IMG/VR virus record: IMGVR_UViG_3300042402_002687
Location: 7,826 to 71,825 of that record
Direction: 5' to 3' (one strand)
From: a virus
Length of the DNA: 64,000 nucleotides
Part shown: one piece after another, positions 1 through 64,000 of the stretch
How the letters are laid out: each line of letters opens with the position of its first letter
How positions within the stretch are numbered: the stretch's first letter is position 1
Translations under genes and position numbers: made by a program
Notes under the pieces: generated by a model
What the model saw: the letters and a program-made list of their open reading frames with translations, nothing else
Database searches by the model: none
Told to the model about the DNA's origin: nothing

Positions 1-1027
1 TGACACGATACTCATCACCCAAGTTTTGGGTTTGAATTGCAAACATTGCAATCTCACGCAGGTACTGATTAGAGTCAAGCACCTTTGAGTATTTTGGAAG
101 CAGATTTCTTTTCGTCTGAATCTTGGCCGTACACTTATCGGCAACCTCCATTGTGTTCTCCAGATATTCAACATTGTCATAACCGACTTCCTTGAACCAT
201 GAATGAACCGTTGTGGCATTTGCAATATATGGATTGATTTCATCAAAGCGCAAGTATCTCTCCGGATACATCGCATTCATCTTTCCGATAATGTCAATGC
301 TCTTATCTTGTACAACATGGAGATTATTCTGTGCGACACGGATATCTCCAGCGTTGAGGGAAGGATATTGTGACACCATGAGTAGCACTTCTTCGGCACC
401 ACGATGGTCATGGGTTGGAAAGTGGCAGTCCGCCGTGGCAACAACCTTTTTGTTGTACGCCTTTGCCAAGCGAATCAGTTCATCATTGAGATGCTTTGGA
501 TTCCATGCTTGAATCTCAAAATAGAAGTCATCACCAAAAATCTTAATGAACCGTTCCGTCAACTGTTCAGCCTTAGCGTAGTTCTTTGCCTCAATCGCCT
601 TAGAAATCGCACCACCCATGCAACCAGACAATGCAATGATATCCCCATCCACAACTTCCTCTAGCAGAGAAAAGTCAATGCGAGGCTTATAATAGAAATT
701 TTGTGTCCAGCCCAGTTGAGAAATCTTGAATAGTTTGTTGAGGCCCACATTATTCTTTGCCAACAAGATGAGGTGAAAGCGCTCATATTTAGTCTGTTCG
801 TCTGTCCCAATAGAGGGAACGAAATAGGCTTCGACCCCGAACAGGGGTTTAACACCTTCCTTAGCGCAGGCATATTGGAATTTAAGTACTCCACCCATTG
901 TTCCGTGATCGGTAAGGGCAGCAGCATACTGTCCATTTATACTTGAGATGTTAGCAATCTCATGAGGTGTTGACATTCCATCAAGTAATGAATACTCTGA
1001 ATGACAGTGTAGGTGGACAAAATCCAT
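1..1027 (-). CDS. dnaE: DNA polymerase III alpha subunit, N-terminal PHP domain (runs off the window start; absent from ORF track)
   Basis: Manual translation from ATG at 1027: MDFVHLHCHSEYSLLDGMS...AALTDHGTMGG...KPLFGVEAY...HLILLAKNNVGLNKL...FYYKPRIDF, the classic DnaE PHP motifs. Confidence 0.95.
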   Translation of the reverse strand, partial: MDFVHLHCHSEYSLLDGMSTPHEIANISSINGQYAAALTDHGTMGGVLKFQYACAKEGVKPLFGVEAYFVPSIGTDEQTKYERFHLILLAKNNVGLNKLFKISQLGWTQNFYYKPRIDFSLLEEVVDGDIIALSGCMGGAISKAIEAKNYAKAEQLTERFIKIFGDDFYFEIQAWNPKHLNDELIRLAKAYNKKVVATADCHFPTHDHRGAEEVLLMVSQYPSLNAGDIRVAQNNLHVVQDKSIDIIGKMNAMYPERYLRFDEINPYIANATTVHSWFKEVGYDNVEYLENTMEVADKCTAKIQTKRNLLPKYSKVLDSNQYLREIAMFAIQTQNLGDEYRV

Positions 1028-1031
1028 TTGT

Positions 1032-1562
1032 TTAGTTCCAGTCTAAATCGTAAAGCGTGTCTATCGTTGGGAGTTTACTCCAATATTTTTTATTGTACCA
1101 TTGCTTACGCAAAAAAGCATTCACCCCTTCACTTAAAAGAATTTCAACCTCCGTTGGGTTATCTTCAACTACAAATCTAGGGTTGAGGTTTTGGATAACC
1201 TCATGTTTTTCGTGAATGTTTGTAAACACCGGAGGGCTTGTGCTAAGTCTCCAATAATCAAGCCAAGGCTGTGTCTGCTCAATTGAAGCAGGACACCTTC
1301 TTGCAGTAACGATATGAACATCAATATCCATCTCGAACCAATAGTTTATTTGGTGCCACGCATCCTCGTATGGCTTCATATTTTTCCAAAACAATGGATT
1401 GTTAAATATCTTCATTGCTTCTTCATCGCTACTGTCTGATATTAGCCAATCAGTATAATCCACAAAGTCTGGATATCCTGTATGAGTTATGTGATCATCA
1501 AGCGACAGCGCTATGTTCGCAATGACCCCATCAAGGTCAAGGACAATTGATTGTTTTTCCAT
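1032..1562 (-). CDS. HAD-family 5'(3')-deoxyribonucleotidase-like protein
   Basis: N-terminal DLDGVIA (DxDGV) motif, VTAR, VEDNP. Confidence 0.8.
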   Translation of the reverse strand: MEKQSIVLDLDGVIANIALSLDDHITHTGYPDFVDYTDWLISDSSDEEAMKIFNNPLFWKNMKPYEDAWHQINYWFEMDIDVHIVTARRCPASIEQTQPWLDYWRLSTSPPVFTNIHEKHEVIQNLNPRFVVEDNPTEVEILLSEGVNAFLRKQWYNKKYWSKLPTIDTLYDLDWN

Positions 1563-1579
1563 AAATGTCTTTCTACATA

Positions 1580-1608
1580 GTGAAGCCCCGCACTAGGCAG
1601 GGCTTCAC
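1580..1608 (-). terminator. Stem-loop after the SSB gene, probable terminator
   Basis: GTGAAGCCC...GGGCTTCAC 9-bp inverted repeat in the intergenic gap; weak U-tail. Confidence 0.55.
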
Positions 1609-1625
1609 ACACATGTAAATTTGTA

Positions 1626-2273
1626 TTACCAAGTGTCCTTGGAAATCTCTCCAGTTGTATAGAACTTCTCTTGCTTTTCGTAAGGAAGTGTCATGTACAA
1701 AGTATTGAGGTCATGCATTGGCAATTCCTTGATATTGTCAGGCATATCTGTTGATTCAAGAGGGATGAGACTGTAGTTAGTGTCTGATGCTCCCGAACCT
1801 GTACGAGAAATCTTATAGAAACGATCAGTGATGGTTCCGAATTCCTTTGCGTACTCAATCAAAATCAAACCGACATGGCGTTGGTTGAAAGTAGTGTCAA
1901 GTACTCTCGGTTCCCATGTTCCCGGCTCAGTCTCAACAGCAATGTTGATAACTAGGTGTGGTTTTGATCTCCATGCCTTGTCGTGGACAGATTGCTCTGT
2001 TCCCCAACAGCGATAGTTGAACTTAGAAAGTCCAGCAGTTGAAGCTGCTCTCCATTTCCAGTTAATTGGTGAAGTAATAACTGGGATATTAATCGCAGTC
2101 CCGATTTCTTCATCATAGTGCTTTGAGTCTTCTGTCAATTCCTGACGGAAGCGAATGCGATAAGACTCTCCAGCCGAAACTGTAAAGTATTTCTTAACAC
2201 CAGACTTTTGTGTATTCTGTGCTGGTACTACATTCTTCTCTAATTCTTTTAGTGATTTAATTGTTTCAAACAT
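1626..2273 (-). CDS. Single-stranded DNA-binding protein (gp32-like)
   Basis: RIRF..., YKISRTGSGASDTNYSLIP motif typical of phage SSBs; located in the replication operon. Confidence 0.7.
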   Translation of the reverse strand: MFETIKSLKELEKNVVPAQNTQKSGVKKYFTVSAGESYRIRFRQELTEDSKHYDEEIGTAINIPVITSPINWKWRAASTAGLSKFNYRCWGTEQSVHDKAWRSKPHLVINIAVETEPGTWEPRVLDTTFNQRHVGLILIEYAKEFGTITDRFYKISRTGSGASDTNYSLIPLESTDMPDNIKELPMHDLNTLYMTLPYEKQEKFYTTGEISKDTW

Positions 2274-2286
2274 AATTGTTTTTCTC

Positions 2287-3180
2287 CTATATTGTGTGTG
2301 TTTTATTATTAATGACTTCTTGTATTTGCATACTTGTCATTGCTCCAGGGTCTTTTAACCCTGTATTGTTTTCTACCGTGTAAATTTCTTTACCTCGGCA
2401 GAGATCTATTATATCATTACGCATGGCAATTCCTGCGTCATCGTTGTCAGAAAAAATAATAATGCTATCAAAGCATCTTTTCATCATCTTAACCTGATTC
2501 TGTGAGACTTGCGCCCCTAGTGTTGAGACAACATTTGGGAAACCAGCTTGGTGAACCATCATAGCGTCAACGCTACCCTCTACAACGATGCAACTTTCAT
2601 ACTTCTTAGCGTTTTGTATGTTGAATAGAACATCTGCTCTCTTGAAGCCCTTGTTGTAAAGATAACGAGGCTCCTGCTCTTCATTAATCGCTCTACCAAT
2701 AAATCCAACAAGTTTGTAATCTTGCGCCCTCACCGGAATAACGATTCTGTCTTTAACTCTTGAATATCCTATTTCAAAATACTCCAGTGTGTCTAATGAC
2801 AAGCCACGATTTATGAAAGGGTCTAGTAGAGGAAGATCGGTTTCACTTTCAAAGTCAACTGATATATCTGATATGTCAAGTTCCTCTACTGCTACTTTAT
2901 TACGGAAACCTCTTTCGATTTCATTCTTTAAAGCAATTGGGTCAAGACGAACATCTTTGCCATACGGCTTCCCAGTTATCTCACGATAGAGTTGTCTGAA
3001 ATTACCTTTCTTACCACAAGATGGGTTAAAGCATTGCCATAAACCAGTTTTTGCATTAATAAAGAATGCAGGACTATTTCTATTCTTGTGGAAAGGGCAG
3101 TATAGATTAAATTCTTGAGCATTTTGAGTTTCAATTGGTATATTGTTTTTCTCAAACAGTTCACGAATTTGAGATTCCAT
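2287..3180 (-). CDS. dnaG: DNA primase (CHC2 zinc finger + TOPRIM)
   Basis: CPFH...WQCFNPSC zinc finger, VVEGSVDA, DNDDAG, KDPG; start set at ATG 3180, just past the upstream stop. Confidence 0.92.
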   Translation of the reverse strand: MESQIRELFEKNNIPIETQNAQEFNLYCPFHKNRNSPAFFINAKTGLWQCFNPSCGKKGNFRQLYREITGKPYGKDVRLDPIALKNEIERGFRNKVAVEELDISDISVDFESETDLPLLDPFINRGLSLDTLEYFEIGYSRVKDRIVIPVRAQDYKLVGFIGRAINEEQEPRYLYNKGFKRADVLFNIQNAKKYESCIVVEGSVDAMMVHQAGFPNVVSTLGAQVSQNQVKMMKRCFDSIIIFSDNDDAGIAMRNDIIDLCRGKEIYTVENNTGLKDPGAMTSMQIQEVINNKTHTI

Positions 3181-3181
3181 A

Positions 3182-3370
3182 CTATATATTGAATATGATT
3201 TTAAACTTGAATACATTCTTGCTGGCATCGTAGTCCGTCTTTAAAATTGTTTTACTAAATTTACCATGAGTGTTGCTCCATTCATCTTCCATCCAAGGCC
3301 TAAGTCTTGCGATGGTTTCAATGTCCTCTGCTTCACCCTCAATAAATTTCTTTTTAATTAGATATCCCAT
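3182..3370 (-). CDS. Hypothetical protein
   Basis: ORF filling the gap between helicase and primase. Confidence 0.6.
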   Translation of the reverse strand: MGYLIKKKFIEGEAEDIETIARLRPWMEDEWSNTHGKFSKTILKTDYDASKNVFKFKIIFNI

Positions 3371-4575
3371 TCTTCTACCCATTTTCCTGTCTCTAGGTTC
3401 CATCTTAAGAAGAAACCAAATTGTGTTGACCGTCTTACCTTTCTTGATACTACTTGAAATAAATCGGAATTATATTCACGATGAATTGCTAGAACTAAGT
3501 CTGCATCATAAGCCAATTGCTTACTCCATGCTACTTCTTCCAACTCAGGTGGTCGCTCTGAGTGACCATCATTCATGGTTACTGCTGCCACATCAATAAT
3601 TGGCACTCCGTTCTTAACCGCCATGCGCTTAAATGCTTTAGAAAGGTTCTTCGCCTTCTCTGTTTCATTCTTTGCTCCACTGGCATCGTCAAATAGACCG
3701 TGATAGTCGAGAATAACAAGGTCAGGTCTATACTGATCAATCTTAGCCTGCACCATGTTCTGGTCTGCTGTTTCAAGACCCTCTGATGTTACAAGATATA
3801 TAGGGTGCTTACCCTCAAATGTAGTCTCAGCCCATTCCTCATATGAATCAACAATTGCTGGATTCGCACGAACAAGGTCTGTATTTGTAAAAGCACCATC
3901 ACCATTGGTAAGAAGAGTGTCAAGTCTCTGCCCCTCTTGCTGTTTGTTCATTTCAAGAGAGATAATCAATGGTCTATAGCCAGCTTTCCAAGCATTAACT
4001 GCAAACAGTCTGGCAATAAAACTTTTACCAACACCTGTCCAGCCTAGGAGAACAATGAAGTCTCCGGGTTGCCAACCACCAAATTGCTTATCAATGACAC
4101 CGATACCACTAGGAATGCCCTGAAGCTCGTTAAGACCTCTCTCAGACCGCTCTCGCAGGTCTTTAGCACGATCTCTCCACTCTCCAGCCAAATCTGTATC
4201 TTTTAAATTGCTTGAGAACTTATACAACATGGATGTATTTTCCATGAGATAAGCCAAAGCCTCTTTAGGACCAGCCTCGGTGAGTAGCCCATTCGTCTTT
4301 GAAACTAAAACCCTAGTTTGGTAAGACAATGAACCATTCTTTGCTTCATCAATATAATATTTCAAAGGTTCAGGAGTGGAATAGAATTCAAACTCCGGAT
4401 GGTGCTGCTTAACAGTCTCTTTGGATGGGACTTTCTTGTGCTCGTCATAGTGAGAGCAAATAAAGTTCCAAATATCTCTATGTTCCATAAAGACGCTTTC
4501 AACGCCCTCATTAACAGCCGTTACATAATCATTTGATTGGATTAATGAATTTAACAATCTAACTTCGTAGTTCAT
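3358..4575 (-). CDS. dnaB: Replicative DNA helicase, DnaB family
   Basis: Walker A GWTGVGKS, SLEM, ILDY, QLAYDAD, KVR. Confidence 0.93.
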   Translation of the reverse strand: MNYEVRLLNSLIQSNDYVTAVNEGVESVFMEHRDIWNFICSHYDEHKKVPSKETVKQHHPEFEFYSTPEPLKYYIDEAKNGSLSYQTRVLVSKTNGLLTEAGPKEALAYLMENTSMLYKFSSNLKDTDLAGEWRDRAKDLRERSERGLNELQGIPSGIGVIDKQFGGWQPGDFIVLLGWTGVGKSFIARLFAVNAWKAGYRPLIISLEMNKQQEGQRLDTLLTNGDGAFTNTDLVRANPAIVDSYEEWAETTFEGKHPIYLVTSEGLETADQNMVQAKIDQYRPDLVILDYHGLFDDASGAKNETEKAKNLSKAFKRMAVKNGVPIIDVAAVTMNDGHSERPPELEEVAWSKQLAYDADLVLAIHREYNSDLFQVVSRKVRRSTQFGFFLRWNLETGKWVEEWDI

Positions 4576-4883
4576 TCTTTTACCATTCTATCATGAGTCT
4601 CCCTCATGATTTGTTTGAATTTTTCTTTGGATTCTTTTTCTTGCTTTACTTTGTCTGTAATTTTCTTTGATTCAATCGCAAAGTCGAATAGCAGGAATGG
4701 TCCTGTCCGACCTTTGACAAAGTATTTGATTGAATCAACTAACAATTCACCATCGTAGTGTTCTGCCAGCGCTTCCGCAACAGCCTCTTGTCTTGGTGAA
4801 TCTGGAATAAAAAGTTTGCTAGAATCCTTGCAAGATTGTTTTAAGGACTCTATCAGTTTTTGACCTGTTATTCTGTTTTTCAT
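4572..4883 (-). CDS. Hypothetical protein (possible helicase partner)
   Basis: Translationally coupled to dnaB (ATGA overlap). Confidence 0.6.
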   Translation of the reverse strand: MKNRITGQKLIESLKQSCKDSSKLFIPDSPRQEAVAEALAEHYDGELLVDSIKYFVKGRTGPFLLFDFAIESKKITDKVKQEKESKEKFKQIMRETHDRMVKE

Positions 4884-5112
4884 TTTTTGCCTCTTTCCAT
4901 GTGAGGTTTAAATATTCAAACTCAGTTATACCACCATATACGCCATAAAACTCTCCACTATTCCAAACAGATATAAAACATTCTGTTCTTACAGGGCATT
5001 TTTTGCATATAGATACGGCTCTATCTATGTCTTCTTTTTTATAAGAAAACCAAATATTGCTTTCAGGGTGGTCAACGCAAAGTGCTTTACTTGACCAATT
5101 ACTTGGCATCAT
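4819..5112 (-). CDS. whiB: WhiB-family Fe-S transcription factor
   Basis: W-x4-LC...WF...CKKCPVRTEC...GVYGG, the four-Cys plus G[VI]xGG WhiB signature. Confidence 0.9.
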   Translation of the reverse strand: MMPSNWSSKALCVDHPESNIWFSYKKEDIDRAVSICKKCPVRTECFISVWNSGEFYGVYGGITEFEYLNLTWKEAKNEKQNNRSKTDRVLKTILQGF

Positions 5113-5302
5113 CCAACTCTTGAAGCTTAGCTTCAATTTGTTCATCAATAGAATCCCATAATTTCTTCCAAGACTCTGGATCATCTAGAGATGCTGCTTT
5201 GCACTTCGCACCAGCATCCAACCTCAGCGATTCATAATTGCCAAGGTTCTTGGTAATACCAATCGAAGCCCAAATTTCTACTTCATTATTTTGTTCTGAC
5301 AT
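5099..5302 (-). CDS. Hypothetical protein
   Basis: Coupled ORF; TKNLGNYESLRLD motif resembles small phage proteins. Confidence 0.7.
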   Translation of the reverse strand: MSEQNNEVEIWASIGITKNLGNYESLRLDAGAKCKAASLDDPESWKKLWDSIDEQIEAKLQELDDAK

Positions 5303-5729
5303 TGCTATCCTTTATTTTCATTTGCACCTTTTGTGCAAGCGGTTTTATGTTTTTCTCTTTCACAATTGGCCGACCCGGCACTCTTGTATTAAAGAACTCT
5401 ACCATGATGTACACATCATCTTCACTATAATAGCGCCAATTTGCGTAACCTTTGTATTTATTTCCAAATTTCTTTGCATCCGGTATTAAAGATTTTTTCT
5501 CATACTTGCGAATGGTGTCTGCTCGCTTCTCAACGATCTTGGCGACCTCGCCTACAGTATAAATCCTATACAGAATCAATTCGTGTTGTTCATACGGCAT
5601 CTCAACCGTTGAGCCATCATCTAGTTTTTCAATATAAATTTTATTTTGTTTTTTATTAATCTTTTTAAGTTTAACAATCGTTCCGGCATATGTGTAAAAC
5701 TTATTAGTTGTTAGTTTACTCTTAATCAC
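5286..5729 (-). CDS. MerR-like HTH DNA-binding protein
   Basis: YTVGEVAKIVEKRADTIRKYEKKSLIP...WRYYSEDDV; GTG start with GAGGA RBS. Confidence 0.85.
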   Translation of the reverse strand: MIKSKLTTNKFYTYAGTIVKLKKINKKQNKIYIEKLDDGSTVEMPYEQHELILYRIYTVGEVAKIVEKRADTIRKYEKKSLIPDAKKFGNKYKGYANWRYYSEDDVYIMVEFFNTRVPGRPIVKEKNIKPLAQKVQMKIKDSNVRTK

Positions 5730-5910
5730 GATATCCTCTCCTCTTAGATAATTTAGCAATAAATCTCTTAAAGTCTTTAACCGTTACATCTTTAGTGTCT
5801 GAGCAGACAACACAGGTGATATCAACATAGTATTCTCCTAAAGAGTAATACTCAGCGCCAGCAAACTTCTGTCCACCGCATTTGTCGCAAGTTAATCTTA
5901 TGTGATTCAT
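5722..5910 (-). CDS. Small zinc-ribbon protein
   Basis: CDKC...CVVC. Confidence 0.65.
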   Translation of the reverse strand: MNHIRLTCDKCGGQKFAGAEYYSLGEYYVDITCVVCSDTKDVTVKDFKRFIAKLSKRRGYRD

Positions 5911-5922
5911 CGCTAATCCCCA

Positions 5923-7125
5923 TTAATCAAGCCAGCAATTATATTCTGCTGTGACAATTCCCTTTTGTGGATGAACAAACATTAATGGTTGCGAAGCACG
6001 ACCTACTGCACCCAAGACTTCAATAGCATAAGTATTCATTGACTCAGGGCTTCCTGAAATACGGCATTGGACTGTATTGAATGTCATCTTGGTAGGGGTA
6101 TGGAAGTGACCAAAGTAAACATCAGTAAATTCATCAACAATATTGCCCTCACTATCTTTTCTCTCAATCCCGCCAATTTTCCATCCATAGACTTTCTTTT
6201 GGAATGAATAGAACGAGGACAAACTGCCAAATTGATCACCATGAATAAGAAGTGTCTTATACTTTCCAATGTCATCAATAGCGTACCAAAAGCGATCACC
6301 ACGACCATCTGGAATATTAAACTTAATTCTAGGATTGTTTTCAAACATCAGCTGCACAATACGATAAAGCATTCTGTCAGCGTTTGTTTCTGGGTCATGG
6401 TTTCTTCTTGCTTTTCCACCAATTGAGCCATGATTTCCAATAACACCAGTGAATGTAATTGTTTCAAAGTTTTCAAGCATTTTATTAATAAAATTCTTCA
6501 TTATCCTTGGTCCATCAACAGTTACTTGACGATAAAGACCACTATCAATCAAAAACTCTTGACCGGGAAATATAAGTTCTCCCTCTACAATGTCACCAAG
6601 ACACCAAATGCGAAGATCACGAACAGGGTGATCTTGTCTTTGAATTTCTGTCAAGTGAATAACCTTGTCAGCAAATTGATTAATTCTTTCTTCACAGACT
6701 TTTGAATTGTAATCAGGTGTAGTCTTGCCAAGTTGCCAATCTGCTAGAACAGCAACAGCGACCTCTTCTGAATTCTTACGAGTATCTTTCTTTGGTGTCG
6801 GAATTTTCGTTGTCTTGTAAAGAATGCCTTTATCAATCTCTTCCTTAACAGCACGATAAACAGCGTCTGCAAGATGAACTTCTTTACTCTTCAATTTCTC
6901 GTATTCTTGAAGTAGTTTTGTATAACCAATCTTCAACTCTGAATCTGACGCTACAGTTTCTCCTGTAGCAATGTTTTTTGGCATTTCAATAATTCCATTT
7001 TCTTTTCTATATTTACACAGGCCCATTGAGTCGATTGATTTACGACAAGATGAGTCTGCATATCTCTGATTAGCTGTATTGGGGTTGAATTCAATATTGC
7101 AACCCTCTGCTCCACAAATTTTCAT
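5923..7125 (-). CDS. Calcineurin-like metallophosphoesterase with N-terminal Cys motif
   Basis: ADWQLG, LGDIVEG, GNHG, HGD, GHFH motifs. Confidence 0.85.
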   Translation of the reverse strand: MKICGAEGCNIEFNPNTANQRYADSSCRKSIDSMGLCKYRKENGIIEMPKNIATGETVASDSELKIGYTKLLQEYEKLKSKEVHLADAVYRAVKEEIDKGILYKTTKIPTPKKDTRKNSEEVAVAVLADWQLGKTTPDYNSKVCEERINQFADKVIHLTEIQRQDHPVRDLRIWCLGDIVEGELIFPGQEFLIDSGLYRQVTVDGPRIMKNFINKMLENFETITFTGVIGNHGSIGGKARRNHDPETNADRMLYRIVQLMFENNPRIKFNIPDGRGDRFWYAIDDIGKYKTLLIHGDQFGSLSSFYSFQKKVYGWKIGGIERKDSEGNIVDEFTDVYFGHFHTPTKMTFNTVQCRISGSPESMNTYAIEVLGAVGRASQPLMFVHPQKGIVTAEYNCWLD

Positions 7126-7160
7126 AAGGATAATTGTAGCACTCTATTTGGCGCTTTGTG

Positions 7161-7601
7161 TCAATCTGCGGAATTATATTTCCGAACAATTTCTGTTCTT
7201 TTTTTAAGAGGTTTTCTAATAGGTTTTGGTCTATTATTCATGTTTTGACGAAGTTTTTCACGGTGCTCTTCACTAGGTCTTTTACCCTCACGGTGAATTG
7301 CGCTATGTTCTTGAATAGAGCATAGAAATAAGTTTTCCAAACGATTGTCTGCTTTTACTTCATTAATATGATGAACACTTTCCCATCTGTTTAGATACCT
7401 TTTAAGGTAGCTTTCGTACAAAGCTCTATGCTCATAGATATAGCCCTTAATGTTAGCAGGGTGTTCTGGCATCAAGACACGCACATAACCTTTATCGTCA
7501 ATATATTTTCCCCCATTATAGTTGGGGTTTGCTTCACCTAGAGCCATTCTGTCAGTCCATTCAACATCGTCTCGCTTAGATGCCAAAGGTCTTTGAGGCA
7601 T
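7161..7601 (-). CDS. HNH homing endonuclease with NUMOD3-like tail
   Basis: YEHR...VHHINEVKADNRLENL...H; C-terminal GKRPSEEHREKLRQ. Confidence 0.88.
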   Translation of the reverse strand: MPQRPLASKRDDVEWTDRMALGEANPNYNGGKYIDDKGYVRVLMPEHPANIKGYIYEHRALYESYLKRYLNRWESVHHINEVKADNRLENLFLCSIQEHSAIHREGKRPSEEHREKLRQNMNNRPKPIRKPLKKRTEIVRKYNSAD

Positions 7602-7602
7602 A

Positions 7603-8271
7603 TTATCCCTGACCGCCGATGTCCTCTAGGTACATTTGCATCTTTGATTCACTACAGGGGATTATGAATGTAGTTGGGTTGGCAGCACTATTTCCACTAT
7701 CTCTTTGAATTTCAATATTAAAGATACCAGTGCCAGCCGAACCAGAAATTCCACCACCTGTTGCAATAACATGACTATATGTACCTGTTCCAAAATACGA
7801 GGGGAAAGATGATTGACGAACTTGTGTATTAGCAGTTGTTGGCACACCTGCTGAGGCATCAAGGAATGTGTGAATTGGTTGACTAATTCTCCAAGTACAC
7901 AGTGTTGTTGGGGCTGCAGCAATATTACCCTGCGTGACTCTTAATATAAAAACAGAATCCTCTTGACCGGGAGCTGCAACTTTAATACCAGGGAAGTTCA
8001 ATGTTATACGAGCATAACGACTTGCTGGCAATGTAACACTATTGTCGGGATTTCCTGACCCTTCATTCTTTAGGTTAATGATCTCATGATATGTATTCAT
8101 TGAGTTATATGTTAGAGATCCAGTAACCTCTTTAAGCTTAATAAGACCCCTTGGAACATCATCTGTAGCGTCTTTGACCTGTTGGGTATTCTCCGACATT
8201 TGCTGAAGCCTGTCAGCAGTTATTGGCGTTGCGGGTGTCCAAGATACTTGTGTATAGTTTTCGTAAGCCAT
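7603..8271 (-). CDS. Tail/virion structural protein
   Basis: N-terminal W..TPITADRLQQM tail-attachment-type motif; last gene of the tail operon. Confidence 0.6.
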   Translation of the reverse strand: MAYENYTQVSWTPATPITADRLQQMSENTQQVKDATDDVPRGLIKLKEVTGSLTYNSMNTYHEIINLKNEGSGNPDNSVTLPASRYARITLNFPGIKVAAPGQEDSVFILRVTQGNIAAAPTTLCTWRISQPIHTFLDASAGVPTTANTQVRQSSFPSYFGTGTYSHVIATGGGISGSAGTGIFNIEIQRDSGNSAANPTTFIIPCSESKMQMYLEDIGGQG

Positions 8272-8280
8272 GTCTACCTA

Positions 8281-9927
8281 TTATACACCCTCAAGGGTTT
8301 GAATCCTAGATTCCAAGGACTCTACTTTCCCCCAAAGGGTTCTGATAATTTGCTGCTGGGCAATACACATTCTCTCATATGCAAAATAGTCAGGGAGACC
8401 ATCTTTGTCAAAACCACAAAGTTCGGAGAGTCCGGCTGCAACAGCTTCTTCCGCTATGAAGCCATACTCCCAAGGAGAGCCATCGCCACCGCCTTCTACT
8501 TTTTCATTGTATCTAAATCTTTTTGGCTCCATAGACAAAATAGATTGTTCATTAAAAGTATAGGATTCAATATCCTGCTTAAGACGAGCTGTTGACGAAG
8601 TTGTTCCAATCAAACTACTAGAGTTGAAGACAGCAGTTCTTCCAGAAACAGACTTGTCGTAGGCTTCTTGGTTCATGGCAACTCTAAACATACCTATGCC
8701 ACCACCATTGGCAACAACAAAATCCTGACCGCTCGCTGTTGCTGTTGTATCAAGAATACGACCAAGACGCAATGCTGGTGTGGCGGAGCCAGCTGTGTCT
8801 GCATAGGTAGCGCTTGTTGCATTTCCATTAAAGGTTGTAGCAGTAACATTGCTGCAATATATATGACCGTCTTGATACACTTTAAATTTTGAAACATTAT
8901 TTTCAACAATGTCAATACCAATGTTTCCGGGACCACCATTTGTGCTTCCAAGAGTTATATATCTATTTATTGCCGGAGCATTGGTACCATATCCAGCGAG
9001 TCTAGCGACTTGAATGTACTCACCCACTAAATCAGTTCTATGCCTCATATTAGCATGCCCGCCATCAAGGGGGGAAGAGTATATTAGTATATCGCCATAA
9101 TCCAAAATTTCCATATAGTTTTGAGCGTTGTAACTTGTACTCTTTAGTGAGGTAGATGTAAGGTCAAATGGTCCAATGCGACCACTGATAGTCGCAGTTA
9201 TTGTTGTTGCTGTAATCGCACCAGAAATATCAGCACCTGTTGCTGTCAATACTCCAGTATTTGAAAGGGTATATCCACCATTGGTTATTTGACCATTGGA
9301 AGCAATGACTGTGTTGCCAAAAGTCACTGCTCCAGTTGATGAAAGAGTAGTGCTACCAGCTGTGATGGTGTTTGAGCTAATCGCCCAACCGCCAATGGTT
9401 CCTGCATTTGCAGTTACATTTCCACGAATTACTGCATCGGAAAATACTGCTTGACCAGCTGATGTTATAGCCCAACCAGTTGTGCCACTTGATGTAATAA
9501 CATTATTAGCAGCAATTGTGCCATTATAACTATTACTTCTAATAACATTATTAACTAAAACAAGATTTGCCGCTAACTCATTGGCAGTAACTGCGTTAGC
9601 AGCTATTTCGTCTGCTGTGATTGTGTTTGCTTGCAACTCAGTTGCTGTAATAGTGTTTGCACGAATTGATTTTCCACTTAGAAGTCCGGGAGCAAGATCA
9701 AGACCTGCTGGGGCTAGAACTTTTGTATTAACAAGATTCATTACCCATTCTTCGAGGGCGGCTTGATTTGCTTGCTGTATTGTTATTCTTGATTGAGAAC
9801 CTCTATACCCAGGATTAAAATCAAACAAAGAGTATTTATCAGTGCTTATTAGCGTTGAACTTACACCATCGTGTTTATGACCACCAGCACCAAAAAAGGA
9901 GATGGCATTTTCTGATGACCTTTTCAC
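8281..9927 (-). CDS. Tail fibre/spike with C-terminal peptidase S74 intramolecular chaperone
   Basis: 10-aa ANTITA repeats, GTIGGWAI beta-helix repeats, STARLKQDI...YGFIAEE...coiled-coil C-terminus. Confidence 0.85.
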   Translation of the reverse strand: MKRSSENAISFFGAGGHKHDGVSSTLISTDKYSLFDFNPGYRGSQSRITIQQANQAALEEWVMNLVNTKVLAPAGLDLAPGLLSGKSIRANTITATELQANTITADEIAANAVTANELAANLVLVNNVIRSNSYNGTIAANNVITSSGTTGWAITSAGQAVFSDAVIRGNVTANAGTIGGWAISSNTITAGSTTLSSTGAVTFGNTVIASNGQITNGGYTLSNTGVLTATGADISGAITATTITATISGRIGPFDLTSTSLKSTSYNAQNYMEILDYGDILIYSSPLDGGHANMRHRTDLVGEYIQVARLAGYGTNAPAINRYITLGSTNGGPGNIGIDIVENNVSKFKVYQDGHIYCSNVTATTFNGNATSATYADTAGSATPALRLGRILDTTATASGQDFVVANGGGIGMFRVAMNQEAYDKSVSGRTAVFNSSSLIGTTSSTARLKQDIESYTFNEQSILSMEPKRFRYNEKVEGGGDGSPWEYGFIAEEAVAAGLSELCGFDKDGLPDYFAYERMCIAQQQIIRTLWGKVESLESRIQTLEGV

Positions 9928-12900
9928 TGTATAACCTTCCTTAAAGTAATTGAGTGATCCAATGTATCCCCAACACTTAGACTATGAGAAACAACCCAAT
10001 AGTCTGTATCTATTATACCAAGACTTTCTAGGTTGGATATTCTTATTCTATCCCCAATTTGAAGTGTTGGGATAGCAATTGTTTGAATATTAAGCACAGG
10101 AACTGGTTCACTAAACTTAGAGATTAGGAAGTCAGCAATTTCTTGGGCTTTTGCCGCACTATAAATATACTCATTATCAATAACAACTTCTTTAAGACCA
10201 TACTTCTTAATATCAGAAGACAACTCTGCACTTTGCTTTTTGATTAAATTAGAAGATTCCTGTTTAATTATTGGTGTTCCAGCAATTGCCGTATAGTCTT
10301 GTTCACCAGTCAATACATTGTTTCCTTGTATGAAAGCAAGACCTCCTTCATTTACCGAACTAGAGGCGGCCAATAGGAGTTGAGCAGTGTATGAACTTGT
10401 AGAGAATTTAACAATTTCTATTTCTGCTGGCGATGTGTTTGATATGGCAGTAATGAAGGGTTGTTGAATATTGAAAGCCGGTGCATTATCGTAAGATATT
10501 TCATAATATCTAGCCTCCCTTACAAGATCATTCGTGTAATGATCGGTAGCTTCCGTATCAAACTGCCCTCTCTCTATCCCCGCAAAACTGTTGGAACTAA
10601 TTGAAGTATATTTCATAACCTCATCATCAATCTTCAAATATCCGCTTGATGGGAATGGAGGGTCATTAGTTGTTGACACAAGCAAAACCGTGTCATTTGA
10701 ATCAATACCATCAGTAAGCCTGACAACACCAAGCGTTGCTGGATCTGGTGTTGCTGTCCAGATACCCTGTCTGTTAGAAACCAATGGGTTTTGCTCAGTA
10801 ACACTTATTGTTATTTTGTTTGATTGCAGTTGAACATTGTAGTCACCAGAAACTATATGACTATTACTACTAATTGTTTTTTGTATACTCGAATGTTGAG
10901 TAATAGATGGCTCGAAATATCTATAGAAATGATTGTATTGAAACTTATCTTCCTCGTTTGCATAAAACCTTCCAAAATCGGCTAAAGATATCGCATCAAC
11001 AATTTCTTTTGCGCTTTGATCGTTTCCATATAAATGAGGGAATACTGTTATTGGTCTAATCTGTGTAGAAAACCATCTGTTCTTTATGGTTTCCGCATCC
11101 AATGCCTTGTTATATATAGCAAACTCATCAATATAGAACCCTTTAGAGGCATTACCTATTTCAATATTCCCTACCCCGAAGTTTGATGCTGTCACATTAG
11201 TCTCAGTATCAACCAGCACACCATCGTGATAGTACTTTAATTTTGAGTCTTTATAAGTTACACAGATGTGATCCCATTTATCGGTATCAATTCCTGTATT
11301 TGAGCTAACTGTTTTACTTCCACTACCTGTATGCATAGTAAATCCATGAGCTGAGTTATTGTAGAAAAATGAGAATCCATAGTTAACGCTTGAGACAACT
11401 GTTTCATTTGTTAAGTATGTACCGTCACCTGTAAATGCACCGTTGTTAAATTTTACATAGGCTTCATAAGTAAATTCATTTGTGTATTGAGATGAAGAGG
11501 AATTCCCTAGATTTAAAGATTCATCATATGGAATTCTAATTGAAGATGTTGTTGATAAAAGAACTGATTTATTATTTGGCTCAGACACTAGACCCGAAGT
11601 GGTATCTATCGTTGGACTATTTATATAAAGACCATTATTGCGATAGTGATTTCTATTTTTAGCAGAAGATGTAAATGTTACATTTCTACACCCAGAAGAG
11701 TCTTCTGCTACTACTGTTCTACAACTAGCAGTTGTAACGCCTGCATAAGAGCCACCAGAAGCTTTTTGCTTCAAGTCTAGGGAGAAAGCAAACCCTGAAC
11801 CAACAATTCCTTCGGAATGGTAGAATTCAATTCTAATCTTATAAGGGACATTTGCATCAAGATCAAGATATCTCCCCATATAGTCGTAAGAAGTTAGTGA
11901 CCTAGGCGAAGACGCTGGAGCTGCGCCATTCCAGTAATCAATAATAATTGTGTCATCTAAATACATTCTCACACCAGAACTTGCTGTCAATAATTCAAAT
12001 GATTGATCTCCACTTGCTGTCGGGATGTAATAGCCATCAATTACGCCATTAAAGTATTCACTATAAGTATTGCTATCTTTTGTAAATGAAAAATTACTTA
12101 TATTTACAGCCAATGCTGTATTGGAAGAAAAACCATTTACTGATGTGTCAACTGTTGAGTAACTTGTGTAAGAAGGTGGTATGTATGCTTTTGAACCCAT
12201 TGCTTTGTCATAATCAGACAACTGCACATCTAAAGCATCTGCTTTAATGTCCTTAACTTCATTTTCTTTCCCCGATTCAATCTTCCATATCCTAGCCCTT
12301 AATCCATTCCCCGGAGTTACGGCATCTTCATCTCTCCAGATAGGTGATGAAAAAGAATAAGAAGCTATTGCATTCTTTTTGCTGTAGAGGGAATAGGGAA
12401 CAATCTGAGTAAATTCATTCTTGGAAATATTTGTCTGCATTAATAGATTCTCAACAGCATCGCCAACTGTTAAATTTTGCAAATAAAATCCTGTTGTAAT
12501 CTGTTTTTCAGTCAAGAACTTTGTTTTATCAAGGCAACGGACAGATACTTCCATCGAACTTCCACCAGACCACTCATCTATGTAGAATTCCCCACCGTTA
12601 ACATATTCGTATGGGTCAACTACGACTACTGCGTTTACAGAATGAGATTTTGCCGTTGTCCCTGCGTACCCTCTTTCTACAATTGTAACAACCTTATCAG
12701 TTCTGGAGGAGTAGAGAACGACTTCTCGGCTATCAGTTCCAGGATCAATAATTGCGGTAAAGTAGTTTGTGCTATTGCCTTGAGGGAAATAAGATGCATC
12801 ACTCAAAGTCATACTTGTTACTGATGTATTCATGGCGACTTTTAATTCATTTGATATTTGAATCTCATCAGTTTTTATAATCCTCCAGCCGTTATATATA

Positions 12901-13811
12901 TTTACTTTCAAATCTTTTTTCATATATTTACCATATGTTGATGTATCGTCAAATGGATTGAAAATCTTTGTTGTATTATCTAATGAAATTGATGCTGACG
13001 ATGAGCCAGTGCCGGCGATTGGGATTGAGTTTTCCCATAATTCTCCAGTTCTATCTATTGAATGAGATACGACATAATCCGTAACATCCACTTCATACAG
13101 AGGTATTGTTTCATTTATTCTTGCATTGTCTTGTTTGTTTTGAGTGCTATAGATTGTTACTCTTATTTTATCCACCATATCTGTTACTGCAGAGGTCGGC
13201 AATATATGGTCTTTATAGTATTCATCTTTTCCAATTGTGCCATTTGATGTGTGGAACAATGAATAAGTATTGTTATAAAAATCAACTTTATAACAACTTA
13301 TTTTCCCATAAAATTCTGATGTTACTATTCTTACTTTGTTAACTTTTCTTTGAGTAAAGCTGTACTCCACATATGGATTGGTTGTAAAAGAATAACCACC
13401 ATCGACATAGGCACTATTGGTTGAAACAGAATTTGATCTCCAGCCAAATTCGTAATTGTCTGACAGGTCGTTTGGCATTGCATGCCAATTGCCATCAGCA
13501 CGAATAATTTTCCCATTAGAATCTTTTTCATTTGCAATAGCCCAAGTAAATGCCTGTCTTTGCAAACCATTGACAGACTGCTGAGGAGTGAAGAAGTATC
13601 CACAAAGAGATGTATTACCTGCAAGCTGGTCAGGTCTTGTTCCCTTTGTGTTGGATGCGTATGAATCATTTGTTGCAATTGTTAGATTATCCAAATGTCT
13701 ACTGTCAAGGAAAGTGATTACAACTTTTGGTTTGACCTTTTGAGCATAGGCGTTGATTGCACTTTGGAAGTTTGTTGATAAAGTTTTGCCATTAATATCT
13801 TTTGTTAACAT
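9924..13811 (-). CDS. Large minor tail/baseplate hub protein with PA14 and LamG (ConA-like) domains
   Basis: PA14-like GVRMYLDD.IIDYW...YKIRIEFYH; LamG-like WDHICVTY...IDEFAIYNKAL; GGAGG RBS before ATG 13811. Confidence 0.8.
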   Translation of the reverse strand: MLTKDINGKTLSTNFQSAINAYAQKVKPKVVITFLDSRHLDNLTIATNDSYASNTKGTRPDQLAGNTSLCGYFFTPQQSVNGLQRQAFTWAIANEKDSNGKIIRADGNWHAMPNDLSDNYEFGWRSNSVSTNSAYVDGGYSFTTNPYVEYSFTQRKVNKVRIVTSEFYGKISCYKVDFYNNTYSLFHTSNGTIGKDEYYKDHILPTSAVTDMVDKIRVTIYSTQNKQDNARINETIPLYEVDVTDYVVSHSIDRTGELWENSIPIAGTGSSSASISLDNTTKIFNPFDDTSTYGKYMKKDLKVNIYNGWRIIKTDEIQISNELKVAMNTSVTSMTLSDASYFPQGNSTNYFTAIIDPGTDSREVVLYSSRTDKVVTIVERGYAGTTAKSHSVNAVVVVDPYEYVNGGEFYIDEWSGGSSMEVSVRCLDKTKFLTEKQITTGFYLQNLTVGDAVENLLMQTNISKNEFTQIVPYSLYSKKNAIASYSFSSPIWRDEDAVTPGNGLRARIWKIESGKENEVKDIKADALDVQLSDYDKAMGSKAYIPPSYTSYSTVDTSVNGFSSNTALAVNISNFSFTKDSNTYSEYFNGVIDGYYIPTASGDQSFELLTASSGVRMYLDDTIIIDYWNGAAPASSPRSLTSYDYMGRYLDLDANVPYKIRIEFYHSEGIVGSGFAFSLDLKQKASGGSYAGVTTASCRTVVAEDSSGCRNVTFTSSAKNRNHYRNNGLYINSPTIDTTSGLVSEPNNKSVLLSTTSSIRIPYDESLNLGNSSSSQYTNEFTYEAYVKFNNGAFTGDGTYLTNETVVSSVNYGFSFFYNNSAHGFTMHTGSGSKTVSSNTGIDTDKWDHICVTYKDSKLKYYHDGVLVDTETNVTASNFGVGNIEIGNASKGFYIDEFAIYNKALDAETIKNRWFSTQIRPITVFPHLYGNDQSAKEIVDAISLADFGRFYANEEDKFQYNHFYRYFEPSITQHSSIQKTISSNSHIVSGDYNVQLQSNKITISVTEQNPLVSNRQGIWTATPDPATLGVVRLTDGIDSNDTVLLVSTTNDPPFPSSGYLKIDDEVMKYTSISSNSFAGIERGQFDTEATDHYTNDLVREARYYEISYDNAPAFNIQQPFITAISNTSPAEIEIVKFSTSSYTAQLLLAASSSVNEGGLAFIQGNNVLTGEQDYTAIAGTPIIKQESSNLIKKQSAELSSDIKKYGLKEVVIDNEYIYSAAKAQEIADFLISKFSEPVPVLNIQTIAIPTLQIGDRIRISNLESLGIIDTDYWVVSHSLSVGDTLDHSITLRKVIQ

Positions 13812-14821
13812 TAAACCTCCTCCAAATCCATACTGCAATTCCAAAAGTATACGCCAGAATTCAAGTCTCTTCTTATGAGTTCTTCGTCATATCCAGTAAT
13901 GAATACATTGTACTCTGTTTCATCCAAAATGTCTTCGGGGTCTTCGCCGTATGACAAAATAGTTAATGTGTGTAAATCTGGATCTATTGATTTGTCTTTT
14001 ATGAAATTTCTTGCAAATCTTAAATCAATAGTCTGTTCTCTTTCTGAGGGCAGCCATTCCCAAGATAGTTTGAAACTAACTCTCCCAGCTTTGTCTGGGT
14101 TCTTGTAATATCTAGATTTAGAAGCATTCCAATTCTTTTTTTCAATAAAATTAGGTTTAGTTGAATTACTGTATTTACGATTCTGCCCAGTCAATGGTTG
14201 ACCGTCTAGCAGTAATAAAGAGACAATTGACCCAGGAGTGCGAGTATTGGGTGTAAAACGCAGGAGATCGGCAATGAGAAGGGTTACAGACGATGATAGA
14301 GGGCCTGTCTCAAGCACTCTAATTGTCCCTAAATCATTTATAATGATACTTAATAATTGAGTTAATATCGAGCCAGCAAATTTTATCCTTCTACCAGCAA
14401 CTACGACATCTGCTGAGCCAGATTGAGTGCTTGATGTGTGGCGGATTCTTCTTGCAACAGCAGAGGTGTCTGCCGACCCAGATGGAGTTGCTGCGGCTCT
14501 AGCGACTTTGAGGGAACTACTTGTAACATCTGCAGAACCAACAAGATAGGCAAAAGATGAAAATCCCTTTGTACTGGCTGAGATTGTTACAGTCGTAGCG
14601 TCTAGTGTTGCGCTTCCAGATATAATCTTCCTTGCTGCAAAAGTAATGTCAGCCAGACCAGACTGTGCATCATAGGTTGCACCACGAATTTGACCACCTT
14701 GGAATGTTCCAGTTACTTCAATTGTTAAAGCGCAAGATATTCCAATTAATGGTGTGCCGTTATAAAACCTTATTCCGGTTAATTGTTCGTTTATCTGCTG
14801 AAGTGGATCTCCGTCAGCCAT
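13811..14821 (-). CDS. Distal tail protein paralog with N-terminal repeat extension
   Basis: C-terminal ~130 aa homologous to the 14821-15219 product (WEWLPS..TID...LIRRD...EE); GSAD repeats in N-terminal part. Confidence 0.65.
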   Translation of the reverse strand: MADGDPLQQINEQLTGIRFYNGTPLIGISCALTIEVTGTFQGGQIRGATYDAQSGLADITFAARKIISGSATLDATTVTISASTKGFSSFAYLVGSADVTSSSLKVARAAATPSGSADTSAVARRIRHTSSTQSGSADVVVAGRRIKFAGSILTQLLSIIINDLGTIRVLETGPLSSSVTLLIADLLRFTPNTRTPGSIVSLLLLDGQPLTGQNRKYSNSTKPNFIEKKNWNASKSRYYKNPDKAGRVSFKLSWEWLPSEREQTIDLRFARNFIKDKSIDPDLHTLTILSYGEDPEDILDETEYNVFITGYDEELIRRDLNSGVYFWNCSMDLEEV

Positions 14822-15219
14822 TATGCTTCCTCAACGCTTAGACTTACTGAGTAATAATCACAACCAGTAGAAATATCCCTTCTTATTAAATCCTCTGAAT
14901 AATCCTCAATATAAACATATATCAACTCAGCCGGTCTTGCAGGGTCAAGTTTTATTGACATCGGTATCTTTGATCTTGTTGTCAAAGCTAAATCTTTAAT
15001 ATAATCTCTTGCCTTACGATTATCAATTGTATGGGAGGCTAGAGAGGGTAGCCATTCCCATTTGAAAGAAAATTTTCTCTTAGATGCTTTTATATATCTT
15101 TTTCGTACACCCTCGTCTAATTCAACATCTGATGCATTCAGGACTATTGAATCATTAATCTTGCGACCCTGCTCCGTCAACTCTTGTCCGTTAAGTGATA
15201 AAAAACTTATTACTGTCAT
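14821..15219 (-). CDS. Distal tail (Dit-like) protein
   Basis: Immediately downstream of the tape measure gene; paralog of the next gene. Confidence 0.6.
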   Translation of the reverse strand: MTVISFLSLNGQELTEQGRKINDSIVLNASDVELDEGVRKRYIKASKRKFSFKWEWLPSLASHTIDNRKARDYIKDLALTTRSKIPMSIKLDPARPAELIYVYIEDYSEDLIRRDISTGCDYYSVSLSVEEA

Positions 15220-18200
15220 TACAATCCTCTATTAATACCATTATAGGATTTTACAACTCTAGATTCAAGTCCAGCCTGTTTTTGATTAGCTGGTACAACC
15301 TTAACATTATATTCCTTCATCATTGTGTTGAACCATTCCGTTTCCCCAATAAAGTTGTCAACATAGAAGTTATAGTTGTGATTAGATTCAGAGGTTGAAA
15401 TCTGTTGTGATGAACCAGAGTTTGCAATCTTTGAATAATTAGCCATTGGAATATTGAGGGAAGGAACTTTTGGTGCATAGATTCCCTTATTCATTTGGTT
15501 AAGCATGTCCAATCCGTACTTATCAACAGCCTTCTTTCTGATTACAAATTCTCCACCATGAAGTGTTGCAGGGATTCCCATATTCATAGGACCAAATGTT
15601 GGACCCCCTTCTCCGTACATCATCATTCCACCCATACCGTATTTCATCTTTCCACCATTTGCATAGGGAATTGAGCCACCCTTAAATGCTGAAATCACTT
15701 GAGTGTATTTAATATATTGTGTAGAGTCCTTATATTTGCCATTGTATTCCCCTTCACTGACGCTAAAGAAGGCACCACCACCTTTTCTTGGTCTTACGAA
15801 ATACAGTGTCTTGGAACCATCACCAGCGCCTGCTGCTGTTTCTTTTGCATCAGCAATTGCCTTCTTCATAGCAGCAATGCCTCCAGCTCCCGCTTCTGCA
15901 ATCGCTTTAGAAAGAGCATCCTTTTGAATCTTTGCAAGTTCGTCATTGATTCCGGTTACAAGTTTTGCAGCAGCAGCAGCAACGCTTGCTTCTTTGCTCT
16001 TTGCCTCTGCAACCATCTTTGCAGCAGCATCTGTAATTGCTTGCGTAAATATTGAGGATGTTGTTTCAGGACCAGTTCCTGTTGTCTTTCCCTTAACATA
16101 TGCATTTACAGCGTCAAGACCTGTTCCATAAGAAGTTTGAATTGGACCACCAACTGCAAATGCTGTTGAAACACTTGAACCAATTCCACCGAGCATCCCG
16201 CTTGTAATTCCAAGAATTGAATTAGGATCAGACACTCCAGTTGCAAGACCAAACTTTGTTGCAGCAGTTGTTCTTAGCGATTCCAATCCTGTTGAGAAGA
16301 ATCCTGCTTGTGCAGTAATTGGATCCATTCCTGCTTGAATTTTTGCAGGAAGAGCTGTGAACAGTTCAGTAAACTTCGTTTGGATTCCAGTACTGGTAAG
16401 ACCTGCCTCAGTAAGCATCTTCCCAACTTGGTCTTTGAATTGCTCTTCTGTAAATGTTCCGTTCTCAAGTAGTTTTTCAGAATACTTTTCAAAGTCCTTT
16501 ATAGCCTGATCAAACTGCTTTGAGGCGGCTTCTCTTTGTGCCTTGATGATTTCAATTGCGTTATTGCGGTTGATTGATTGAAGTTCTCTTTGTCTTCCGG
16601 AATCTAAATCTGTAAGTTGCTCACTAAAGTCTTGGCTGTCCTTGAGTTCCTGAAGGTCAAGACTTCTTGCGTCATCAATTCTTCCTTCATAAATTGCAAG
16701 AGATCTATCTTTACGATTATTTTGCCTACGCAATTCGTTTTCACGAATCATTTTTCTTCTATTTGTTTCGTAAGCCTCTGTTGCAGTTAAAGCTTGCTCT
16801 GCCTCAGCAAGAGCATTGATTGCTTCTATTTGATCATCGAATACTTTGAGGGAAGCATCTTTCTGAGCGGTTAATTGCTCAGTTAATTCATCCTTAATCT
16901 TATTAACAGCCTCACCAAGTTTTCCAGATACAGCATCGAGAGCACTGTTGTTAAACTCGATTGTTGCCTGAATCTTTGCATCCTTAACTGCTGCTAAGGC
17001 ATCCTTAAGTGCCTCACCAGCTGCCTTGGCGGTTTCAGGGTTTTTGAATGCTTGCTCAAGCATATTCTTAACTGAGCTAAACAACCCCTTACCAGCACCT
17101 TCTGGGAGAAGATCTTTTGTTATAGCTGATAATTCTTTACCAAATTTCTTTTTTGAGTAATTTTTAAGAAAGTTAAATGGTGCATCCAGCATATCGCTAC
17201 GACTTCCAATTTGTCTCTTGGTGGCATCAATTATGCCGTCTATACCGTCTGATACACCATCGTATGCTGTATCAATAGCGCCAAGCATGCCATCAAACCA
17301 GTTAATCTGAGTACCTGATATATCTTTTCCAAAATCCTTAATTCCCTTTGCAACGCCCTTGAGGAAACCCATCCCTGGGATTCTTGAAATTAGTCCAGCA
17401 AGATTACCAAACCATTCAATAACTTTTCCAAGGGCTGTTGTAATACCTTTAGGAATCAACAAAATACCTTTAAGTATTAATTTGATAACTATAAAGATAC
17501 CTTTAGCAGTCAATCTCATTGCCTCAAGCATTAATTGTGGAATTATTTCCACAATATTATAAAGAAGTTGAAATGCCCATTTGAAAATTTGTATAAAAAG
17601 ATCCGTGAGTAACATTTTTATCATTGTCCCAATGGCTGTCGTTAGTTGCCCAATGCCTGCTTTTAGTTTCTTTTTAGCAGCTTCCATTTGTTTATCGGCA
17701 ACTTCTTTGTTGTAATCCTTGTCATCCTGAGTAGCAGGGCGACCTGCAGAAGCCGAAGTTGCTTTCCCTGTTGCTTCCACCCGCTTTTTGTTCTTGTTGG
17801 CAGCTGCATCAAATTTGGCTCCAATAACATCAAATATTCCACCAAAAACCGCCATAAACCCTCGGTACACACTTATGACAACAGCCAAGAATCTTCTAAA
17901 TGCTGGGGCTACTTTTGTTTCAACAAGAACTTTAACTTTAGTTAAAGTAGTATTTAACCAGCCAGAGAAACTTTCAAGTTTACTTCTCGCTTTATCTGTG
18001 CCCGATACTGCTGTTGAAGTGCCTCCAATAAGAACACCAACAAAATCTTCAAGAGGCTTAAGGAGTTCTTTGAATATATCTTTGATTTTCTTCCAAGATT
18101 CTTTGAAATTCTTAAGAGTGTCTCCAGATTTTGAACCCCAAGTCTTTTGGGTTTTGCTTAGTAAAGCAATTGATCCTGTTACTCCTGCAATTATCGCAAC

Positions 18201-21200
18201 AGCGGGTTTACCAACATAAGGAATTGCTGATAGACCTCTGAGCAAACCTTCAACAAGATTACCGCCTATCATTCCAGCCGTACCCATGTTCATTGTTGCC
18301 ATGTTTATACCTTGGCTTAGCCCCATGTTCAGTTGGTTGCTCAATCCTCCACCAGCACCTCTGGCACCGGATTTAATACCACCACCGAGTTTTGCCATCA
18401 TTGATTTTCTAATTTCTCCAAACATCCTTGTTCCATCATTCTTCAATGCGGTTAAGAAGCCTCTCCAACCTGTCCCTGCATTTTTCGCTTCGGAACCAGT
18501 CTGCTTCAAATATTTAAGGAAATCAAAAGTTCCCTTAGCGGCACCTACTGCTGCCTTCCCAATATTCCACATTGTAATTCCAAATGGCAATATTTTTAAT
18601 ACAGCATATGCAAAATGCGCGTGTACCTTTACAAGAACTTCAATAAGTTTCGCAGCAGTCTTATATGTCTTTTGAAGTGTAGTAGGAACTGGAATTGGCG
18701 CACCTGTTGGGGTTGGGTACAAAGGTCCACCCCCGCCCGCTCCGCCCGCTGGCGGAGTTACTGGTGGCTTTGCTCCACCACCTGTTGAGCCTCCACCTGT
18801 TTGCGGAGTTGCTGGAATAACTGGAGGAGTTGTGTTTTGAACAACAGTTTGCAATTTCTTGATTTGCTCACTAATTGTGTCATATATATCTTGGATGTTA
18901 GAACCCATAATCCTAGTCCAATTTTGTATTTCACTAGGATCCACCATAATTTTTTCAAGAGCTAATTGTAAAGAAAGAAGTTCATCTTCTGTTATTGTAG
19001 ATATTTTATTAATTAATAATTGAAGTTCATCTTCAATATTTGCATAATTTTTAACTTGAGGGAAGCTGCTAAGTTCTTGATTAATATAATCTATGCTCTC
19101 AGCAACCGTTCTTGCAAGAGTCGCAGATGGCGCAGGCGTATTATTGACAACTGGAAGAATTGCATCATAAGCATCGTCTGCCATTTCAGTTACACTTTCA
19201 ATAATTAAATTCTCAATATGTTCAAACATTGTTTCAAAAGGCAACTTGGTTGCTGCAGACAATTGATCTCGAATATCTGTTGGCATACCTTGAAGGTGGT
19301 TTAAAAGATCCACCAGTTCGTCATAAGGCATATTTACTGCTTCAATAATTAATTGAGCAATATTGGCAAGATACTCTGAAATGTCATTTGATACTTGAGT
19401 TATTTTTTCCTCAATAACCGGAACTTCAAGCATTGGTATTTGACCACTTGTTGCTTTAGTTACGGCAGTGTTAAACATATTTAAATCATTAACAAAATCA
19501 TCGGTAATTTTCTTAGAAACATCGTTAAGTTTTTCAGCCGCTTGCTTAACCTTATCTTCTGCTTGCGCCTTTGGTTTTGGCATGATTGGGAGAGGAACAA
19601 ATCCAGCTTGAAGAGTCACATAGTCTGCTGATTCAACAATGTTGTTAAAATGTTCTTTAATTATTCTCGTTGAATCTTCTAGATACCTTGCTGCTTTTCT
19701 TGACGCAACCTCCACCTGTCGACCTCTATCGTTCTCCCTCTTGGTGCCCTTAAGTAAATATCCAGCTATCAATTGCAATTCTTCTTCAGTTGCTCTTTCA
19801 AATAAATCCATTGCAAAACCGACTTCTTTTATTTCTTTTACAAGAGCTACAATTAATGGTTTTAATTGAGTTTGCCTATCCAAACCTGGACCAAATAGAC
19901 CTGAGCGAGCTGGCGTTTGAGATTGACTTGAACTTTGAGATTGAGTTCCACCAGTTGGTTTCTTTGTTCTTTTAGCAGCTTCTATTAATCTTTCTTTTGT
20001 CAACTCAATTGCATCGTATACATCGGAATTGGCAACAGTGTTTGCAAATAAAGCAAGATCTTTAAACATTTTAACAAACTCATCGTTTTTTGCAATTTTT
20101 GTAAAATCTTTATTAATAAGGTTGTCACGCATTTTTTCATACGCAACTTTTGGCTCGCTCAATGCTTGAGATAATGTTAGACCAAGAGTTGACAATGCTT
20201 TCTCAAGAAGAACCATTTGCTCTTTCATATCTGCCATTGGAGCAAGTGCAACACCTTTAAGATTTTCTTTAGAAAGGATTAAAGTATCAACATACCCCTC
20301 AACGGCCCGAGCTAACTCTTCACCAACCAAACCTAAATTCTTAAACATTTTTGTCGCAAGGTCTTCAACCACTGTACCAATCAATGGGTCGGGACCAGCA
20401 GCGGCACTAAGCGACCTTGGCTGTTGTTTCAATGATGAAAGAGGTACGAACGGAATTGCACCAAATTGATCAGGAACTAAACTTCTAACTATATTTTCTG
20501 ATGTAAGTGCGTTTGTAAGCAATTTTTCCTGTAAAGCCTTAACCATCTTTGCTGCCGACATTAGAGCAGAAACTGCTGCTTCAGCAGGAGGTGTTGCAAA
20601 ATCACGATCATAGCCAGATGCTTCCCATTGCTGTTCTGCTATATCATAAGCTCTCTGTATGGAGGCTTTGATTTGATTACCTGTACTAAGAATAGATTGT
20701 TCTTCCCTAGATCTTAGTTCTGAAGGTATTTTATAGATTGGCTCTAATTGTTTTTCAAAACCACTAACAATAGTCAGAGCTATTCTTCTTTTCTCTTCTT
20801 TATATTGATTAATTATTGATTGAAGTTGTGCAATTTCAGATTGAAGTCGAGACTGCTCTGCTGGGTCTTCTGCACTCATAAGTGCCTTTGTTGCTGTTAA
20901 AAGCGATTTCCTTGTTTCAGAAAGCCCTTGGGAAATAACCTCTGGTCTGGTTGTCAAGTATGGATTAGGAGCTTTTCTTTTGTACAGCTCTTCTTTTGAT
21001 AATGTAGAAATATCAAGTCTTCCAGTTTTAGAATTTTTTGTTCTATCAATTCTATTTCTTATATTTTCAATTGTTTCTTTTTGTATTGTATCGCTTGCCG
21101 TATATAATCTGTCAATCTCCCTTTTCTTTTCTGCAAGTTTATTTATTAATCTTTTTATTTCTTTTTCAATTTTAATTGAAGTGTCATCATTTACATCTCC

Positions 21201-24200
21201 ACCACCGGTAAGATGTTCTCTTCTTTGCCTTTCCAAATCAGCAATAGCATCGTCTACGGCTGGTTTTAGGTTTAGAAGATACTCATCAGAAAGTCTCATG
21301 TATTCAAGATGATCAAGTAAACTCATTCTTCTTGCCGCTTCGAAATTTGTCATTTCTCCATTAATTTGTTCTTCGACACTTATTGATCTTTTAAGCTCTG
21401 CAATAAGACCTACATCTTCTGCTTTAGGCTTTGGTTTTTCTGTCTTTTGACCAAGACCAGATGCCTCGTATAGAGCTTCTTGAAATTTAGTAGTAACTTT
21501 ATTGTCAAACCCAAGACTCGACAAACCAATTTTCCCAACTCCTGTTTGCATTAAATATGCAATTTGATCAATTTTTTTAATATTTCCAATTAGGGCAAGA
21601 TCTGGATTGAAACTCTTTGCGTTCTTATCTGTAGAAGGTTTTACTGTCTTTAAAAGATCTAAAACAAATTGTATAGCAGAATTTTGATCTGTAAACACAA
21701 ACTCAACTTCATCGGCAACCCTTGCCATTTCCTGAAATACTGGAGGAAGTGCTATGTCAAATTGTTTTGCCATATTTCTAATTACATCACCTGTAAGACG
21801 CATTCTCTTTTGACCTGGAGTAGTCCTACTCTCCCCAATCTCCGAAAGATCCTTGTGATATGTTTTAAACCCAAATTCTTTGAGTTCTCTCAAAGTTGAT
21901 TTCTTGAATGTCTCTAAAGCATCATCGATTGAGACGCTTGCATTTTTAGCAATTTGAACCATATTGTTGCTAACTTCACGCATAAACTCTTCTGGTTCAA
22001 GATTAACTACGCCACGAACAATTTTCTTACTTGCATCTTCAAAAATTGATTCAGAAAATGCAGTATTACCAATTTGATCAAGTTGTGTTAATGCTGTTTT
22101 AAAATTCTCTATTTCAGCGTATAACTGGTCAATACCCAATTCATATTGCGTAATTTGCTCAGCAATTTGTCCATATTTTAGCAATGGTGTAGGGGTGGTA
22201 GCCAAGGCTTTGGTTTTACCAACTATGGCTGTCTTGGCTTGCCTAATTGATTTTCTTCTTTCTTCAATACTGTCACTTATTCTTTGAGCAGCTACTATAA
22301 CCATATCTATTGATGTAAAAGAATCAGACATCAAAGCACTATCTACGGCTTGGCCTCTAATTATTTTTCTTATTAATTCAACTTCTTTTTGATGTTTTGC
22401 ATTATATTCATTTAATTCTTGAATATTTCTTTGATTAAGTTGGGTAAGTTCTTCAAATCCAGATTCTGTTGAGTATGTAGCAACTTCTTTCAACAGTCCA
22501 CTTTGAATTCCTCTCCTCAAGATGGCCATCAAGCCAGAGAATTTTTTCATTTCAACACTTAGCTCAGCAAGAACATTTATCCTTTGTCTTTCAAGAGATT
22601 TCTTTAGTTCAATCTCTGCTTGAAGTATTGTTTCAAATTCTTGTCTTGCATTCTCAAGCATTGTCTCATCAGAAACAATTCTTGGCGGAGTTGCTGAGTC
22701 TTGCATAGAAGTAAGTTGTTCCTTAAGCCCTACCAATTCAGCCGATTTATCTCCATCAATAAGTTTCCTCTGAGCATTGATAGCATCCCTCTTTGAAGCA
22801 TTAACAGCTAGTTTTTCTTTAATCTCAGCAATTTCCTTGCTTATACCCTCAGTGGCTCGCTTCTTAGCCTCTGGGGAATTCATGGATTTCAAGGACTGTA
22901 GCATTTCAGAAAGAGTTATCTCTTTTCTGCGAAGCTCGTTAAATAAAGTATTGTCGGATTTCTGTTCTTCAGAAGAATACTCACGGAGCAGTTTATCCAA
23001 GATATCTCTTGCATTATTTAATTCATTCACTTTATCAGCAATGGCTTGAGCATTTTCTTGAGCATACTTTTGAGCTTTCTCAAGATTGGTAGCGTAATCA
23101 GTTTTCTGTTTAGAAACATTTTCTTCAATTATTTCAACTTTATTTACTCTCAGTCCTTTTATTACTTGTGATTGTGTAAAAATATCATCTTTCAAACCAC
23201 TTGCAACATCTTCCATTTTTTTTGAACTTTCTCTCAACGATTTTGCTCTGTCAAGCACAGATGGCATTAATTGACCTATATTGACAGATGCAGCTGACCC
23301 AATGTTTACTACAAGATTCTCTAATCTTTTCTTTTCTAATTCCAAATTTTTTACGGTATCTTGCATCTGTTTTAGTGTTGTTGTTATTTCATTACCACTG
23401 CTATCTACAGATACAACTTCTTCTAAACCAGACTCTTTAAGTTTTTTTATTTTTTCTTTTGTTGCTTGTAATGAACTTGTTACCCAGTCAAGTGCGTTAT
23501 TCTTTTCATCAGCATCTGCATCATACTCTTCCATAAGTTCCAAAAATTCAAGATGCAACGCACTATTTGCCTCATCAGCTTTTTCTTGTTTATCTTCAAT
23601 GTTTAAAAATGAAGACGCTCTTCCTATTGCAGTACCACCAAGACTGGTCTTGATGTTTGCGACTCTTCCTGTAACACTTATAACTCTTTGAGATAAGCCA
23701 GCAACATTCTCACCTTCAATATTGATAGTATCTGAGACAGAGGTTGACAGTTTAATCATAGCTGTTTGCAAATTAACTACTTGACTAAGTAGGAGTTCTA
23801 TTTGACTCTTATTTTCACCAGTTGCATCCTTGCTTTGTATTTGTAAAGCTCCAATAAGAACTGTAAAGAATTCTCTCAAATCTTTTGAAACACCGAGTTT
23901 TAGATTATTAATTCTATTTTCAAGATCTATTATTGCCGATGCCGAATCATCGTTATTTTGAGCCTTATCAAGAGCAATACGAATTTTATTTATGCTATCC
24001 GACAATGCTGCTGGTGTGATATCACCCATTGATGGTATTTGAGCAATAATTGCACTTATGTTAAAACTTCCTGGTTTGAATGATATACCTTTTGTTGTTT
24101 TAATTAAATCAACAGTATTTTTTATAGCAGTATCTTTTATTAAAGTAAGTGAGTCAACTTCTGCTTCTCTAAACAGATCTCTTCTTTGTTCTAATGTTTT

Positions 24201-27200
24201 TAAGATTTCTGAAATAAAATTATCGTATGTCTCTATTACACCGCCAGCACTTAAATCTTTTTGATTAATTTGAGTAAACTTACTTGGGTCAAATCCTTCA
24301 CCTAACAAGTCTGCAGAAGCAATTGCATCTTGAGTTATTGATGTGATTCTTTCCTGAACTTTCTCTATGGAGCTTAGATCAATGGCTTTTATAACCGTAG
24401 TGTTCTTAATACCTTGAGCAGTCTTTTTGCCAGTATTAGTTATAACTTCTTCAAGTTTGTCCTCTTCAGCATTTTGAACAATCTCTGAAGAGTTGTTGGA
24501 AGCATTTTCAGTCTTCTTAGAACCACCACTATTTCCTGCACGACCACCACTTTTCTTTACAGCATCTTCTGCGTCTTGACCCTTCTCGTCAACAACATCA
24601 GCAAGTGTTTCATCAGTAGCTAAAGCGACATCATCCGTCACTTGAGATACAGCATCGTCTACGGCTGGCGAGCCTCTTGTTGCATTCGCCTTTCCACCCT
24701 TTGGTTGCATTTTTTCTTTAATTTCATCAAGGGTTATTTTCATCTTATTTTCATCTTTTTCAAGAGCGTTCATGATATTTTGACTTATGTTGGTAGGTGC
24801 CCTTTTACCAACTTTCAATCCAAGAAGATCTGCAATAATTTTACGCTGGTATGCCTTAAGACCTAGAAGACCTTCAAGCGTAGGATTCATTGCTACATCC
24901 AAAATCTTTTGTGCGTTTTCTTCCATTTTTTTAATAGATTTTGTAAGTTCATCTGCTGGGTTTTTTGCTGGCTTTATTGGCTTATCTGGCTCGGCAACAA
25001 TGCCACCTATTTCAGCAATAATTACATTAGATTGGTCTGTTAAATCTTCAAGTTTTTGTTGCTGCTCTTCAATTACATCATCAATAACAATAGATGCATT
25101 GGAAGCGCTTGCGGCAGCATTTCCTGCAGCATTGCTTGGTGCAGGTTGAGAAGGCTTTGACCCCTGTGAAGGTTGTGGTGCTGGAGTAGGTTGTGGAGCA
25201 GGGGCTGGTGCTGGCTGTGGTGTAGGAGCGGGAGCAGGTTGTGGTGTTGGCTGAGGTGTGACTGGTGGCATTGTTACAGTATTTTGTAAATCAATTAATC
25301 TTTGAGTAAATAAGTCTTCTATATTCTGAAGCAAATCAACAAGACGGCTTTGAAGATTGTTTGGATCCCAATCTTGCGTTATTGTTTGAAGATCCACAGC
25401 AAGATCAATAGCTTGGTCTGCAATATCTTCTGTAAATTTATCAATACCATTAACTAATTTTTCAAGTTCCATAGCCATCTTGTCAAGATCGGCTTGTACA
25501 CCCTGATCTAGTTCGTCACGAATATCATCAATTATTTGTTGATAATTTTGTGTAGCAGATACTCTCTTAGAAGGCTTACCCCCCGCTCCTCCGGGACCTG
25601 TTCCTCCACCAGAACCTCCGCCAGAACCTCCGCCAGAGCCTCCGCCAGAGCCTCCGCCAGAGCCTCCGGAACCTGTTCCCTTTGGTGGATTAACTCGATT
25701 TGTACTAAACCCATTCATTCTTAATAATTCAAGGAATGCTTCAGCAATTCCTGTTCCAATAGCTGCTGCTTCTGTTTTTATATTAGTAATAATATTTCCG
25801 AATTCGTCATATGTTTCTTTCCTATAACCTTCAGAAACTGATAAATCTCCTGCACTATCAAACCCAGCCTTAACGGATTCTTTATAACCTGGCATAAGAC
25901 CTTCAAAGTTTGCTTGTCGTTTATCAACACCAAGTGATTTGAATATCTTATCTGCCGTTCTCTTCTGGAAGAATCCACCAGTAGACAAAGCCATTGCTTT
26001 TTCAAGTTGCTGGAATTCTTTTAGAGTAGCTTTCAAAAAGAATTTATTACCAATCTGAGCTAAACCTCCACGCATTTTGAATAATGCGGCATTGGAACGA
26101 ATCATGGATTCTGAAACTTCAATTGCCTGTGTTTTTAATTTACCAAATGCATTCATTCCACGAATTGAAGCAAATGCAGATCTCAGTTGAAATACCGCAC
26201 CCATAATTTTCATTACCGGACCAATAGCAGCAAATAGTGCCAACCCAATTGCAAAAATCATCTTTCCAACTGGTCCAATTTTTTTAAGAATATTTGATAT
26301 AAATTCAAGAATAGGGACTAGCGCTTTTAATACTTCACTAACAATTGGAACAATTTGTCTTCCGATTCCTTTAATAATTTCTCTTGCTCTGTTATACCGT
26401 GTCTCTGCAGTTTCAAGAGAGGCCGCAACTTCTTGCAGGAATTTTCTTTGAGCCTCAGAACCTTCAGTACCTCCCTGAGCAGCAACAATCAATGCACGAC
26501 CTGATTCTGTTGATATTTGAGCTACAACATCCGCCCCCGCCTGCGCTTGCTCTCTGAGGTAGTTGGCAAATTCGGATCTACCCGCAGTGAACGCAGCAGC
26601 AACCTTTTCATCCTTGCTTGATGCCAATTCAACGGCCGCTGATAAGTCTTCAAACTTCTTAACTTGGAATTTACTATATTCGTCTCCAAGACCAGCGGTA
26701 TTCTTTCTTATATACTCTGAAAATTTATCAGCAATTTCTCTTTCTATAGAACCTTGTCTATCAAGAGCATCTTGGAACTGAGCAAGGTTCTGAATTGCGA
26801 CTTCCATTCTTGGACCCTGACGCACTCCAAAAAGATTTGAGAACATTTCCATGGTTCCCTGCTCACCCTTCGATTCTTTAAGGTAGTTATAAGAGTCTGC
26901 AAGTTTTTGAATTGTTTCAATACCGACACCTGCTTCGATTGTAAAATCTTTATTATTCTGTCTAAAACCATCAATTAATTGACTGTTTTCTTTTGTTAAG
27001 TCAACAAGTCTTTGTAGAGATACTTTAACCGAGTTGGCAGATGCTCCAACTTGGAAACCAGCAGCAACCATTGGAACCATCAATGAAGCAGCTTCACCCA
27101 TTGAAAGACCAAAAGAGGTTGCCGATGCTGTCAATTCAGGGAAGCCTTTTGCCAAGTTATTTAGAGACAAAGATGTTTTGTTTTCAAGTTGGTTAAACAT

Positions 27201-28214
27201 TGCTAATTGAGCAGTTACTTCCTTCAACGCTTCATCTGCAGTAACATCTTTGCCCAAGTCTCTATTCACCCTCATCACTGTTTGATAAATTGATTGAATG
27301 AATGCTTGTGATTCTCCAATATCAACATTACCCAACTTCTCAGTTGCTGCAGTTAAATCAACCAAGCTCGAAAGAGCACCTATTGAGCTAATTCCTAATT
27401 CAGCATAATCGCCTACAAGACCTTGTACGAGTTCCCTGGAAATACCGTATTTGAAACTTATATCGTCAAGAGTTTTGGTAAGTTTCTCCATTGCTCCATT
27501 AACGGTATACAATTGCTGCACTTGACCATCAATAACCATTGAATAACTCTTGCCATCTTTTGCCAATGATGCCCCAGTAGTCCTGACAACTTCATCTATG
27601 GTCTTGTAAGAGTCTCCAATAAGTTTTGTTGTACGAACTGTTTGAACTTCCAATCTCTTGAATGTGCTAAATGCAGATCTTGCAAATGCGATTATTGGAG
27701 CGGATACTGAAAGAGATAACCTCGTTCCGGACATGCTGTACTTGTTGGAAAGATCTGTTAAAGAAGCCGCTTGATTCTTATAGCTTTGTGCAAGAGAATA
27801 CTTTTGCAACTCCTTCTGCATAGCAAGTTGGCTATTAAGAGAATTTACTAGAGATTGAGATGCCGCAACTTGTTGTCTTGTCGCAGCCGCGCTTGCCGTT
27901 GATATAGCAGTAAAGCTATTTATATCTCTTTGCAGTCTTTCAACAGTGGCTGAGACATGCTTAAAGTGGTTGGCAAGAACTTGCTGGTTCTTTGAAAGGT
28001 TTGAAGTTGCTCTTGCATATGCAGATGAGGAACTGGTACCACTTGACAAAGCCTTATTTAAGGAATCAACTCCACTTTTTGTGGACATTGATGTTCTATT
28101 TAAATCATTTGTAATTCTTAGAATGTATTGAACAGAGTCACCCATAGACTCAATAGCCGCTTTTAGGCTGTTGTCAATAATAGTATCAATTTGAACTCTG
28201 CCTGTACTTGTCAT
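15219..28214 (-). CDS. Tape measure protein (4331 aa)
   Basis: Follows tail chaperones; TMP-like N-terminal region (ASANSVKVSLQRL, LFGVRQG), helical Ala/Leu/Lys-rich body, hydrophobic segments, C-terminal LHGGEFVI motif. Confidence 0.92.
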   Translation of the reverse strand: MTSTGRVQIDTIIDNSLKAAIESMGDSVQYILRITNDLNRTSMSTKSGVDSLNKALSSGTSSSSAYARATSNLSKNQQVLANHFKHVSATVERLQRDINSFTAISTASAAATRQQVAASQSLVNSLNSQLAMQKELQKYSLAQSYKNQAASLTDLSNKYSMSGTRLSLSVSAPIIAFARSAFSTFKRLEVQTVRTTKLIGDSYKTIDEVVRTTGASLAKDGKSYSMVIDGQVQQLYTVNGAMEKLTKTLDDISFKYGISRELVQGLVGDYAELGISSIGALSSLVDLTAATEKLGNVDIGESQAFIQSIYQTVMRVNRDLGKDVTADEALKEVTAQLAMFNQLENKTSLSLNNLAKGFPELTASATSFGLSMGEAASLMVPMVAAGFQVGASANSVKVSLQRLVDLTKENSQLIDGFRQNNKDFTIEAGVGIETIQKLADSYNYLKESKGEQGTMEMFSNLFGVRQGPRMEVAIQNLAQFQDALDRQGSIEREIADKFSEYIRKNTAGLGDEYSKFQVKKFEDLSAAVELASSKDEKVAAAFTAGRSEFANYLREQAQAGADVVAQISTESGRALIVAAQGGTEGSEAQRKFLQEVAASLETAETRYNRAREIIKGIGRQIVPIVSEVLKALVPILEFISNILKKIGPVGKMIFAIGLALFAAIGPVMKIMGAVFQLRSAFASIRGMNAFGKLKTQAIEVSESMIRSNAALFKMRGGLAQIGNKFFLKATLKEFQQLEKAMALSTGGFFQKRTADKIFKSLGVDKRQANFEGLMPGYKESVKAGFDSAGDLSVSEGYRKETYDEFGNIITNIKTEAAAIGTGIAEAFLELLRMNGFSTNRVNPPKGTGSGGSGGGSGGGSGGGSGGGSGGGTGPGGAGGKPSKRVSATQNYQQIIDDIRDELDQGVQADLDKMAMELEKLVNGIDKFTEDIADQAIDLAVDLQTITQDWDPNNLQSRLVDLLQNIEDLFTQRLIDLQNTVTMPPVTPQPTPQPAPAPTPQPAPAPAPQPTPAPQPSQGSKPSQPAPSNAAGNAAASASNASIVIDDVIEEQQQKLEDLTDQSNVIIAEIGGIVAEPDKPIKPAKNPADELTKSIKKMEENAQKILDVAMNPTLEGLLGLKAYQRKIIADLLGLKVGKRAPTNISQNIMNALEKDENKMKITLDEIKEKMQPKGGKANATRGSPAVDDAVSQVTDDVALATDETLADVVDEKGQDAEDAVKKSGGRAGNSGGSKKTENASNNSSEIVQNAEEDKLEEVITNTGKKTAQGIKNTTVIKAIDLSSIEKVQERITSITQDAIASADLLGEGFDPSKFTQINQKDLSAGGVIETYDNFISEILKTLEQRRDLFREAEVDSLTLIKDTAIKNTVDLIKTTKGISFKPGSFNISAIIAQIPSMGDITPAALSDSINKIRIALDKAQNNDDSASAIIDLENRINNLKLGVSKDLREFFTVLIGALQIQSKDATGENKSQIELLLSQVVNLQTAMIKLSTSVSDTINIEGENVAGLSQRVISVTGRVANIKTSLGGTAIGRASSFLNIEDKQEKADEANSALHLEFLELMEEYDADADEKNNALDWVTSSLQATKEKIKKLKESGLEEVVSVDSSGNEITTTLKQMQDTVKNLELEKKRLENLVVNIGSAASVNIGQLMPSVLDRAKSLRESSKKMEDVASGLKDDIFTQSQVIKGLRVNKVEIIEENVSKQKTDYATNLEKAQKYAQENAQAIADKVNELNNARDILDKLLREYSSEEQKSDNTLFNELRRKEITLSEMLQSLKSMNSPEAKKRATEGISKEIAEIKEKLAVNASKRDAINAQRKLIDGDKSAELVGLKEQLTSMQDSATPPRIVSDETMLENARQEFETILQAEIELKKSLERQRINVLAELSVEMKKFSGLMAILRRGIQSGLLKEVATYSTESGFEELTQLNQRNIQELNEYNAKHQKEVELIRKIIRGQAVDSALMSDSFTSIDMVIVAAQRISDSIEERRKSIRQAKTAIVGKTKALATTPTPLLKYGQIAEQITQYELGIDQLYAEIENFKTALTQLDQIGNTAFSESIFEDASKKIVRGVVNLEPEEFMREVSNNMVQIAKNASVSIDDALETFKKSTLRELKEFGFKTYHKDLSEIGESRTTPGQKRMRLTGDVIRNMAKQFDIALPPVFQEMARVADEVEFVFTDQNSAIQFVLDLLKTVKPSTDKNAKSFNPDLALIGNIKKIDQIAYLMQTGVGKIGLSSLGFDNKVTTKFQEALYEASGLGQKTEKPKPKAEDVGLIAELKRSISVEEQINGEMTNFEAARRMSLLDHLEYMRLSDEYLLNLKPAVDDAIADLERQRREHLTGGGDVNDDTSIKIEKEIKRLINKLAEKKREIDRLYTASDTIQKETIENIRNRIDRTKNSKTGRLDISTLSKEELYKRKAPNPYLTTRPEVISQGLSETRKSLLTATKALMSAEDPAEQSRLQSEIAQLQSIINQYKEEKRRIALTIVSGFEKQLEPIYKIPSELRSREEQSILSTGNQIKASIQRAYDIAEQQWEASGYDRDFATPPAEAAVSALMSAAKMVKALQEKLLTNALTSENIVRSLVPDQFGAIPFVPLSSLKQQPRSLSAAAGPDPLIGTVVEDLATKMFKNLGLVGEELARAVEGYVDTLILSKENLKGVALAPMADMKEQMVLLEKALSTLGLTLSQALSEPKVAYEKMRDNLINKDFTKIAKNDEFVKMFKDLALFANTVANSDVYDAIELTKERLIEAAKRTKKPTGGTQSQSSSQSQTPARSGLFGPGLDRQTQLKPLIVALVKEIKEVGFAMDLFERATEEELQLIAGYLLKGTKRENDRGRQVEVASRKAARYLEDSTRIIKEHFNNIVESADYVTLQAGFVPLPIMPKPKAQAEDKVKQAAEKLNDVSKKITDDFVNDLNMFNTAVTKATSGQIPMLEVPVIEEKITQVSNDISEYLANIAQLIIEAVNMPYDELVDLLNHLQGMPTDIRDQLSAATKLPFETMFEHIENLIIESVTEMADDAYDAILPVVNNTPAPSATLARTVAESIDYINQELSSFPQVKNYANIEDELQLLINKISTITEDELLSLQLALEKIMVDPSEIQNWTRIMGSNIQDIYDTISEQIKKLQTVVQNTTPPVIPATPQTGGGSTGGGAKPPVTPPAGGAGGGGPLYPTPTGAPIPVPTTLQKTYKTAAKLIEVLVKVHAHFAYAVLKILPFGITMWNIGKAAVGAAKGTFDFLKYLKQTGSEAKNAGTGWRGFLTALKNDGTRMFGEIRKSMMAKLGGGIKSGARGAGGGLSNQLNMGLSQGINMATMNMGTAGMIGGNLVEGLLRGLSAIPYVGKPAVAIIAGVTGSIALLSKTQKTWGSKSGDTLKNFKESWKKIKDIFKELLKPLEDFVGVLIGGTSTAVSGTDKARSKLESFSGWLNTTLTKVKVLVETKVAPAFRRFLAVVISVYRGFMAVFGGIFDVIGAKFDAAANKNKKRVEATGKATSASAGRPATQDDKDYNKEVADKQMEAAKKKLKAGIGQLTTAIGTMIKMLLTDLFIQIFKWAFQLLYNIVEIIPQLMLEAMRLTAKGIFIVIKLILKGILLIPKGITTALGKVIEWFGNLAGLISRIPGMGFLKGVAKGIKDFGKDISGTQINWFDGMLGAIDTAYDGVSDGIDGIIDATKRQIGSRSDMLDAPFNFLKNYSKKKFGKELSAITKDLLPEGAGKGLFSSVKNMLEQAFKNPETAKAAGEALKDALAAVKDAKIQATIEFNNSALDAVSGKLGEAVNKIKDELTEQLTAQKDASLKVFDDQIEAINALAEAEQALTATEAYETNRRKMIRENELRRQNNRKDRSLAIYEGRIDDARSLDLQELKDSQDFSEQLTDLDSGRQRELQSINRNNAIEIIKAQREAASKQFDQAIKDFEKYSEKLLENGTFTEEQFKDQVGKMLTEAGLTSTGIQTKFTELFTALPAKIQAGMDPITAQAGFFSTGLESLRTTAATKFGLATGVSDPNSILGITSGMLGGIGSSVSTAFAVGGPIQTSYGTGLDAVNAYVKGKTTGTGPETTSSIFTQAITDAAAKMVAEAKSKEASVAAAAAKLVTGINDELAKIQKDALSKAIAEAGAGGIAAMKKAIADAKETAAGAGDGSKTLYFVRPRKGGGAFFSVSEGEYNGKYKDSTQYIKYTQVISAFKGGSIPYANGGKMKYGMGGMMMYGEGGPTFGPMNMGIPATLHGGEFVIRKKAVDKYGLDMLNQMNKGIYAPKVPSLNIPMANYSKIANSGSSQQISTSESNHNYNFYVDNFIGETEWFNTMMKEYNVKVVPANQKQAGLESRVVKSYNGINRGL
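25603..25668. repeat. 12-bp tandem repeat (cctccgccagar, ~5 copies) encoding a GGGS linker in the TMP
   Basis: Directly visible tandem copies. Confidence 0.9.
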
Positions 28215-28260
28215 AATTATCTCTTATACATTATTACATACGCCTTTATGATAAAGCGAA

Positions 28261-28623
28261 TTATTCAATAGAATATCCAAGACCAAATGGAATAGAACTA
28301 ATTTCTTTAGCATCAGCCGGTCTTACTGGTTCTGGATCATACCAGTCATCATCAAAATCAACATCTGCACCTTGCGATGCGGCCATTACTTTCATTGTTG
28401 TGTTTGTATCATTAGCACAAGCTCTGTAAAGAAGAAACATCTCGTCTAAGGTGAGATTATATTCAAGATCTTCTATGCTTTTCCAAGCCCCAGTTTTTAC
28501 GAATATTTCGCATTCGTATTTGAGTAGCGGGATGTCCTCCCAAGAAAGAGGCTCACCACTCCCGCCCTCATCTGTTAGGAAGGGTCTGAACCCATTGCGG
28601 CAGACATAAGTTCGCCAAAGCAA
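28261..28623 (-). CDS. Tail assembly chaperone, frameshift extension (gpT-like)
   Basis: Open in the -1 frame across the end of 28575-28880; lies just before the TMP; no convincing own start. Confidence 0.75.
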   Translation of the reverse strand: MLWRTYVCRNGFRPFLTDEGGSGEPLSWEDIPLLKYECEIFVKTGAWKSIEDLEYNLTLDEMFLLYRACANDTNTTMKVMAASQGADVDFDDDWYDPEPVRPADAKEISSIPFGLGYSIE

Positions 28624-28880
28624 CGAAGGTCGAGAGCATCTTCAAGTGCCTCTCTATCTTCTGAAAGTTCAGGATCAACTGCAAGCAGTGCTACTGCTGC
28701 AGCCTCAACCATAACATCGATATCGTCATCATTAAGGTTGTCCTCCGTCTTCAGGTCTTTAACAATCTTCATAAACTTTCTCAAGTTACGAATTGTCAAA
28801 GGTCTAATTGTTCTCTTCTTACCATCAGCGAAGATGATTTCTGTGCCTAAAAATAGGTCTTTGTTTTTGTCTGTAGCCAC
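28575..28880 (-). CDS. Tail assembly chaperone (gpG-like)
   Basis: Between major tail gene and TMP; AAGGAG RBS; ends GAC CCT TCC TAA. Confidence 0.8.
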   Translation of the reverse strand: MATDKNKDLFLGTEIIFADGKKRTIRPLTIRNLRKFMKIVKDLKTEDNLNDDDIDVMVEAAAVALLAVDPELSEDREALEDALDLRCFGELMSAAMGSDPS

Positions 28881-28910
28881 TTTTTCTCCTTAGTGTTATG
28901 GGGATAGCAA

Positions 28911-28952
28911 AATCCCTAGAGTTTCAGTATAGCATACTGACCCTAGGGACTT
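28911..28952 (-). terminator. Hairpin/terminator after the major tail gene, overlapping an extended -10 element
   Basis: Minus strand GTCCCTAGGGT-CAGTAT-GCT-ATACTG-AA-ACTCTAGGGAT-TTT; contains TGCTATACT. Confidence 0.6.
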
Positions 28953-28980
28953 CACAAGATAATTAAGTTTTATTTATTGA

Positions 28981-29562
28981 TTAAGCGGTTTGATCGATGA
29001 TCTTGCCGTACTCATAACCAGAGTCTTCAACCTTTGGAAGAATTCTGAAACCGACAGCAAAGACGGATGCCTCTGCTCTCTTCATGGTTACATTCGATGC
29101 ATCCATTGAGATTGCTCTCTTTGTGTAGAATTTTCTGGTCTTAACTCCGCCAGCAGCAGAGTTTGGTGCTGTACCTGTGATTACAAGTGCCTTCTCGTAT
29201 GGGAATACGGTCTGTGCGCCAAACTTGAAAGTTTGGGTGTTCGCACCGTCAGCATTGTTCGTGATATCAGATCCACCAGTGTTCTGGTCATAGTTCCATG
29301 CGAGTGCAAGGTTGTTCAATGTTGCTTCTGCCAAGGTGGTCTTAACCATAACCTTAACTTTCGACTGAACGATTCTTGCAGCATCACCGTACTGATCAAT
29401 TTCGATATCAACCATGTCTGGCTCCCACGAAATCTCAACGCCATTTTGTGTAGCGCCGAGGTCCGAGAAAGCATCCATGCTTGCAATCGAGGTAGCATTG
29501 GCGGAATCGCCAAGCTTAAGTGTGGCCTCTCCGACCACGATGTTTGAGACATTAACTGCCAT
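28981..29562 (-). CDS. Major tail tube protein
   Basis: DLGATQNGVEISW...TTLAEATLNNLALAW; strong GGAGG RBS; position before the chaperones. Confidence 0.85.
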   Translation of the reverse strand: MAVNVSNIVVGEATLKLGDSANATSIASMDAFSDLGATQNGVEISWEPDMVDIEIDQYGDAARIVQSKVKVMVKTTLAEATLNNLALAWNYDQNTGGSDITNNADGANTQTFKFGAQTVFPYEKALVITGTAPNSAAGGVKTRKFYTKRAISMDASNVTMKRAEASVFAVGFRILPKVEDSGYEYGKIIDQTA

Positions 29563-29580
29563 TTTTAGTTCCTCCTAAAA

Positions 29581-29775
29581 TTATTCAAGGACAAAAATTC
29601 TTTTGCCCTTTTTATCACGCCATTTAGCGATCTTTTTTGTATGTTCTTGACTGATTTCATCTTTTCTTCTTCCGATTCCAAGACCTTTATTCCACTCAAA
29701 ATCATAGACTTTGTTTCCTATTTTAACAACATACCCCGGTAATTTACCGACATATGTAATAGTAGTATATTTCAT
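29581..29775 (-). CDS. Hypothetical basic protein
   Basis: ATG 5 nt after TATAAT (leaderless arrangement). Confidence 0.65.
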   Translation of the reverse strand: MKYTTITYVGKLPGYVVKIGNKVYDFEWNKGLGIGRRKDEISQEHTKKIAKWRDKKGKRIFVLE

Positions 29776-29795
29776 ATATTATTATACTACCATAC

Positions 29796-30212
29796 TTATT
29801 TTACCACAAGGCATATTCTGAAGTCTAAATTCATTCTATATAACCCATTTATTTCCAATGGGGCATTTAGGCTTGACCCAGTTTGCTTAGACGACAGGAT
29901 TCTGACAGTATCACTTTCGATACCATTTGCCTGAGCGACCTGATCACCGATGCTTAACAGATTGATGAACCTATCTGAAAGACGGAATAACCTGTCAACA
30001 TCTGTGTCAAAAATTGAGTATTTTATATAATCGTATCTTTCCCAGTATGTTTCCACATTGGAAACCATTGGATTGTAGTAGTAGACAACATACGGAGCAG
30101 ACTCACCATCAGTAGCCACAACTGGGAAGAAGCTCATTTCCTTACCCGCAACGGAAAGGATAGTTGCATCACTCTTTAAATGGGAGTTTATATCATAGAC
30201 ACTAATTGCCAT
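29796..30212 (-). CDS. Tail terminator-like protein
   Basis: Synteny (last head-tail joining gene); APYVVY motif. Confidence 0.6.
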   Translation of the reverse strand: MAISVYDINSHLKSDATILSVAGKEMSFFPVVATDGESAPYVVYYYNPMVSNVETYWERYDYIKYSIFDTDVDRLFRLSDRFINLLSIGDQVAQANGIESDTVRILSSKQTGSSLNAPLEINGLYRMNLDFRICLVVK

Positions 30213-30543
30213 AATCGTAACCTGCATTTCTAAAATTTTCCGCTAACTTATTTGATATAAATTCTTCAATATATAAAACAACATCATCATAAGTCTCTCC
30301 GGTTGCGTTAAGTAGATGATATGGATTTATCTCATCAACAGATATGTTTATTTCTCCGCCATCATACCCAAGAGTAACTACTACATCATTAGCAGCGTTA
30401 CCAAATCTGGCAGGCAGTTCAATTTGTAAATCATTTACGGAATCAGCCATCGTCTGACTTACTAGCATTTCTATCTGATTTGGCATTGAGTAAATATAAT
30501 CAAGAACTTCATCCAGATTACTTTTGGCTTGAAATCTAATCAT
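30202..30543 (-). CDS. Head-tail joining/tail completion protein
   Basis: Synteny only. Confidence 0.5.
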   Translation of the reverse strand: MIRFQAKSNLDEVLDYIYSMPNQIEMLVSQTMADSVNDLQIELPARFGNAANDVVVTLGYDGGEINISVDEINPYHLLNATGETYDDVVLYIEEFISNKLAENFRNAGYDYGN

Positions 30544-30932
30544 TACTGTTCCACCACAGATCTTAGAGATACAAGAAGATGGTGCTTTTTACCATTCCAT
30601 CCATATTTTGCCTGAATTGTAATAATTTCATAAGGACCAGTCTCTAAAACATTTCCATATCTATCTTTGATGTTGAGAACTCTTGATGATGTGATAACAG
30701 TTGAAGAATAAGAGCCAGGAACAATCATCTGAATAACAGGGATGAAATCTTGATACGGAGCCATTCTTACCTTTGCTCCAGCAGAGTACTGGTCTTCAGG
30801 AGAGTTGACGATTGCAGGAATTTTCTGGTTTAGAGAAAAGGTATAATACTGCTGACCAGCGGGGTTCACGCTTGTTGTTTTTTCGTGAATCTCAACGGTG
30901 TGAGGATATCTTAAAAATCCAGCACCAGCCAT
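30543..30932 (-). CDS. Head-tail adaptor/stopper
   Basis: Synteny; beta-rich pattern ending HHLLVSL. Confidence 0.6.
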   Translation of the reverse strand: MAGAGFLRYPHTVEIHEKTTSVNPAGQQYYTFSLNQKIPAIVNSPEDQYSAGAKVRMAPYQDFIPVIQMIVPGSYSSTVITSSRVLNIKDRYGNVLETGPYEIITIQAKYGWNGKKHHLLVSLRSVVEQ

Positions 30933-31861
30933 TATCCTATATAATCCATAACAAATAGCGTATAGTCCATGAGCAATGTGTCTGCATCAATGTTTCCTGT
31001 GGACTCGTAGAACGATTGCTTTGACTGTAATTTAACAATATCCAAATCAACGGCATAGAAACCATGCCTTCTATACATAGAATCATCATTGAGCATATCA
31101 GCTAAAAGAAGAGAAGCCGCTTGTTTAGCATTCTCAGGAACATACTGCCAACCATAATCCGCCTTGACGCTGTATGTAGTATTTGCGCTAAACACATTTG
31201 TAAAAAGAAAGGCATTTAGGCTGTCTACAATACTTGCCCTCCATTTTATATTATAAGAAGAATTAAAATTGAAAGGCTGATTCTTGACTTTTTCAAGATT
31301 ATTGAGCTGAGCACTTGTTGAGTCATGAATGATAGTTTCTTCATCAAGACCAAGATCTTTGACTACCAATTTCAAATTAAATATTGGAAGAGGTAGATGC
31401 AGCGTCTTTGAATTCCTGCCTTCCAGAAGAATCGTTTTGTCATAATATGGGTCAAAAGTTTGACCAATAAAGGTATTTATAATATTCCTGACTTGTCTTT
31501 CATTTTTGTCAAAATTTTGACCAAAAGATTCCTCAAGCTCAGGGTGCTCCTCGAAGAACTCATCATACGAAATGTATGGCGTATAGACATTGATAATTTG
31601 AGATTGAGTGTATTGAGTCCCCGAAACTGTGTATGTGAAATCAGCCCTGTACTTCCCCCCAGAATTTAAAATATAGATACCAGAGGCTTGCTGACCAAAT
31701 GTGATTGTATAAACCCCTGTGGCTGTCCTAGAGGCACTGGTTGGACCTGAGACTAGATCACCGAATTCATGATAGAGCGACACCGATACCAGATTTGAGG
31801 TTGGGTCACTTGGCAGGGTTAGTGTAAGGGTTTTAGATGTGTTGATTTTTACTTCATCCAT
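30932..31861 (-). CDS. Head-tail connector with N-terminal Ig-like domain
   Basis: YGWQYVPENAKQAASLL...TGNIDADTLL connector motifs; ATGVYT Ig-like N-terminus. Confidence 0.7.
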   Translation of the reverse strand: MDEVKINTSKTLTLTLPSDPTSNLVSVSLYHEFGDLVSGPTSASRTATGVYTITFGQQASGIYILNSGGKYRADFTYTVSGTQYTQSQIINVYTPYISYDEFFEEHPELEESFGQNFDKNERQVRNIINTFIGQTFDPYYDKTILLEGRNSKTLHLPLPIFNLKLVVKDLGLDEETIIHDSTSAQLNNLEKVKNQPFNFNSSYNIKWRASIVDSLNAFLFTNVFSANTTYSVKADYGWQYVPENAKQAASLLLADMLNDDSMYRRHGFYAVDLDIVKLQSKQSFYESTGNIDADTLLMDYTLFVMDYIG

Positions 31862-31902
31862 TATGCTTTAATTATACAGCATATAGGTTTAGTTGGTAAA
31901 TC

Positions 31903-32193
31903 TCAAAACCACCAAAAATGCTTCAGGATAGACAAACTGGCTAGGATGACCCAAAGCACATTGAAGAGGATAATTGTTGGCAAAGTCTTGCGGGTTGATG
32001 TCCAGATAAGACTTATGCTTGAAATGATGGCAAAGATATATAACCACCACCATTGTTTATCAAGAAGAAGACCCGGAAAGATAATTGCAATCTTTGTTGC
32101 AAATCCCCAAGCCTCTACTGAGTTAACCCTTGTCCAATAAGAACGACTACTCATCGTCTTGATTGCATCAATTATTTTCTTAAAGAATACCAT
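31903..32193 (-). CDS. Small multi-pass membrane protein
   Basis: Three hydrophobic segments. Confidence 0.7.
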   Translation of the reverse strand: MVFFKKIIDAIKTMSSRSYWTRVNSVEAWGFATKIAIIFPGLLLDKQWWWLYIFAIISSISLIWTSTRKTLPTIILFNVLWVILASLSILKHFWWF

Positions 32194-32987
32194 TTCTTTT
32201 TTTCCTTCATCTCTTGCTCTATTCTAATCTGGTGCTGTCTATAGATCCGGCTATCATCCTTTTGAGCTAAGCTTCCTTTGCCCATACCATTCCCATTTAT
32301 AAATCTACGCATTGATTCATTTCCCCAAATAATATTTTTAAAATCTCCATGCCTATGATATGGAATCATATGCTGGATAGGTGTTCCGGCTGGAATAGTG
32401 AACTCCTTGTCCGTTAAAACATTTATCACAACATTTATTTGGTTATAAAAATCAGTATGAACAATGCCCGGAACAATTGTATAATTTTCATTAGGTTCGT
32501 GTAGCATTGGTAGCGCAATAAGAGAAACCCCTTTTGGAGTGCGATATCTCCAAGGTGTTACTAATTTAGGGAATTGACCTGTTTGAACTTTATTATGTTT
32601 TGATATAGGACACCCCTCAGTCATTTCTTTGTTGAAGCCATCAATTGGAAAAGAATAATGATCATTGAAATCAGATGTTTTAAATTCAAAACGCTTACCA
32701 GTGGAGTCTGGTCTTATTGTTACATCACACCATAGAGGGATTACAAAACCAGCAGTTGAGTAATCGTATACACCTTGGCATCTTCTCAATGAAAAACGGT
32801 CATGTGGTAAATCTTTCCACCAAGAAGGTAATTTTTTTTCCGCAAGATATGGCGGAATGCCCATGATCCTATTGTCATCAGGTATTATTACAATTTCATT
32901 CTTCTTGGGCTTAGGTATATCTTCTAAGAAATTTACAACCTTATATTTGTATTTGTTTGAGCGATTCCGCATGGTCCACCTTTGCAT
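32172..32987 (-). CDS. Hypothetical protein (beta-rich, dUTPase-like fold possible)
   Basis: GFVIPLWCD, PWRYRTPKG, PGIVHTD, IPAGTPI motifs, of a type seen beside phage oxygenases. Confidence 0.6.
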   Translation of the reverse strand: MQRWTMRNRSNKYKYKVVNFLEDIPKPKKNEIVIIPDDNRIMGIPPYLAEKKLPSWWKDLPHDRFSLRRCQGVYDYSTAGFVIPLWCDVTIRPDSTGKRFEFKTSDFNDHYSFPIDGFNKEMTEGCPISKHNKVQTGQFPKLVTPWRYRTPKGVSLIALPMLHEPNENYTIVPGIVHTDFYNQINVVINVLTDKEFTIPAGTPIQHMIPYHRHGDFKNIIWGNESMRRFINGNGMGKGSLAQKDDSRIYRQHQIRIEQEMKEKKKWYSLRK

Positions 32988-34410
32988 GATTTGATTGTTC
33001 TATCTTAGCAGAGTCAACAAGATGAATTACATGATCTCTAATGTTAAAGTACTCAATTAACCTAGTGGCATTCTCTCTCTTCAAGACCCCTTGCCCTTGT
33101 GCAACATGATACAAATGAGGAACATGGAAAAGTTCAAAATCAACATTGCCAACATCAGTTGCCATTGGGCTGCGTACACTCCATAGATCTAATAAATTAT
33201 TTAAATACTCTGGCTTTTCCATGTTCTTCTGGTTTCTCCACATTTCACTATCATCTCTATCAGAAATATAGTGAAGGGAAATCATGGAAACCAAGTTATC
33301 CATCATAACATCCATTTTTTTATTAAAGTTATTACCGACTATAGAATTAGAATCATCATAGCCTACAAAGTTTTCAATAAAGCACCTAATTTGCTGAATT
33401 GTTGAGCTTATTGAAGTAGCCTCTAGTGGTTCAACAAATGAAGAACACAGACCCAAAGCCAAACAATTCTTATACCACATTTTGTCAAGACTTCCCGGTT
33501 CAAATTTAAAAGACTTCTTTGGTGTAACTTCAAACCCAAGCAAATCTGATACATCTTTTATAGCCTGATCATCCGAAATTAAGTCAGAGTTGAATACATA
33601 ACCGTTACCCCGCCTGCTTTGAGTTGGGATTTCCCAAACCCATCCATTGGCAGTTGCTCTAGCCCGAGTATAGGGTCTAATCTGACCACTGGGGTCAGAC
33701 TCTGTTGGGAATGCTATAGCAGCATTCATTTGAAGGAACTTTGAGTAAGACCTCCACTTAGTATTTCCCATTGCATTCATCAAGACTCTGGCTGTACCAC
33801 TAGCATCAATCCAAAAATCCGATGTTTTTACATCCATATTGGATGTCATAACAGATTCGATATATCCATTTTCATTATTCAAATTTACTTTTATAACCTC
33901 AGTATCTTCAATACTGATTCCTCTATTTTGGCATAATTTTTGCAAATAATCATTTAATCTATTTGTATCAAAATGGTATTGATTGACTGATGTATGTGGA
34001 TTATCCGCTCTGACTTTGTTTTCAATCATAGCTCTAGATGCAGTATTTTCAGTCAGTGTTTTTCCAGCTTCAACCAATCCATTGTATAAACCACTTATTT
34101 GAAAAAGACCTTCATAGGGAACAGACGCAACGCTATGGAAATAATCAGGGGTATGCTTTGTCCAATTTTCAAATCGAATACCATTTTTATGAGTAGCATG
34201 TGTCTCATTAAGCATTTCTGCAAGGGGTATCTTGCAGATATCCATGAACATACGCCAATGTTCTGTGCTACCTTCCCCAACACCAACGATTCCAATCTTT
34301 GATGAAGACAATATTGATATGTTGAATCTTGGATAAGCTGCTTTTATCATTAAGCCAGCTAACAGTCCAGCAGTACCGGATCCAACTATTGTAATGTTCT
34401 TTGTATACAT
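32941..34410 (-). CDS. Flavin-dependent (tryptophan) halogenase family protein
   Basis: GSGTAG, VGVGEGS, ATHKNGIRFENW (catalytic Lys), GWVWEIP (WxWxIP), FVEPLEATSI. Confidence 0.93.
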   Translation of the reverse strand: MYTKNITIVGSGTAGLLAGLMIKAAYPRFNISILSSSKIGIVGVGEGSTEHWRMFMDICKIPLAEMLNETHATHKNGIRFENWTKHTPDYFHSVASVPYEGLFQISGLYNGLVEAGKTLTENTASRAMIENKVRADNPHTSVNQYHFDTNRLNDYLQKLCQNRGISIEDTEVIKVNLNNENGYIESVMTSNMDVKTSDFWIDASGTARVLMNAMGNTKWRSYSKFLQMNAAIAFPTESDPSGQIRPYTRARATANGWVWEIPTQSRRGNGYVFNSDLISDDQAIKDVSDLLGFEVTPKKSFKFEPGSLDKMWYKNCLALGLCSSFVEPLEATSISSTIQQIRCFIENFVGYDDSNSIVGNNFNKKMDVMMDNLVSMISLHYISDRDDSEMWRNQKNMEKPEYLNNLLDLWSVRSPMATDVGNVDFELFHVPHLYHVAQGQGVLKRENATRLIEYFNIRDHVIHLVDSAKIEQSNHAKVDHAESLKQIQI

Positions 34411-35468
34411 ATAACCTTATCTATCATTTTTTTTGGATCAATATTTGGTGAATATTGTAAACTATTTTTATTTTCAAAATAAACTTGAATAAGTTCAAGG
34501 TAATCTTTGCCCTCATAATCAATATTATTCCTTGTAACAATGTCATACATAAAAGTATCTATTTGATGTCTTTCTGAGGCAAGAACGCTTGGTGGTATTA
34601 CAACACCACTTGGATGTGAATTGCTCAAGGATGTTAGGGTTCTATACTGGCAATTTGATTTAATAAAATCAGAAAGGACTTCCGGCATTTCTTCTGCTAA
34701 TTCATTTTCTCTTCCAGTATATGGCTGACCATTTAAATACTTGGATAGCCTAGACGGAGGATATTGAGTGGACAACCATTCTTCTAATTCCGATGGGATG
34801 TTTAAACTTGCCCATAAAGCCTTTGCCTTTTGAGAAATCTCAATATGCTCTTGAACATCACTATCCGACACCTTAGCCCATTCATAAATAAGTTTAAGTA
34901 TTGAAGAATAAGACCTTCCAGCTAGAAGCTGGTTGAATTCGTCATTAGGGTTTTCATTTTCTACTTGTAGAGTCTCAAAATATGCAATATGACAGACACC
35001 AGAAAGGCTAATTGGATTGAATGTTTTGGATATCACATAGGGGTTGGTATTTTTAGGAATAAAAAAAGGAAATCCGCCATATTTCCCGTAATCGCATCGA
35101 AGCGGGTGTGTTCCATCTTTTGTTTTTGAAGTACCTTCAATTTTAGAATAGTCTTCAAAACTTGGCAATTCAATGGAATTAACAAATAAAAAAAATTTAA
35201 AATAATCAAATACTTTTTTATCTAAAATATCAAACATTTGATCAAAATAAGTTAAATTAATATTTATACCATTACAAATAAAATTATGGACACCAACGCC
35301 CCTGACTGGGAAGGCAATAATCTTGCCAGATTCTGTATTGATTACATCATAATCATTATAAGGAACCAAACCGTCTACGGTATTAACCTTTAAATCAGTA
35401 TTACTCACATCCCCTATGAAATAGAAGCTTTCATAGTCAAGGGGGTTGATTTCATTAATATCTATCAT
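34386..35468 (-). CDS. Hypothetical protein
   Basis: Long ORF coupled within the enzyme cassette. Confidence 0.7.
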   Translation of the reverse strand: MIDINEINPLDYESFYFIGDVSNTDLKVNTVDGLVPYNDYDVINTESGKIIAFPVRGVGVHNFICNGININLTYFDQMFDILDKKVFDYFKFFLFVNSIELPSFEDYSKIEGTSKTKDGTHPLRCDYGKYGGFPFFIPKNTNPYVISKTFNPISLSGVCHIAYFETLQVENENPNDEFNQLLAGRSYSSILKLIYEWAKVSDSDVQEHIEISQKAKALWASLNIPSELEEWLSTQYPPSRLSKYLNGQPYTGRENELAEEMPEVLSDFIKSNCQYRTLTSLSNSHPSGVVIPPSVLASERHQIDTFMYDIVTRNNIDYEGKDYLELIQVYFENKNSLQYSPNIDPKKMIDKVICIQRTLQ

Positions 35469-36103
35469 ACAAACCATGTTACCAGACTATATTTTACACC
35501 ATTATCAACTGGGTGCGCTATATGTGTATATGGGAAATTAGATGGGAAAAGAATCACATCATCCTTGTTCAGCTTGACTGTCAAGTTGAAATTATTAAAT
35601 TCCAATTCTCCTCCATCAAAACCATCTTCCCCTAGGCAAGCAACCATGCTAAGAATTCTTTCATTTTCGGAACCATGATCATGGTGTATATGGTATTCAG
35701 AACCACCTGTGTATTTTAATAAAGAATACCCTGTCTCTGTTTTTAATGAAAGGTCAAAAAAGTTTCTATAGTCCCAAATGCATTCGTTTAGGGGTGTAAG
35801 AATGTTTTCTATAAACTTTCCTTTTAAATCTTTTAAATCTTCATTAATATCTTCGGATAAGAGTACATTCATTGACATTTCAAGAGAAGTTCTGTAATCG
35901 CCAACAAACCCATTGTTTACACCATTGCCAGTTGATGACTGCATCCATAACAAATATGCCCAATCTCTATTTGCTTCACTTTCAATTAAATTAGTAAAAT
36001 TTTCACTTTTTAATGCGTTTCTATATATAAAAATACACGGAGCTTGTTCAAATTTTTCAATTGACAACAAAACTAAATTCCTCTTCTTTATTATCGCCAA
36101 CAA
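35465..36103 (-). CDS. 2OG-Fe(II) oxygenase, prolyl-4-hydroxylase-like
   Basis: YHIHHD (HxD), FDGGEL, FPSNFPYTH, KYSLVTW. Confidence 0.9.
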   Translation of the reverse strand: MLAIIKKRNLVLLSIEKFEQAPCIFIYRNALKSENFTNLIESEANRDWAYLLWMQSSTGNGVNNGFVGDYRTSLEMSMNVLLSEDINEDLKDLKGKFIENILTPLNECIWDYRNFFDLSLKTETGYSLLKYTGGSEYHIHHDHGSENERILSMVACLGEDGFDGGELEFNNFNLTVKLNKDDVILFPSNFPYTHIAHPVDNGVKYSLVTWFV

Positions 36104-36461
36104 GAATACTGCACAGATGCTCGCCAGAGGTTTGACAAAGGTAGTTGTACCTTACAGTGTGCATTTCTTCATAAATAGGTTTAATTGATTTATTATTTAT
36201 TAAAAGTTTAATGTTATTCTTTAAAGTTTTATATTCATTAATATATCGGATACATTGATGAAAACCAATAGGTGCTTCTGTGTACAACAGACTTAGATCC
36301 TTCTTTTCTGGAATTTTAATCACTGACACAGTGTATCTATTGAAATCAACATCTGTGGATTCTTGCGAATCTCCAATTAGAATTGGGAGACCTGTTTTTA
36401 TCGCTAACTCTTCTGCACTAGCGATATGGTCATCGCTAGGACAATACACATATCTTCTCAT
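36057..36461 (-). CDS. Hypothetical protein
   Basis: Coupled ORF. Confidence 0.6.
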   Translation of the reverse strand: MRRYVYCPSDDHIASAEELAIKTGLPILIGDSQESTDVDFNRYTVSVIKIPEKKDLSLLYTEAPIGFHQCIRYINEYKTLKNNIKLLINNKSIKPIYEEMHTVRYNYLCQTSGEHLCSILVGDNKEEEFSFVVN

Positions 36462-36694
36462 TACAAGTATTGATTCAGCAAGTCTTTTGTTTGGATATAG
36501 TGTTCATAAGCATTTTTTAATGAAGCAAATTTAACAATATCCTCTGGGGAAGTTTTGTCGTCAAAGAAATCTGCTTCAAAAGTATCGGGATCAACTCCCT
36601 CTTGAATCAATGAAGAATATAGACTTCTTTGCGCTTGTGTTATATTTTCTTCAACAATTTTCTTCTTGTCTTCATCTGTTATATTGAATATCAT
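36461..36694 (-). CDS. Hypothetical protein (possible fibre chaperone)
   Basis: Small acidic helical ORF directly after the His-rich fibre gene. Confidence 0.6.
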   Translation of the reverse strand: MIFNITDEDKKKIVEENITQAQRSLYSSLIQEGVDPDTFEADFFDDKTSPEDIVKFASLKNAYEHYIQTKDLLNQYL

Positions 36695-36702
36695 AAAATC
36701 TC

Positions 36703-38814
36703 CTATGCATTTAAAATTGTAATTACTGAACCAGATTGACCTGTTCCACCACCAGACACAGTTCCACCAATTGTTGATGTTACCACCGTGTTGGCTATTG
36801 AGTCAGTAATGATAATTATACCACCACCACCACCAGTGATGCCAGCTGATCCGGCAGTTGATGAACCAGCAGCGCCTGCAGTTCCACCATTTTTTACGAC
36901 ACTTCCTTGACCTGATACGGACCCCGCTGTTCTGTAGCGATATGTCCCATGATTGTATTGGTTATGATACCTTGGCCATGCAGATCCAATATGCCATGCT
37001 CCACATCCGGAAAAGAACTTATCTCCTCCATGACCGGGGTTATGTTCAACCCCCTGATGGGGTCCATCATGACCAGTATGAAATTCACCGCTTGTGTGTG
37101 AGCTATCTGCGATTCTTGCTTCTCCAATATTTCCTCTATGTCCCGGAGTATGGTCAATGCTATTAATTGAATAATAAGTTCCAGTCAATGAATCAACATG
37201 TGCGTTATTGTTATAATCACCTTGGTGATGCCCATAATTTCCGCCTTGGTTATTTGCAGCACCAAAGTTATAAGTTCCGGGACCATGACCAAAAGTGCGC
37301 CCAGCAGCGTTTCCGCACCAAAAACTACAATCCCCCGAACAGGCAGTATGGTGTACCACACCTCTATGAACATGGTGATAGGTATACCCATGCCTATAAT
37401 TTTCTGTAGCAGCGACATTGGGTACGCCCTGTGGAACACCATGTGGAAGATTTGGGGTAGGAGTTGAGGCATGAGGTCCATGTGTTCCATCACCTGTTAT
37501 ATAATGCTTTGAACCATCAACCAGGTGAGTTAATGGTTGGTTAGGAGCTGCTGTACCTGCACTTCCTGTTGAGCTATTTGCACCAACATTTGCATTCTGC
37601 CCTTGAGCTAAAATTGTTCCTAATCCAGTGATTTGCTTGGCAACAATGAGGACAATACCCCCGCCGATTCCGCCAGTTCCTCCAGCAGACGCAGATGGCG
37701 TTGTACCAGCTGTTCCGGGACCACCCGGTGCAAGAGTATTTCTGTTAAGTTCACCAGCACCACCATTTGTTGCAGGGGTTAAAGTTCCAGACGCACCAGA
37801 CGCACCAGCAGCTCCGCCTCTTATTGCAGACACTGTTCCTTCGGCATCTATCACTATACCAGAAATCAATGCTTCAATATTTTTCCTATCAGAGTCAGTT
37901 ATTTGTGATGCTGTATATGTATTACCACCAGAATTTCCTCCGATGGCTTTTGCGATATTACCAGAGCCAAGGAGCATACGCTCTGCAAGGGTCGAATTAA
38001 AATAAAGTTGTTGCGGGATGACTCCAATATTACCAGTAAGAGTCAGTGTATTTTTTACAAATACACGATAACCGTTTGTATTCAGATGAACTCCGGTATT
38101 AATAGTAAGATTGTTGTAGTACATATCTCTAGAGAGAGATGTATTTGAGGCAATTACAACAGTACCGTCAGACCCAGTTCCGTAAACTGAGTCGTTACCT
38201 ATTCTTTGAACCGAAGAGGATGGCTCAACTAAGAACATTCGCACTGGTCTTACGCTATGTGATTCAGATTTCAAAGGACCAACGGCATCCAAGTATAGCC
38301 ACATTGCAGCTCTTGATGCCGCATCGCCATAGGTAGTTCCAGTTTCTTGCGTTGAACCCCAATAGTTAGCACTGCCTAGATTGTCTGGATTATTAAGGCC
38401 TCCTATGTCTCCATTATCATAAAAAAGAACGGATACCATTTGACCAAGTTCAAATGAAGATGGAAGAAACCAGTCATTCTTACCACCAGAAGTGCAAGTT
38501 CTAGCCAAAGCTGCTGCTGATGTAGCGGGGTCTGTATTTCCCTGAGCGATAATGGCTAAAGTATTAGCATAACCAGTTCCATATGCAGTGCCAGTCGCTC
38601 CGAGAACATTGGATGTTTGATAAGATGTTTGCGCCCAAGTCCTTTTAGGATCTGCCCCAACCCCATTCCACCCATAAGGAGCAGCTTCAAAATATTTCCC
38701 TGTTTCATTACCGGCAGTTGATGGAGTAGCAAATATAAATCCACCGCTTGGGCCTCTATCCCCAACTTCAAATGTTCTTAATGTTTTAGCATTAAATCTT
38801 TCTAAACCAGCCAT
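36703..38814 (-). CDS. Gly-rich fibre/adhesin protein: Lcl/DUF1566-like domain, polyglycine domain and His-rich insert
   Basis: DWFLPSSFEL...YWGST...VRPVR; YGTGSDG...GYRVFVK; GGGIVLIVA/GGGGIIII; 26 His in ~193 aa. Confidence 0.75.
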   Translation of the reverse strand: MAGLERFNAKTLRTFEVGDRGPSGGFIFATPSTAGNETGKYFEAAPYGWNGVGADPKRTWAQTSYQTSNVLGATGTAYGTGYANTLAIIAQGNTDPATSAAALARTCTSGGKNDWFLPSSFELGQMVSVLFYDNGDIGGLNNPDNLGSANYWGSTQETGTTYGDAASRAAMWLYLDAVGPLKSESHSVRPVRMFLVEPSSSVQRIGNDSVYGTGSDGTVVIASNTSLSRDMYYNNLTINTGVHLNTNGYRVFVKNTLTLTGNIGVIPQQLYFNSTLAERMLLGSGNIAKAIGGNSGGNTYTASQITDSDRKNIEALISGIVIDAEGTVSAIRGGAAGASGASGTLTPATNGGAGELNRNTLAPGGPGTAGTTPSASAGGTGGIGGGIVLIVAKQITGLGTILAQGQNANVGANSSTGSAGTAAPNQPLTHLVDGSKHYITGDGTHGPHASTPTPNLPHGVPQGVPNVAATENYRHGYTYHHVHRGVVHHTACSGDCSFWCGNAAGRTFGHGPGTYNFGAANNQGGNYGHHQGDYNNNAHVDSLTGTYYSINSIDHTPGHRGNIGEARIADSSHTSGEFHTGHDGPHQGVEHNPGHGGDKFFSGCGAWHIGSAWPRYHNQYNHGTYRYRTAGSVSGQGSVVKNGGTAGAAGSSTAGSAGITGGGGGIIIITDSIANTVVTSTIGGTVSGGGTGQSGSVITILNA

Positions 38815-38815
38815 A

Positions 38816-39538
38816 CTATACCAATTGAGAGTATATCACTGTACCATTTGCGCAACTTGTTCCACCAGCAACATTTGTTGAAACATTTGCTGGCAAAGAT
38901 GCTTGAGCAGAAGTGATGATAATAACTCCGCCTCCTCCACCACCAGAACCAGCCGTTCCTGGTGCGCTAATTGAAGCATTAACTGTATTTGCATCACAAG
39001 AGATGTATCTCGCATTAAGAATAACAACTCCACCACCAGTGCCGCTTACTGATGCACCACCAGCACCTCCTCTTAGAAATAAAGGAGTGGTTTGAGTTGC
39101 AGTTATTACATATCCTTTAGAAGACTGTGTAGGCTGATACCAGTAGCCACTCTGTGTCGTCTTATCGCCAGTTCCTCCATTTGAAACAGTTGGAGGAGTT
39201 GCGATTTGTGTTGCGCTGTTTCCACCAAGGCTGTTGGTGACTGCTGTATTGGCAGCAGCCCCGCCAGCAATTGAGCCATTAGCATTTGATCCAGTTGTAA
39301 AACCAATTAAAGAACCATTACGGAGAGTAAGTATATTTTTTACAAAAACTCTATAACCGGCGGTAATTAAGTTTGTATTTGCATTTATTTCCAAGTTATA
39401 ATAATACTTATCAGACGACAAAGTTGTATTTGTAGAAATAGTCACAGACCCATCTGAGCCAGTTCCGTATACAGGGTCAGCGGCATCAATGAATGAGGCA
39501 AAAGCGTTTGCAGCAGGAAATCTAGAAATACCAGTCAT
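38816..39538 (-). CDS. Gly-rich fibre/adhesin protein, paralog of the 36703-38814 core
   Basis: Shares VYGTGSDG.V.I..NT.LS.D.YY.NL.IN...GYRVFVKN.LTL and GGGV[VI]II motifs. Confidence 0.75.
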   Translation of the reverse strand: MTGISRFPAANAFASFIDAADPVYGTGSDGSVTISTNTTLSSDKYYYNLEINANTNLITAGYRVFVKNILTLRNGSLIGFTTGSNANGSIAGGAAANTAVTNSLGGNSATQIATPPTVSNGGTGDKTTQSGYWYQPTQSSKGYVITATQTTPLFLRGGAGGASVSGTGGGVVILNARYISCDANTVNASISAPGTAGSGGGGGGVIIITSAQASLPANVSTNVAGGTSCANGTVIYSQLV

Positions 39539-39897
39539 TACGACTCCTCTATGCCAAATATTGTAACATTTATTGCAGAGTTAGATGAAGCTAAAAATGT
39601 AATTTGATCACTATTTGTATTGTTCGCAGTACTTCCATTATTAATTAAAACCATAGAGCAGTTGAATGATACAGTCTCATTTGCATTAATTGTTACACTG
39701 CTTAATATATCATGAGTATTTGCTTCAGCAATATTGAGAGGCTTTAAACGAATTGTTGCAGTTTTTGAAGAAGCTGTTGTATTAGTTAACAGGATTTGTT
39801 TAACGATAGTTGTGGTGTTAATTGGAACAGTATATGCAACAGATGTAACGGTAGTAATTTGAGTTGGACCAGCCAATCTTTTTTGTGTCACAGCCAT
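39538..39897 (-). CDS. Small beta-sandwich virion protein
   Basis: YTVP...IVKQILLTNT...ETVS...IFGIE; paralog of 44893-45225. Confidence 0.6.
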   Translation of the reverse strand: MAVTQKRLAGPTQITTVTSVAYTVPINTTTIVKQILLTNTTASSKTATIRLKPLNIAEANTHDILSSVTINANETVSFNCSMVLINNGSTANNTNSDQITFLASSNSAINVTIFGIEES

Positions 39898-40187
39898 TAT
39901 ATAACCTCCATGTAGAACTTAATCATGTTGTCACGAACAGTATTTTTATTCACCCATGAACTACCATTGTATTCCAAAATCTGTCCTGATGCTGGAGTCG
40001 TAATAGCCACATCAGTCAGGGCATCTAAATCTGCAGAGCCTCCACTGCTGAACTGGACAATTGTATTGGAACCGTTTTTGTAAAAAATCTTTCCATCGGC
40101 ATAGTTAAGCCCCAGCTCACCATGTTCAAGCGAAGCCGGGACTGCTGAAGCCGTTCCTGAGTTTTTGATTTTAATGGTGTTAGCCAT
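39897..40187 (-). CDS. Short fibre adaptor with Mtd N-terminal-like domain
   Basis: MANTIKIK...PASLEHGELGLN..DGKIFY; LDALTDV...GQILEYNGSSWVN fibre repeat. Confidence 0.65.
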   Translation of the reverse strand: MANTIKIKNSGTASAVPASLEHGELGLNYADGKIFYKNGSNTIVQFSSGGSADLDALTDVAITTPASGQILEYNGSSWVNKNTVRDNMIKFYMEVI

Positions 40188-40199
40188 TACTCCCTCCTA

Positions 40200-41288
40200 T
40201 CAGAAAGTTCCGCCATCCACTGTATCAGACCACGAAGGAACGCCTGCTACAACTTTAAGAAACTGACCTGCCGAGCCAATGCCAAGTTTTGCAAGGGTAT
40301 TTGTAGCAGAGGAGTAAACCAAGTCACCAGTTGTATAGGAGGTAAGACCAGTACCACCGTAAGTTGCGCCAATTGCTGTGCCATTCCATACACCAGTTGC
40401 AATGGTTCCAACTGATGTCAAACTTGAGCCTGTGACACCTGAACCCAAAGTTGTTCCAGAAAGAACTGAAGTTCCGGCAATTTGGAAACTCTTGGTGGTG
40501 AGAAGATTTAGGTGTTCTGAAGATGTCCATGCATCTGTTGCATCAACCCAATTAAGAGTCTTATCTGTTGCACCCTTGATTGTGAAACCAGCACCGTCTG
40601 CAGTTGTGTCTGTTGGTGTATCAACATTTGCAAGAACAATATTCTTATCCTCAACAGTTAAAGTTGCGGTATTAAGGGTTGTTGTATTACCATTAACAAC
40701 AAGATCTCCAGTAACTGTAAGAGTATTAGAGATTGTAACATCAGCTGGAAGGCTAATTGTTACCGCCCCAACACCAGAGTTGGAAACTGCAACTTGATTG
40801 GCTGTGCCAGTAAGACCAGTTACAAGGTTTGTTGCTCTGTCACTAACTTGTGAAGCAGTGATGGAGATTGCTGTATTGCCAGCAGCAGTCAGGCGACCAT
40901 CTGCTTGAACAGTGAAGGTACCGACTGTGCCTGCACCGCCATAAGAACCAGCCGTTACTGCTGTATTGGTAAGAGAAACTCCTGATACTGCGCCATCAAC
41001 ATAAGCCTTGGTTGCAGCATGCGTGTTTGCGGTTGGTGTTGGAACAAGAACAAGACCACTAAATGTCTTATTCCCAGTTACCGTCTGTACTCCTGAAAGT
41101 GTGAGGTAAGCACCTGCACCAGCAACTGCCTCAACGGTTGTAGCAGTTCCACCTGCTCCACCTGTCCCTTTACCGTAGTAGAGGACATCATCTACTTCGT
41201 TATATGCAAGTTCTGCATTTTCCAGAGAGGCTGGCGCTCCAGCTGCTCCTCCAGAAGCCCTTCTTTTGATTCTAATTGTATTAGCCAT
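40200..41288 (-). CDS. Fibre protein with Mtd N-terminal-like domain
   Basis: MANTIRIKR...PASLENAELAYN; HAATKAYVD, QTVTGNKTF, YGGTG fibre motifs; GGAGG RBS; ends DGGTF. Confidence 0.75.
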   Translation of the reverse strand: MANTIRIKRRASGGAAGAPASLENAELAYNEVDDVLYYGKGTGGAGGTATTVEAVAGAGAYLTLSGVQTVTGNKTFSGLVLVPTPTANTHAATKAYVDGAVSGVSLTNTAVTAGSYGGAGTVGTFTVQADGRLTAAGNTAISITASQVSDRATNLVTGLTGTANQVAVSNSGVGAVTISLPADVTISNTLTVTGDLVVNGNTTTLNTATLTVEDKNIVLANVDTPTDTTADGAGFTIKGATDKTLNWVDATDAWTSSEHLNLLTTKSFQIAGTSVLSGTTLGSGVTGSSLTSVGTIATGVWNGTAIGATYGGTGLTSYTTGDLVYSSATNTLAKLGIGSAGQFLKVVAGVPSWSDTVDGGTF

Positions 41289-41289
41289 T

Positions 41290-41565
41290 TTAGTAATTAC
41301 CTCCATCAAGTAATGTATTTGCGATTGAGTGAACATGATCTGCTCTACTTGCAACCTCAAGAGTTCCGCTATTTGCGGCTCTTGCAATGTCCAATGGCGC
41401 TGCATTTGACATTGTTAAGATTCTTTCTAATGTTATTGTTGCTGGAGTTGCGACAAGTGTTGTTACATCTCCATTGCTGACTACAACTGATGTAATATCG
41501 CTATTTGATACAGTAATGTTGGTTACATCACCTGTCAAAACTTGCAGTGTTGTTATATCAGCCAC
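41290..41565 (-). CDS. Small virion/fibre adaptor protein
   Basis: DIT/DVT 10-aa repeats, ASRADHVH, ends DGGNY. Confidence 0.6.
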   Translation of the reverse strand: MADITTLQVLTGDVTNITVSNSDITSVVVSNGDVTTLVATPATITLERILTMSNAAPLDIARAANSGTLEVASRADHVHSIANTLLDGGNY

Positions 41566-41893
41566 GACTTACTTCTCCAATAACTGTTATTTTACCTCCC
41601 ATTAAGGTTGTAACAGTTGATCCATTTGTTTCTTCAAGATCATAATAGTATATACCAGTATTTATATTCGAAGTTGTGCCAGATGATAATGTGATATTAA
41701 GTGTTCCAGCAGCAGCATTACTAATGGTTGTTGTGAATGTTTGTATAATTGTCTCAGAAGATTTTGTTTTTCTAATTTGAGCTCTATATGTACGACCAGA
41801 TATATTAATAGCAGTATTGGCGCTATTTTTTATTCGGACTTCATGAGTATATGAATCCCCTTTATAAATTGATATATCTCTTATGCCAGCCAT
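41558..41893 (-). CDS. Ig-like (BppU N-terminal-like) virion protein
   Basis: IYKGDSY...AQIRK...GIYYYDLEE...GKITV. Confidence 0.65.
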   Translation of the reverse strand: MAGIRDISIYKGDSYTHEVRIKNSANTAINISGRTYRAQIRKTKSSETIIQTFTTTISNAAAGTLNITLSSGTTSNINTGIYYYDLEETNGSTVTTLMGGKITVIGEVSRG

Positions 41894-41895
41894 AT

Positions 41896-41991
41896 TTAGC
41901 AGTCACAAGTCTCACAACCACAGCTGCACTGTTCAATACAGTCGCAACCGCATTCGCAAGATTTGTTTCTTCCTTTATTCAAATCTTCCAT
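41896..41991 (-). CDS. Metallothionein-like Cys-rich mini-protein (31 aa; not in ORF track)
   Basis: MEDLNKGRNKSCECGCDCIEQCSCGCETCDC*; TAATG overlap with the upstream stop; ends 2 nt before the next ATG. Confidence 0.8.
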   Translation of the reverse strand: MEDLNKGRNKSCECGCDCIEQCSCGCETCDC

Positions 41992-42521
41992 TATGCACCC
42001 GGCTTTGGCAACGCTCTCCAAGCTGCTTCAAACTTTGCAGCATCCTTTGCCATTTCTGGAGAAAGCTCTAAATGCAACCACTTTCCGCCGAATGACCCGG
42101 CATTGTCGGACTCACTAAAAATTTTGACCCCTGCCTCGTTTTCTCCTCTTGAGCACCTGAAGCCGCGGCCATAGCCAACATTCTTGTCCGACTTGTCAGC
42201 ATCATATGCATAGTCGTGAATCTCCTCAATGCCAAGTTCTTTGGTGTACTTAATAAACCAGTTCCACATCTCAACACCAACCTTGCGGTCCGTGTAGCCA
42301 ACATCGCATGCGGCTCCGGTTGCGTGGACTGATAGGAATTTCTCCATGCCTGGGTCGCCAATTTTCTTGCCTTCGGTCTTAGAGTTTCTCATCAACCTGG
42401 CGGAATACACGCCCATGTTTGTTGCTTTCCATCTTTTTCCACAAAGCTCAACGAGTTTTAGCGTTCCAGGCTGTGCGCCTTTTCCGTCAAAACTAGGATA
42501 ATACGAATACTTTCTTGGCAT
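41991..42521 (-). CDS. Endolysin, zinc peptidase (M15-like)
   Basis: R...SVHATGAACDV (HxxxxxxD) and WLHLE; next to holin-like genes. Confidence 0.75.
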   Translation of the reverse strand: MPRKYSYYPSFDGKGAQPGTLKLVELCGKRWKATNMGVYSARLMRNSKTEGKKIGDPGMEKFLSVHATGAACDVGYTDRKVGVEMWNWFIKYTKELGIEEIHDYAYDADKSDKNVGYGRGFRCSRGENEAGVKIFSESDNAGSFGGKWLHLELSPEMAKDAAKFEAAWRALPKPGA

Positions 42522-42709
42522 TATTTTACCTTTCCAAATGCTGAATCATTAGGATTCAGGTAGCGCATAATGACAGGAAGAGCCGCAGCCCATAATGCAT
42601 TTGCAGCCATTTTTACATCACCAGTTGATGCGTATACAGCGACAGCAGCTCCCAATACGCTTCTTGCGTAGGATGCAGCCATTGCCTTTTGTGCTTCAGT
42701 AATTTTCAT
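42521..42709 (-). CDS. Holin-like protein
   Basis: ASYARS..., two hydrophobic segments, RYLNPND..FG tail; AAGGAG RBS. Confidence 0.7.
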   Translation of the reverse strand: MKITEAQKAMAASYARSVLGAAVAVYASTGDVKMAANALWAAALPVIMRYLNPNDSAFGKVK

Positions 42710-42754
42710 ATAATATATCTCCTTTGTGGATAACCACTATAAGTCAATTATACC

Positions 42755-43003
42755 TTAGATGTCATTTTTAGGCTGAGTCTTCGAGCCGTTAAAAATTTCA
42801 TCAATCTCGTCAAGGTCTAGTTTGCCATCGTTAAGGAAGGCTTTGGCAAGACCTTCAACAACTTTAGCAACTCCTCCAATTCCAGCCATCAGGATGGCTT
42901 GAGGTAAATTAACTCCAGCAATAGAGCCAGCGCCAATCACGCCAAGACCCGATGCACCAAATACGGCAAGTATTCTTAATAAGATATTTTTTGTATTATT
43001 CAT
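42755..43003 (-). CDS. Two-TM membrane protein (holin-like)
   Basis: Two Gly/Ala-rich TM segments and DGKLDLDEI tail. Confidence 0.65.
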   Translation of the reverse strand: MNNTKNILLRILAVFGASGLGVIGAGSIAGVNLPQAILMAGIGGVAKVVEGLAKAFLNDGKLDLDEIDEIFNGSKTQPKNDI

Positions 43004-43174
43004 TTAGTCTTCATCCTTTTTAATTAAAACACCAAACATGTGAACAACAAATGCGGTTATTGTTAACCACAATCCATAAGTTTGAGTTTTTCCAGATAAT
43101 GTAATTAAAACAATTACACCTCCGGATAGTGTCCATGCCAAAGCATGGAGTTCGTTTAAGATTTTTTTAAACAT
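43004..43174 (-). CDS. Small two-TM membrane protein (56 aa; not in ORF track)
   Basis: MFKKILNELHALAWTLSGGVIVLITLSGKTQTYGLWLTITAFVVHMFGVLIKKDED*, exactly filling the gap with a TAATG overlap. Confidence 0.75.
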   Translation of the reverse strand: MFKKILNELHALAWTLSGGVIVLITLSGKTQTYGLWLTITAFVVHMFGVLIKKDED

Positions 43175-44868
43175 TATTTTCTCCTTGATCGGCTACTACC
43201 CCGATCTGTGTTACCAGAACCACCGCCTCCCGATGGTCCACCAGCACCTCCACCCGATGGTGCAGGACTACCTCCAGAGGGCATAGGAGCCGTTGTAATC
43301 ATTGTTAAAGTAGTTGTTACAGCAATGAGTGCTCTTCTTGCTTTTACATCTATTTCAGAACCTGTAGGGACATAATCATCAAGACCTTCTCCGAAGATGT
43401 CAATCTCTCCCTCAAAGGCTTCTTTAATTTCAGTTGGGGCATCGGTAAGCGTTTCAACAAGAGCAGCTTCTTCTGCTAGAGTAAGATTCTCAACAGCAAT
43501 TTCTTGGAAGATTTCTGTAGCCTGATCTGCATCAATACTCTCCAAAACCTTTGCGCTTGTAGCAAGGTCGGTTGCCTGATCTTCTGTAACACCAAGTTCC
43601 AAAACACTGTCAACAGCATTAGACACTTGTTCTTCAGAAACAGAATCTGACTCTAAAATTCCAACAACCGCTTCAAATTGTTCATCTGACAACGGCGTAT
43701 CTAATACAGAGTCAATAACTGATGCAAATTTTTCATCCGAAATTGGCTCATCAAAAATAGAATCAAGGGCAGCAGAAAATTGTTCTTCAGATAACGGCTC
43801 AGAAAAGACTGCATCGACAGCAGCTTCAAATTGGTCTGCACTTAGTTGAGATGTATTGTCAAAGACAGCTTCTACTGCAGCAGAGAAGTTTTCGTCAGAC
43901 ATAGGCCCATCAAACACTGAATCAATAACTGTAGAAAACTGCGAATCAGTTAAGTCTTGACCAAGGAGGGAGTTAACCACTGCCGTAAGTTCTTCAGGAG
44001 TTCCGGCATCTGCTACTAAGCCATCAACAGCATTTGCAAGGTTTGCATTAGTTATAGGTGCATCGAAAATATCATCAACCGTTGCGTCTATAGTTTCTTG
44101 AACCTCTTGGGGAACTTCAATTGTTGGCGTTGGGTCTTCAGGAATTTCAACAGGTGTTGTATCTATTTCTGGAGTAGAAACTGGAGTTTGGTCCAACTCA
44201 GGAATTGAAACAGTGGTGTTTTCTGTTGGAAGTGTTTCAACAGGAGGCGGAACAACCTCCTCAACAGTCGTTGTAGTCGTTTCAGGCTCAGGTGCTATAG
44301 TTGTTGTAGAAGTTGTAGTGGAGGTTGTAGTTGAAGATGTTGTTGTGGTTGGCACCACTGTCGTTGTGGTTGTGGATGTTGTGGTGGTCGTTGTAGAAGT
44401 TGTGGTAGTTGGCTCTACAGTGGTAGAGGTGGTTGTGGTTGATTCCACTGTCGTGGATGTTGTGGAAGTGGTCTGAGTAGACCCAACACCATTGAAGCTC
44501 AGTTCATACCGCAAGTTCCACCCTTGATTTGTATGCCAAGCATCAGGGTTTCCACAGCAAATACCAGCCCTTAGTCTGTAACGACCAGCAGGTACTTCCA
44601 TAGAGATGTACGACTGCAAGCCAATGGAGTCGTCAATGCTATAAAGCAAAGTTCCTGCTTCGTTGTATAGCCACAACATCGGGTCTGAGTTATACCCAGT
44701 AATCATATAAGTTTGCGCTATAAACTGTGTTGTCTCGCTGTAATCAAACCAAACATCTGTTGGCTCTGTGATTATTAGGTTTTCAGCCTTAGCGGGGGAT
44801 GCAAAAATAGAAATAAAAATTAAAGGTATTAATACCCAAGAACCTTTTTTAAATCTTAATTGTCTCAC
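43174..44868 (-). CDS. Secreted/surface protein: signal peptide, beta domain, Thr-rich stalk, acidic ~18-aa repeats
   Basis: MRQLRFKK-hydrophobic-AKA signal; TTTSTT tract; repeats of DSVFDxPLSDEQFxA; basic C-terminus. Confidence 0.75.
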   Translation of the reverse strand: MRQLRFKKGSWVLIPLIFISIFASPAKAENLIITEPTDVWFDYSETTQFIAQTYMITGYNSDPMLWLYNEAGTLLYSIDDSIGLQSYISMEVPAGRYRLRAGICCGNPDAWHTNQGWNLRYELSFNGVGSTQTTSTTSTTVESTTTTSTTVEPTTTTSTTTTTTSTTTTTVVPTTTTSSTTTSTTTSTTTIAPEPETTTTTVEEVVPPPVETLPTENTTVSIPELDQTPVSTPEIDTTPVEIPEDPTPTIEVPQEVQETIDATVDDIFDAPITNANLANAVDGLVADAGTPEELTAVVNSLLGQDLTDSQFSTVIDSVFDGPMSDENFSAAVEAVFDNTSQLSADQFEAAVDAVFSEPLSEEQFSAALDSIFDEPISDEKFASVIDSVLDTPLSDEQFEAVVGILESDSVSEEQVSNAVDSVLELGVTEDQATDLATSAKVLESIDADQATEIFQEIAVENLTLAEEAALVETLTDAPTEIKEAFEGEIDIFGEGLDDYVPTGSEIDVKARRALIAVTTTLTMITTAPMPSGGSPAPSGGGAGGPSGGGGSGNTDRGSSRSRRK

Positions 44869-44892
44869 CTAACAATAATACTTGATTATTGA

Positions 44893-45225
44893 TTAAGCGA
44901 CATACTCCACACCACTAATAGTATAAGTTGCTGTTGACACACTTGAGCTTACATAAATAGAAGCACCAGCGTTAACAACAACTGCTGAATCGTAAGATAT
45001 AGTTTCTCCACTAAGAACTGAAAAGTTGCTTAACACTTTATTGTTTGCACCAGCAGAACCACTTGCTGGAATAAGATGAACATTGCAAAGCAGTGTGCTT
45101 GCACCTGTGTTGCAAATATTTATATTCTTCACAATTGCATAGCTTCCAACATTGGAGCTTAATGTGTAAACATTAGCTGCGCTATCGCTACCGATATAAA
45201 GAGTTTTGGGAGTTAAGTTAGCCAT
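44893..45225 (-). CDS. Small beta-sandwich virion protein
   Basis: VYTL...IVKNINICNT...ETIS...ISGVE; paralog of 39538-39897. Confidence 0.6.
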   Translation of the reverse strand: MANLTPKTLYIGSDSAANVYTLSSNVGSYAIVKNINICNTGASTLLCNVHLIPASGSAGANNKVLSNFSVLSGETISYDSAVVVNAGASIYVSSSVSTATYTISGVEYVA

Positions 45226-45569
45226 TAGAACCTCATCCAAGCAAGAATGCTTGTGTCATTAGCCACAGTGTTCATATACTGAATTGTGGTTGCATCTAGC
45301 ACATGATCAACGATTTCACCCGCTGTATGCGCTATTGCACTTGTTGAATCATAACCTCTTGAAGATACAGTAAAAGTATTTGCTGATCTTGAAGAGCAGA
45401 GAATTTTTTCTTCTGCTGCGGTTCCTCTTCCAATTACAATTACAAAAGGGTTTAGAGAACCGGAGGGGAATGTACTTCCATCAATAACTACAATTGATGT
45501 TGCTGAGTTGGATACATTTGCTGTTAATTGTGTTTTTAAAACACCACCAGCGAATTCTCTTCTTAACAA
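45225..45569 (-). CDS. Virion protein with an RG..T.A..H beta domain
   Basis: Same domain occurs twice in the 9924-13811 tail protein. Confidence 0.6.
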   Translation of the reverse strand: MLRREFAGGVLKTQLTANVSNSATSIVVIDGSTFPSGSLNPFVIVIGRGTAAEEKILCSSRSANTFTVSSRGYDSTSAIAHTAGEIVDHVLDATTIQYMNTVANDTSILAWMRF

Positions 45570-45582
45570 AGCAACCCCCTAA

Positions 45583-45966
45583 TTAGTTAATAGAAATACT
45601 TAGGTCGCCTGAGCTAACTCTAAGAATATCTCCTGCATCAAGTGATTTGTTTGCAGTTAAAGGACCATATACAAGAATATTACCACTTGTAATTGCATCG
45701 CAAACTGCAATTGCAACAACCGTACAAGTAGGCATACCGTTGAAGTCAATGTCTGAATCATTCGTTGTTGCACCTGAAGAAGCAGCATTGAATGTTGCTA
45801 CTTTTCTAGCATAGGAGCCACCACTAACCTCTGTTCCCGCTGAGGAATCGGTAGGAGCGGCTGTGTAAAGAGCCAAATAAACCGTTGATGGTTTCGTATA
45901 AGTCGTTGTGCCAAGAAAATGATCAAGAAGTTTAACCTCAAGATAATCGCTTAAATTTCCAGCCAT
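45583..45966 (-). CDS. Virion structural/decoration protein
   Basis: LSDYLE.KLLDH...VYLALYTAAPTD...EVSGGSYAR motif common in phage structural proteins. Confidence 0.65.
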   Translation of the reverse strand: MAGNLSDYLEVKLLDHFLGTTTYTKPSTVYLALYTAAPTDSSAGTEVSGGSYARKVATFNAASSGATTNDSDIDFNGMPTCTVVAIAVCDAITSGNILVYGPLTANKSLDAGDILRVSSGDLSISIN

Positions 45967-45969
45967 AAA

Positions 45970-46290
45970 TTAATCCTCCTTAGAAGCCAAGTACTCTTCA
46001 AGTTCAAGTACATCTGGCATTCTAAAATTTTCAAGAGTTAGGAGGAAAGCGGCTTGCTCCTCTGTAACTTCTTGGATACTATCTTCTCTTGTAAAAAGAA
46101 GACCATTACCGCTATATGCAGCTCCACTTTCAAAAATAATAACAACACGATTATCGTTTACTGTTGCAACTTTCTTTTCTACTGGTTTTGCTTCTTTTGG
46201 CTTGGCAGCAGCCTTTTTCGCTGGTGCCTTTTTTGCCGGGGTTTTGCTTGCATCATTAACTGATGTTGAAGTAACAATATTTTCACTCAT
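45970..46290 (-). CDS. Hypothetical protein with Lys/Ala-rich linker
   Basis: PAKKAPAKKAAAK; follows the capsid gene. Confidence 0.65.
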   Translation of the reverse strand: MSENIVTSTSVNDASKTPAKKAPAKKAAAKPKEAKPVEKKVATVNDNRVVIIFESGAAYSGNGLLFTREDSIQEVTEEQAAFLLTLENFRMPDVLELEEYLASKED

Positions 46291-46325
46291 AACAAATATC
46301 TTATCATACTTAACTATAAAATGCG

Positions 46326-46352
46326 AAAGGGAGGGGATATTTCACCCCTCCC
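46326..46352 (-). terminator. Intrinsic terminator after the major capsid gene
   Basis: GGGAGGGG-TGAAATAT-CCCCTCCC followed by TTTCGCATTTT. Confidence 0.75.
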
Positions 46353-46375
46353 AATCACAAATTTCTAATTACTAA

Positions 46376-47407
46376 TTACAGTGAACGAAGCTTGACATTC
46401 TTACCGATTACATATGAATCAGCATTTTCAATGTTGCTTGCAACTCTCATGTACTGAGTATATTCAATCGTGTCTGTCTTTGGCTTGAACTGACGGTACA
46501 CAGTAATGTCACGGTGGATACCAATAACACGGTTCTGCGGGAATGTAAGTTCAATATGACCATGTGATCCTGCTGCACCTGAGTAGTCACCAGTAACGGT
46601 TTCTGGCATCAAAGGAACTTCAATCAACGGAATACCGAATGGTGAAATACCAGTTGAACCAGGACCACCATTACCACGCATTGCGCCCTGAAGGAAAGCC
46701 ACATCACCGGTTACTGAACCGGGAGATGGTGCGCCTGCAGTTGCGGCTGTTGCGGAGTTTGGATTACCCAAGCTATAGATGGTGTCTTGAACATTGCCTG
46801 AACCAGAGAAGAATCTCAGTTCATTTCTGCGCTGGAGATACTTGGTTGGCATATTGCGAAGGATACGATCATAAGTAGCTCTTGAAACCTGATTACCAGC
46901 CTCATCGACTACACGACCATTTGTCTTAGCAAGCTTAACGAAGCCATCAAGTGCCTTAAGAAGACCATTGTTTGACGATGTATTACCATTGATGAACAAA
47001 TCGTCAAGGTCGTTAGCTGTTTGACGAGCCATAACCTGTGCGATGTGATCTTCAAGAGATGCACCTTCAATGTTGTCTTCCAAAGACTCAGTGCTCAATG
47101 CCCAGTCAAGACGAAGCTTAACGGTTGACAATGAAACCTTGCTGAATGTTACAGCGGCATTTGCACCGCTGTCTGTTGCCTCTGTTGCCTTTGAAAGCAA
47201 GCGAGTGCCTACGGAAACCTTATCGATTTCCATTTGTGGTGTACGCATACGAACGACTCTTGCGTTCTGCATAAGTACAGACTGATCAATAACAAAATCG
47301 AGGAATCGATTTGACTGAGCTGGTTTCATCAAACCACCTGAATCATTACCTACAACCCCAGTTGTTACTTCGTCAGCTTTTGATAGAATTTCTTCTTGTG
47401 ATGCCAT
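46376..47407 (-). CDS. Major capsid protein (HK97 fold)
   Basis: GGLMKPAQSNRF, LEDNIEG, DLFINGN, ALDGF; follows protease; GGAGG RBS; downstream terminator. Confidence 0.92.
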   Translation of the reverse strand: MASQEEILSKADEVTTGVVGNDSGGLMKPAQSNRFLDFVIDQSVLMQNARVVRMRTPQMEIDKVSVGTRLLSKATEATDSGANAAVTFSKVSLSTVKLRLDWALSTESLEDNIEGASLEDHIAQVMARQTANDLDDLFINGNTSSNNGLLKALDGFVKLAKTNGRVVDEAGNQVSRATYDRILRNMPTKYLQRRNELRFFSGSGNVQDTIYSLGNPNSATAATAGAPSPGSVTGDVAFLQGAMRGNGGPGSTGISPFGIPLIEVPLMPETVTGDYSGAAGSHGHIELTFPQNRVIGIHRDITVYRQFKPKTDTIEYTQYMRVASNIENADSYVIGKNVKLRSL

Positions 47408-47423
47408 TTTGTTTTTCCTCCTA

Positions 47424-49040
47424 TTATGACTTATAGCCCAAGGAGTTAATTAAACCTTGTGGCAAATATACATTGTTCCATAGCGATGCTGGAGCGGACT
47501 TGGTAAGTTCCTCGCCATCCTCATCATCCTCTGGATCAACACTTTTCTTGATAGCACCAGCAGTTGCGAAGGCCTTAACCTGCTCTTCCTGCTCGGTCAG
47601 AGCTTGCTCTGTTGCTTCTAATTTTTCTTGAAGTTCAGCAGTGCTGGCTTCAAATCCCTTTGTAATATCATCGATCTTATTTTGAACCGAAGCTTCAATC
47701 TCTTCTTTAATTGAAGTAGCGAAGGTTTCGAGTTTTTGATCAACCACATCACTGAGAGCGTTTTTTAGGATTTCAATATCCATTTCTTCCTCCTGTGTGT
47801 TTTCAGTTACTTCAACTTGTGCTGAAGCATTTTCTTGAACATCTGGAACAAGCCAGTTAACTACTCTTTTTAGCAGAGATAGTCTGTTAATTTCTTGTTC
47901 ATTCATGTTAAAGACCTTATCATAGTTTATATCATTTTGCAATTCGCTATCGTTCTCAGTTTTAGTAATCGCATCAATCATTTCTTTGAGAACCTCATTC
48001 ATTGAATTTAGCTCTTCTAAATTGCTGTCTTCAGAAATTTCTTCTAAAGATTCTTTTTTAATTTCATTTGTCATTGAAGACTCCTTTTTCTTTTTCTTTG
48101 GATAACCCTGTGCTGGATTCTTAATGCCAGCACCCATGTTTCCAGTTGTCACTTCGCCTTCTTTTTCAATGCCCTTTTCTTTCGTATTAGCATATCTCTC
48201 AAGGAGTCTGCGACCTTTTGCAGCGAGTTCTGCTGCGTCTTGTGCGTTTTGTGGCACAGGCTCGCCCCATGCAGCAGCAGATAGCGCAAGTCTTGAGGGT
48301 TCTCCATTTGGTTTTTTCATAGGACCAGATGGGTTTGTGAAAAACCGTGTAAGGAATGAACCCTTTCTACGCATTTTTTCTGGAGTATCTGCTGCACCCC
48401 GCACTCCCGGCTTAAGATTTGCGCCTTCAGTCTCTTTAAAGTGTCTACGGCCTGCAGCAGTAAGACCGCCTTTAGGGTCTTTCAGAGGTTGTTTTGCTTT
48501 TTCAAAATCAATATCTTCAACAATATCTAGGATATAGTCAAGATTACCATCAGTGTCCATCTTGATAATGTCAACAACTGCCAGAGCATTTGCGGGGTTA
48601 TCTACGAGGCTAAGTTCGCCAAGCATGTATTGCTTAATAATATTTACAGGTCGACCACGGAACATTTTTTCAGCAGATTCAATTTTTTCAACGATCTTGC
48701 CCCCAATAGAGAAGGCCTTAAGCGTTCCATCCAAAATCTTTTCCCAAGTGTCTTGGGCACCTTTTGATATATAGGCATCAACCTTGATTGCATTATATTT
48801 AGTTCCATCTTGAGCAGTTATTTCAATTGGCTCAAAATTAATTGCTTTACCGACAGCAATGGGTGCATGCATCTCACGGATGTTTCCACCCCAATTTTTA
48901 AATGCTTCTAGTGAGGCACTAAATTCAACAATATCTCCAGATTTGTCAATGTTGTCAGCAGTAGCAATACCACTTACGATTCTCTCTTCTTTCTTGATCA
49001 TGTCAATGGGGAAGGACAAGTTAAAATTTTCCATAGTCAC
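47424..49040 (-). CDS. Prohead protease fused to an inserted basic domain and scaffold-like coiled coil
   Basis: IDKSGDIV, IREMH, AFSIGG, ELSLVDNPAN protease motifs; acidic coiled-coil C-terminus. Confidence 0.9.
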   Translation of the reverse strand: MTMENFNLSFPIDMIKKEERIVSGIATADNIDKSGDIVEFSASLEAFKNWGGNIREMHAPIAVGKAINFEPIEITAQDGTKYNAIKVDAYISKGAQDTWEKILDGTLKAFSIGGKIVEKIESAEKMFRGRPVNIIKQYMLGELSLVDNPANALAVVDIIKMDTDGNLDYILDIVEDIDFEKAKQPLKDPKGGLTAAGRRHFKETEGANLKPGVRGAADTPEKMRRKGSFLTRFFTNPSGPMKKPNGEPSRLALSAAAWGEPVPQNAQDAAELAAKGRRLLERYANTKEKGIEKEGEVTTGNMGAGIKNPAQGYPKKKKKESSMTNEIKKESLEEISEDSNLEELNSMNEVLKEMIDAITKTENDSELQNDINYDKVFNMNEQEINRLSLLKRVVNWLVPDVQENASAQVEVTENTQEEEMDIEILKNALSDVVDQKLETFATSIKEEIEASVQNKIDDITKGFEASTAELQEKLEATEQALTEQEEQVKAFATAGAIKKSVDPEDDEDGEELTKSAPASLWNNVYLPQGLINSLGYKS

Positions 49041-49076
49041 CTCGTAATCTTATATTATACACTATTGTTTGTATAA

Positions 49077-49337
49077 TCAGCCAACTGCGTAAGCCGAAAA
49101 GCTAACACCGGCTGTAACAATTTTAATTGTTGTATAGTCGCCTGGAATTTTATGGTATGTGTGACTACCAGCATCTGGTGAATGCGGAATGACAACTTGA
49201 TGTATCCCATTTAATTCAATAATAGCACTTGTTGTGTTGCTTTTATTCCATACAAACAGATAATCAGTATGATGTCCAATTGACACCACTCCGTCTGTGC
49301 TTGCGATAGCTGTTGTTGTATATACGATACTACTCAT
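49077..49337 (-). CDS. Small beta-rich protein (possible head decoration)
   Basis: GGAGA RBS before MSSIVYTT; between portal and protease. Confidence 0.6.
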   Translation of the reverse strand: MSSIVYTTTAIASTDGVVSIGHHTDYLFVWNKSNTTSAIIELNGIHQVVIPHSPDAGSHTYHKIPGDYTTIKIVTAGVSFSAYAVG

Positions 49338-50964
49338 TATTTTCTCCTTCAAATACCTTAACGGTATCTGTATTATCGCCAGAATCTTGACTCTGACCTC
49401 TTTCTTTTTGATCTCCAGTGCCTTGTACACCACTTGGTGTCGCTCCACTGTCAGATCTAGACTTTGGCGGTTCAGATGATGCATTATTGGAATTACCAAT
49501 AGGCGCTCCACCATTCTCCTGCTTAACTTTTGTAGGGAACGGCAACATATCATCACCCTCAGATCTTTCTGGCAAGCCAATCTTGCTTCTAACCTCATTA
49601 GGACTTACAACCTCTGTACGGAGGTATCTGTCATAAATTCTTGATTCCATGTCCTCATCAAGCAAGTCAATCTTCTTCAACTTAAACTGGAGAAGGTCTG
49701 TGAACTCGGCAAGAAGTCTATTAATCTTCTTTTCAATAATTGCTTGGTCTGGGCCGATTACTTGAATCTTGAATGTTTTATCAGCATCTCTTGAAACAGC
49801 AAGGTTTGCATTGTCATAAACACCAACTTTTGGTGCGGGAACCCTATTTGCAATAAGAATCTCATCACGGTTTGATTTGCGATACTTATCAAAAGAAGCA
49901 TCCTGAATTCCCGCTTCCAGTTTCTCAAACTTAATGTCAGCATCTCCACCAATTCCGGCAGGCAATGGAACAATAAGAGTTCCGTGATTACGACCCTTGA
50001 CTTCTGTTCTAAAGTAGTTTACCAATTCCATTTTGGAACGATTACTTAATTTAGCACCTTTAAGAATAATTGCATAACGAGGAATTGCTTTATTTTCAAA
50101 ATAATCAATGTTGTATTCTTTTGCAAACTTATCGCCAACAATTGCGGCAGCAGCAGATACGGCTGCGGGGATACCGTAATATGTATTATTAGGAGAATAC
50201 ATCTTGAAATGGATGATTTCATTAGGATTTGGATCACTATTGATAGGGTCTTTCATTTCCAAATCTTGGAAGTTTCTAAAGAACACTGCTTGAATTTTAT
50301 TTGCTCTTGACAGTTGCACGAAACCATCACGATGTCTTCTAACACGAACCATCGTTGCTGGAATATGACCAATATAGCCAACTTTGCCAGAATTATTTCT
50401 ACCTATTTCAAGATAACCGTTTCCTACTGTTAGACAATCTTGCCAAACACGAACGAGGGTTTCAATAAGAGTTTCTTCAACATTCAAGTCTTCAAAAAGA
50501 ACTTCAAGCTCTTCTCGTAAATCTTGCAAGTTCTTGCGAGTTCTTTCCAGCTTTGCTGGATCATCTTGTGCTTTCTCAATCCTTCTTCTTGATTTGAGGG
50601 TTTCTGAAAACTCAAATCCAAGTCCTACTGTATTCATAACTCTTGCATTAATAGCTGCGCAGTGGATTGCACTTTGGTCATACAACTTAGCAAGACTATC
50701 CAAGTCGTATGGAGGGTTTACAATATCCCAAAGAGAATATCCATTAACAACTTCTGGGTCAAGATATTTTGATTTTGTGCCATCTTCACCTTCGTGTCTT
50801 TTCTGTATCTTGTATGCTTTCCTCTTCATTCTTGGAGAAAGAGAATCTATCTTCACCATTGAGAATGGGTCTATCGCTTCCTCAGTTGAAGAGAAGCCAG
50901 TGTATGAAATATCATCAATTTCATCAGAAAAGTCTTGTTCGGCTAATACCATTTTGTTGTCCAT
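49330..50964 (-). CDS. Portal protein
   Basis: GNGYLEI, EIIHFK..YYGIP, YFENKAIP, RVPAPKVG, SPNEVRSKIGLP. Confidence 0.93.
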   Translation of the reverse strand: MDNKMVLAEQDFSDEIDDISYTGFSSTEEAIDPFSMVKIDSLSPRMKRKAYKIQKRHEGEDGTKSKYLDPEVVNGYSLWDIVNPPYDLDSLAKLYDQSAIHCAAINARVMNTVGLGFEFSETLKSRRRIEKAQDDPAKLERTRKNLQDLREELEVLFEDLNVEETLIETLVRVWQDCLTVGNGYLEIGRNNSGKVGYIGHIPATMVRVRRHRDGFVQLSRANKIQAVFFRNFQDLEMKDPINSDPNPNEIIHFKMYSPNNTYYGIPAAVSAAAAIVGDKFAKEYNIDYFENKAIPRYAIILKGAKLSNRSKMELVNYFRTEVKGRNHGTLIVPLPAGIGGDADIKFEKLEAGIQDASFDKYRKSNRDEILIANRVPAPKVGVYDNANLAVSRDADKTFKIQVIGPDQAIIEKKINRLLAEFTDLLQFKLKKIDLLDEDMESRIYDRYLRTEVVSPNEVRSKIGLPERSEGDDMLPFPTKVKQENGGAPIGNSNNASSEPPKSRSDSGATPSGVQGTGDQKERGQSQDSGDNTDTVKVFEGENNE

Positions 50965-50966
50965 AA

Positions 50967-51302
50967 TTACTTCCTAAAGTGCTCGTCAAACACATCTTCA
51001 AAAGGATCGGCTACCAAGCCAGCAGCGAGGCGCTCTGCTTGGTCATCTCTCTCATCAGAAGAAACTTTTCTTGCACCAGGAACCCAACGGATTACTCCAT
51101 CTTCAGAACCTGTCCAGTATTTGGCGGCCTCGGCAACACGAAGTTCAAGAGATTCATCACCAACAAGACCTTCTGCACAGAGAACACCATCTCCATCAGT
51201 TAATGGAAGACCATCTGGCATTATCCAAAGACATACGCCATAGGTTCTCTCCGGAACCCAAATATTTTTACTTTTGATCATATCTGAAGACATTTGAGAC
51301 AA
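50967..51302 (-). CDS. Hypothetical protein
   Basis: ORF directly upstream of portal with its own -10 (TGTAGAAT). Confidence 0.7.
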   Translation of the reverse strand: MSQMSSDMIKSKNIWVPERTYGVCLWIMPDGLPLTDGDGVLCAEGLVGDESLELRVAEAAKYWTGSEDGVIRWVPGARKVSSDERDDQAERLAAGLVADPFEDVFDEHFRK

Positions 51303-51354
51303 TTCTACACCACTTTCTTTAATTTATCCACATTGCATTGACAACTTCTGTCAA

Positions 51355-53421
51355 TTATTTAGGAATGTTGTCTTTAATAAGTTTAATTTCGCAAGAATCT
51401 GTACTGCAATAGTTTTCACCAATAGCGTCTGCTGCCATTCCTGCATAAACTCCGGAGAAGTCAATTGGGAATAATTTCATTTCACCATCATTGATATATT
51501 CCTCTTCTGTTATTTGAGTGTATGGCATTTGAGGATATGTAAAATTACCTGAAGGTAGGAAAGACACAGTTTTAAGTTGTCCGTCATACATGTGCAAGAC
51601 GGTTCCAATATGCTTCTGCTCCTTTTCCGAATCAAAAGAGATTGTGACTGACACAGAGTTATCTGACCAGTATCTTTGAGCATGAGCAGCTATTGCCATT
51701 TTCTCAAATATAGTGACATCCTTTTCCGCTCTTCTTGCTAAAGACTTGATTGGAAAAAATACGACAGATGTTGTATCTGGGGATTCAGATGCTGGCTCAA
51801 CACGGTAATTAGCCATGCGGAATAGAGGCAACATTGGATCATCATTAGAAAAACGAATTGCACGATTAAAGTACTTACCACCTGGTGTCCAATGAACTCC
51901 CGGAGACTCTCCAGCCAAAATTGAAACAGTACCGGAAGGCTTAACAGTTGTCATCTTGATTGATTCACGAATACCAAACCATTCTGAATAGATGTTGTCG
52001 TATCTTTTAATTGTTTCATATCCACTATTCATCCATTGACGCAATACAGGCATTCCATTGATGTCAGCAAAATTTGCAATACCAGACATTGACGCACCAA
52101 TACGGCGATTTCTTTGCATGATTGCATTTGTTTTTTCCCAATGAGTTGGAAGAAGAGTTACAGTTTTTGCATAAAGATAAGCAAACTTCAAAGTGCGCTT
52201 ATAGTCATCAAGAGAGTCGTGACGGTTGAGGTAGGTTTCAACAAGAGTGCAGCACTCGTATGATTCAAGTGATTGCTCTGCACAGGGGTTATAACCAGCA
52301 ACACGCCAGTCTTTATTATTTGGAGGATCAGCCAAGCGGCCATATTGCTGAGACATGTCCATCCAAATAACTCCGGGTTCACCATTCAAAGCAATGCTGT
52401 CAATAATATTTGAGATATCAGCACCAACCTTTGTCTCGATAGAGTTGTTACTCATCCATCCATGTCCGGGATCACTAGGATCGTATGAATTTCTTTCAGG
52501 GAATACTTCAGGATTTTTCAGATTTAAAAAGTCTTCCGTATTGCGACCAATAAACAACTCTGCTGAACGGCGAACATTCCCTGATACAACACAAACACCA
52601 ATTAAGTTACCCATATCGGCAATATCGACTGTTGTTAACTTTTCCCCTCCACGACCTTCAAACATTTTTTTAATCTTTTTATGAAGTTTCATCAATGGCT
52701 CTGGACCAGATGCTGTGCCTCCAAATGTTGCAATTGGCGATCCATATGGTCTTATAAGTGAGTAATCAAATTCGATTGTTGGCTGATCTGGCTTTAGATA
52801 TGAATTAATTAAATCACCAGTTGCTCTAGCCCAACTCTCTCTGTCATCTGCAATGACATCAACAAACACCTTGTCTAAAGGTTTGTAAATATTAAAATCT
52901 TTATCGGAACCCTTGTCGTCAAAACCAACACCAATGCCAAGCATTGATGCTTCCATCAAAAAAGTAAATGGCTCAGCAGGATTGTCTTTAGACATTTCAG
53001 ATGTTGAAACAAAAGCACAGTTTTGAAGAGCAGCGGAGTTCTTGTGAATGTTTACAAGAGGTGTTCCCATAATCCAAAGTCCACGACCTGGGGGTGTCCA
53101 CTTGAGATTAAATAAGCGATCAAAGGCTTCTTTTGCGCTAGATTGAGCCTTTACGCCGTTCCAAGGTAGACGGTTTTTTCTGCAGTGGTCTTTTTGTAGC
53201 GAGTACATGCCATTAATGACACGCTCGCAAACATCAGTCCAAGTCTCCTTTGTTCCATCCTGTTTTTTTCTTGAATATGTCCTCAAGAAAGTTATTTCCC
53301 CAACCGAGTTGCCTGCAGCGTCTCTGTATCCAAATGGGGCTTTTTTGTTTTTATATGATGATACAAAATCATCACTAAGTCTGAATGAAAATAGACTTTC
53401 ATTTAATGTGCTTGAAACCAT
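51355..53421 (-). CDS. nrdJ: Class II (adenosylcobalamin-dependent) ribonucleotide reductase, monomeric RTPR type
   Basis: PPGRGLW, LQNCAF, GNVRRSA, NPCAEQ, TVKPSGTVS, C-terminal CSTDSC; AGGAGA RBS. Confidence 0.95.
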   Translation of the reverse strand: MVSSTLNESLFSFRLSDDFVSSYKNKKAPFGYRDAAGNSVGEITFLRTYSRKKQDGTKETWTDVCERVINGMYSLQKDHCRKNRLPWNGVKAQSSAKEAFDRLFNLKWTPPGRGLWIMGTPLVNIHKNSAALQNCAFVSTSEMSKDNPAEPFTFLMEASMLGIGVGFDDKGSDKDFNIYKPLDKVFVDVIADDRESWARATGDLINSYLKPDQPTIEFDYSLIRPYGSPIATFGGTASGPEPLMKLHKKIKKMFEGRGGEKLTTVDIADMGNLIGVCVVSGNVRRSAELFIGRNTEDFLNLKNPEVFPERNSYDPSDPGHGWMSNNSIETKVGADISNIIDSIALNGEPGVIWMDMSQQYGRLADPPNNKDWRVAGYNPCAEQSLESYECCTLVETYLNRHDSLDDYKRTLKFAYLYAKTVTLLPTHWEKTNAIMQRNRRIGASMSGIANFADINGMPVLRQWMNSGYETIKRYDNIYSEWFGIRESIKMTTVKPSGTVSILAGESPGVHWTPGGKYFNRAIRFSNDDPMLPLFRMANYRVEPASESPDTTSVVFFPIKSLARRAEKDVTIFEKMAIAAHAQRYWSDNSVSVTISFDSEKEQKHIGTVLHMYDGQLKTVSFLPSGNFTYPQMPYTQITEEEYINDGEMKLFPIDFSGVYAGMAADAIGENYCSTDSCEIKLIKDNIPK

Positions 53422-53481
53422 GAATCTCCTTAATAGTGTAGACAACAATTTTATCAAACCTAGAACTAAGCGCAATAGATA

Positions 53482-54501
53482 TTACTTAGGTCTAATGTTT
53501 TTTTCGTATTCGTCTAGTCTATCGAGCATCATATCAGCAATTGCCGGCCATGAATGGTTAGCGTGAATTATTTTTGCAGAATTCAAAGCGAGCATTTTGA
53601 AGAGGTCATATTCATTAACGACATTCTCCATGTGCATCACAAGTTCTTCAAAATCAGGTATAGCCCAGTCCCCAGTGTCTGTTGCGTATGAATGGCTGTT
53701 GAAAGTTGCATCACCATATTCAGCTGCCAATGGTATTCCATAATGAGCAAAGTCAGCGCAACCAGTTAGGTTTGTGACAATTGTTGGCATACCGGTTGCC
53801 ATTGCTTCAAAAGGTATCATTCCAAAACCTTCTCCACTTGTTGGGTAAACCATGCAATGACATTTGGCATAAAGTTGTATTATCTCATCATTAGAGAAAA
53901 TATCTGGAATACCGATAATTTGAGGATGCTGGTCAGCTTGAACAAGCTTGCCATTTACATAGGCTTCTGCAAAACAGAACTTATTATACTTAAGTATTAA
54001 TTTAAAATCCTCTTTACCTTCATAAAGTTCTAGAAAGGCATCAACAACAAGTTGAGCATTCTTTCTTTTAGCATCTCCACCAATATGTAGAAAATTAAAT
54101 GTATTATTTAATTCTCTTTCAATAATTCTATATTCTGAAGAGATACCATGAGGTATTACAAATATCTCTTTAGATATACCATTGTTAATGTAAACATCTT
54201 TTACAAAGTTTGATGTAGTCCATATTTCATCACAAATGTTCATATTGTAATGCCAGCCTTCTGGTATTCGTGTAGACTCCCAAGGAGTATAACCTATATT
54301 ATAAGAATTTGACAATTGATAATAATAAGGCTGACAGAAATTAATATGAAAAGGTATTTCTGGATTGTTATACATAACAACAGTATTTTTTTCCTGAAGA
54401 GCGGTAATCATACTTACTGCAGCGTTTGTGTACCCCTGACTAGACCAAAGTTCACCACTTAAGTCCATGTTCTGAGCGCTAAACCAGCTTATTTTTTTCA
54501 T
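53482..54501 (-). CDS. Glycosyltransferase, GT4/GT-B family
   Basis: YTPWES, IPHG, KRKN, EGFGMIPFEAMATG (Ex7E). Confidence 0.9.
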   Translation of the reverse strand: MKKISWFSAQNMDLSGELWSSQGYTNAAVSMITALQEKNTVVMYNNPEIPFHINFCQPYYYQLSNSYNIGYTPWESTRIPEGWHYNMNICDEIWTTSNFVKDVYINNGISKEIFVIPHGISSEYRIIERELNNTFNFLHIGGDAKRKNAQLVVDAFLELYEGKEDFKLILKYNKFCFAEAYVNGKLVQADQHPQIIGIPDIFSNDEIIQLYAKCHCMVYPTSGEGFGMIPFEAMATGMPTIVTNLTGCADFAHYGIPLAAEYGDATFNSHSYATDTGDWAIPDFEELVMHMENVVNEYDLFKMLALNSAKIIHANHSWPAIADMMLDRLDEYEKNIRPK

Positions 54502-54505
54502 TTAT

Positions 54506-54760
54506 TTAATCTGTCTTCTTTTTATCGGTAATTTCTTTAGCGTGAGGTATCTCATCATTGAAGTCCAAATATTTTACACCATTATCGATTAATTTTTCAG
54601 CACAATCCTGATCAATTTCACAAGTTATGGCTCTTCCAGTAAAAGCACAGTAGGTTGCGGCAATATAGAAATCAGAACATTTAACAACACTAATCACATC
54701 TTCGTCAAGGACAACGAATGGTCCACAGTCTTCAGATTCTACAATTGCGATAATTTTCAT
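54506..54760 (-). CDS. Hypothetical protein
   Basis: First gene of the leftward arm; ATG ~6 nt after TATTAT. Confidence 0.65.
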   Translation of the reverse strand: MKIIAIVESEDCGPFVVLDEDVISVVKCSDFYIAATYCAFTGRAITCEIDQDCAEKLIDNGVKYLDFNDEIPHAKEITDKKKTD

Positions 54761-54770
54761 ATATATATAA

Positions 54771-54860
54771 TACTATTAGTACTCTATTAGTACATTAAAT
54801 ACTATAGGTATACTAGGTATACCATAGTGTACTAAGTATACTGGCGCATCTTCCGATGCG
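54771..54860. repeat. Eight ~10-bp-periodic degenerate TAG..TAC units plus hairpin at the strand switch (candidate origin/operator array)
   Basis: TAC ends at 54773, 54782, 54793, 54802, 54813, 54822, 54832, 54841; then CGCATC-TTCC-GATGCG. Confidence 0.6.
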
Positions 54861-54917
54861 AAGCATACCATGCCCTTCAAGAAAAATATCAAAATTTTCA
54901 TTTTTTTTTCCAAGCCC

Positions 54918-54930
54918 TGCTATCCTACTG
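54918..54930 (+). promoter_or_regulatory. Extended -10 promoter TGCTATCCTACTG (leaderless thyX)
   Basis: 12/13 match to 58227-58239; ATG 6 nt after TATCCT. Confidence 0.55.
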
Positions 54931-54932
54931 GT

Positions 54933-55628
54933 ATGACAAACGAATATTATCATGAAGTATTGGATTTTGGAGAAATTGAGTTAATCTCATCGATGGCATC
55001 AGATCTTGATGTAGTCAATGCTGCCAAGGTCAGCTTCTCTTCTTATAAGAAAGAAATTGATGAATCCTGCGTTGGCTTGATTAATTACCTTGTAAAGAAC
55101 AAACATGCGACTCCGCTTGAACATTCCGTTTTTAAATTCCGCATAAAGGCTCCCATCTTCGTTACAAGGGAGTGGATGAGGCATCGCTGGTCATCGTTTA
55201 ATGAGATGAGTATGAGATATTATGTTCCACCTAAAATTGATTACTATATCCCAGCCTTTGAGAATATTAGAAGACAAACCGGAAAACCTGGTGCTTATTC
55301 TTTTGAAGAAATTGAAGACCCAGATCTCAAATCATTGGTTATGCGCAGGATGCAAGAAGTAATTGGCTATTCTGATTTAGTTTATCGAGACTTGATTGAA
55401 TTAGGTGTCGCTAAAGAAATTGCTCGATGTGTGTTGCCGGTAAGTCAGTATACAGAGTTTATATGGACAGTTAACGCTAGAAGTTTGATTAATTTTATTT
55501 CATTAAGAAATGATTCAAATGCTCAATATGAAATTAATGAATATGCAAAAATTATTGAAAAAGTTTTTGCTCAAAAAATGCCAATAACATATGAAGCATT
55601 CATTAATTCTGGTAGAGTATCTATATGA
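54933..55628 (+). CDS. thyX: Flavin-dependent thymidylate synthase
   Basis: HATPLEH, REWMRHRWSSFNEMSMRY, EIARCVLP, NARSLINFISLR..AQYEI. Confidence 0.96.
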   Translation: MTNEYYHEVLDFGEIELISSMASDLDVVNAAKVSFSSYKKEIDESCVGLINYLVKNKHATPLEHSVFKFRIKAPIFVTREWMRHRWSSFNEMSMRYYVPPKIDYYIPAFENIRRQTGKPGAYSFEEIEDPDLKSLVMRRMQEVIGYSDLVYRDLIELGVAKEIARCVLPVSQYTEFIWTVNARSLINFISLRNDSNAQYEINEYAKIIEKVFAQKMPITYEAFINSGRVSI

Positions 55629-55795
55629 GTTTTTTTCTATTTTGGTCATGGATTGCAATCCATACATTAATACTGAATATAGCAATAAAAGCTGGATGGA
55701 GCCATGACGCAGGCTATGTTGCTCCATTCTTAATGATTCTTTCATTACATTTAATTATTGCATTGTTTAATGCCAAAAATAGAAGTGGATCTTAA
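55625..55795 (+). CDS. Small two-TM membrane protein (56 aa; not in ORF track)
   Basis: MSFFLFWSWIAIHTLILNIAIKAGWSHDAGYVAPFLMILSLHLIIALFNAKNRSGS*; ATGA overlap with thyX. Confidence 0.6.
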   Translation: MSFFLFWSWIAIHTLILNIAIKAGWSHDAGYVAPFLMILSLHLIIALFNAKNRSGS

Positions 55796-56180
55796 ATCTT
55801 TCTTAAAGGATAAAAAAGTATTGGCTTTGTCTGATACATCTTATCCCCATAAATATATAAAAGACTTTTGCAACGAAATATCTGAGTCCGTTGTCGATGT
55901 TTATGTATCCCCAGCAACAACATCTGGATTTTTGAAAGTCTATGTCTCTCATACTGGAAACAGGCGATCAAAAATATTGAAAGATAAGAAATTTTTGTTG
56001 TTTAACAAAATTAAGCCAAAAGATTATATTATTGTTATATTTTTTGGTTCTAAAAAGACAAAAGAAACAAGAATGTTGACAGTTTTGGCGCAACAGCTCG
56101 TAATTCACGATTATAATATAATTACAGTAACCGAGGAAGGAGTAGATTATGACAAGGATAATCCCATTTTCAAACAATGA
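55770..56180 (+). CDS. Hypothetical protein
   Basis: ORF in the rightward operon. Confidence 0.6.
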   Translation: MPKIEVDLKSFLKDKKVLALSDTSYPHKYIKDFCNEISESVVDVYVSPATTSGFLKVYVSHTGNRRSKILKDKKFLLFNKIKPKDYIIVIFFGSKKTKETRMLTVLAQQLVIHDYNIITVTEEGVDYDKDNPIFKQ

Positions 56181-56388
56181 GCACATAGATGACTATGAAA
56201 CCTTGGAGATAAGAATCAAGTCTGTCCCTTTTGAGGATGGCTATGCCCCGGTCTTCTATATTTCTAGCCCAAGTGATGATTACATAATGGATATTGAAGA
56301 ACTTGGTTGCCTAATGGATGGGATAGACATTGCTAGAAAAAATATAGATGATATTATAGATGTCTTACTGAGGTCTAAGAATGAATAG
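56149..56388 (+). CDS. Hypothetical protein
   Basis: AAGGAG RBS. Confidence 0.65.
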   Translation: MTRIIPFSNNEHIDDYETLEIRIKSVPFEDGYAPVFYISSPSDDYIMDIEELGCLMDGIDIARKNIDDIIDVLLRSKNE

Positions 56389-56686
56389 TGTTCCTGGTTT
56401 AATTATGGGTCGTGTCCTTCCCAATTTCCCCTACCCAGAAAAAGAATGCCCCTATTGCTATCAAAAACTAAAGATTGTAAATGCTGTACATTGGGAAGAA
56501 GACATGTACCAATACAAGGCTTTATACCTAGATCCAAATCCAGAATGCCCAGTATACGATGAAGGTGCTCGAAAAGCATACGCTAGAATTGTCTATTCAA
56601 CAGAACAAGCCTATGCTGAGTTTAATGCAATCTCAATACCAGTTCAGAGATGGGGTCAAGAAGATTTGTACAGCTATTATAAGTGA
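56381..56686 (+). CDS. Hypothetical protein with Cys motif
   Basis: CPYC...DPNPECP; overlaps upstream stop. Confidence 0.65.
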   Translation: MNSVPGLIMGRVLPNFPYPEKECPYCYQKLKIVNAVHWEEDMYQYKALYLDPNPECPVYDEGARKAYARIVYSTEQAYAEFNAISIPVQRWGQEDLYSYYK

Positions 56687-56709
56687 TTAATGGTAAACTG
56701 GTAGATACT

Positions 56710-57540
56710 ATGTCTAATCAAAACCTTGATGATAAGCAAATTGATAACCTATTGAAATCATTAACCGAGTGGTTTGGTGAAAAATGGGTTGATATTTCTA
56801 GACCAAAAAAAGGTGGTGGATTTGAGCCTTGTGGTCGCAATGATGCGAAGACTGGTAAATATCCTAAGTGTGTTCCTGCTTCAAAAGCAGCAAGAATGAC
56901 ACCGGAAGAGATTGCATCCGCTGTACGCAGAAAAAGAACAGCGGAATCAACACAGACAAGGGATGGCAAGAAACCAATCAATGTCTCGACAGATAAAGAA
57001 AAGATTGAAAAAGCAAATGTACCAACAGACCCAGCTCTCTATGCTAGAGTTAAAGCTGAGGCTAAAGCTAAATTTGATGTTTACCCCTCTGCCTATGCGA
57101 ATGCATGGCTGGTTCGTGAATATAAAAAAAGAGGAGGAGGTTACAGGGTGACAAAAGAGAATGTTGAAAAGGTTGCAGAAGACCTTTCAGAAGAAGAAGC
57201 AGCGCTTGCAGATGCCTTGGTGACAATTGCATCCAACTATGGCAAATTCAATGAAGATGAAACAGGAATTTGGGCTGGCTATGATAGTCCAGAAGAAAAT
57301 GAAGTTAAAAGTATTGGAGTTAAGTGCTCAAATTGTGTTCTATATGAAGGTGATGGTGTTTGTAAGATTATTGCCCAGCAAGTAGAAGAAGAAGGGAAAT
57401 GCAGGTTTGCTGTAATCCCAGATGGACTCGTAATGCCAGAAATGGATGATGAATACGAAGAAGAGGATGACGAAGAAGGAAATTCAATGTCTACCCTCAT
57501 CTCTATGATTAGAGATTTATTAAATAATAAGGAGAAATAA
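56710..57540 (+). CDS. Three-domain protein (two basic mini-domains and a 4-Cys domain); candidate capsid-internal protein
   Basis: WFGEKWVD...KYPKCVP; PTDPALY...PSAYANAWLVREYKKRGGGY; CSNC-x9-C-x12-C. Confidence 0.7.
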   Translation: MSNQNLDDKQIDNLLKSLTEWFGEKWVDISRPKKGGGFEPCGRNDAKTGKYPKCVPASKAARMTPEEIASAVRRKRTAESTQTRDGKKPINVSTDKEKIEKANVPTDPALYARVKAEAKAKFDVYPSAYANAWLVREYKKRGGGYRVTKENVEKVAEDLSEEEAALADALVTIASNYGKFNEDETGIWAGYDSPEENEVKSIGVKCSNCVLYEGDGVCKIIAQQVEEEGKCRFAVIPDGLVMPEMDDEYEEEDDEEGNSMSTLISMIRDLLNNKEK

Positions 57541-57541
57541 T

Positions 57542-57925
57542 ATGAAATATAATATGGAAAAAATGGCTAAAGACCACCAAGCAATGAAGTCTTGGCATGA
57601 AACAATGGCTAAGTCTTCAGCAGAATCGATGCAGGATCATATCAAAGCAGCAGCTTGGCATGAATCTCAGACAGACATGATTAAAGGAATGATGAGTGAA
57701 GTACCTCTTGACCCAGAGAAGAAAGTTACTTCAATTCCTACAGCCGGATCAGCTTCCACACCAACTTCTGGTGCCGGTAAGACAGCTCCGACCAAAGAAG
57801 TCCCTCTTGACCCAAATACTGTCAAGAAATCAGACCTGATTGCGATCCTTGAAGAGCACACTGCACTTCATGGTGATTTTGACATGGAAGTTAATGCAAT
57901 TGCCAATTTCTTGATTAACGAGTAA
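57542..57925 (+). CDS. Hypothetical protein with internal repeats
   Basis: DH....WHE twice, EVPLDP twice; AAGGAG RBS. Confidence 0.7.
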   Translation: MKYNMEKMAKDHQAMKSWHETMAKSSAESMQDHIKAAAWHESQTDMIKGMMSEVPLDPEKKVTSIPTAGSASTPTSGAGKTAPTKEVPLDPNTVKKSDLIAILEEHTALHGDFDMEVNAIANFLINE

Positions 57926-57928
57926 TCA

Positions 57929-58120
57929 ATGGATGTTGGAGTAAGTGTTGCTATAATTACTGGGATATTTTCAGTACTTGTAACACTAATACAGAAAGCA
58001 AGACGAGAGAATAAGTCAGACCACAACATGGTTTATGAATCCTTACAGGATTTGAAAACTGATGTTCGTGATGTTGGCACAAAATTAGACAATCATATTG
58101 ATTGGCATTTAAAAAAATAG
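57929..58120 (+). CDS. Small membrane-anchored coiled-coil protein
   Basis: N-terminal TM, C-terminal KLDNHIDWH. Confidence 0.7.
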   Translation: MDVGVSVAIITGIFSVLVTLIQKARRENKSDHNMVYESLQDLKTDVRDVGTKLDNHIDWHLKK

Positions 58121-58124
58121 ATTT

Positions 58125-58195
58125 GATATAGCGCTTTAGGCAGTCGTATTTCGTAAGATTATGATTGAAAATTAAGGCGCTATATCTATTTTTTT
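58125..58195 (+). terminator. Long interrupted hairpin with U-tail
   Basis: 14-bp outer stem (58125-58138/58173-58186), 8-bp inner stem with G-U pairs, GUAA loop, then TATTTTTTT. Confidence 0.65.
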
Positions 58196-58226
58196 ATTCA
58201 AAAATCCCCCATCTTTTATAAAATCG

Positions 58227-58239
58227 TGGTATCCTACTG
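58227..58239 (+). promoter_or_regulatory. Extended -10 promoter TGGTATCCTACTG
   Basis: Near-identical to 54918-54930; directly after a terminator. Confidence 0.55.
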
Positions 58240-58262
58240 TTGAGCAACAGGAAGGAAAAACA

Positions 58263-58682
58263 ATGCTAACAAGAGCTCAAATTGAAACATATGTCAAAGA
58301 AATCCCAGAGGCTATCGACCCCGAGGATCTTAGGGCCGCCTATGCGACCATTACTGGCTTTGCCGAAGATAAGTCTATTAAAGAGATTCAGTCTTATTAT
58401 TCACTAAGTTCAGAAAAGGTTGATCAATGGATGAATTATTTCAAATTCAACACGGTCAGATCTGAAAATGCTGGTAAGCGCAGTTCCAAAACAAAGAAGA
58501 TTGAAAATTATCTTAAGGAAAATACTGGTAAGATTGTGACTCCAAAACAAGTTGCGGAAGATGTAGGAATGTCATTGCCAACTTTTTATAATTTCTATAA
58601 TGCAAATATGGGATACTTCAAAAAAGTAAAGCGTGGAAGTTTTGAAATCTTAGACCCTAGGCAAGAGAGGGCTAAAAAATAA
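58263..58682 (+). CDS. HTH DNA-binding protein
   Basis: TPKQVAEDVGMSLPTFYNF winged-HTH-like pattern. Confidence 0.65.
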   Translation: MLTRAQIETYVKEIPEAIDPEDLRAAYATITGFAEDKSIKEIQSYYSLSSEKVDQWMNYFKFNTVRSENAGKRSSKTKKIENYLKENTGKIVTPKQVAEDVGMSLPTFYNFYNANMGYFKKVKRGSFEILDPRQERAKK

Positions 58683-58858
58683 TGTCTGCTGAATCTGTTA
58701 TCCAAAAACTTGACGAGGCATGCAAGTATGTTGAGCAAGATATCTATCGCTCAGTAATGTCTGAAGCCGCGTCTGAAATCGAAAGACTGAAAGCTTATAT
58801 TCTAGACCTTGAGTCTTCGGTTAGATATTTGACACTGCAATCGACTAAGGGACTGTAA
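58682..58858 (+). CDS. Small coiled-coil protein (58 aa; not in ORF track)
   Basis: MSAESVIQKLDEACKY...EAASEIERLKAYILDLE...; TAATG overlap. Confidence 0.7.
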   Translation: MSAESVIQKLDEACKYVEQDIYRSVMSEAASEIERLKAYILDLESSVRYLTLQSTKGL

Positions 58859-58872
58859 AAGGAGCAACACTA

Positions 58873-58947
58873 ATGGAACTCGTTCTTAGTGCAATAGCTA
58901 TTGGTTGTTTTGCTGCTATTATTTTAATTTGGATTAGCGGTCCATGA
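58873..58947 (+). CDS. 24-aa single-TM micropeptide
   Basis: AAGGAG RBS; MELVLSAIAIGCFAAIILIWISGP*; ATGA overlap with next gene. Confidence 0.6.
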   Translation: MELVLSAIAIGCFAAIILIWISGP

Positions 58948-59549
58948 CAACTATTGTTGCAATACAAGGTGATGGATATGCTGTTATCGGTACAGATTCA
59001 CGAATCTCATCTTTTGACGAAACCGGAATGGCTTATCAAATAACAACTCTTGGAACAGGGACATCAAAGATTGCATCAGTTGGCCGTTACTTGCTTGGGG
59101 CAGCGGGAGATGTAAGAGCAATTAACATCCTTCATCACGCATTTAGTCCTCCAGTGCCATCTTTCAAGACCTCTGGCGCAAACCTAGATCAGTTCATTAC
59201 ACAAAGGTTTATTCCGGCACTAAGGGAATGCTTTGAGCAGACTGGTTACGCAATGCCCGACAATGATGAGAAGACTCACATTGCAGAGCAGGCTTCTACA
59301 ATTCTTGTTGTGATAAATGGTGTGATATATATAATTGATGGGGACTACTCTTGGACTTCTGACCGCACTGGGGTTTATGCAATTGGTACTGGTTCCTCAT
59401 ACGCCCTTGGTGCCATACAAGCCATTGCCGGAGGGAAACAATTGCAAATACCTAAAGCAAAACTTGCTATTAATAAAGCACTTTCGATAACATCCAAATT
59501 TGATCCATACACAGGTTCTCCATTCCATATTTATGTGCAGGAGCAATGA
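58944..59549 (+). CDS. HslV/proteasome beta-subunit-like Ntn protease
   Basis: M-TTIVAI...GTDSRIS...SKI...GAAG...AIGTGSSYALGA...DPYTG. Confidence 0.85.
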   Translation: MTTIVAIQGDGYAVIGTDSRISSFDETGMAYQITTLGTGTSKIASVGRYLLGAAGDVRAINILHHAFSPPVPSFKTSGANLDQFITQRFIPALRECFEQTGYAMPDNDEKTHIAEQASTILVVINGVIYIIDGDYSWTSDRTGVYAIGTGSSYALGAIQAIAGGKQLQIPKAKLAINKALSITSKFDPYTGSPFHIYVQEQ

Positions 59550-59722
59550 TGGCTGTCTACGATTACAAATGCATAAATGGTCACATGTATACAGAAATTA
59601 GATCAATTAAAGAAGACCAAAGAAGAGTTGAGTGCGAATACTGTGGAGAATTTCTTAAACAAGTTTACACACCACCCCTTATGCAATTAAAGGGAACTGG
59701 CTTTTATCGGAATAACCGATGA
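59549..59722 (+). CDS. FmdB-family zinc-ribbon protein (57 aa; not in ORF track)
   Basis: MAVYDYKCINGH...CEYCG...LKGTGFY; GGAG RBS. Confidence 0.8.
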   Translation: MAVYDYKCINGHMYTEIRSIKEDQRRVECEYCGEFLKQVYTPPLMQLKGTGFYRNNR

Positions 59723-59745
59723 TGTATAATATTTATGACACCCTT

Positions 59746-59841
59746 TGTGTCTGTTGCGCAAGTGCAGGCTACCTTGGGACCGTTATAGTACACATGAAAG
59801 CCCCGGAACTATCCCTACGCAAGTAAATAGCCGGGGTTTTC
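59746..59841 (+). ncRNA. Candidate structured RNA (three-way junction plus terminator-like hairpin, two GCAA tetraloops)
   Basis: Manual pairing; G-U pairs favour the + strand; TATAAT at 59725-59730. Confidence 0.5.
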
Positions 59842-59860
59842 GAACTAAGAAAAGGAAAAT

Positions 59861-61045
59861 ATGACAAAATTAATATCAGAGATTGATATGCCAACAACTA
59901 AAACAAATATATTGGCATCGGACTTAACAAAATATCAACAAGTTGAAGAAAATTTAAAAATTGGTAAAGAGTCTTGGATTGCATCTTTTGGGTTTGGCTA
60001 TGTTTTATACCATCAAGAGGATATACGCAAAATTTTACTAGATCAAAGATGGCATAACGCTTTAGTATTTTATGCTGCGGTTAATAAAACTGACGAACCT
60101 GAAAAAGACGAGTATTATAAAAAAAGAAGAACTAATATCTTAATAAATTTAGAAGGAGATGACCACGCAAGACTAAGAAGTTTAGTCGCTCCATCTTTTA
60201 CTCCCAAGAATGTTGCTTACTTAAAACCATTTATTAACTGGATTACAAACAAAATGATTGACGACATCCTTGTAAACAAAAAATTTGATATACAAAAAGA
60301 TTTATTCCACAACCTTCCGGTTTATGTCTTATGCCAATTAACAGGGCTTCCGGCGAAAGATATTGAAATCTTTAATGTATGGGTAGAGAAGGCTTTCAGA
60401 ACTTTTGGTCTAAATGACCGTGAAGAAATTCAGAGAATTAGAAAAGAACAGCAAATAATTGATGACTATGTTTTGAATTTAATTGAAGAAAGAAGGAGAA
60501 ACCCTCAAAATGATCTTATAACCCAATTAGTTCAAGCGGAGGAGTCCGGAGACATATTGACCAACGAAGAGGTCGTTATGCTTATTCAAGTTATCATGTC
60601 AAGCGGAATTGATACGACCAGATGTCAGCTTGGCCTATGTTTATCTTATTTTGCAAACAATCCAGATAAATGGGAAGAAGCAATCGGTAGCGAAGAATCT
60701 ATGAACAGACTTCTAGAAGAGGCTATGGCTTTTGATGGAACTATTCGTAATGTAGGTAGGTTTGCTTCAGAGGATATTGTCTATAAAGACATACTGTTCC
60801 CAAAGGGCACATTTGTTGTTCCTGCTTTAAACATCTCTAATATAAATGAGACTGATAAGAAACCACTTACTTTTGGACTAGGGATTCATCACTGTCTAGG
60901 TACAGCGTTAGCTCGCCTTGAGATTCAAGAAGTTTTCTCAATTCTCGCCAAGAGAATTCCTTCCTTCCGTGTTGATAGCATTGAGTATAAAGAGACAACA
61001 GATGCCATCTGGGGTCTTAAGTCTCTTGTAATAGAAGTTGAGTAA
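59861..61045 (+). CDS. Cytochrome P450 (atypical)
   Basis: DHARLR..VAPSFTPK, I-helix SGIDTT, heme motif FGLGIHHCLG..LARLE. Confidence 0.93.
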   Translation: MTKLISEIDMPTTKTNILASDLTKYQQVEENLKIGKESWIASFGFGYVLYHQEDIRKILLDQRWHNALVFYAAVNKTDEPEKDEYYKKRRTNILINLEGDDHARLRSLVAPSFTPKNVAYLKPFINWITNKMIDDILVNKKFDIQKDLFHNLPVYVLCQLTGLPAKDIEIFNVWVEKAFRTFGLNDREEIQRIRKEQQIIDDYVLNLIEERRRNPQNDLITQLVQAEESGDILTNEEVVMLIQVIMSSGIDTTRCQLGLCLSYFANNPDKWEEAIGSEESMNRLLEEAMAFDGTIRNVGRFASEDIVYKDILFPKGTFVVPALNISNINETDKKPLTFGLGIHHCLGTALARLEIQEVFSILAKRIPSFRVDSIEYKETTDAIWGLKSLVIEVE

Positions 61046-61274
61046 AGTGAGACTATCAATAATAGATAATGCAGAATACAAAATACTATTATATCAACAC
61101 GAAGAACTAAAGAAGGAAAATAAACTCCTCAAAGAAGAACTTGCCTATTTTGATATTGGTAAAATTTTGCTTGGTGCAAACCCTGTGGTTGGTAAAATCG
61201 ATGCAGAGTCATCAAACAAGGTGTATGATTCGATTAAGGAAAGATACAGATTAGCCCAAATTTTGGGCATGTAG
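61038..61274 (+). CDS. Hypothetical coiled-coil protein
   Basis: Overlaps the P450 stop. Confidence 0.55.
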   Translation: MSKVRLSIIDNAEYKILLYQHEELKKENKLLKEELAYFDIGKILLGANPVVGKIDAESSNKVYDSIKERYRLAQILGM

Positions 61275-61299
61275 AATAGTTGGAAAGAAAGAAAAAATA

Positions 61300-62016
61300 A
61301 TGAAAATTGAAGGTTCTGTAGTATTAGTTACAGGTGCAAATCGTGGATTAGGCGCAGAGTATGTTCGTCAATTATTAGATAGAGGGGCATCAAAAGTTTA
61401 TGCCAGTGCTCGTAATATTGAATCAGTAACAAACACTGGGGCTGTACCGATCTCTCTTGATGTAACAAGTGCGAGTGATATTGCTGCTGCTGTGGAAGCG
61501 TGTGGTGATGTCACTATGTTAATCAATAATGCTGGTATCGTTCGGGGTAACTCTATTTTGTCTGACAATTCTCTAGAGCATGCAAGAGCTGAATTTGAAA
61601 CCAATGTATGGGGTCCGTTTAATATGTCGAGAGGTTTTGCACCAGTATTGGCAAAAAACGGAGGAGGAGTTGTTGTTAATGTTCTTTCAGCAGCAGCATG
61701 GTTTAGTGTTAAGGAGATAGCGACATATGCCATGTCCAAGTCTGCAGCTTGGTCCTTAACCAACGGACTTCGCTTAGAGCTTGCACAATACAATACTCTT
61801 GTTGTTGCAGTGCATGCTGGCTTTATTGATACAGATATGGCAGCTAATGTTAAGGCGGATAAAGTTTCTACTTTCCAAGTGGTGGAGAGAACACTTGATG
61901 CAGTAGAAGCAGGCATGCCAGAAGTTCTTGCAGATGATGGATGTATTTTTGTAAAAAACAATCTTCCAAACCATATTGAAACCTTTTACCCTCTAATTGC
62001 TGGATTACATCTTTAA
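61300..62016 (+). CDS. Short-chain dehydrogenase/reductase
   Basis: TGANRGLG, NNAG, catalytic S and YAMSK, GFIDTDM. Confidence 0.95.
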   Translation: MKIEGSVVLVTGANRGLGAEYVRQLLDRGASKVYASARNIESVTNTGAVPISLDVTSASDIAAAVEACGDVTMLINNAGIVRGNSILSDNSLEHARAEFETNVWGPFNMSRGFAPVLAKNGGGVVVNVLSAAAWFSVKEIATYAMSKSAAWSLTNGLRLELAQYNTLVVAVHAGFIDTDMAANVKADKVSTFQVVERTLDAVEAGMPEVLADDGCIFVKNNLPNHIETFYPLIAGLHL

Positions 62017-62017
62017 T

Positions 62018-62710
62018 ATGCTAAACACAAGTGTTCATGAGCTATTTCCGACTCTTTTGACGGAAACAAAATATGACATGAATCAAAAAATTTTAGATAT
62101 TATCTACGATAATTGGAAAACTCACTACACAAATGGTTATTCAAATGAAGGGACTGGAAATCTAGATATTCATACTGATGAATCTTTTAGGGATCTTTAT
62201 ATTTTTCTAAATAAATGTGTCATAGAGTATCTTAAAGTTATGGGTATATCTGGTGAAAATTTTAATATTAATTTTGTAAAGTCTTGGTTCAATTCACTAG
62301 AGAATATACCTACACCTATGCACTGTCATGCTGATGCTCACATATCAGTTGTTTATTATGCACAAACTCCACCAAATACAGATCAAATTATTCGTTTCAA
62401 CGCTCTTAATGAGTCAAGAGAATTATTTCATGGCGCAGCTCGAAACAATTCATTTGAGATGAATAAATTTAATTCAGCTGTATACGCTGTGGCACCAACA
62501 GAAGGAACCGCATTGGTATTTCCGGCTCGTGTTTTCCACGATACCATTGGGGCAAATAAAGGATTTCACAAAGAAGAACCCCCTGTAAATACAGAGAATG
62601 ACTTAAGAAGGAAAAGGATATGTATTGCTTCTGATGTTATATTAACATATAAAGAAAAGTCTAATAAATCTTTAGGACTTCAGCCAGTTTCGCAGTGGAG
62701 AAGGTTTTAA
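62018..62710 (+). CDS. Putative 2OG-Fe(II) oxygenase
   Basis: SWFN, HCH...ISVVYY, EGTALVFPARVFH, RICIA. Confidence 0.85.
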   Translation: MLNTSVHELFPTLLTETKYDMNQKILDIIYDNWKTHYTNGYSNEGTGNLDIHTDESFRDLYIFLNKCVIEYLKVMGISGENFNINFVKSWFNSLENIPTPMHCHADAHISVVYYAQTPPNTDQIIRFNALNESRELFHGAARNNSFEMNKFNSAVYAVAPTEGTALVFPARVFHDTIGANKGFHKEEPPVNTENDLRRKRICIASDVILTYKEKSNKSLGLQPVSQWRRF

Positions 62711-62711
62711 C

Positions 62712-63245
62712 TTGATGATACAAATATTTGAAGACTTTATATCCAAGGAGCTGGAGGATACCCTCCTTAATTTTGTATCCAGCAATGCATTCCCATATCG
62801 TTTCCAAGATATTCATAATGGGGCACCTGTCTCATCCAAACAACTCACCCATCATATCTTTATGGCCGGTGAAGAGAGACAATCCCCTCACTACCCGATT
62901 ATTTCTCCGTTACTAGAATCTATCCAAGATTTATACGGAGACATACTTTTATATAGGGCGAAGGTTAATGTCACAATGCCAAACCCCTCTGGCAACCCCC
63001 AGACACCGCACACTGATTTGAAATTGGAAGACGGTGGTTTGATTCCACATCTTGTTTGTTTATACTATGTAAACGATTCAGATGGTCCTACCTACTTCTA
63101 TGATGACGACCTAAATGTTATAGAAGAGATACACCCCCGAAAAGGAACGGCGGTTATATTTGATGGGGATATACTTCATGCAGGTAGTAATCCAATTACA
63201 ACCCCTTTCCGGTTTGCGATAAATATAAATTTCCTTCCGTCATAA
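62712..63245 (+). CDS. 2OG-Fe(II) oxygenase
   Basis: PHTD, LYYVNDSDGPT, FDGDILHAG, RFAININ. Confidence 0.88.
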   Translation: MMIQIFEDFISKELEDTLLNFVSSNAFPYRFQDIHNGAPVSSKQLTHHIFMAGEERQSPHYPIISPLLESIQDLYGDILLYRAKVNVTMPNPSGNPQTPHTDLKLEDGGLIPHLVCLYYVNDSDGPTYFYDDDLNVIEEIHPRKGTAVIFDGDILHAGSNPITTPFRFAININFLPS

Positions 63246-63392
63246 GAATTACCGACATCTTATGGTAGTATGATGTCACCCCCCTTCAACAGTGGGCCAC
63301 GAAAGATACTAATCGGTTTGACCTGTTTGACCTGGTATTGGTGGCATTGCCGATTGTATGGGGATTTCCCAAAGGAGTCATAAAGGAGTACC

Positions 63393-63881
63393 ATGAGAAA
63401 GCTATTTAAGAGAATTAGACACAAGCGCAAAATGAAGAGCGTTGAGCGCATGATCATCCGTGAGATCCATAAGATGAGAAATGAACGAGTTGCCCACCTT
63501 AACTCTATTAAGCCTCTAAAGGATCACTTGGAAAAGAATAAGCTAGAAACTTTAAACCCGAAATTTAAATCAAACTACTCCTATCCTAATATCGATAAGA
63601 AGTTCTATGAAGACTTAGCAAAGTACCGTAGAGAAGAATTTGAGAAGAATAAGCATAATCCCAATCTATCCCCTCTACCTCGACACGATACCTCACAATT
63701 TAACAAGCTTATGATGAGTGAAGATCTAGAGAAATATAAGGTTAAACATCCCAACCCCAAATTTCAAGCCAACGAGAAATTCAATTTTATTTTTCGCAAT
63801 AAGTTAAACTTTCAAGAGAATGTCATCTATGACTACGATGAAGACCAGGATGACACTGATGACAACCCAGAAGTCTTCTAA
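63393..63881 (+). CDS. Hypothetical basic protein
   Basis: AAGGAG RBS; internal NPKF / EDLxKY repeats; acidic tail. Confidence 0.6.
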   Translation: MRKLFKRIRHKRKMKSVERMIIREIHKMRNERVAHLNSIKPLKDHLEKNKLETLNPKFKSNYSYPNIDKKFYEDLAKYRREEFEKNKHNPNLSPLPRHDTSQFNKLMMSEDLEKYKVKHPNPKFQANEKFNFIFRNKLNFQENVIYDYDEDQDDTDDNPEVF

Positions 63882-64000
63882 GCCATTTTCTAATCAACCA
63901 TCCCCTACCGTTTAATACCGGCAATCTTTTTACAAATTTTAATATTTTTGGAAAATTGAGTACATATTTTTACAATGTTACTTACGATTTCAGTCGTACA

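What the first reader, a model, noticed from the sequence alone, without database searches (positions are those of the whole stretch)
36703..45569. Daisy-chain docking code in the fibre/decoration genes
Seen, in gene order: 41290-41565 ends LDGGNY; the next gene starts MANTIRIKR (Mtd_N-like) and ends VDGGTF; the next starts MANTIKIKN (Mtd_N-like) and ends DNMIKFYMEVI; then comes a beta-sandwich gene, then two Gly-rich proteins both starting M-x-G-[IL]-x-R-F. Independently, 45225-45569 ends DTSILAWMRF and is followed by the paralogous beta-sandwich 44893-45225. So each C-terminal motif type is followed twice by the same kind of domain. Inference: plug-and-socket pairs (DGGx[FY] to Mtd_N; D..I..[YW]M to beta-sandwich; MxGxxRF to beta-sandwich) build a branched appendage whose order mirrors gene order.
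Basis: partly seen in the sequence, partly recalled or inferred. Interest (0 to 1): 0.75.

Follow-up and report, generated by a model that had tools for sequence, protein, structure and literature searches.

The report
Split phage tail fibre with conserved joints
An uncultured long-tailed phage encodes its side fibre as a chain of small proteins whose ends carry recurring "tail" and "head" motifs, and the same pairings recur in many unrelated phages, including phage T4, so fibre architecture may be partly readable from sequence.

Summary
All quoted termini are present. The two DNA patterns for "DGGx[FY]-stop" and "MANTIxIK" occur only at the two junctions, and in 0 of 100 shuffles.

- **DGG tail to head.** 40 of 48 distinct DGG-ended fibre genes are followed by a gene with the same N-terminal head, against 23 of 1710 other genes.
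- **Head identity.** The head is homologous to the T4 gp37 N-terminus (hhalign 97%), not detectably to Bordetella Mtd. T4 gp36 ends DFGYY just before gp37.
- **Jelly-roll.** The "beta-sandwich" is an 8-stranded jelly-roll (pLDDT 90.5). It is always preceded by a hydrophobic C-tail whose subtype matches the jelly-roll subtype, and is usually followed by a protein starting M-x-G-hydrophobic.
- **Cultured phages and fusions.** Pelagiphages HTVC010P and HTVC106P show the same triad. Natural fusions exist.

Two caveats apply. Binding is not shown. The last residues of the hydrophobic tails are partly dictated by a ribosome-binding site.

Verdict: a multi-subunit lateral tail fibre with conserved joints, a new variant of a known kind.

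The parts
41558..41893 (-). 111-aa LtfC-like beta-sandwich protein. Proposed collar or anchor at which the fibre chain starts.
   Evidence: Pfam LtfC E 7.1e-5, 23.7 bits, under the 27-bit cut-off. phrog_3304 'L-shaped tail fiber protein assembly' E 9.3e-11 and phrog_1084 E 2.3e-24. Locus L031 has the same gene order: LtfC-like, then a short DGG-tailed protein, then a MANTI fibre.
41290..41565 (-). 91-aa first link. It has no gp37-N-like head, an N-terminal half rich in short strand-like repeats, and a C-terminus LDGGNY.
   Evidence: The tail pattern is matched at 41290-41307. Relatives end ..LLDGGNY.
40200..41288 (-). 362-aa fibre. It starts with a gp37-N-like head (MANTIRIKR..) and ends VDGGTF.
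   Evidence: PHROG fibre and virion-protein hits. The head profile matches T4 gp37 residues 6-48 at 97% probability.
39897..40187 (-). 96-aa adaptor. It has a gp37-N-like head (MANTIKIKN..) and a hydrophobic C-tail ..RDNMIKFYMEVI. Its stop codon overlaps the next ATG by 1 nt.
   Evidence: PHROG 'long tail fiber protein distal subunit' families, E 4.7e-4 and 5e-3. In relatives the tail is conserved on upstream proteins of 50-447 aa with different N-termini.
39538..39897 (-). 119-aa jelly-roll joint protein.
   Evidence: AF2 pLDDT 90.5 with 8 strands. Best fold matches are generic jelly-rolls: HFTV1 turret Z 9.7, KHP40 trimeric cement Z 9.4. There are many ~110-aa phage proteins in BFVD, including 'virion structural protein' entries. 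The family has 46 distinct members in the fetched loci.
38816..39538 (-). 240-aa Gly-rich distal protein starting MTGISRFP.
   Evidence: Residues 1-30 are highly conserved in 12 homologues yet predicted disordered alone, pLDDT 29-39. The core resembles beta-solenoids only weakly, best Z 6.5.
36703..38814 (-). 703-aa Gly-rich distal protein starting MAGLERF, with an inserted N-terminal domain.
   Evidence: It shares a 52-residue block with the 240-aa protein. There is a weak Lcl_C hit, E 0.0074.
45225..45569 (-). 114-aa protein: an N-terminal anchor domain of a tail-fibre family, plus the hydrophobic tail ..NDTSILAWMRF.
   Evidence: PHROG tail-fibre N-termini, E 6e-13 to 4e-9. Longer homologues carry the same first ~95 residues followed by shafts, Collar or Gly_rich_2 domains.
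44893..45225 (-). 110-aa jelly-roll, a paralogue of the 119-aa protein.
45583..45966 (-). 127-aa Gp80-like protein. It is context and is not shown to belong to the chain.
   Evidence: Pfam PF23140 E 1.1e-39, 136 bits.

Best explanation
The region encodes a lateral tail fibre that is split into many small polypeptides, and gene order follows assembly order. The proposed sequence is as follows.

1. **Anchor (inferred).** The 111-aa LtfC-like protein forms a collar on the tail, by analogy with phage DT57C.
2. **First link.** The 91-aa protein attaches to the collar and ends in LDGGNY.
3. **Fibre.** The 362-aa fibre caps that tail with an N-terminal head homologous to the T4 gp37 N-terminus. This is the same kind of joint as T4 (gp36)3-(gp37)3. 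The fibre itself ends in VDGGTF.
4. **Adaptor.** The 96-aa protein uses the same head to sit on that second tail. It presents a different, hydrophobic C-tail (..RDNMIKFYMEVI).
5. **Jelly-roll joint.** That tail engages the 119-aa jelly-roll protein.
6. **Distal proteins.** The jelly-roll carries the two Gly-rich, beta-solenoid-like proteins through their conserved N-terminal peptides (M-x-G-hydrophobic-x-R-F-P). These peptides are disordered on their own.
7. **Second chain.** A shorter chain (114-aa anchor plus tail, then a 110-aa jelly-roll) uses the same tail/jelly-roll joint.

Overlapping stop and start codons couple translation, which would give matched amounts of the links.

What is shown: the motifs, their genome-wide adjacency, the co-variation of subtypes, the fusions, and the homology to T4 gp37-N. 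What is inferred: every physical contact, the stoichiometry, the attachment site and the receptor-binding role.
For: **Head follows tail.**
- Of 129 gene pairs whose downstream gene starts with the strict MANTI motif, 118 have a [DNE][GAC]Gx[FYW] tail upstream. Of the 2302 other pairs, 38 have such a tail (2431 pairs in all).
- A less biased test asks what follows fibres that were picked by their own head. 40 of 48 distinct DGG-ended fibres with a neighbour are followed by a head-bearing gene, against 23 of 1710 genes without a DGG tail.

**The DGG tail is conserved at the protein level.** Across 108 distinct junctions all four Gly codons are used. Spacing to the next ATG runs from -4 to +68 nt, and only 38 of 108 have a GGAGG-type hexamer.

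**Head and tail are separable.** All 4 first-link proteins examined have the tail but no head (window 91 aa, L031 74 aa, L040 112 aa, L033 82 aa). The adaptors have the head but a different tail.

**Fusions of tail to head.** P0088 and P0089 carry ..TNKTIDG-ED-NTILLKRS.. and ..TNKTISG-NS-NTLVLRNS.., so tail and head are contiguous in one chain. This was seen in 2 of the 10 two-stretch proteins fetched.

**T4 parallel.** The head profile matches T4 gp37 residues 6-48 at 97% probability, E 9.9e-11. gp36 ends DFGYY 8 nt before gene 37. The distal rod is (gp36)3-(gp37)3 (passages).

**The head is strictly N-terminal.** The match starts at residue 1 in 147 of the 150 best hits. 19,835 cluster representatives match at E<=1e-3.

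**Jelly-roll joint.**
- Of 49 distinct jelly-roll genes with an upstream neighbour, 48 follow a hydrophobic tail.
- Tail subtype matches jelly-roll subtype in every group: 20 of 20 QKRL-type with ..MEV., 11 of 11 LTPK-type with ..W/L-M/V-G/R/A.., 3 of 3, 4 of 4 and 6 of 6 in three further subtypes.
- The same heads occur with different tails, and the same tail occurs with five different N-termini.

**Fusions of the jelly-roll.** It occurs as the N-terminal domain of proteins that carry Gly_rich_2, Laminin_G_3 or pectate-lyase-like domains.

**Cultured phages.** HTVC010P gp23 ends ..DPTALAIALG, followed by the gp24 jelly-roll (annotated 'virion structural protein') and then an ORF starting MAYIGNKP. 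HTVC106P gp54 ends ..DPTALAIALG, followed by gp53 and then gp52 starting MSYIGKEP.

**Anchor.** In DT57C, LtfC is a collar to which LtfA N-termini bind by strand augmentation (passages).
Against: - **No contact was measured or confidently predicted.**
- **Linkage.** Tail and jelly-roll are adjacent on the DNA, so their co-variation is confounded by co-inheritance.
- **Sampling and motif bias.** The loci were found through the motifs or through the jelly-roll itself, and many are related. The regular expressions were widened after seeing the data.
- **Ribosome-binding site.** The last residues of the hydrophobic tails are constrained by a Shine-Dalgarno-like sequence. ATG GAG GT is invariant in every QKRL-type junction printed, and AGG, GGG or GGA occupy the same place in other subtypes.
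- **Fibres with no head downstream.** 8 of 48 DGG-ended fibres are followed by genes without a head. The tail may therefore simply be the end of a conserved C-terminal fibre domain.
- **Exceptions.** Ralstonia phage RSK1 ORF11 ends ..NTVLTRVG and its downstream gene has no MxG start. The upstream gene in L088 ends ..EATLTL.
- **This window.** The 110-aa jelly-roll is followed by an exported Thr-rich protein, not an MxG protein.
- **Upstream protein.** The 91-aa protein shows no similarity to T4 gp36 (E 0.68), and T4's DFGYY does not fit the DGG pattern exactly.
- **LtfC.** The Pfam match is below the gathering score.
Confidence: 0.6

Rival explanations
1. Tandem paralogues without docking. Fibre genes of one family each carry the head (to bind a common site on the tail) and the DGG end (the close of a C-terminal domain). 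Tandem arrays then place tails before heads without any tail-head contact.
For: Most MANTI fibres themselves end in DGGx[FY]. 8 of 48 such fibres have no head-bearing gene downstream.
Against: Head-less DGG-tailed proteins of 74-112 aa sit directly upstream of head-bearing genes in all 4 cases examined. Head-only adaptors lack the DGG tail. Tail and head are fused in P0088 and P0089. In T4, gp36 has a DFGYY tail and no head, and it joins gp37 end to end.
Confidence: 0.15
2. The junction motifs are module boundaries and translation signals. Conserved gene ends serve as recombination linkers and as ribosome-binding sites for coupled translation, not as protein contacts.
For: ATG GAG GT (M-E-V) is invariant at the nucleotide level just before the overlapping ATG. 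SD-like AGG, GGG or GGA occupy the same place in other tails. 38 of 108 DGG tails encode GGAGG. Mosaic breakpoints fall just upstream of the tail.
Against: The residues upstream of the SD codons (R-D-x-x-I-K/R-hydrophobic-hydrophobic) are conserved through synonymous codon changes. DGG uses all Gly codons and persists when a separate SD lies in a spacer of up to 68 nt. Tails remain hydrophobic where an 18-19-nt spacer carries its own SD, as in L016 and L018. The junction DNA is not conserved between the window's two DGG junctions.
Confidence: 0.13
3. The jelly-roll is a fibre assembly chaperone (Tfa or gp38-like) that acts on the C-terminus of the upstream protein and is not a structural joint.
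For: It lies immediately downstream of a fibre gene and co-varies with that gene's C-terminus, as chaperone/fibre pairs do.
Against: Homologues are annotated 'virion structural protein' in HTVC010P, HTVC106P, HTVC019P and S-TIM5, and likewise in BFVD for S-SCSM1 and MaMV-DC. These are record annotations and were not checked. The domain occurs as the N-terminal domain of receptor-binding-type proteins. The upstream 'substrate' can be only 50-77 aa. No chaperone family was hit in Pfam or PHROGs.
Confidence: 0.1

Closest known systems
T4 long tail fibre distal joint, gp36 to gp37
   Same: The N-terminal head is homologous to gp37 residues 6-48 (97% probability). The preceding gene product ends in D-x-G-x-aromatic (DFGYY). 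Gene order equals assembly order. The two trimers form one rod.
   Different: The upstream proteins here are not detectably gp36-like. The joint is used twice in series, and it is also used by minimal 64-117-aa adaptors. The host virus is a siphophage with a 4331-aa tape-measure gene. No gp35-like kneecap was found.
T5/DT57C lateral fibre attachment (LtfC collar plus LtfA N-terminus)
   Same: An LtfC-like small beta-sandwich gene lies directly upstream of the first fibre link. The principle of attachment by terminal peptides is described for DT57C.
   Different: The Pfam score is under the cut-off. The first link is a 91-aa protein, not an LtfA homologue. A ring structure was not tested.
Anchor-branch receptor-binding systems of Klebsiella podophages (branching domain plus conserved N-terminal docking peptide)
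   Same: The logic is the same: a secondary protein docks by a short conserved N-terminal peptide on a domain of the preceding protein. Sources are PMC6872550 and PMC13352976, of which only the search listing and abstract starts were seen.
   Different: No T4gp10-like branching domain appeared in the Pfam or PHROG scans. Here the socket is a separate ~110-aa jelly-roll protein, and the preceding protein contributes a C-terminal tail.
Chain-like fibres of podophages GP4, VP1 and A1002 (gp80-like dimers on a 'rope')
   Same: A gp80-family gene is present at 45583-45966 (E 1.1e-39). Small sandwich proteins bind an extended peptide by sheet augmentation (passages).
   Different: The jelly-roll family here is distinct from gp80 and has no Pfam hit. 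The gp80-like gene is not shown to belong to the chain.
Bordetella phage BPP-1 Mtd on its tail fibre
   Same: The fibre gene bbp9 ends ..ADLGGIA directly upstream of mtd. 2 of 17 members of the head family hit Pfam Mtd_N.
   Different: The head profile against the Mtd N-terminus gives 1.2% probability. The window's own heads do not hit Mtd_N.

Membership tests
T4 gp37 N-terminal head / gp36-gp37-type joint | N-terminal ~45 residues homologous to the gp37 N-terminus | tested here: met
   hhalign of head alignment A3 against T4 gp37 residues 1-100: 97% probability, E 9.9e-11, 43 columns. PHROG 'long tail fiber protein distal subunit' hits. Pairwise BLASTP alone gave E 0.23.
T4 gp37 N-terminal head / gp36-gp37-type joint | The preceding gene product ends in an acidic-Gly-x-aromatic C-terminus | tested here: met
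   The window has LDGGNY and VDGGTF. T4 gp36 ends DFGYY, which is similar but not identical to the DGG pattern.
T4 gp37 N-terminal head / gp36-gp37-type joint | The upstream protein is homologous to gp36 | tested here: not met
   BLASTP of the 91-aa protein against gp36: best E 0.68.
T4 gp37 N-terminal head / gp36-gp37-type joint | End-to-end physical association of the two trimers | not testable with these tools
   Needs a structure or a pull-down.
Pfam Mtd_N (PF18454) | Match to the family model | tested here: not met
   No hit for the window's heads at E<=10. 2 of 17 family members hit, best E 1.9e-4. hhalign against BPP-1 Mtd gives 1.2%.
LtfC collar (PF23926, DT57C/T5) | Match to the LtfC beta-sandwich model | tested here: inconclusive
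   E 7.1e-5 at 23.7 bits, below the 27-bit cut-off. phrog_3304 E 9.3e-11.
LtfC collar (PF23926, DT57C/T5) | Dodecameric ring around the tail that holds fibre N-termini | not testable with these tools
   Known for DT57C. Not modelled here.
Klebsiella-phage anchor-branch RBP system | T4gp10-like branching domain in the primary protein | tested here: not met
   No such family among the Pfam or PHROG hits of the ten proteins.
GP4 gp80 fibre protein (PF23140) | Match above the gathering score | tested here: met
   45583-45966: E 1.1e-39, 136.2 bits against a 27-bit cut-off.
Tail fibre assembly chaperones (Tfa, gp38) | Match to a chaperone family, and absence from virions | tested here: not met
   No chaperone family was hit. 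Homologues are annotated as virion structural proteins. Those annotations were not verified.

The most novel reading that the evidence does not exclude
Tailed phages of all three morphotypes share a small set of sequence-readable fibre joints. One is a gp37-N-type head that caps any DGGx[FY] C-terminus. The other is a previously undescribed ~110-aa jelly-roll joint protein that links a subtype-specific hydrophobic C-tail to an M-x-G-hydrophobic N-peptide. Mini-adaptors of 50-117 aa (head plus tail only) act as converters between joint types. A phage could then swap distal receptor-binding modules by exchanging a short cassette, and the fibre architecture of uncultured phages could be predicted from gene termini alone.
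Probability: 0.4. Interest if true: 0.8.

Novelty: new variant of a known kind. Interest (0 to 1): 0.62.

Why it matters
Multi-subunit fibres and docking peptides are known in T4, T5-like phages and Klebsiella phages. I found no description of the termini rule or of the jelly-roll joint. The searches were for the motif strings, for pelagiphage and jelly-roll fibre structures, and for Mtd_N. None returned a relevant paper. Subscription journals and supplementary files were not searched.

If the joints are real contacts, three things follow.
- The order and connectivity of fibre subunits could be read from sequence. This would apply to the abundant marine phages that carry them, including pelagiphages and cyanophages.
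- It would explain why very short 'orphan' genes sit inside fibre clusters.
- It would give testable, portable connectors for studying how receptor-binding modules are exchanged.

The head family is large, with 19,835 cluster representatives at E<=1e-3.

Tried and rejected
- **Complex prediction.** Three copies of the 96-aa adaptor with three copies of the 119-aa jelly-roll, each given with its alignment. The verdict was 'no answer' (scores 0.18 and 0.17, mark 0.32) and the controls were not run. This is neither support nor evidence against. The 3:3 stoichiometry was my guess.
- **Sequence searches of solved structures.** Nothing useful for the jelly-roll profile (0 hits), the 114-aa protein or the head/adaptor profile. 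The 362-aa fibre matched only a generic shaft motif in phage hyaluronidases, E 0.017.
- **Fold searches with the jelly-roll model.** Only generic jelly-roll matches, such as birnavirus VP2, nucleoplasmin, Ena pili, cement and turret proteins, at Z <= 9.7. No specific family can be named.
- **Gly-rich 240-aa model.** Low confidence (pLDDT 61.7). Its beta-solenoid matches (Z <= 6.5) are below the range the tool calls meaningful.
- **Gly-rich domain of fusion P0007.** It showed no similarity to the window's Gly-rich protein by BLASTP. The fusion supports the jelly-roll as an N-terminal anchor of distal domains in general, not of this family specifically.
- **Megablast of the region against isolated phages.** No match.
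- **Streptomyces phages sharing a 50%-identical capsid protein.** They have a different gene set after the capsid gene.
- **Duplication hypothesis.** I rejected the idea that the two DGG junctions are a recent DNA duplication, because the codons differ.
- **Script machine.** It was lost, so later counts were made by eye from tool outputs.

Full report
**Context.** The window is part of a 71.8-kb IMG/VR viral contig estimated at 69% complete. It encodes a portal, a protease/scaffold and an HK97-type capsid protein that is 50% identical to those of Streptomyces siphophages. It also has a 4331-aa ORF with a minor-tail/tape-measure match, and downstream tail-tip proteins with PA14, Laminin_G_3 and Peptidase_S74 domains. 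It is therefore a long-tailed siphophage. Between the capsid gene and the tail genes lie the genes of the finding, a lysis cassette, and a tryptophan halogenase and a 2OG-Fe(II) oxygenase. All are on the minus strand.

**Observation.** The junction genes are tightly packed.
- The 96-aa, 119-aa and 240-aa genes overlap by one base (TAATG-type overlaps).
- The 91-aa gene ends one base before the MANTIRIKR start.
- The 362-aa gene ends 12 nt before the MANTIKIKN start.

DNA patterns encoding D-G-G-x-[FY]-stop and M-A-N-T-I-x-I-K each occur twice in 64 kb, only at these junctions, and in none of 100 shuffles. The two junctions use different codons, so they are not a recent duplication. The two small proteins are paralogues (28% identity, E 7e-8). 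The 119-aa one is confidently predicted as an eight-stranded jelly-roll (pLDDT 90.5). The Gly-rich proteins share their first residues and a 52-residue block.

**The DGG tail / head pair is general.**
- *Adjacency.* In these and the earlier loci, 118 of the 129 gene pairs whose downstream gene starts with the strict motif have a [DNE][GAC]Gx[FYW] C-terminus upstream. Only 38 of the 2302 other pairs do, and most of those 38 downstream genes are head variants by eye.
- *Diversity.* The upstream contexts are very diverse, for example ..TLVDGGNF..ENLVDGGNF..EITDGGNF and ..HILDGGNW.
- *Less biased test.* Fibres were picked by their own head, and I asked what follows them. 40 of 48 distinct DGG-ended fibres are followed by a head-bearing gene, against 23 of 1710 genes lacking the tail. 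Several of those 23 have near-variants of the tail.
- *Not a coding artefact.* All four Gly codons are used, spacing to the next ATG ranges from -4 to +68 nt, and 54 of 108 junctions have a separate SD-like element.

**What the head is.**
- Pfam Mtd_N does not match the window's heads. Only 2 of 17 relatives match it. A profile of the head against the BPP-1 Mtd N-terminus gives 1.2% probability.
- The same profile matches T4 gp37 residues 6-48 at 97% probability, E 9.9e-11. PHROGs place the 96-aa protein with 'long tail fiber protein distal subunit' families.
- In T4, gp36 ends DFGYY and gene 37 starts 8 nt later. gp36 and gp37 trimers form the distal rod (bioRxiv 10.64898/2026.03.06.709160, passages only).
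- In a search of 1.84 billion representatives the head profile found 19,835 proteins at E<=1e-3. In 147 of the best 150 the match begins at residue 1.
- Two of the ten two-stretch proteins I fetched contain a second, internal head directly after ..TNKTIDG-ED or ..TNKTISG-NS. These are natural fusions of tail and head.
- All four first-link proteins examined have the tail without a head. The adaptors have the head without the DGG tail. The two elements are therefore separable modules.

**The jelly-roll joint.**
- *Lineage relatives.* 26 related loci (60-100% identity of the 119-aa protein) show that the gene upstream of the jelly-roll always ends ..[RN]DxxI[KR]-hydrophobic-hydrophobic-MEV-hydrophobic. 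Yet its length (50-447 aa) and N-terminus (MANTIKIKN, MPNTIKLKN, MAIDFP, MAQKF, MPLQS) vary.
- *Family.* An iterative profile search among all ORFs of the loci found 64 family members, 46 of them distinct, of 101-124 aa.
- *Tails.* Of 49 distinct cases with an upstream neighbour, 48 follow a hydrophobic tail.
- *Subtype matching.* Tail subtype tracks jelly-roll subtype without exception in the five larger groups: 20 of 20, 11 of 11, 3 of 3, 4 of 4 and 6 of 6.
Downstream genes start M-(x)-G-hydrophobic in 18 of 28 distinct cases, against 91 of 3680. These expressions were widened after seeing the data, and the loci are not independent.
- *Mini-adaptors.* Adaptors of 64-77 aa consist of little more than a head, a Gly linker and a tail such as ..AIAMAIALG.
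- *Whole architecture elsewhere.* The full order recurs in a different lineage (L029, L034, L046, L072): short DGG protein, MANTI fibre ending in DGG, MANTI adaptor with a hydrophobic tail, jelly-roll, then an MG-hydrophobic protein.
- *Cultured pelagiphages.* HTVC010P has gp23 ending ..DPTALAIALG, then gp24 ('virion structural protein'), then a TTG-start ORF beginning MAYIGNKP that the record annotates only in part. HTVC106P has gp54, gp53 and gp52 beginning MSYIGKEP.
- *Spread.* Homologues occur in pelagiphages, cyanomyophages, roseophages, Rhizobium, Methylophilales and Ralstonia phages.
- *Longer relatives.* Some carry the jelly-roll as the N-terminal domain of proteins with Gly_rich_2, Laminin_G_3 or pectate-lyase-like domains. 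One ORF (P0060) runs from a fibre ending ..AIAMAIVFG through 23 residues into a jelly-roll.
- *The 114-aa protein.* It is the N-terminal ~95-residue anchor of a tail-fibre family whose full-length members continue into shafts and Collar or Gly_rich_2 domains. Here that continuation is replaced by the hydrophobic tail.

**A caveat found on the way.** In the tails that overlap the next start codon, the last residues are encoded by SD-like sequence.
- M-E-V is always ATG GAG GT.
- M-R-F is ATG AGG TT.
- M-G-V/I is ATG GGG.
- ..I/V-G-V contains AGGAG.

That part of the 'motif' is therefore at least partly a ribosome-binding site for coupled translation. The residues before it vary synonymously, and tails stay hydrophobic where a spacer carries its own SD.

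**Where the chain starts.** The gene just upstream of the 91-aa protein (41558-41893) is LtfC-like: Pfam E 7.1e-5, below the cut-off, and phrog_3304 E 9.3e-11. Locus L031 has the same order; L040 and L033 do not. In DT57C, LtfC is a dodecameric collar at the tail tip, and the LtfA N-termini bind it by adding strands to its sheets (PMC10713586, passages). I infer that the fibre described here is a lateral tail fibre anchored in the same manner. This step is the least supported.

**Distal end.** The 240-aa protein has a very conserved N-terminal 30 residues. These are predicted disordered in isolation (pLDDT 29-39), as expected for a docking peptide, though this is inference. Its core gives only weak beta-solenoid matches. 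Both Gly-rich proteins, and their homologues in relatives, keep the same N-terminal motif. This is the only basis for 'branching'.

**Comparison with what is known.** The logic of end-to-end links and docking peptides is established in four systems.
- T4.
- T5-like phages.
- gp80-type chain fibres (PMC13730344, passages).
- Klebsiella-phage anchor-branch systems (PMC6872550 and PMC13352976, listing and abstract starts only).

What appears new is threefold: the generality of the tail/head rule, the separate jelly-roll joint protein with subtype-matched tails, and the mini-adaptors. My searches for the motif strings and related topics found no description. Supplementary files and subscription journals were not available.

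Noticed in passing
window 15219-28214 (-): A single 4331-aa ORF with a PhageMin_Tail match (E 1.4e-7, residues 254-463). If it is the tape measure, it implies an exceptionally long tail.
   Followed up: no
window 32941-34410 and 35465-36103 (-): A tryptophan halogenase (PF04820, E 1.7e-94) and a 2OG-Fe(II) oxygenase (E 1.1e-12) sit inside the structural gene block directly downstream of the fibre genes. The oxygenase C-terminus (..KYSLVTWF.) recurs after the Gly-rich genes in many related loci.
   Followed up: partly
window 43174-44868 (-): A 564-aa protein with a signal-peptide-like N-terminus, long Thr-rich tracts, acidic repeats, a C-terminal hydrophobic segment and a basic tail. It lies between the 110-aa jelly-roll and the small membrane proteins and putative endolysin of the lysis cassette, and is conserved in relatives. 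Its function is unknown.
   Followed up: no
window 45583-45966 (-): A strong match to the gp80 fibre protein of podophage GP4 (PF23140, E 1.1e-39), two genes after the capsid gene of a siphophage. gp80-type dimers are described on podophage 'rope' fibres.
   Followed up: partly
window 51355-53475 (-): A class II-type ribonucleotide reductase (RNR_Alpha E 3e-30, B12-dependent insertion domain E 1.3e-9) lies next to the portal region.
   Followed up: no
window 39900-39911, and equivalent junctions in L001-L135: C-terminal residues M-E-V are encoded by an invariant ATG GAG GT, which doubles as the Shine-Dalgarno sequence of the overlapping next gene. This is an example of a protein end shaped by a translation signal.
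   Followed up: yes
L149 4376-5014 (Pelagibacter phage HTVC010P): The record annotates gp25 as 4691-5014. An ORF with a TTG start at 4376, 10 nt after the jelly-roll gene, gives a 212-aa protein beginning MAYIGNKP, like the neighbouring 'tail fiber protein' gp27 (MAYIGREP). The annotated start is probably too far downstream.
   Followed up: partly
L023-L026: In more distant relatives the two chains of the window are contiguous, with no lysis cassette between them. The order is 114-aa anchor, 110-aa jelly-roll, 276-aa protein ending ..LLMEVI, 119-aa jelly-roll, then the Gly-rich proteins.
   Followed up: partly
window 47424-49040 (-): The prohead protease/scaffold fusion carries a DUF6321 domain (E 7.7e-28).
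   Followed up: no

Follow-up and report, generated by a model that had tools for sequence, protein, structure and literature searches.

The 64,000-nt stretch of viral DNA analyzed here (the window) holds, in the 138-nt gap between a zinc-ribbon gene and a P450 gene (59861-61045), an element which from about 59737 to 59841 on the plus strand probably specifies a free-standing phage small RNA (sRNA) of about 105 nt, acting in trans through pairing with 23S rRNA. It contains a segment almost perfectly antisense to helices 69 and 70 (H69 and H70) of 23S rRNA (Table 1). This match was absent from the original prediction, which read the gap as a structured RNA controlling read-through into P450. 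A 16-nt core of the segment (59773-59788, antisense of 23S 1914-1929) recurs in other phages, and the RNA of the window would be one family in a wider set of phage RNAs sharing this anti-H69 core. It is quite possible, and we put it forward as a tentative extension, that an undescribed class of sRNAs, which pair with H69 and inhibit or re-program the ribosome at its central bridge, is encoded by phages infecting hosts as far apart as freshwater actinobacteria and Vibrio, among others.

Table 1. Coordinates of the element, of its parts and of related features (window positions unless another record is named).
Feature	Position	Strand	Remark
FmdB-family zinc-ribbon gene (58 aa)	59546-59722	+	constant 5' neighbor; stop codon abuts TGTATAAT
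Promoter-like box TGTATAAT	59723-59730	+	-10 hexamer TATAAT at 59725-59730
5' hairpin H1, GACAC / GUGUC, variable loop	59737-59751	+	fits 29/29 relatives
Hairpin H2, GNRA loop GCAA at 59758-59761	59752-59766	+	5 pairs standard in 29/29 relatives
Anti-23S segment	59768-59789	+	reverse complement of 23S rRNA 1913-1934
Intrinsic terminator, GC-rich extended hairpin	59796-59841	+	from the fold; U run 59837-59840
Vibrio phage PWH3a-P1 element	L070:1270-1770; NC_020863.1 ~80.6-81.1 kb	- of locus	other Vibrio phages: L071-L075
WhiB-family gene	~4915-5097; G000:C1:12740-12922	-	family match

When the E. coli rrlH gene is used as the 23S reference, 21 of the 22 nucleotides of the segment are reverse-complementary to 23S rRNA (E 5e-6), and the sole mismatch is a G opposite U1926, which makes a G·U wobble. 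The part of 23S rRNA covered is the 3' half of the H69 loop, the H69 3' strand and the start of H70. No other part of the window matches 23S rRNA as well as the segment does (36.2 bits, E 0.002). A 14-mer at E 0.58 comes second, the rest of the window stays at or below 28.2 bits, and no further significant match to 23S, 16S or 5S rRNA was found in the window, nor in the RNA itself. The segment occurs once in the window, with 0 occurrences expected in shuffles. The target stretch is almost wholly highly conserved in the Rfam LSU consensus, and the target 16-mer is present exactly once in four out of five bacterial genomes from different phyla. Duplexes were predicted at -72 to -90 kcal/mol, and those of shuffles at about -45 to -53 kcal/mol; these values ignore intramolecular and rRNA folding and are no evidence of binding.

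Relatives of the element were collected by pattern scans of viral and metagenome contigs, which gave 29 distinct same-family sequences with full flanks. A locus cut by a contig end (L052) was left out of the set, and scan matches lacking the other features of the family, for example L047 and GC-rich matches, were discarded as chance. In all 29 relatives the element comes after the stop codon of the zinc-ribbon gene, and each of the five family records has it in one copy. It has a conserved region of about 55 nt, and the anti-23S seed is its most conserved block. In 17 relatives the RNA core is 82-100% identical to that of the window, whereas 17 comparisons of the adjacent zinc-ribbon coding sequence gave 61-83% nucleotide and 52-84% amino acid identity; the core is thus under stronger (purifying) constraint than its protein-coding neighbor. 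It should be noted that the zinc-ribbon protein itself scores just above the cut-off for TIGR02605 (31.6 bits against 31.3) and under the cut-off for Pfam Zn_ribbon_8 (26.1 bits).

The complementarity is longer in several of the relatives. Those from L006 and L014/L018 match 23S 1907-1934 at 27 of 28 positions, which is all of H69, and in L020, L023, L024 and L037 it is 25 of 27 with one bulge. The substitutions seen within the segment all keep a Watson-Crick or a wobble pair: either G or A faces U1926, the C facing G1922 has become U in 11 sequences, and the A facing U1931 has become G in 2. As there are three kinds of substitution only, the argument from preserved wobbles is a weak one; by a count made by hand about 10 of the 22 positions would tolerate a transition. 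One-nucleotide bulges or deletions are present in several variants (the L020 group, L040 and L064). Beyond the core, and upstream of the segment in the RNA, its reverse complement contains stretches resembling the CUGCAC and GCGUAAC of 23S rRNA after a gap of 27 nt, the place that would have held H70-3'/H71. This likeness suggests that the RNA descends from an antisense rDNA fragment and gained its hairpins later.

As far as can be judged from its sequence, the element carries the marks of an sRNA gene: a promoter-like box of its own, a Rho-independent terminator and a short, apparently non-coding unit in between. The TATAAT to which the original prediction drew attention is preceded by TG and is unchanged in all 29 relatives, and transcription would start at about 59737. 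The GC-rich second stem of the prediction is also real and is the terminator hairpin of Table 1. In the relatives it has been swapped for at least four unrelated hairpin sequences, each with a T run, and the core stays. A scan for consensus promoters and terminators listed neither the TGTATAAT box nor the terminator, because the former has no -35 match and the loop of the latter is beyond the limits of the scan. The plus strand folds with -40.3 kcal/mol (z -2.93), a value reached by none of 200 shuffles, against z -0.31 for the minus strand, where 66 of 200 shuffles were as good. Two G·U pairs of H2 are invariant in the relatives and would be mismatches if read on the minus strand; they form on the plus strand only and are therefore evidence for that strand. 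A search for sequencing runs with this DNA gave 23 DNA runs, from freshwater or lakes, and one RNA run, which over 58900-61100 has a single contig, 60425-60665, inside the P450 gene and nothing over the element. As a minor observation, the 5' arm of the terminator at 59798-59806 (AAGCCCCGG) is a sense copy of 23S 1889-1897, just upstream of H69; with E 1.1 this is perhaps chance.

The internal fold given in Table 1 is a tentative one. The five core pairs of H1 (59737-41/59747-51) are standard in all relatives; its closing pair is G-C in 18, G-U in 10 and A-U in 1, and its loop varies in length and sequence. In H2 a G·U pair is replaced by A-U in 6 sequences, and the GCAA loop is GCGA in L006, L023 and L037. 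Covariation for this model is not significant (167 of 500 shuffles do at least as well), and the 29 relatives vary too little for such a test. H1 competes with a longer form of H2 which is preferred in thermodynamic folds. On average, the nucleotides of the 16-nt core have a predicted probability of being unpaired of 0.49 in the window and of 0.54-0.64 in five relatives. In L006 and L020 the 3' part of the core, complementary to the H69 loop, comes out unpaired in the prediction (digit 9 on a scale of 0-9).

The three-way junction of the original prediction could not be upheld. Its GCAA-capped P2 and its P3 of 4 bp are compatible with all 29 relatives, but P1 (59746-50/59790-94) is not conserved: it pairs in 63.6% of the cells of the alignment, and 11 of the 29 sequences cannot form three of its pairs, so the junction fails. 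P2 and P3 hardly vary and are thus neither supported nor refuted by covariation; for the proposed structure as a whole 184 of 500 shuffles reach the observed value with the 29 relatives. A pseudoknot between GGGA and UCCC had been suggested, and here UCCC turns out to belong to the terminator type of the window only, the relatives carrying other terminators. Nor is the 17-codon reading frame overlapping the first domain kept. The frame is lost in L014/L018, where the loop is 2 nt shorter, and its ATG has become GTG in L009 and ACG in L020, L023, L024, L037, L040 and L042.

That the original prediction did not recognize the family of the RNA agrees with a search against the covariance models of Rfam 15, which gave 0 matches at the gathering score in the window; the best weak matches had E=3 and 7.8. 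The former is a snoR1 match of 14.6 bits (gathering score 49) that leans on an AUGAUG upstream of the -10 box, which is AUAGUG in relatives. ARAGORN found no tRNA in the gap, and an Rfam search of 12 related or analogous loci returned tRNAs as the sole matches.

The 16-nt core was found in at least 157 IMG/VR loci, at least 120 with A and 37 with G at the variable position. A control 16-mer from the sarcin-ricin loop, an equally conserved part of 23S rRNA, was found in 3. With the motif masked, the 122 unique contexts among the matches listed fall into 28 flank clusters, the largest having 44, 20 (the family of the window), 15, 6 and 5 (Vibrio) members, and 17 being singletons. Four singletons (L081, L085, L087 and L194) look by eye like chance matches in coding-like sequence. 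Of 118 unique contexts among the matches listed, 76 have a terminator-like hairpin with a T run downstream of the motif on the anti-23S strand, at a median distance of 42 nt; on the other strand 3 of the 118 do. For window relatives and other clusters taken together, again among the matches listed, an unbroken run of Watson-Crick or wobble pairs with 23S rRNA would span 16-17 nt in 54 of 118 contexts, 18-25 nt in another 54 and 28-31 nt in the other 10.

Several clusters carry a second rRNA-antisense motif, UUCGCUAC or a near-identical sequence, in the loop of the terminator hairpin (L146, L192, L208, L219, L142, L184, L106, L125, L167, L188, L216, L160, L202 and L090, counting the variants with U). 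It is opposite 23S ~1931-1938 and sits downstream of the 16-nt core, an order which is permuted relative to a continuous antisense strand. A contaminating or captured 23S gene was considered as the source of the matches and rejected: a search of the phage record with the LSU rRNA model gave no match, and rDNA flanks surround 0 of the 120 A-type cores among the matches listed.

Isolate phages were searched by blastn with 23S 1891-1956, which also returned records with a full 23S sequence. Five Vibrio phages have a 22/24 match to 23S 1907-1930 in an intergenic gap, and a sixth was found with the L006 RNA as query. In these six genomes (120-139 kb) an intergenic conserved element of about 120 nt opens with CCUUGGGACCGUUAUAGUUAUGGC, the antisense of 23S 1907-1930 apart from two wobbles. 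Its anti-23S strand runs in the same direction as the genes on either side, and tRNA genes follow the element in 10AMN and R16F. The sequence CCUUGGGACCGUUAUAGUUA, including the G opposite U1926, is common to the Vibrio phages and the family of the window. A later hairpin in the Vibrio phages has a stem that differs between the phages and a loop that keeps GUGUCGCUACC; the element as a whole is not notably structured (fold z = +1.66). Four other isolate records, Arcanobacterium phage TPWB06 and the Staphylococcus phages PG-2021_4, PG-2021_68 and vB_SpsS-DH5 (H39-H42, genomes of ~92 kb), match 23S 1927-1952 at 23 of 26 positions with E about 6, which may be chance or another rRNA-related element.

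No isolate phage resembling the window was found by DNA search or by the P450 protein, and a search of isolate phages with the zinc-ribbon protein gave 2 weak matches. The family pattern hit 5 loci in bacterial genomes, none of them the element (one was a 23S gene with an insertion and four were chance), and these gave no clue to the host. In one locus from a Rhodothermus MAG (L065:6440-6560) the 23S gene deviates just 3' of ~1934, which looks like an intervening sequence or an intron at the known homing-site region.

For the RNA of the window the following mechanism is proposed. The RNA would be transcribed from its own TGTATAAT box, or be cut from the 3' end of the mRNA for the zinc-ribbon protein, and would stop at the intrinsic terminator. 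Its working part would be the largely single-stranded stretch of 22 nt (28 nt in relatives) antisense to H69/H70. The part complementary to the exposed H69 loop could nucleate pairing with nascent 23S rRNA or with a free or immature 50S subunit, and the duplex would then spread into the H69 3' strand. H69 is among the most conserved and functionally central ribosomal helices; it forms the intersubunit bridge B2a and contacts tRNAs, release factors and the recycling factor. Because it forms this bridge, pairing would block late 50S maturation or the formation of 70S ribosomes; alternatively, the duplex might be a double-stranded substrate for RNase III. With either outcome the phage would act on the ribosome pool of the host. 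In the mature ribosome the H69 3' strand and H70 are paired and packed, so that invasion is perhaps limited to nascent or immature particles. Since a phage depends on working ribosomes, a benefit from global inhibition is not obvious. The bulges and deletions in several variants, the 54 of 118 listed contexts with 16-17 nt of complementarity and the lack of significant covariation in the helices of the RNA also weigh against the proposal. Candidate benefits are that new host ribosomes are shut down, that translation is timed, or that termination or recycling is altered.

The nearest rival to this mechanism keeps the RNA and drops the ribosome: it would be a real phage sRNA which arose from captured antisense rDNA, lost any ribosomal role and now serves as partner of the zinc-ribbon protein or of another RNA. 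The 23S likeness of its reverse complement beyond the core, with hairpins acquired on its own, is what such a history would leave behind, and the zinc-ribbon gene is strictly linked to the element in the family of the window. Among the matches listed, 31 of 124 contexts have an FmdB-like C-terminal tail (G.GFY) ending no more than 150 nt upstream, 20 of them from the family of the window and 11 from other flank families. In the remaining 93 of the 124 listed there is no zinc-ribbon gene directly upstream, and a wider link based on CxxC motifs was rejected as partly spurious, since in 6 contexts the CxxC is the C-terminus of ribonucleotide reductase. Ancestry alone also leaves unexplained that the same exact 16 nt are found in 28 flank clusters with unrelated scaffolds (among the matches listed) and that the variable positions preserve pairing. 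We consider such a loss of the ribosomal role unlikely, although it deserves to be kept in mind. A guide RNA, leading an effector protein such as a nuclease or modifying enzyme to 23S rRNA or to the rRNA genes, would account for the sharp borders of the 16-mer, which in the 54 of 118 listed contexts with 16-17 nt is all the complementarity there is, and for the hairpin that often directly follows the core as in guide-plus-scaffold layouts. The neighboring genes could be read in the same way: in the 44-member cluster the core RNA comes just after a gene for an HNH nuclease of ~100-125 aa in 28 contexts among the matches listed, and in one locus (L124:8993-10209, minus strand) it stands before a RuvC-like gene. 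This neighborhood may reflect a functional link, or nothing more than the usual order of genes in phages. Small HNH and RuvC genes are commonplace in phages, which counts against a guide, and no single protein family runs through the clusters; apart from zinc ribbons the upstream genes among the matches listed are small HNH nucleases (28/124), ribonucleotide reductase (6/124) and others. Targeting of DNA, moreover, needs no uniform antisense-to-rRNA orientation, and a guide function seems to us doubtful, more so than a partnership with the zinc-ribbon protein. Named relatives of the 44-member cluster were not found, the matches obtained lying outside the motif.

Two further readings dispense with a trans-acting RNA. 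At the level of DNA, the element could be an attachment site in the 23S gene, a target or decoy of a homing endonuclease, or an inert rDNA remnant. The target stretch lies in the well-known homing-site region of 23S rDNA, that of the I-CeuI site; in papers that contain the 16-mer, as far as their indexed text goes, it occurs as I-CeuI site or as 23S primer, and some families have 28-31 bp of contiguous likeness to 23S. An attachment site fits poorly with the finding that tyrosine and serine recombinases (PF00589, PF00239) are absent from all five family records, two of which are at least 96% complete, and the second motif, permuted and placed in a terminator loop, is unlike an attachment core. 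The absence of rDNA flanks noted above (0/120 among the matches listed) speaks against a remnant, and the strand bias of the terminators (76 versus 3 of 118 listed) together with the invariant TATAAT fits a transcript, so that a function as DNA only is very improbable. We give equally little credence to the cis-acting leader of the original prediction, i.e. a riboswitch, attenuator or ribozyme controlling read-through into P450. The non-coding RNA with its promoter-like box and terminator has stood up; the control of P450 has not. The element does precede P450 directly, shares its strand and ends with a terminator, and a P450 homologue is next in 12 of the 29 relatives. The other 17 have something else downstream (tRNA-Asn in 4, other genes or a cut contig in 13; in L014 a tRNA cut by the contig end). 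There is no conserved anti-terminator pairing, the strong terminators having been swapped wholesale, P1 is not conserved, Rfam gave no riboswitch or ribozyme match, and the conserved core is present in unrelated phages with other neighbors and no P450.

If the pairing with 23S rRNA is taken as the preferred reading, the element may be filed as a base-pairing sRNA with a new class of target; to our knowledge, mRNAs are the targets of the phage small RNAs reported to date. The c4 RNA of P1/P7, for example, pairs with ant mRNA according to a review (PMC12197685). Such trans-encoded sRNAs and the element appear alike in being short phage-encoded transcripts with a promoter, an exposed conserved seed and a Rho-independent terminator; they differ in that c4-type sRNAs target mRNA whereas the complementary partner of the element would be rRNA. 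The terms "rRNA", "23S" and "16S" are absent from that review, which appeared in 2025. In open-access papers and bioRxiv, nothing was found on phage RNAs complementary to 23S rRNA, and the 16 papers containing the 16-mer are, by title, rRNA, homing-endonuclease or cloning work and none is on phage RNA.

CopA/CopT of R1 and RNA I/RNA II of ColE1 are antisense control RNAs that start by loop contacts. A geometry of the CopA/CopT kind is found in the L006, L014, L020 and L039 groups and in the Vibrio phages, where CCGU-UAUAGUU-ACGG/AUGG makes an antisense H69 hairpin whose 7-nt loop is fully complementary to the H69 loop, as would suit a kissing start followed by duplex extension. The variant of the window is without the 3' arm of this hairpin. 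CopA/CopT and RNA I/RNA II are cis-encoded opposite their targets; here the target would be a host rRNA encoded elsewhere. The box C/D and H/ACA guides of archaea and eukaryotes are likewise small RNAs with 10-20 nt of rRNA complementarity, but box C/D (RUGAUGA, CUGA) or H/ACA boxes are absent within the putative transcript, a lone C-like box lying upstream of the -10 hexamer, and we know of no box C/D or H/ACA guide machinery in bacteria. Phage T4 has two small stable RNAs, C and D, in its tRNA cluster, with no known function. They resemble the present RNAs, by description only, as phage-encoded small RNAs beside tRNA genes, and we know of no rRNA complementarity in them.

H69 has already been explored as an antisense antibacterial target: a PNA against it (Kulik et al., 2017) inhibits growth of E. 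coli, as reported in a review (PMC7038079). The PNA and the element share the target helix, and the growth inhibition indicates that H69 can be reached; the PNA is man-made, short and added from outside, whereas the RNA of the element would be natural, structured and phage-encoded. The recurrence of the core suggests that phages may aim small RNAs at the ribosome itself, which if true would be a new route of host take-over. As at least 157 viral loci share the core on unrelated scaffolds, and six cultured Vibrio phages have it, the matter is directly testable at the bench. Should the pairing be confirmed, nature has already optimized antisense scaffolds against H69; should it be refuted, an exact rRNA-antisense 16-mer across unrelated phages would still need an explanation.

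The record from which the window is taken is a 71.8-kb IMG/VR virus, estimated to be 69% complete, with the portal, protease, DnaB helicase, exonuclease and ribonucleotide reductase genes of a tailed phage. Streptomyces phages of ~130 kb have portal proteins about 43% identical to its own. A WhiB gene is present in 5 of 5 related records, and among 14 control genomes it was found in Corynebacterium only. WhiB, the Streptomyces-like portal and the DNA runs from freshwater or lakes together make a freshwater actinobacterium the likely host. Some other features of the window may be mentioned. Just upstream of the zinc-ribbon gene a 201-aa protein (58944-59549, plus strand) weakly matches PF00227, the proteasome subunit family (E 8.4e-6, 26 bits). 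A single open reading frame of 4331 codons fills 15219-28214 on the minus strand. The genes downstream of the element (59861-63245, plus strand), namely P450, a 78-aa ORF, a short-chain dehydrogenase and two 2OG-Fe(II) oxygenases, are likely auxiliary metabolic genes.
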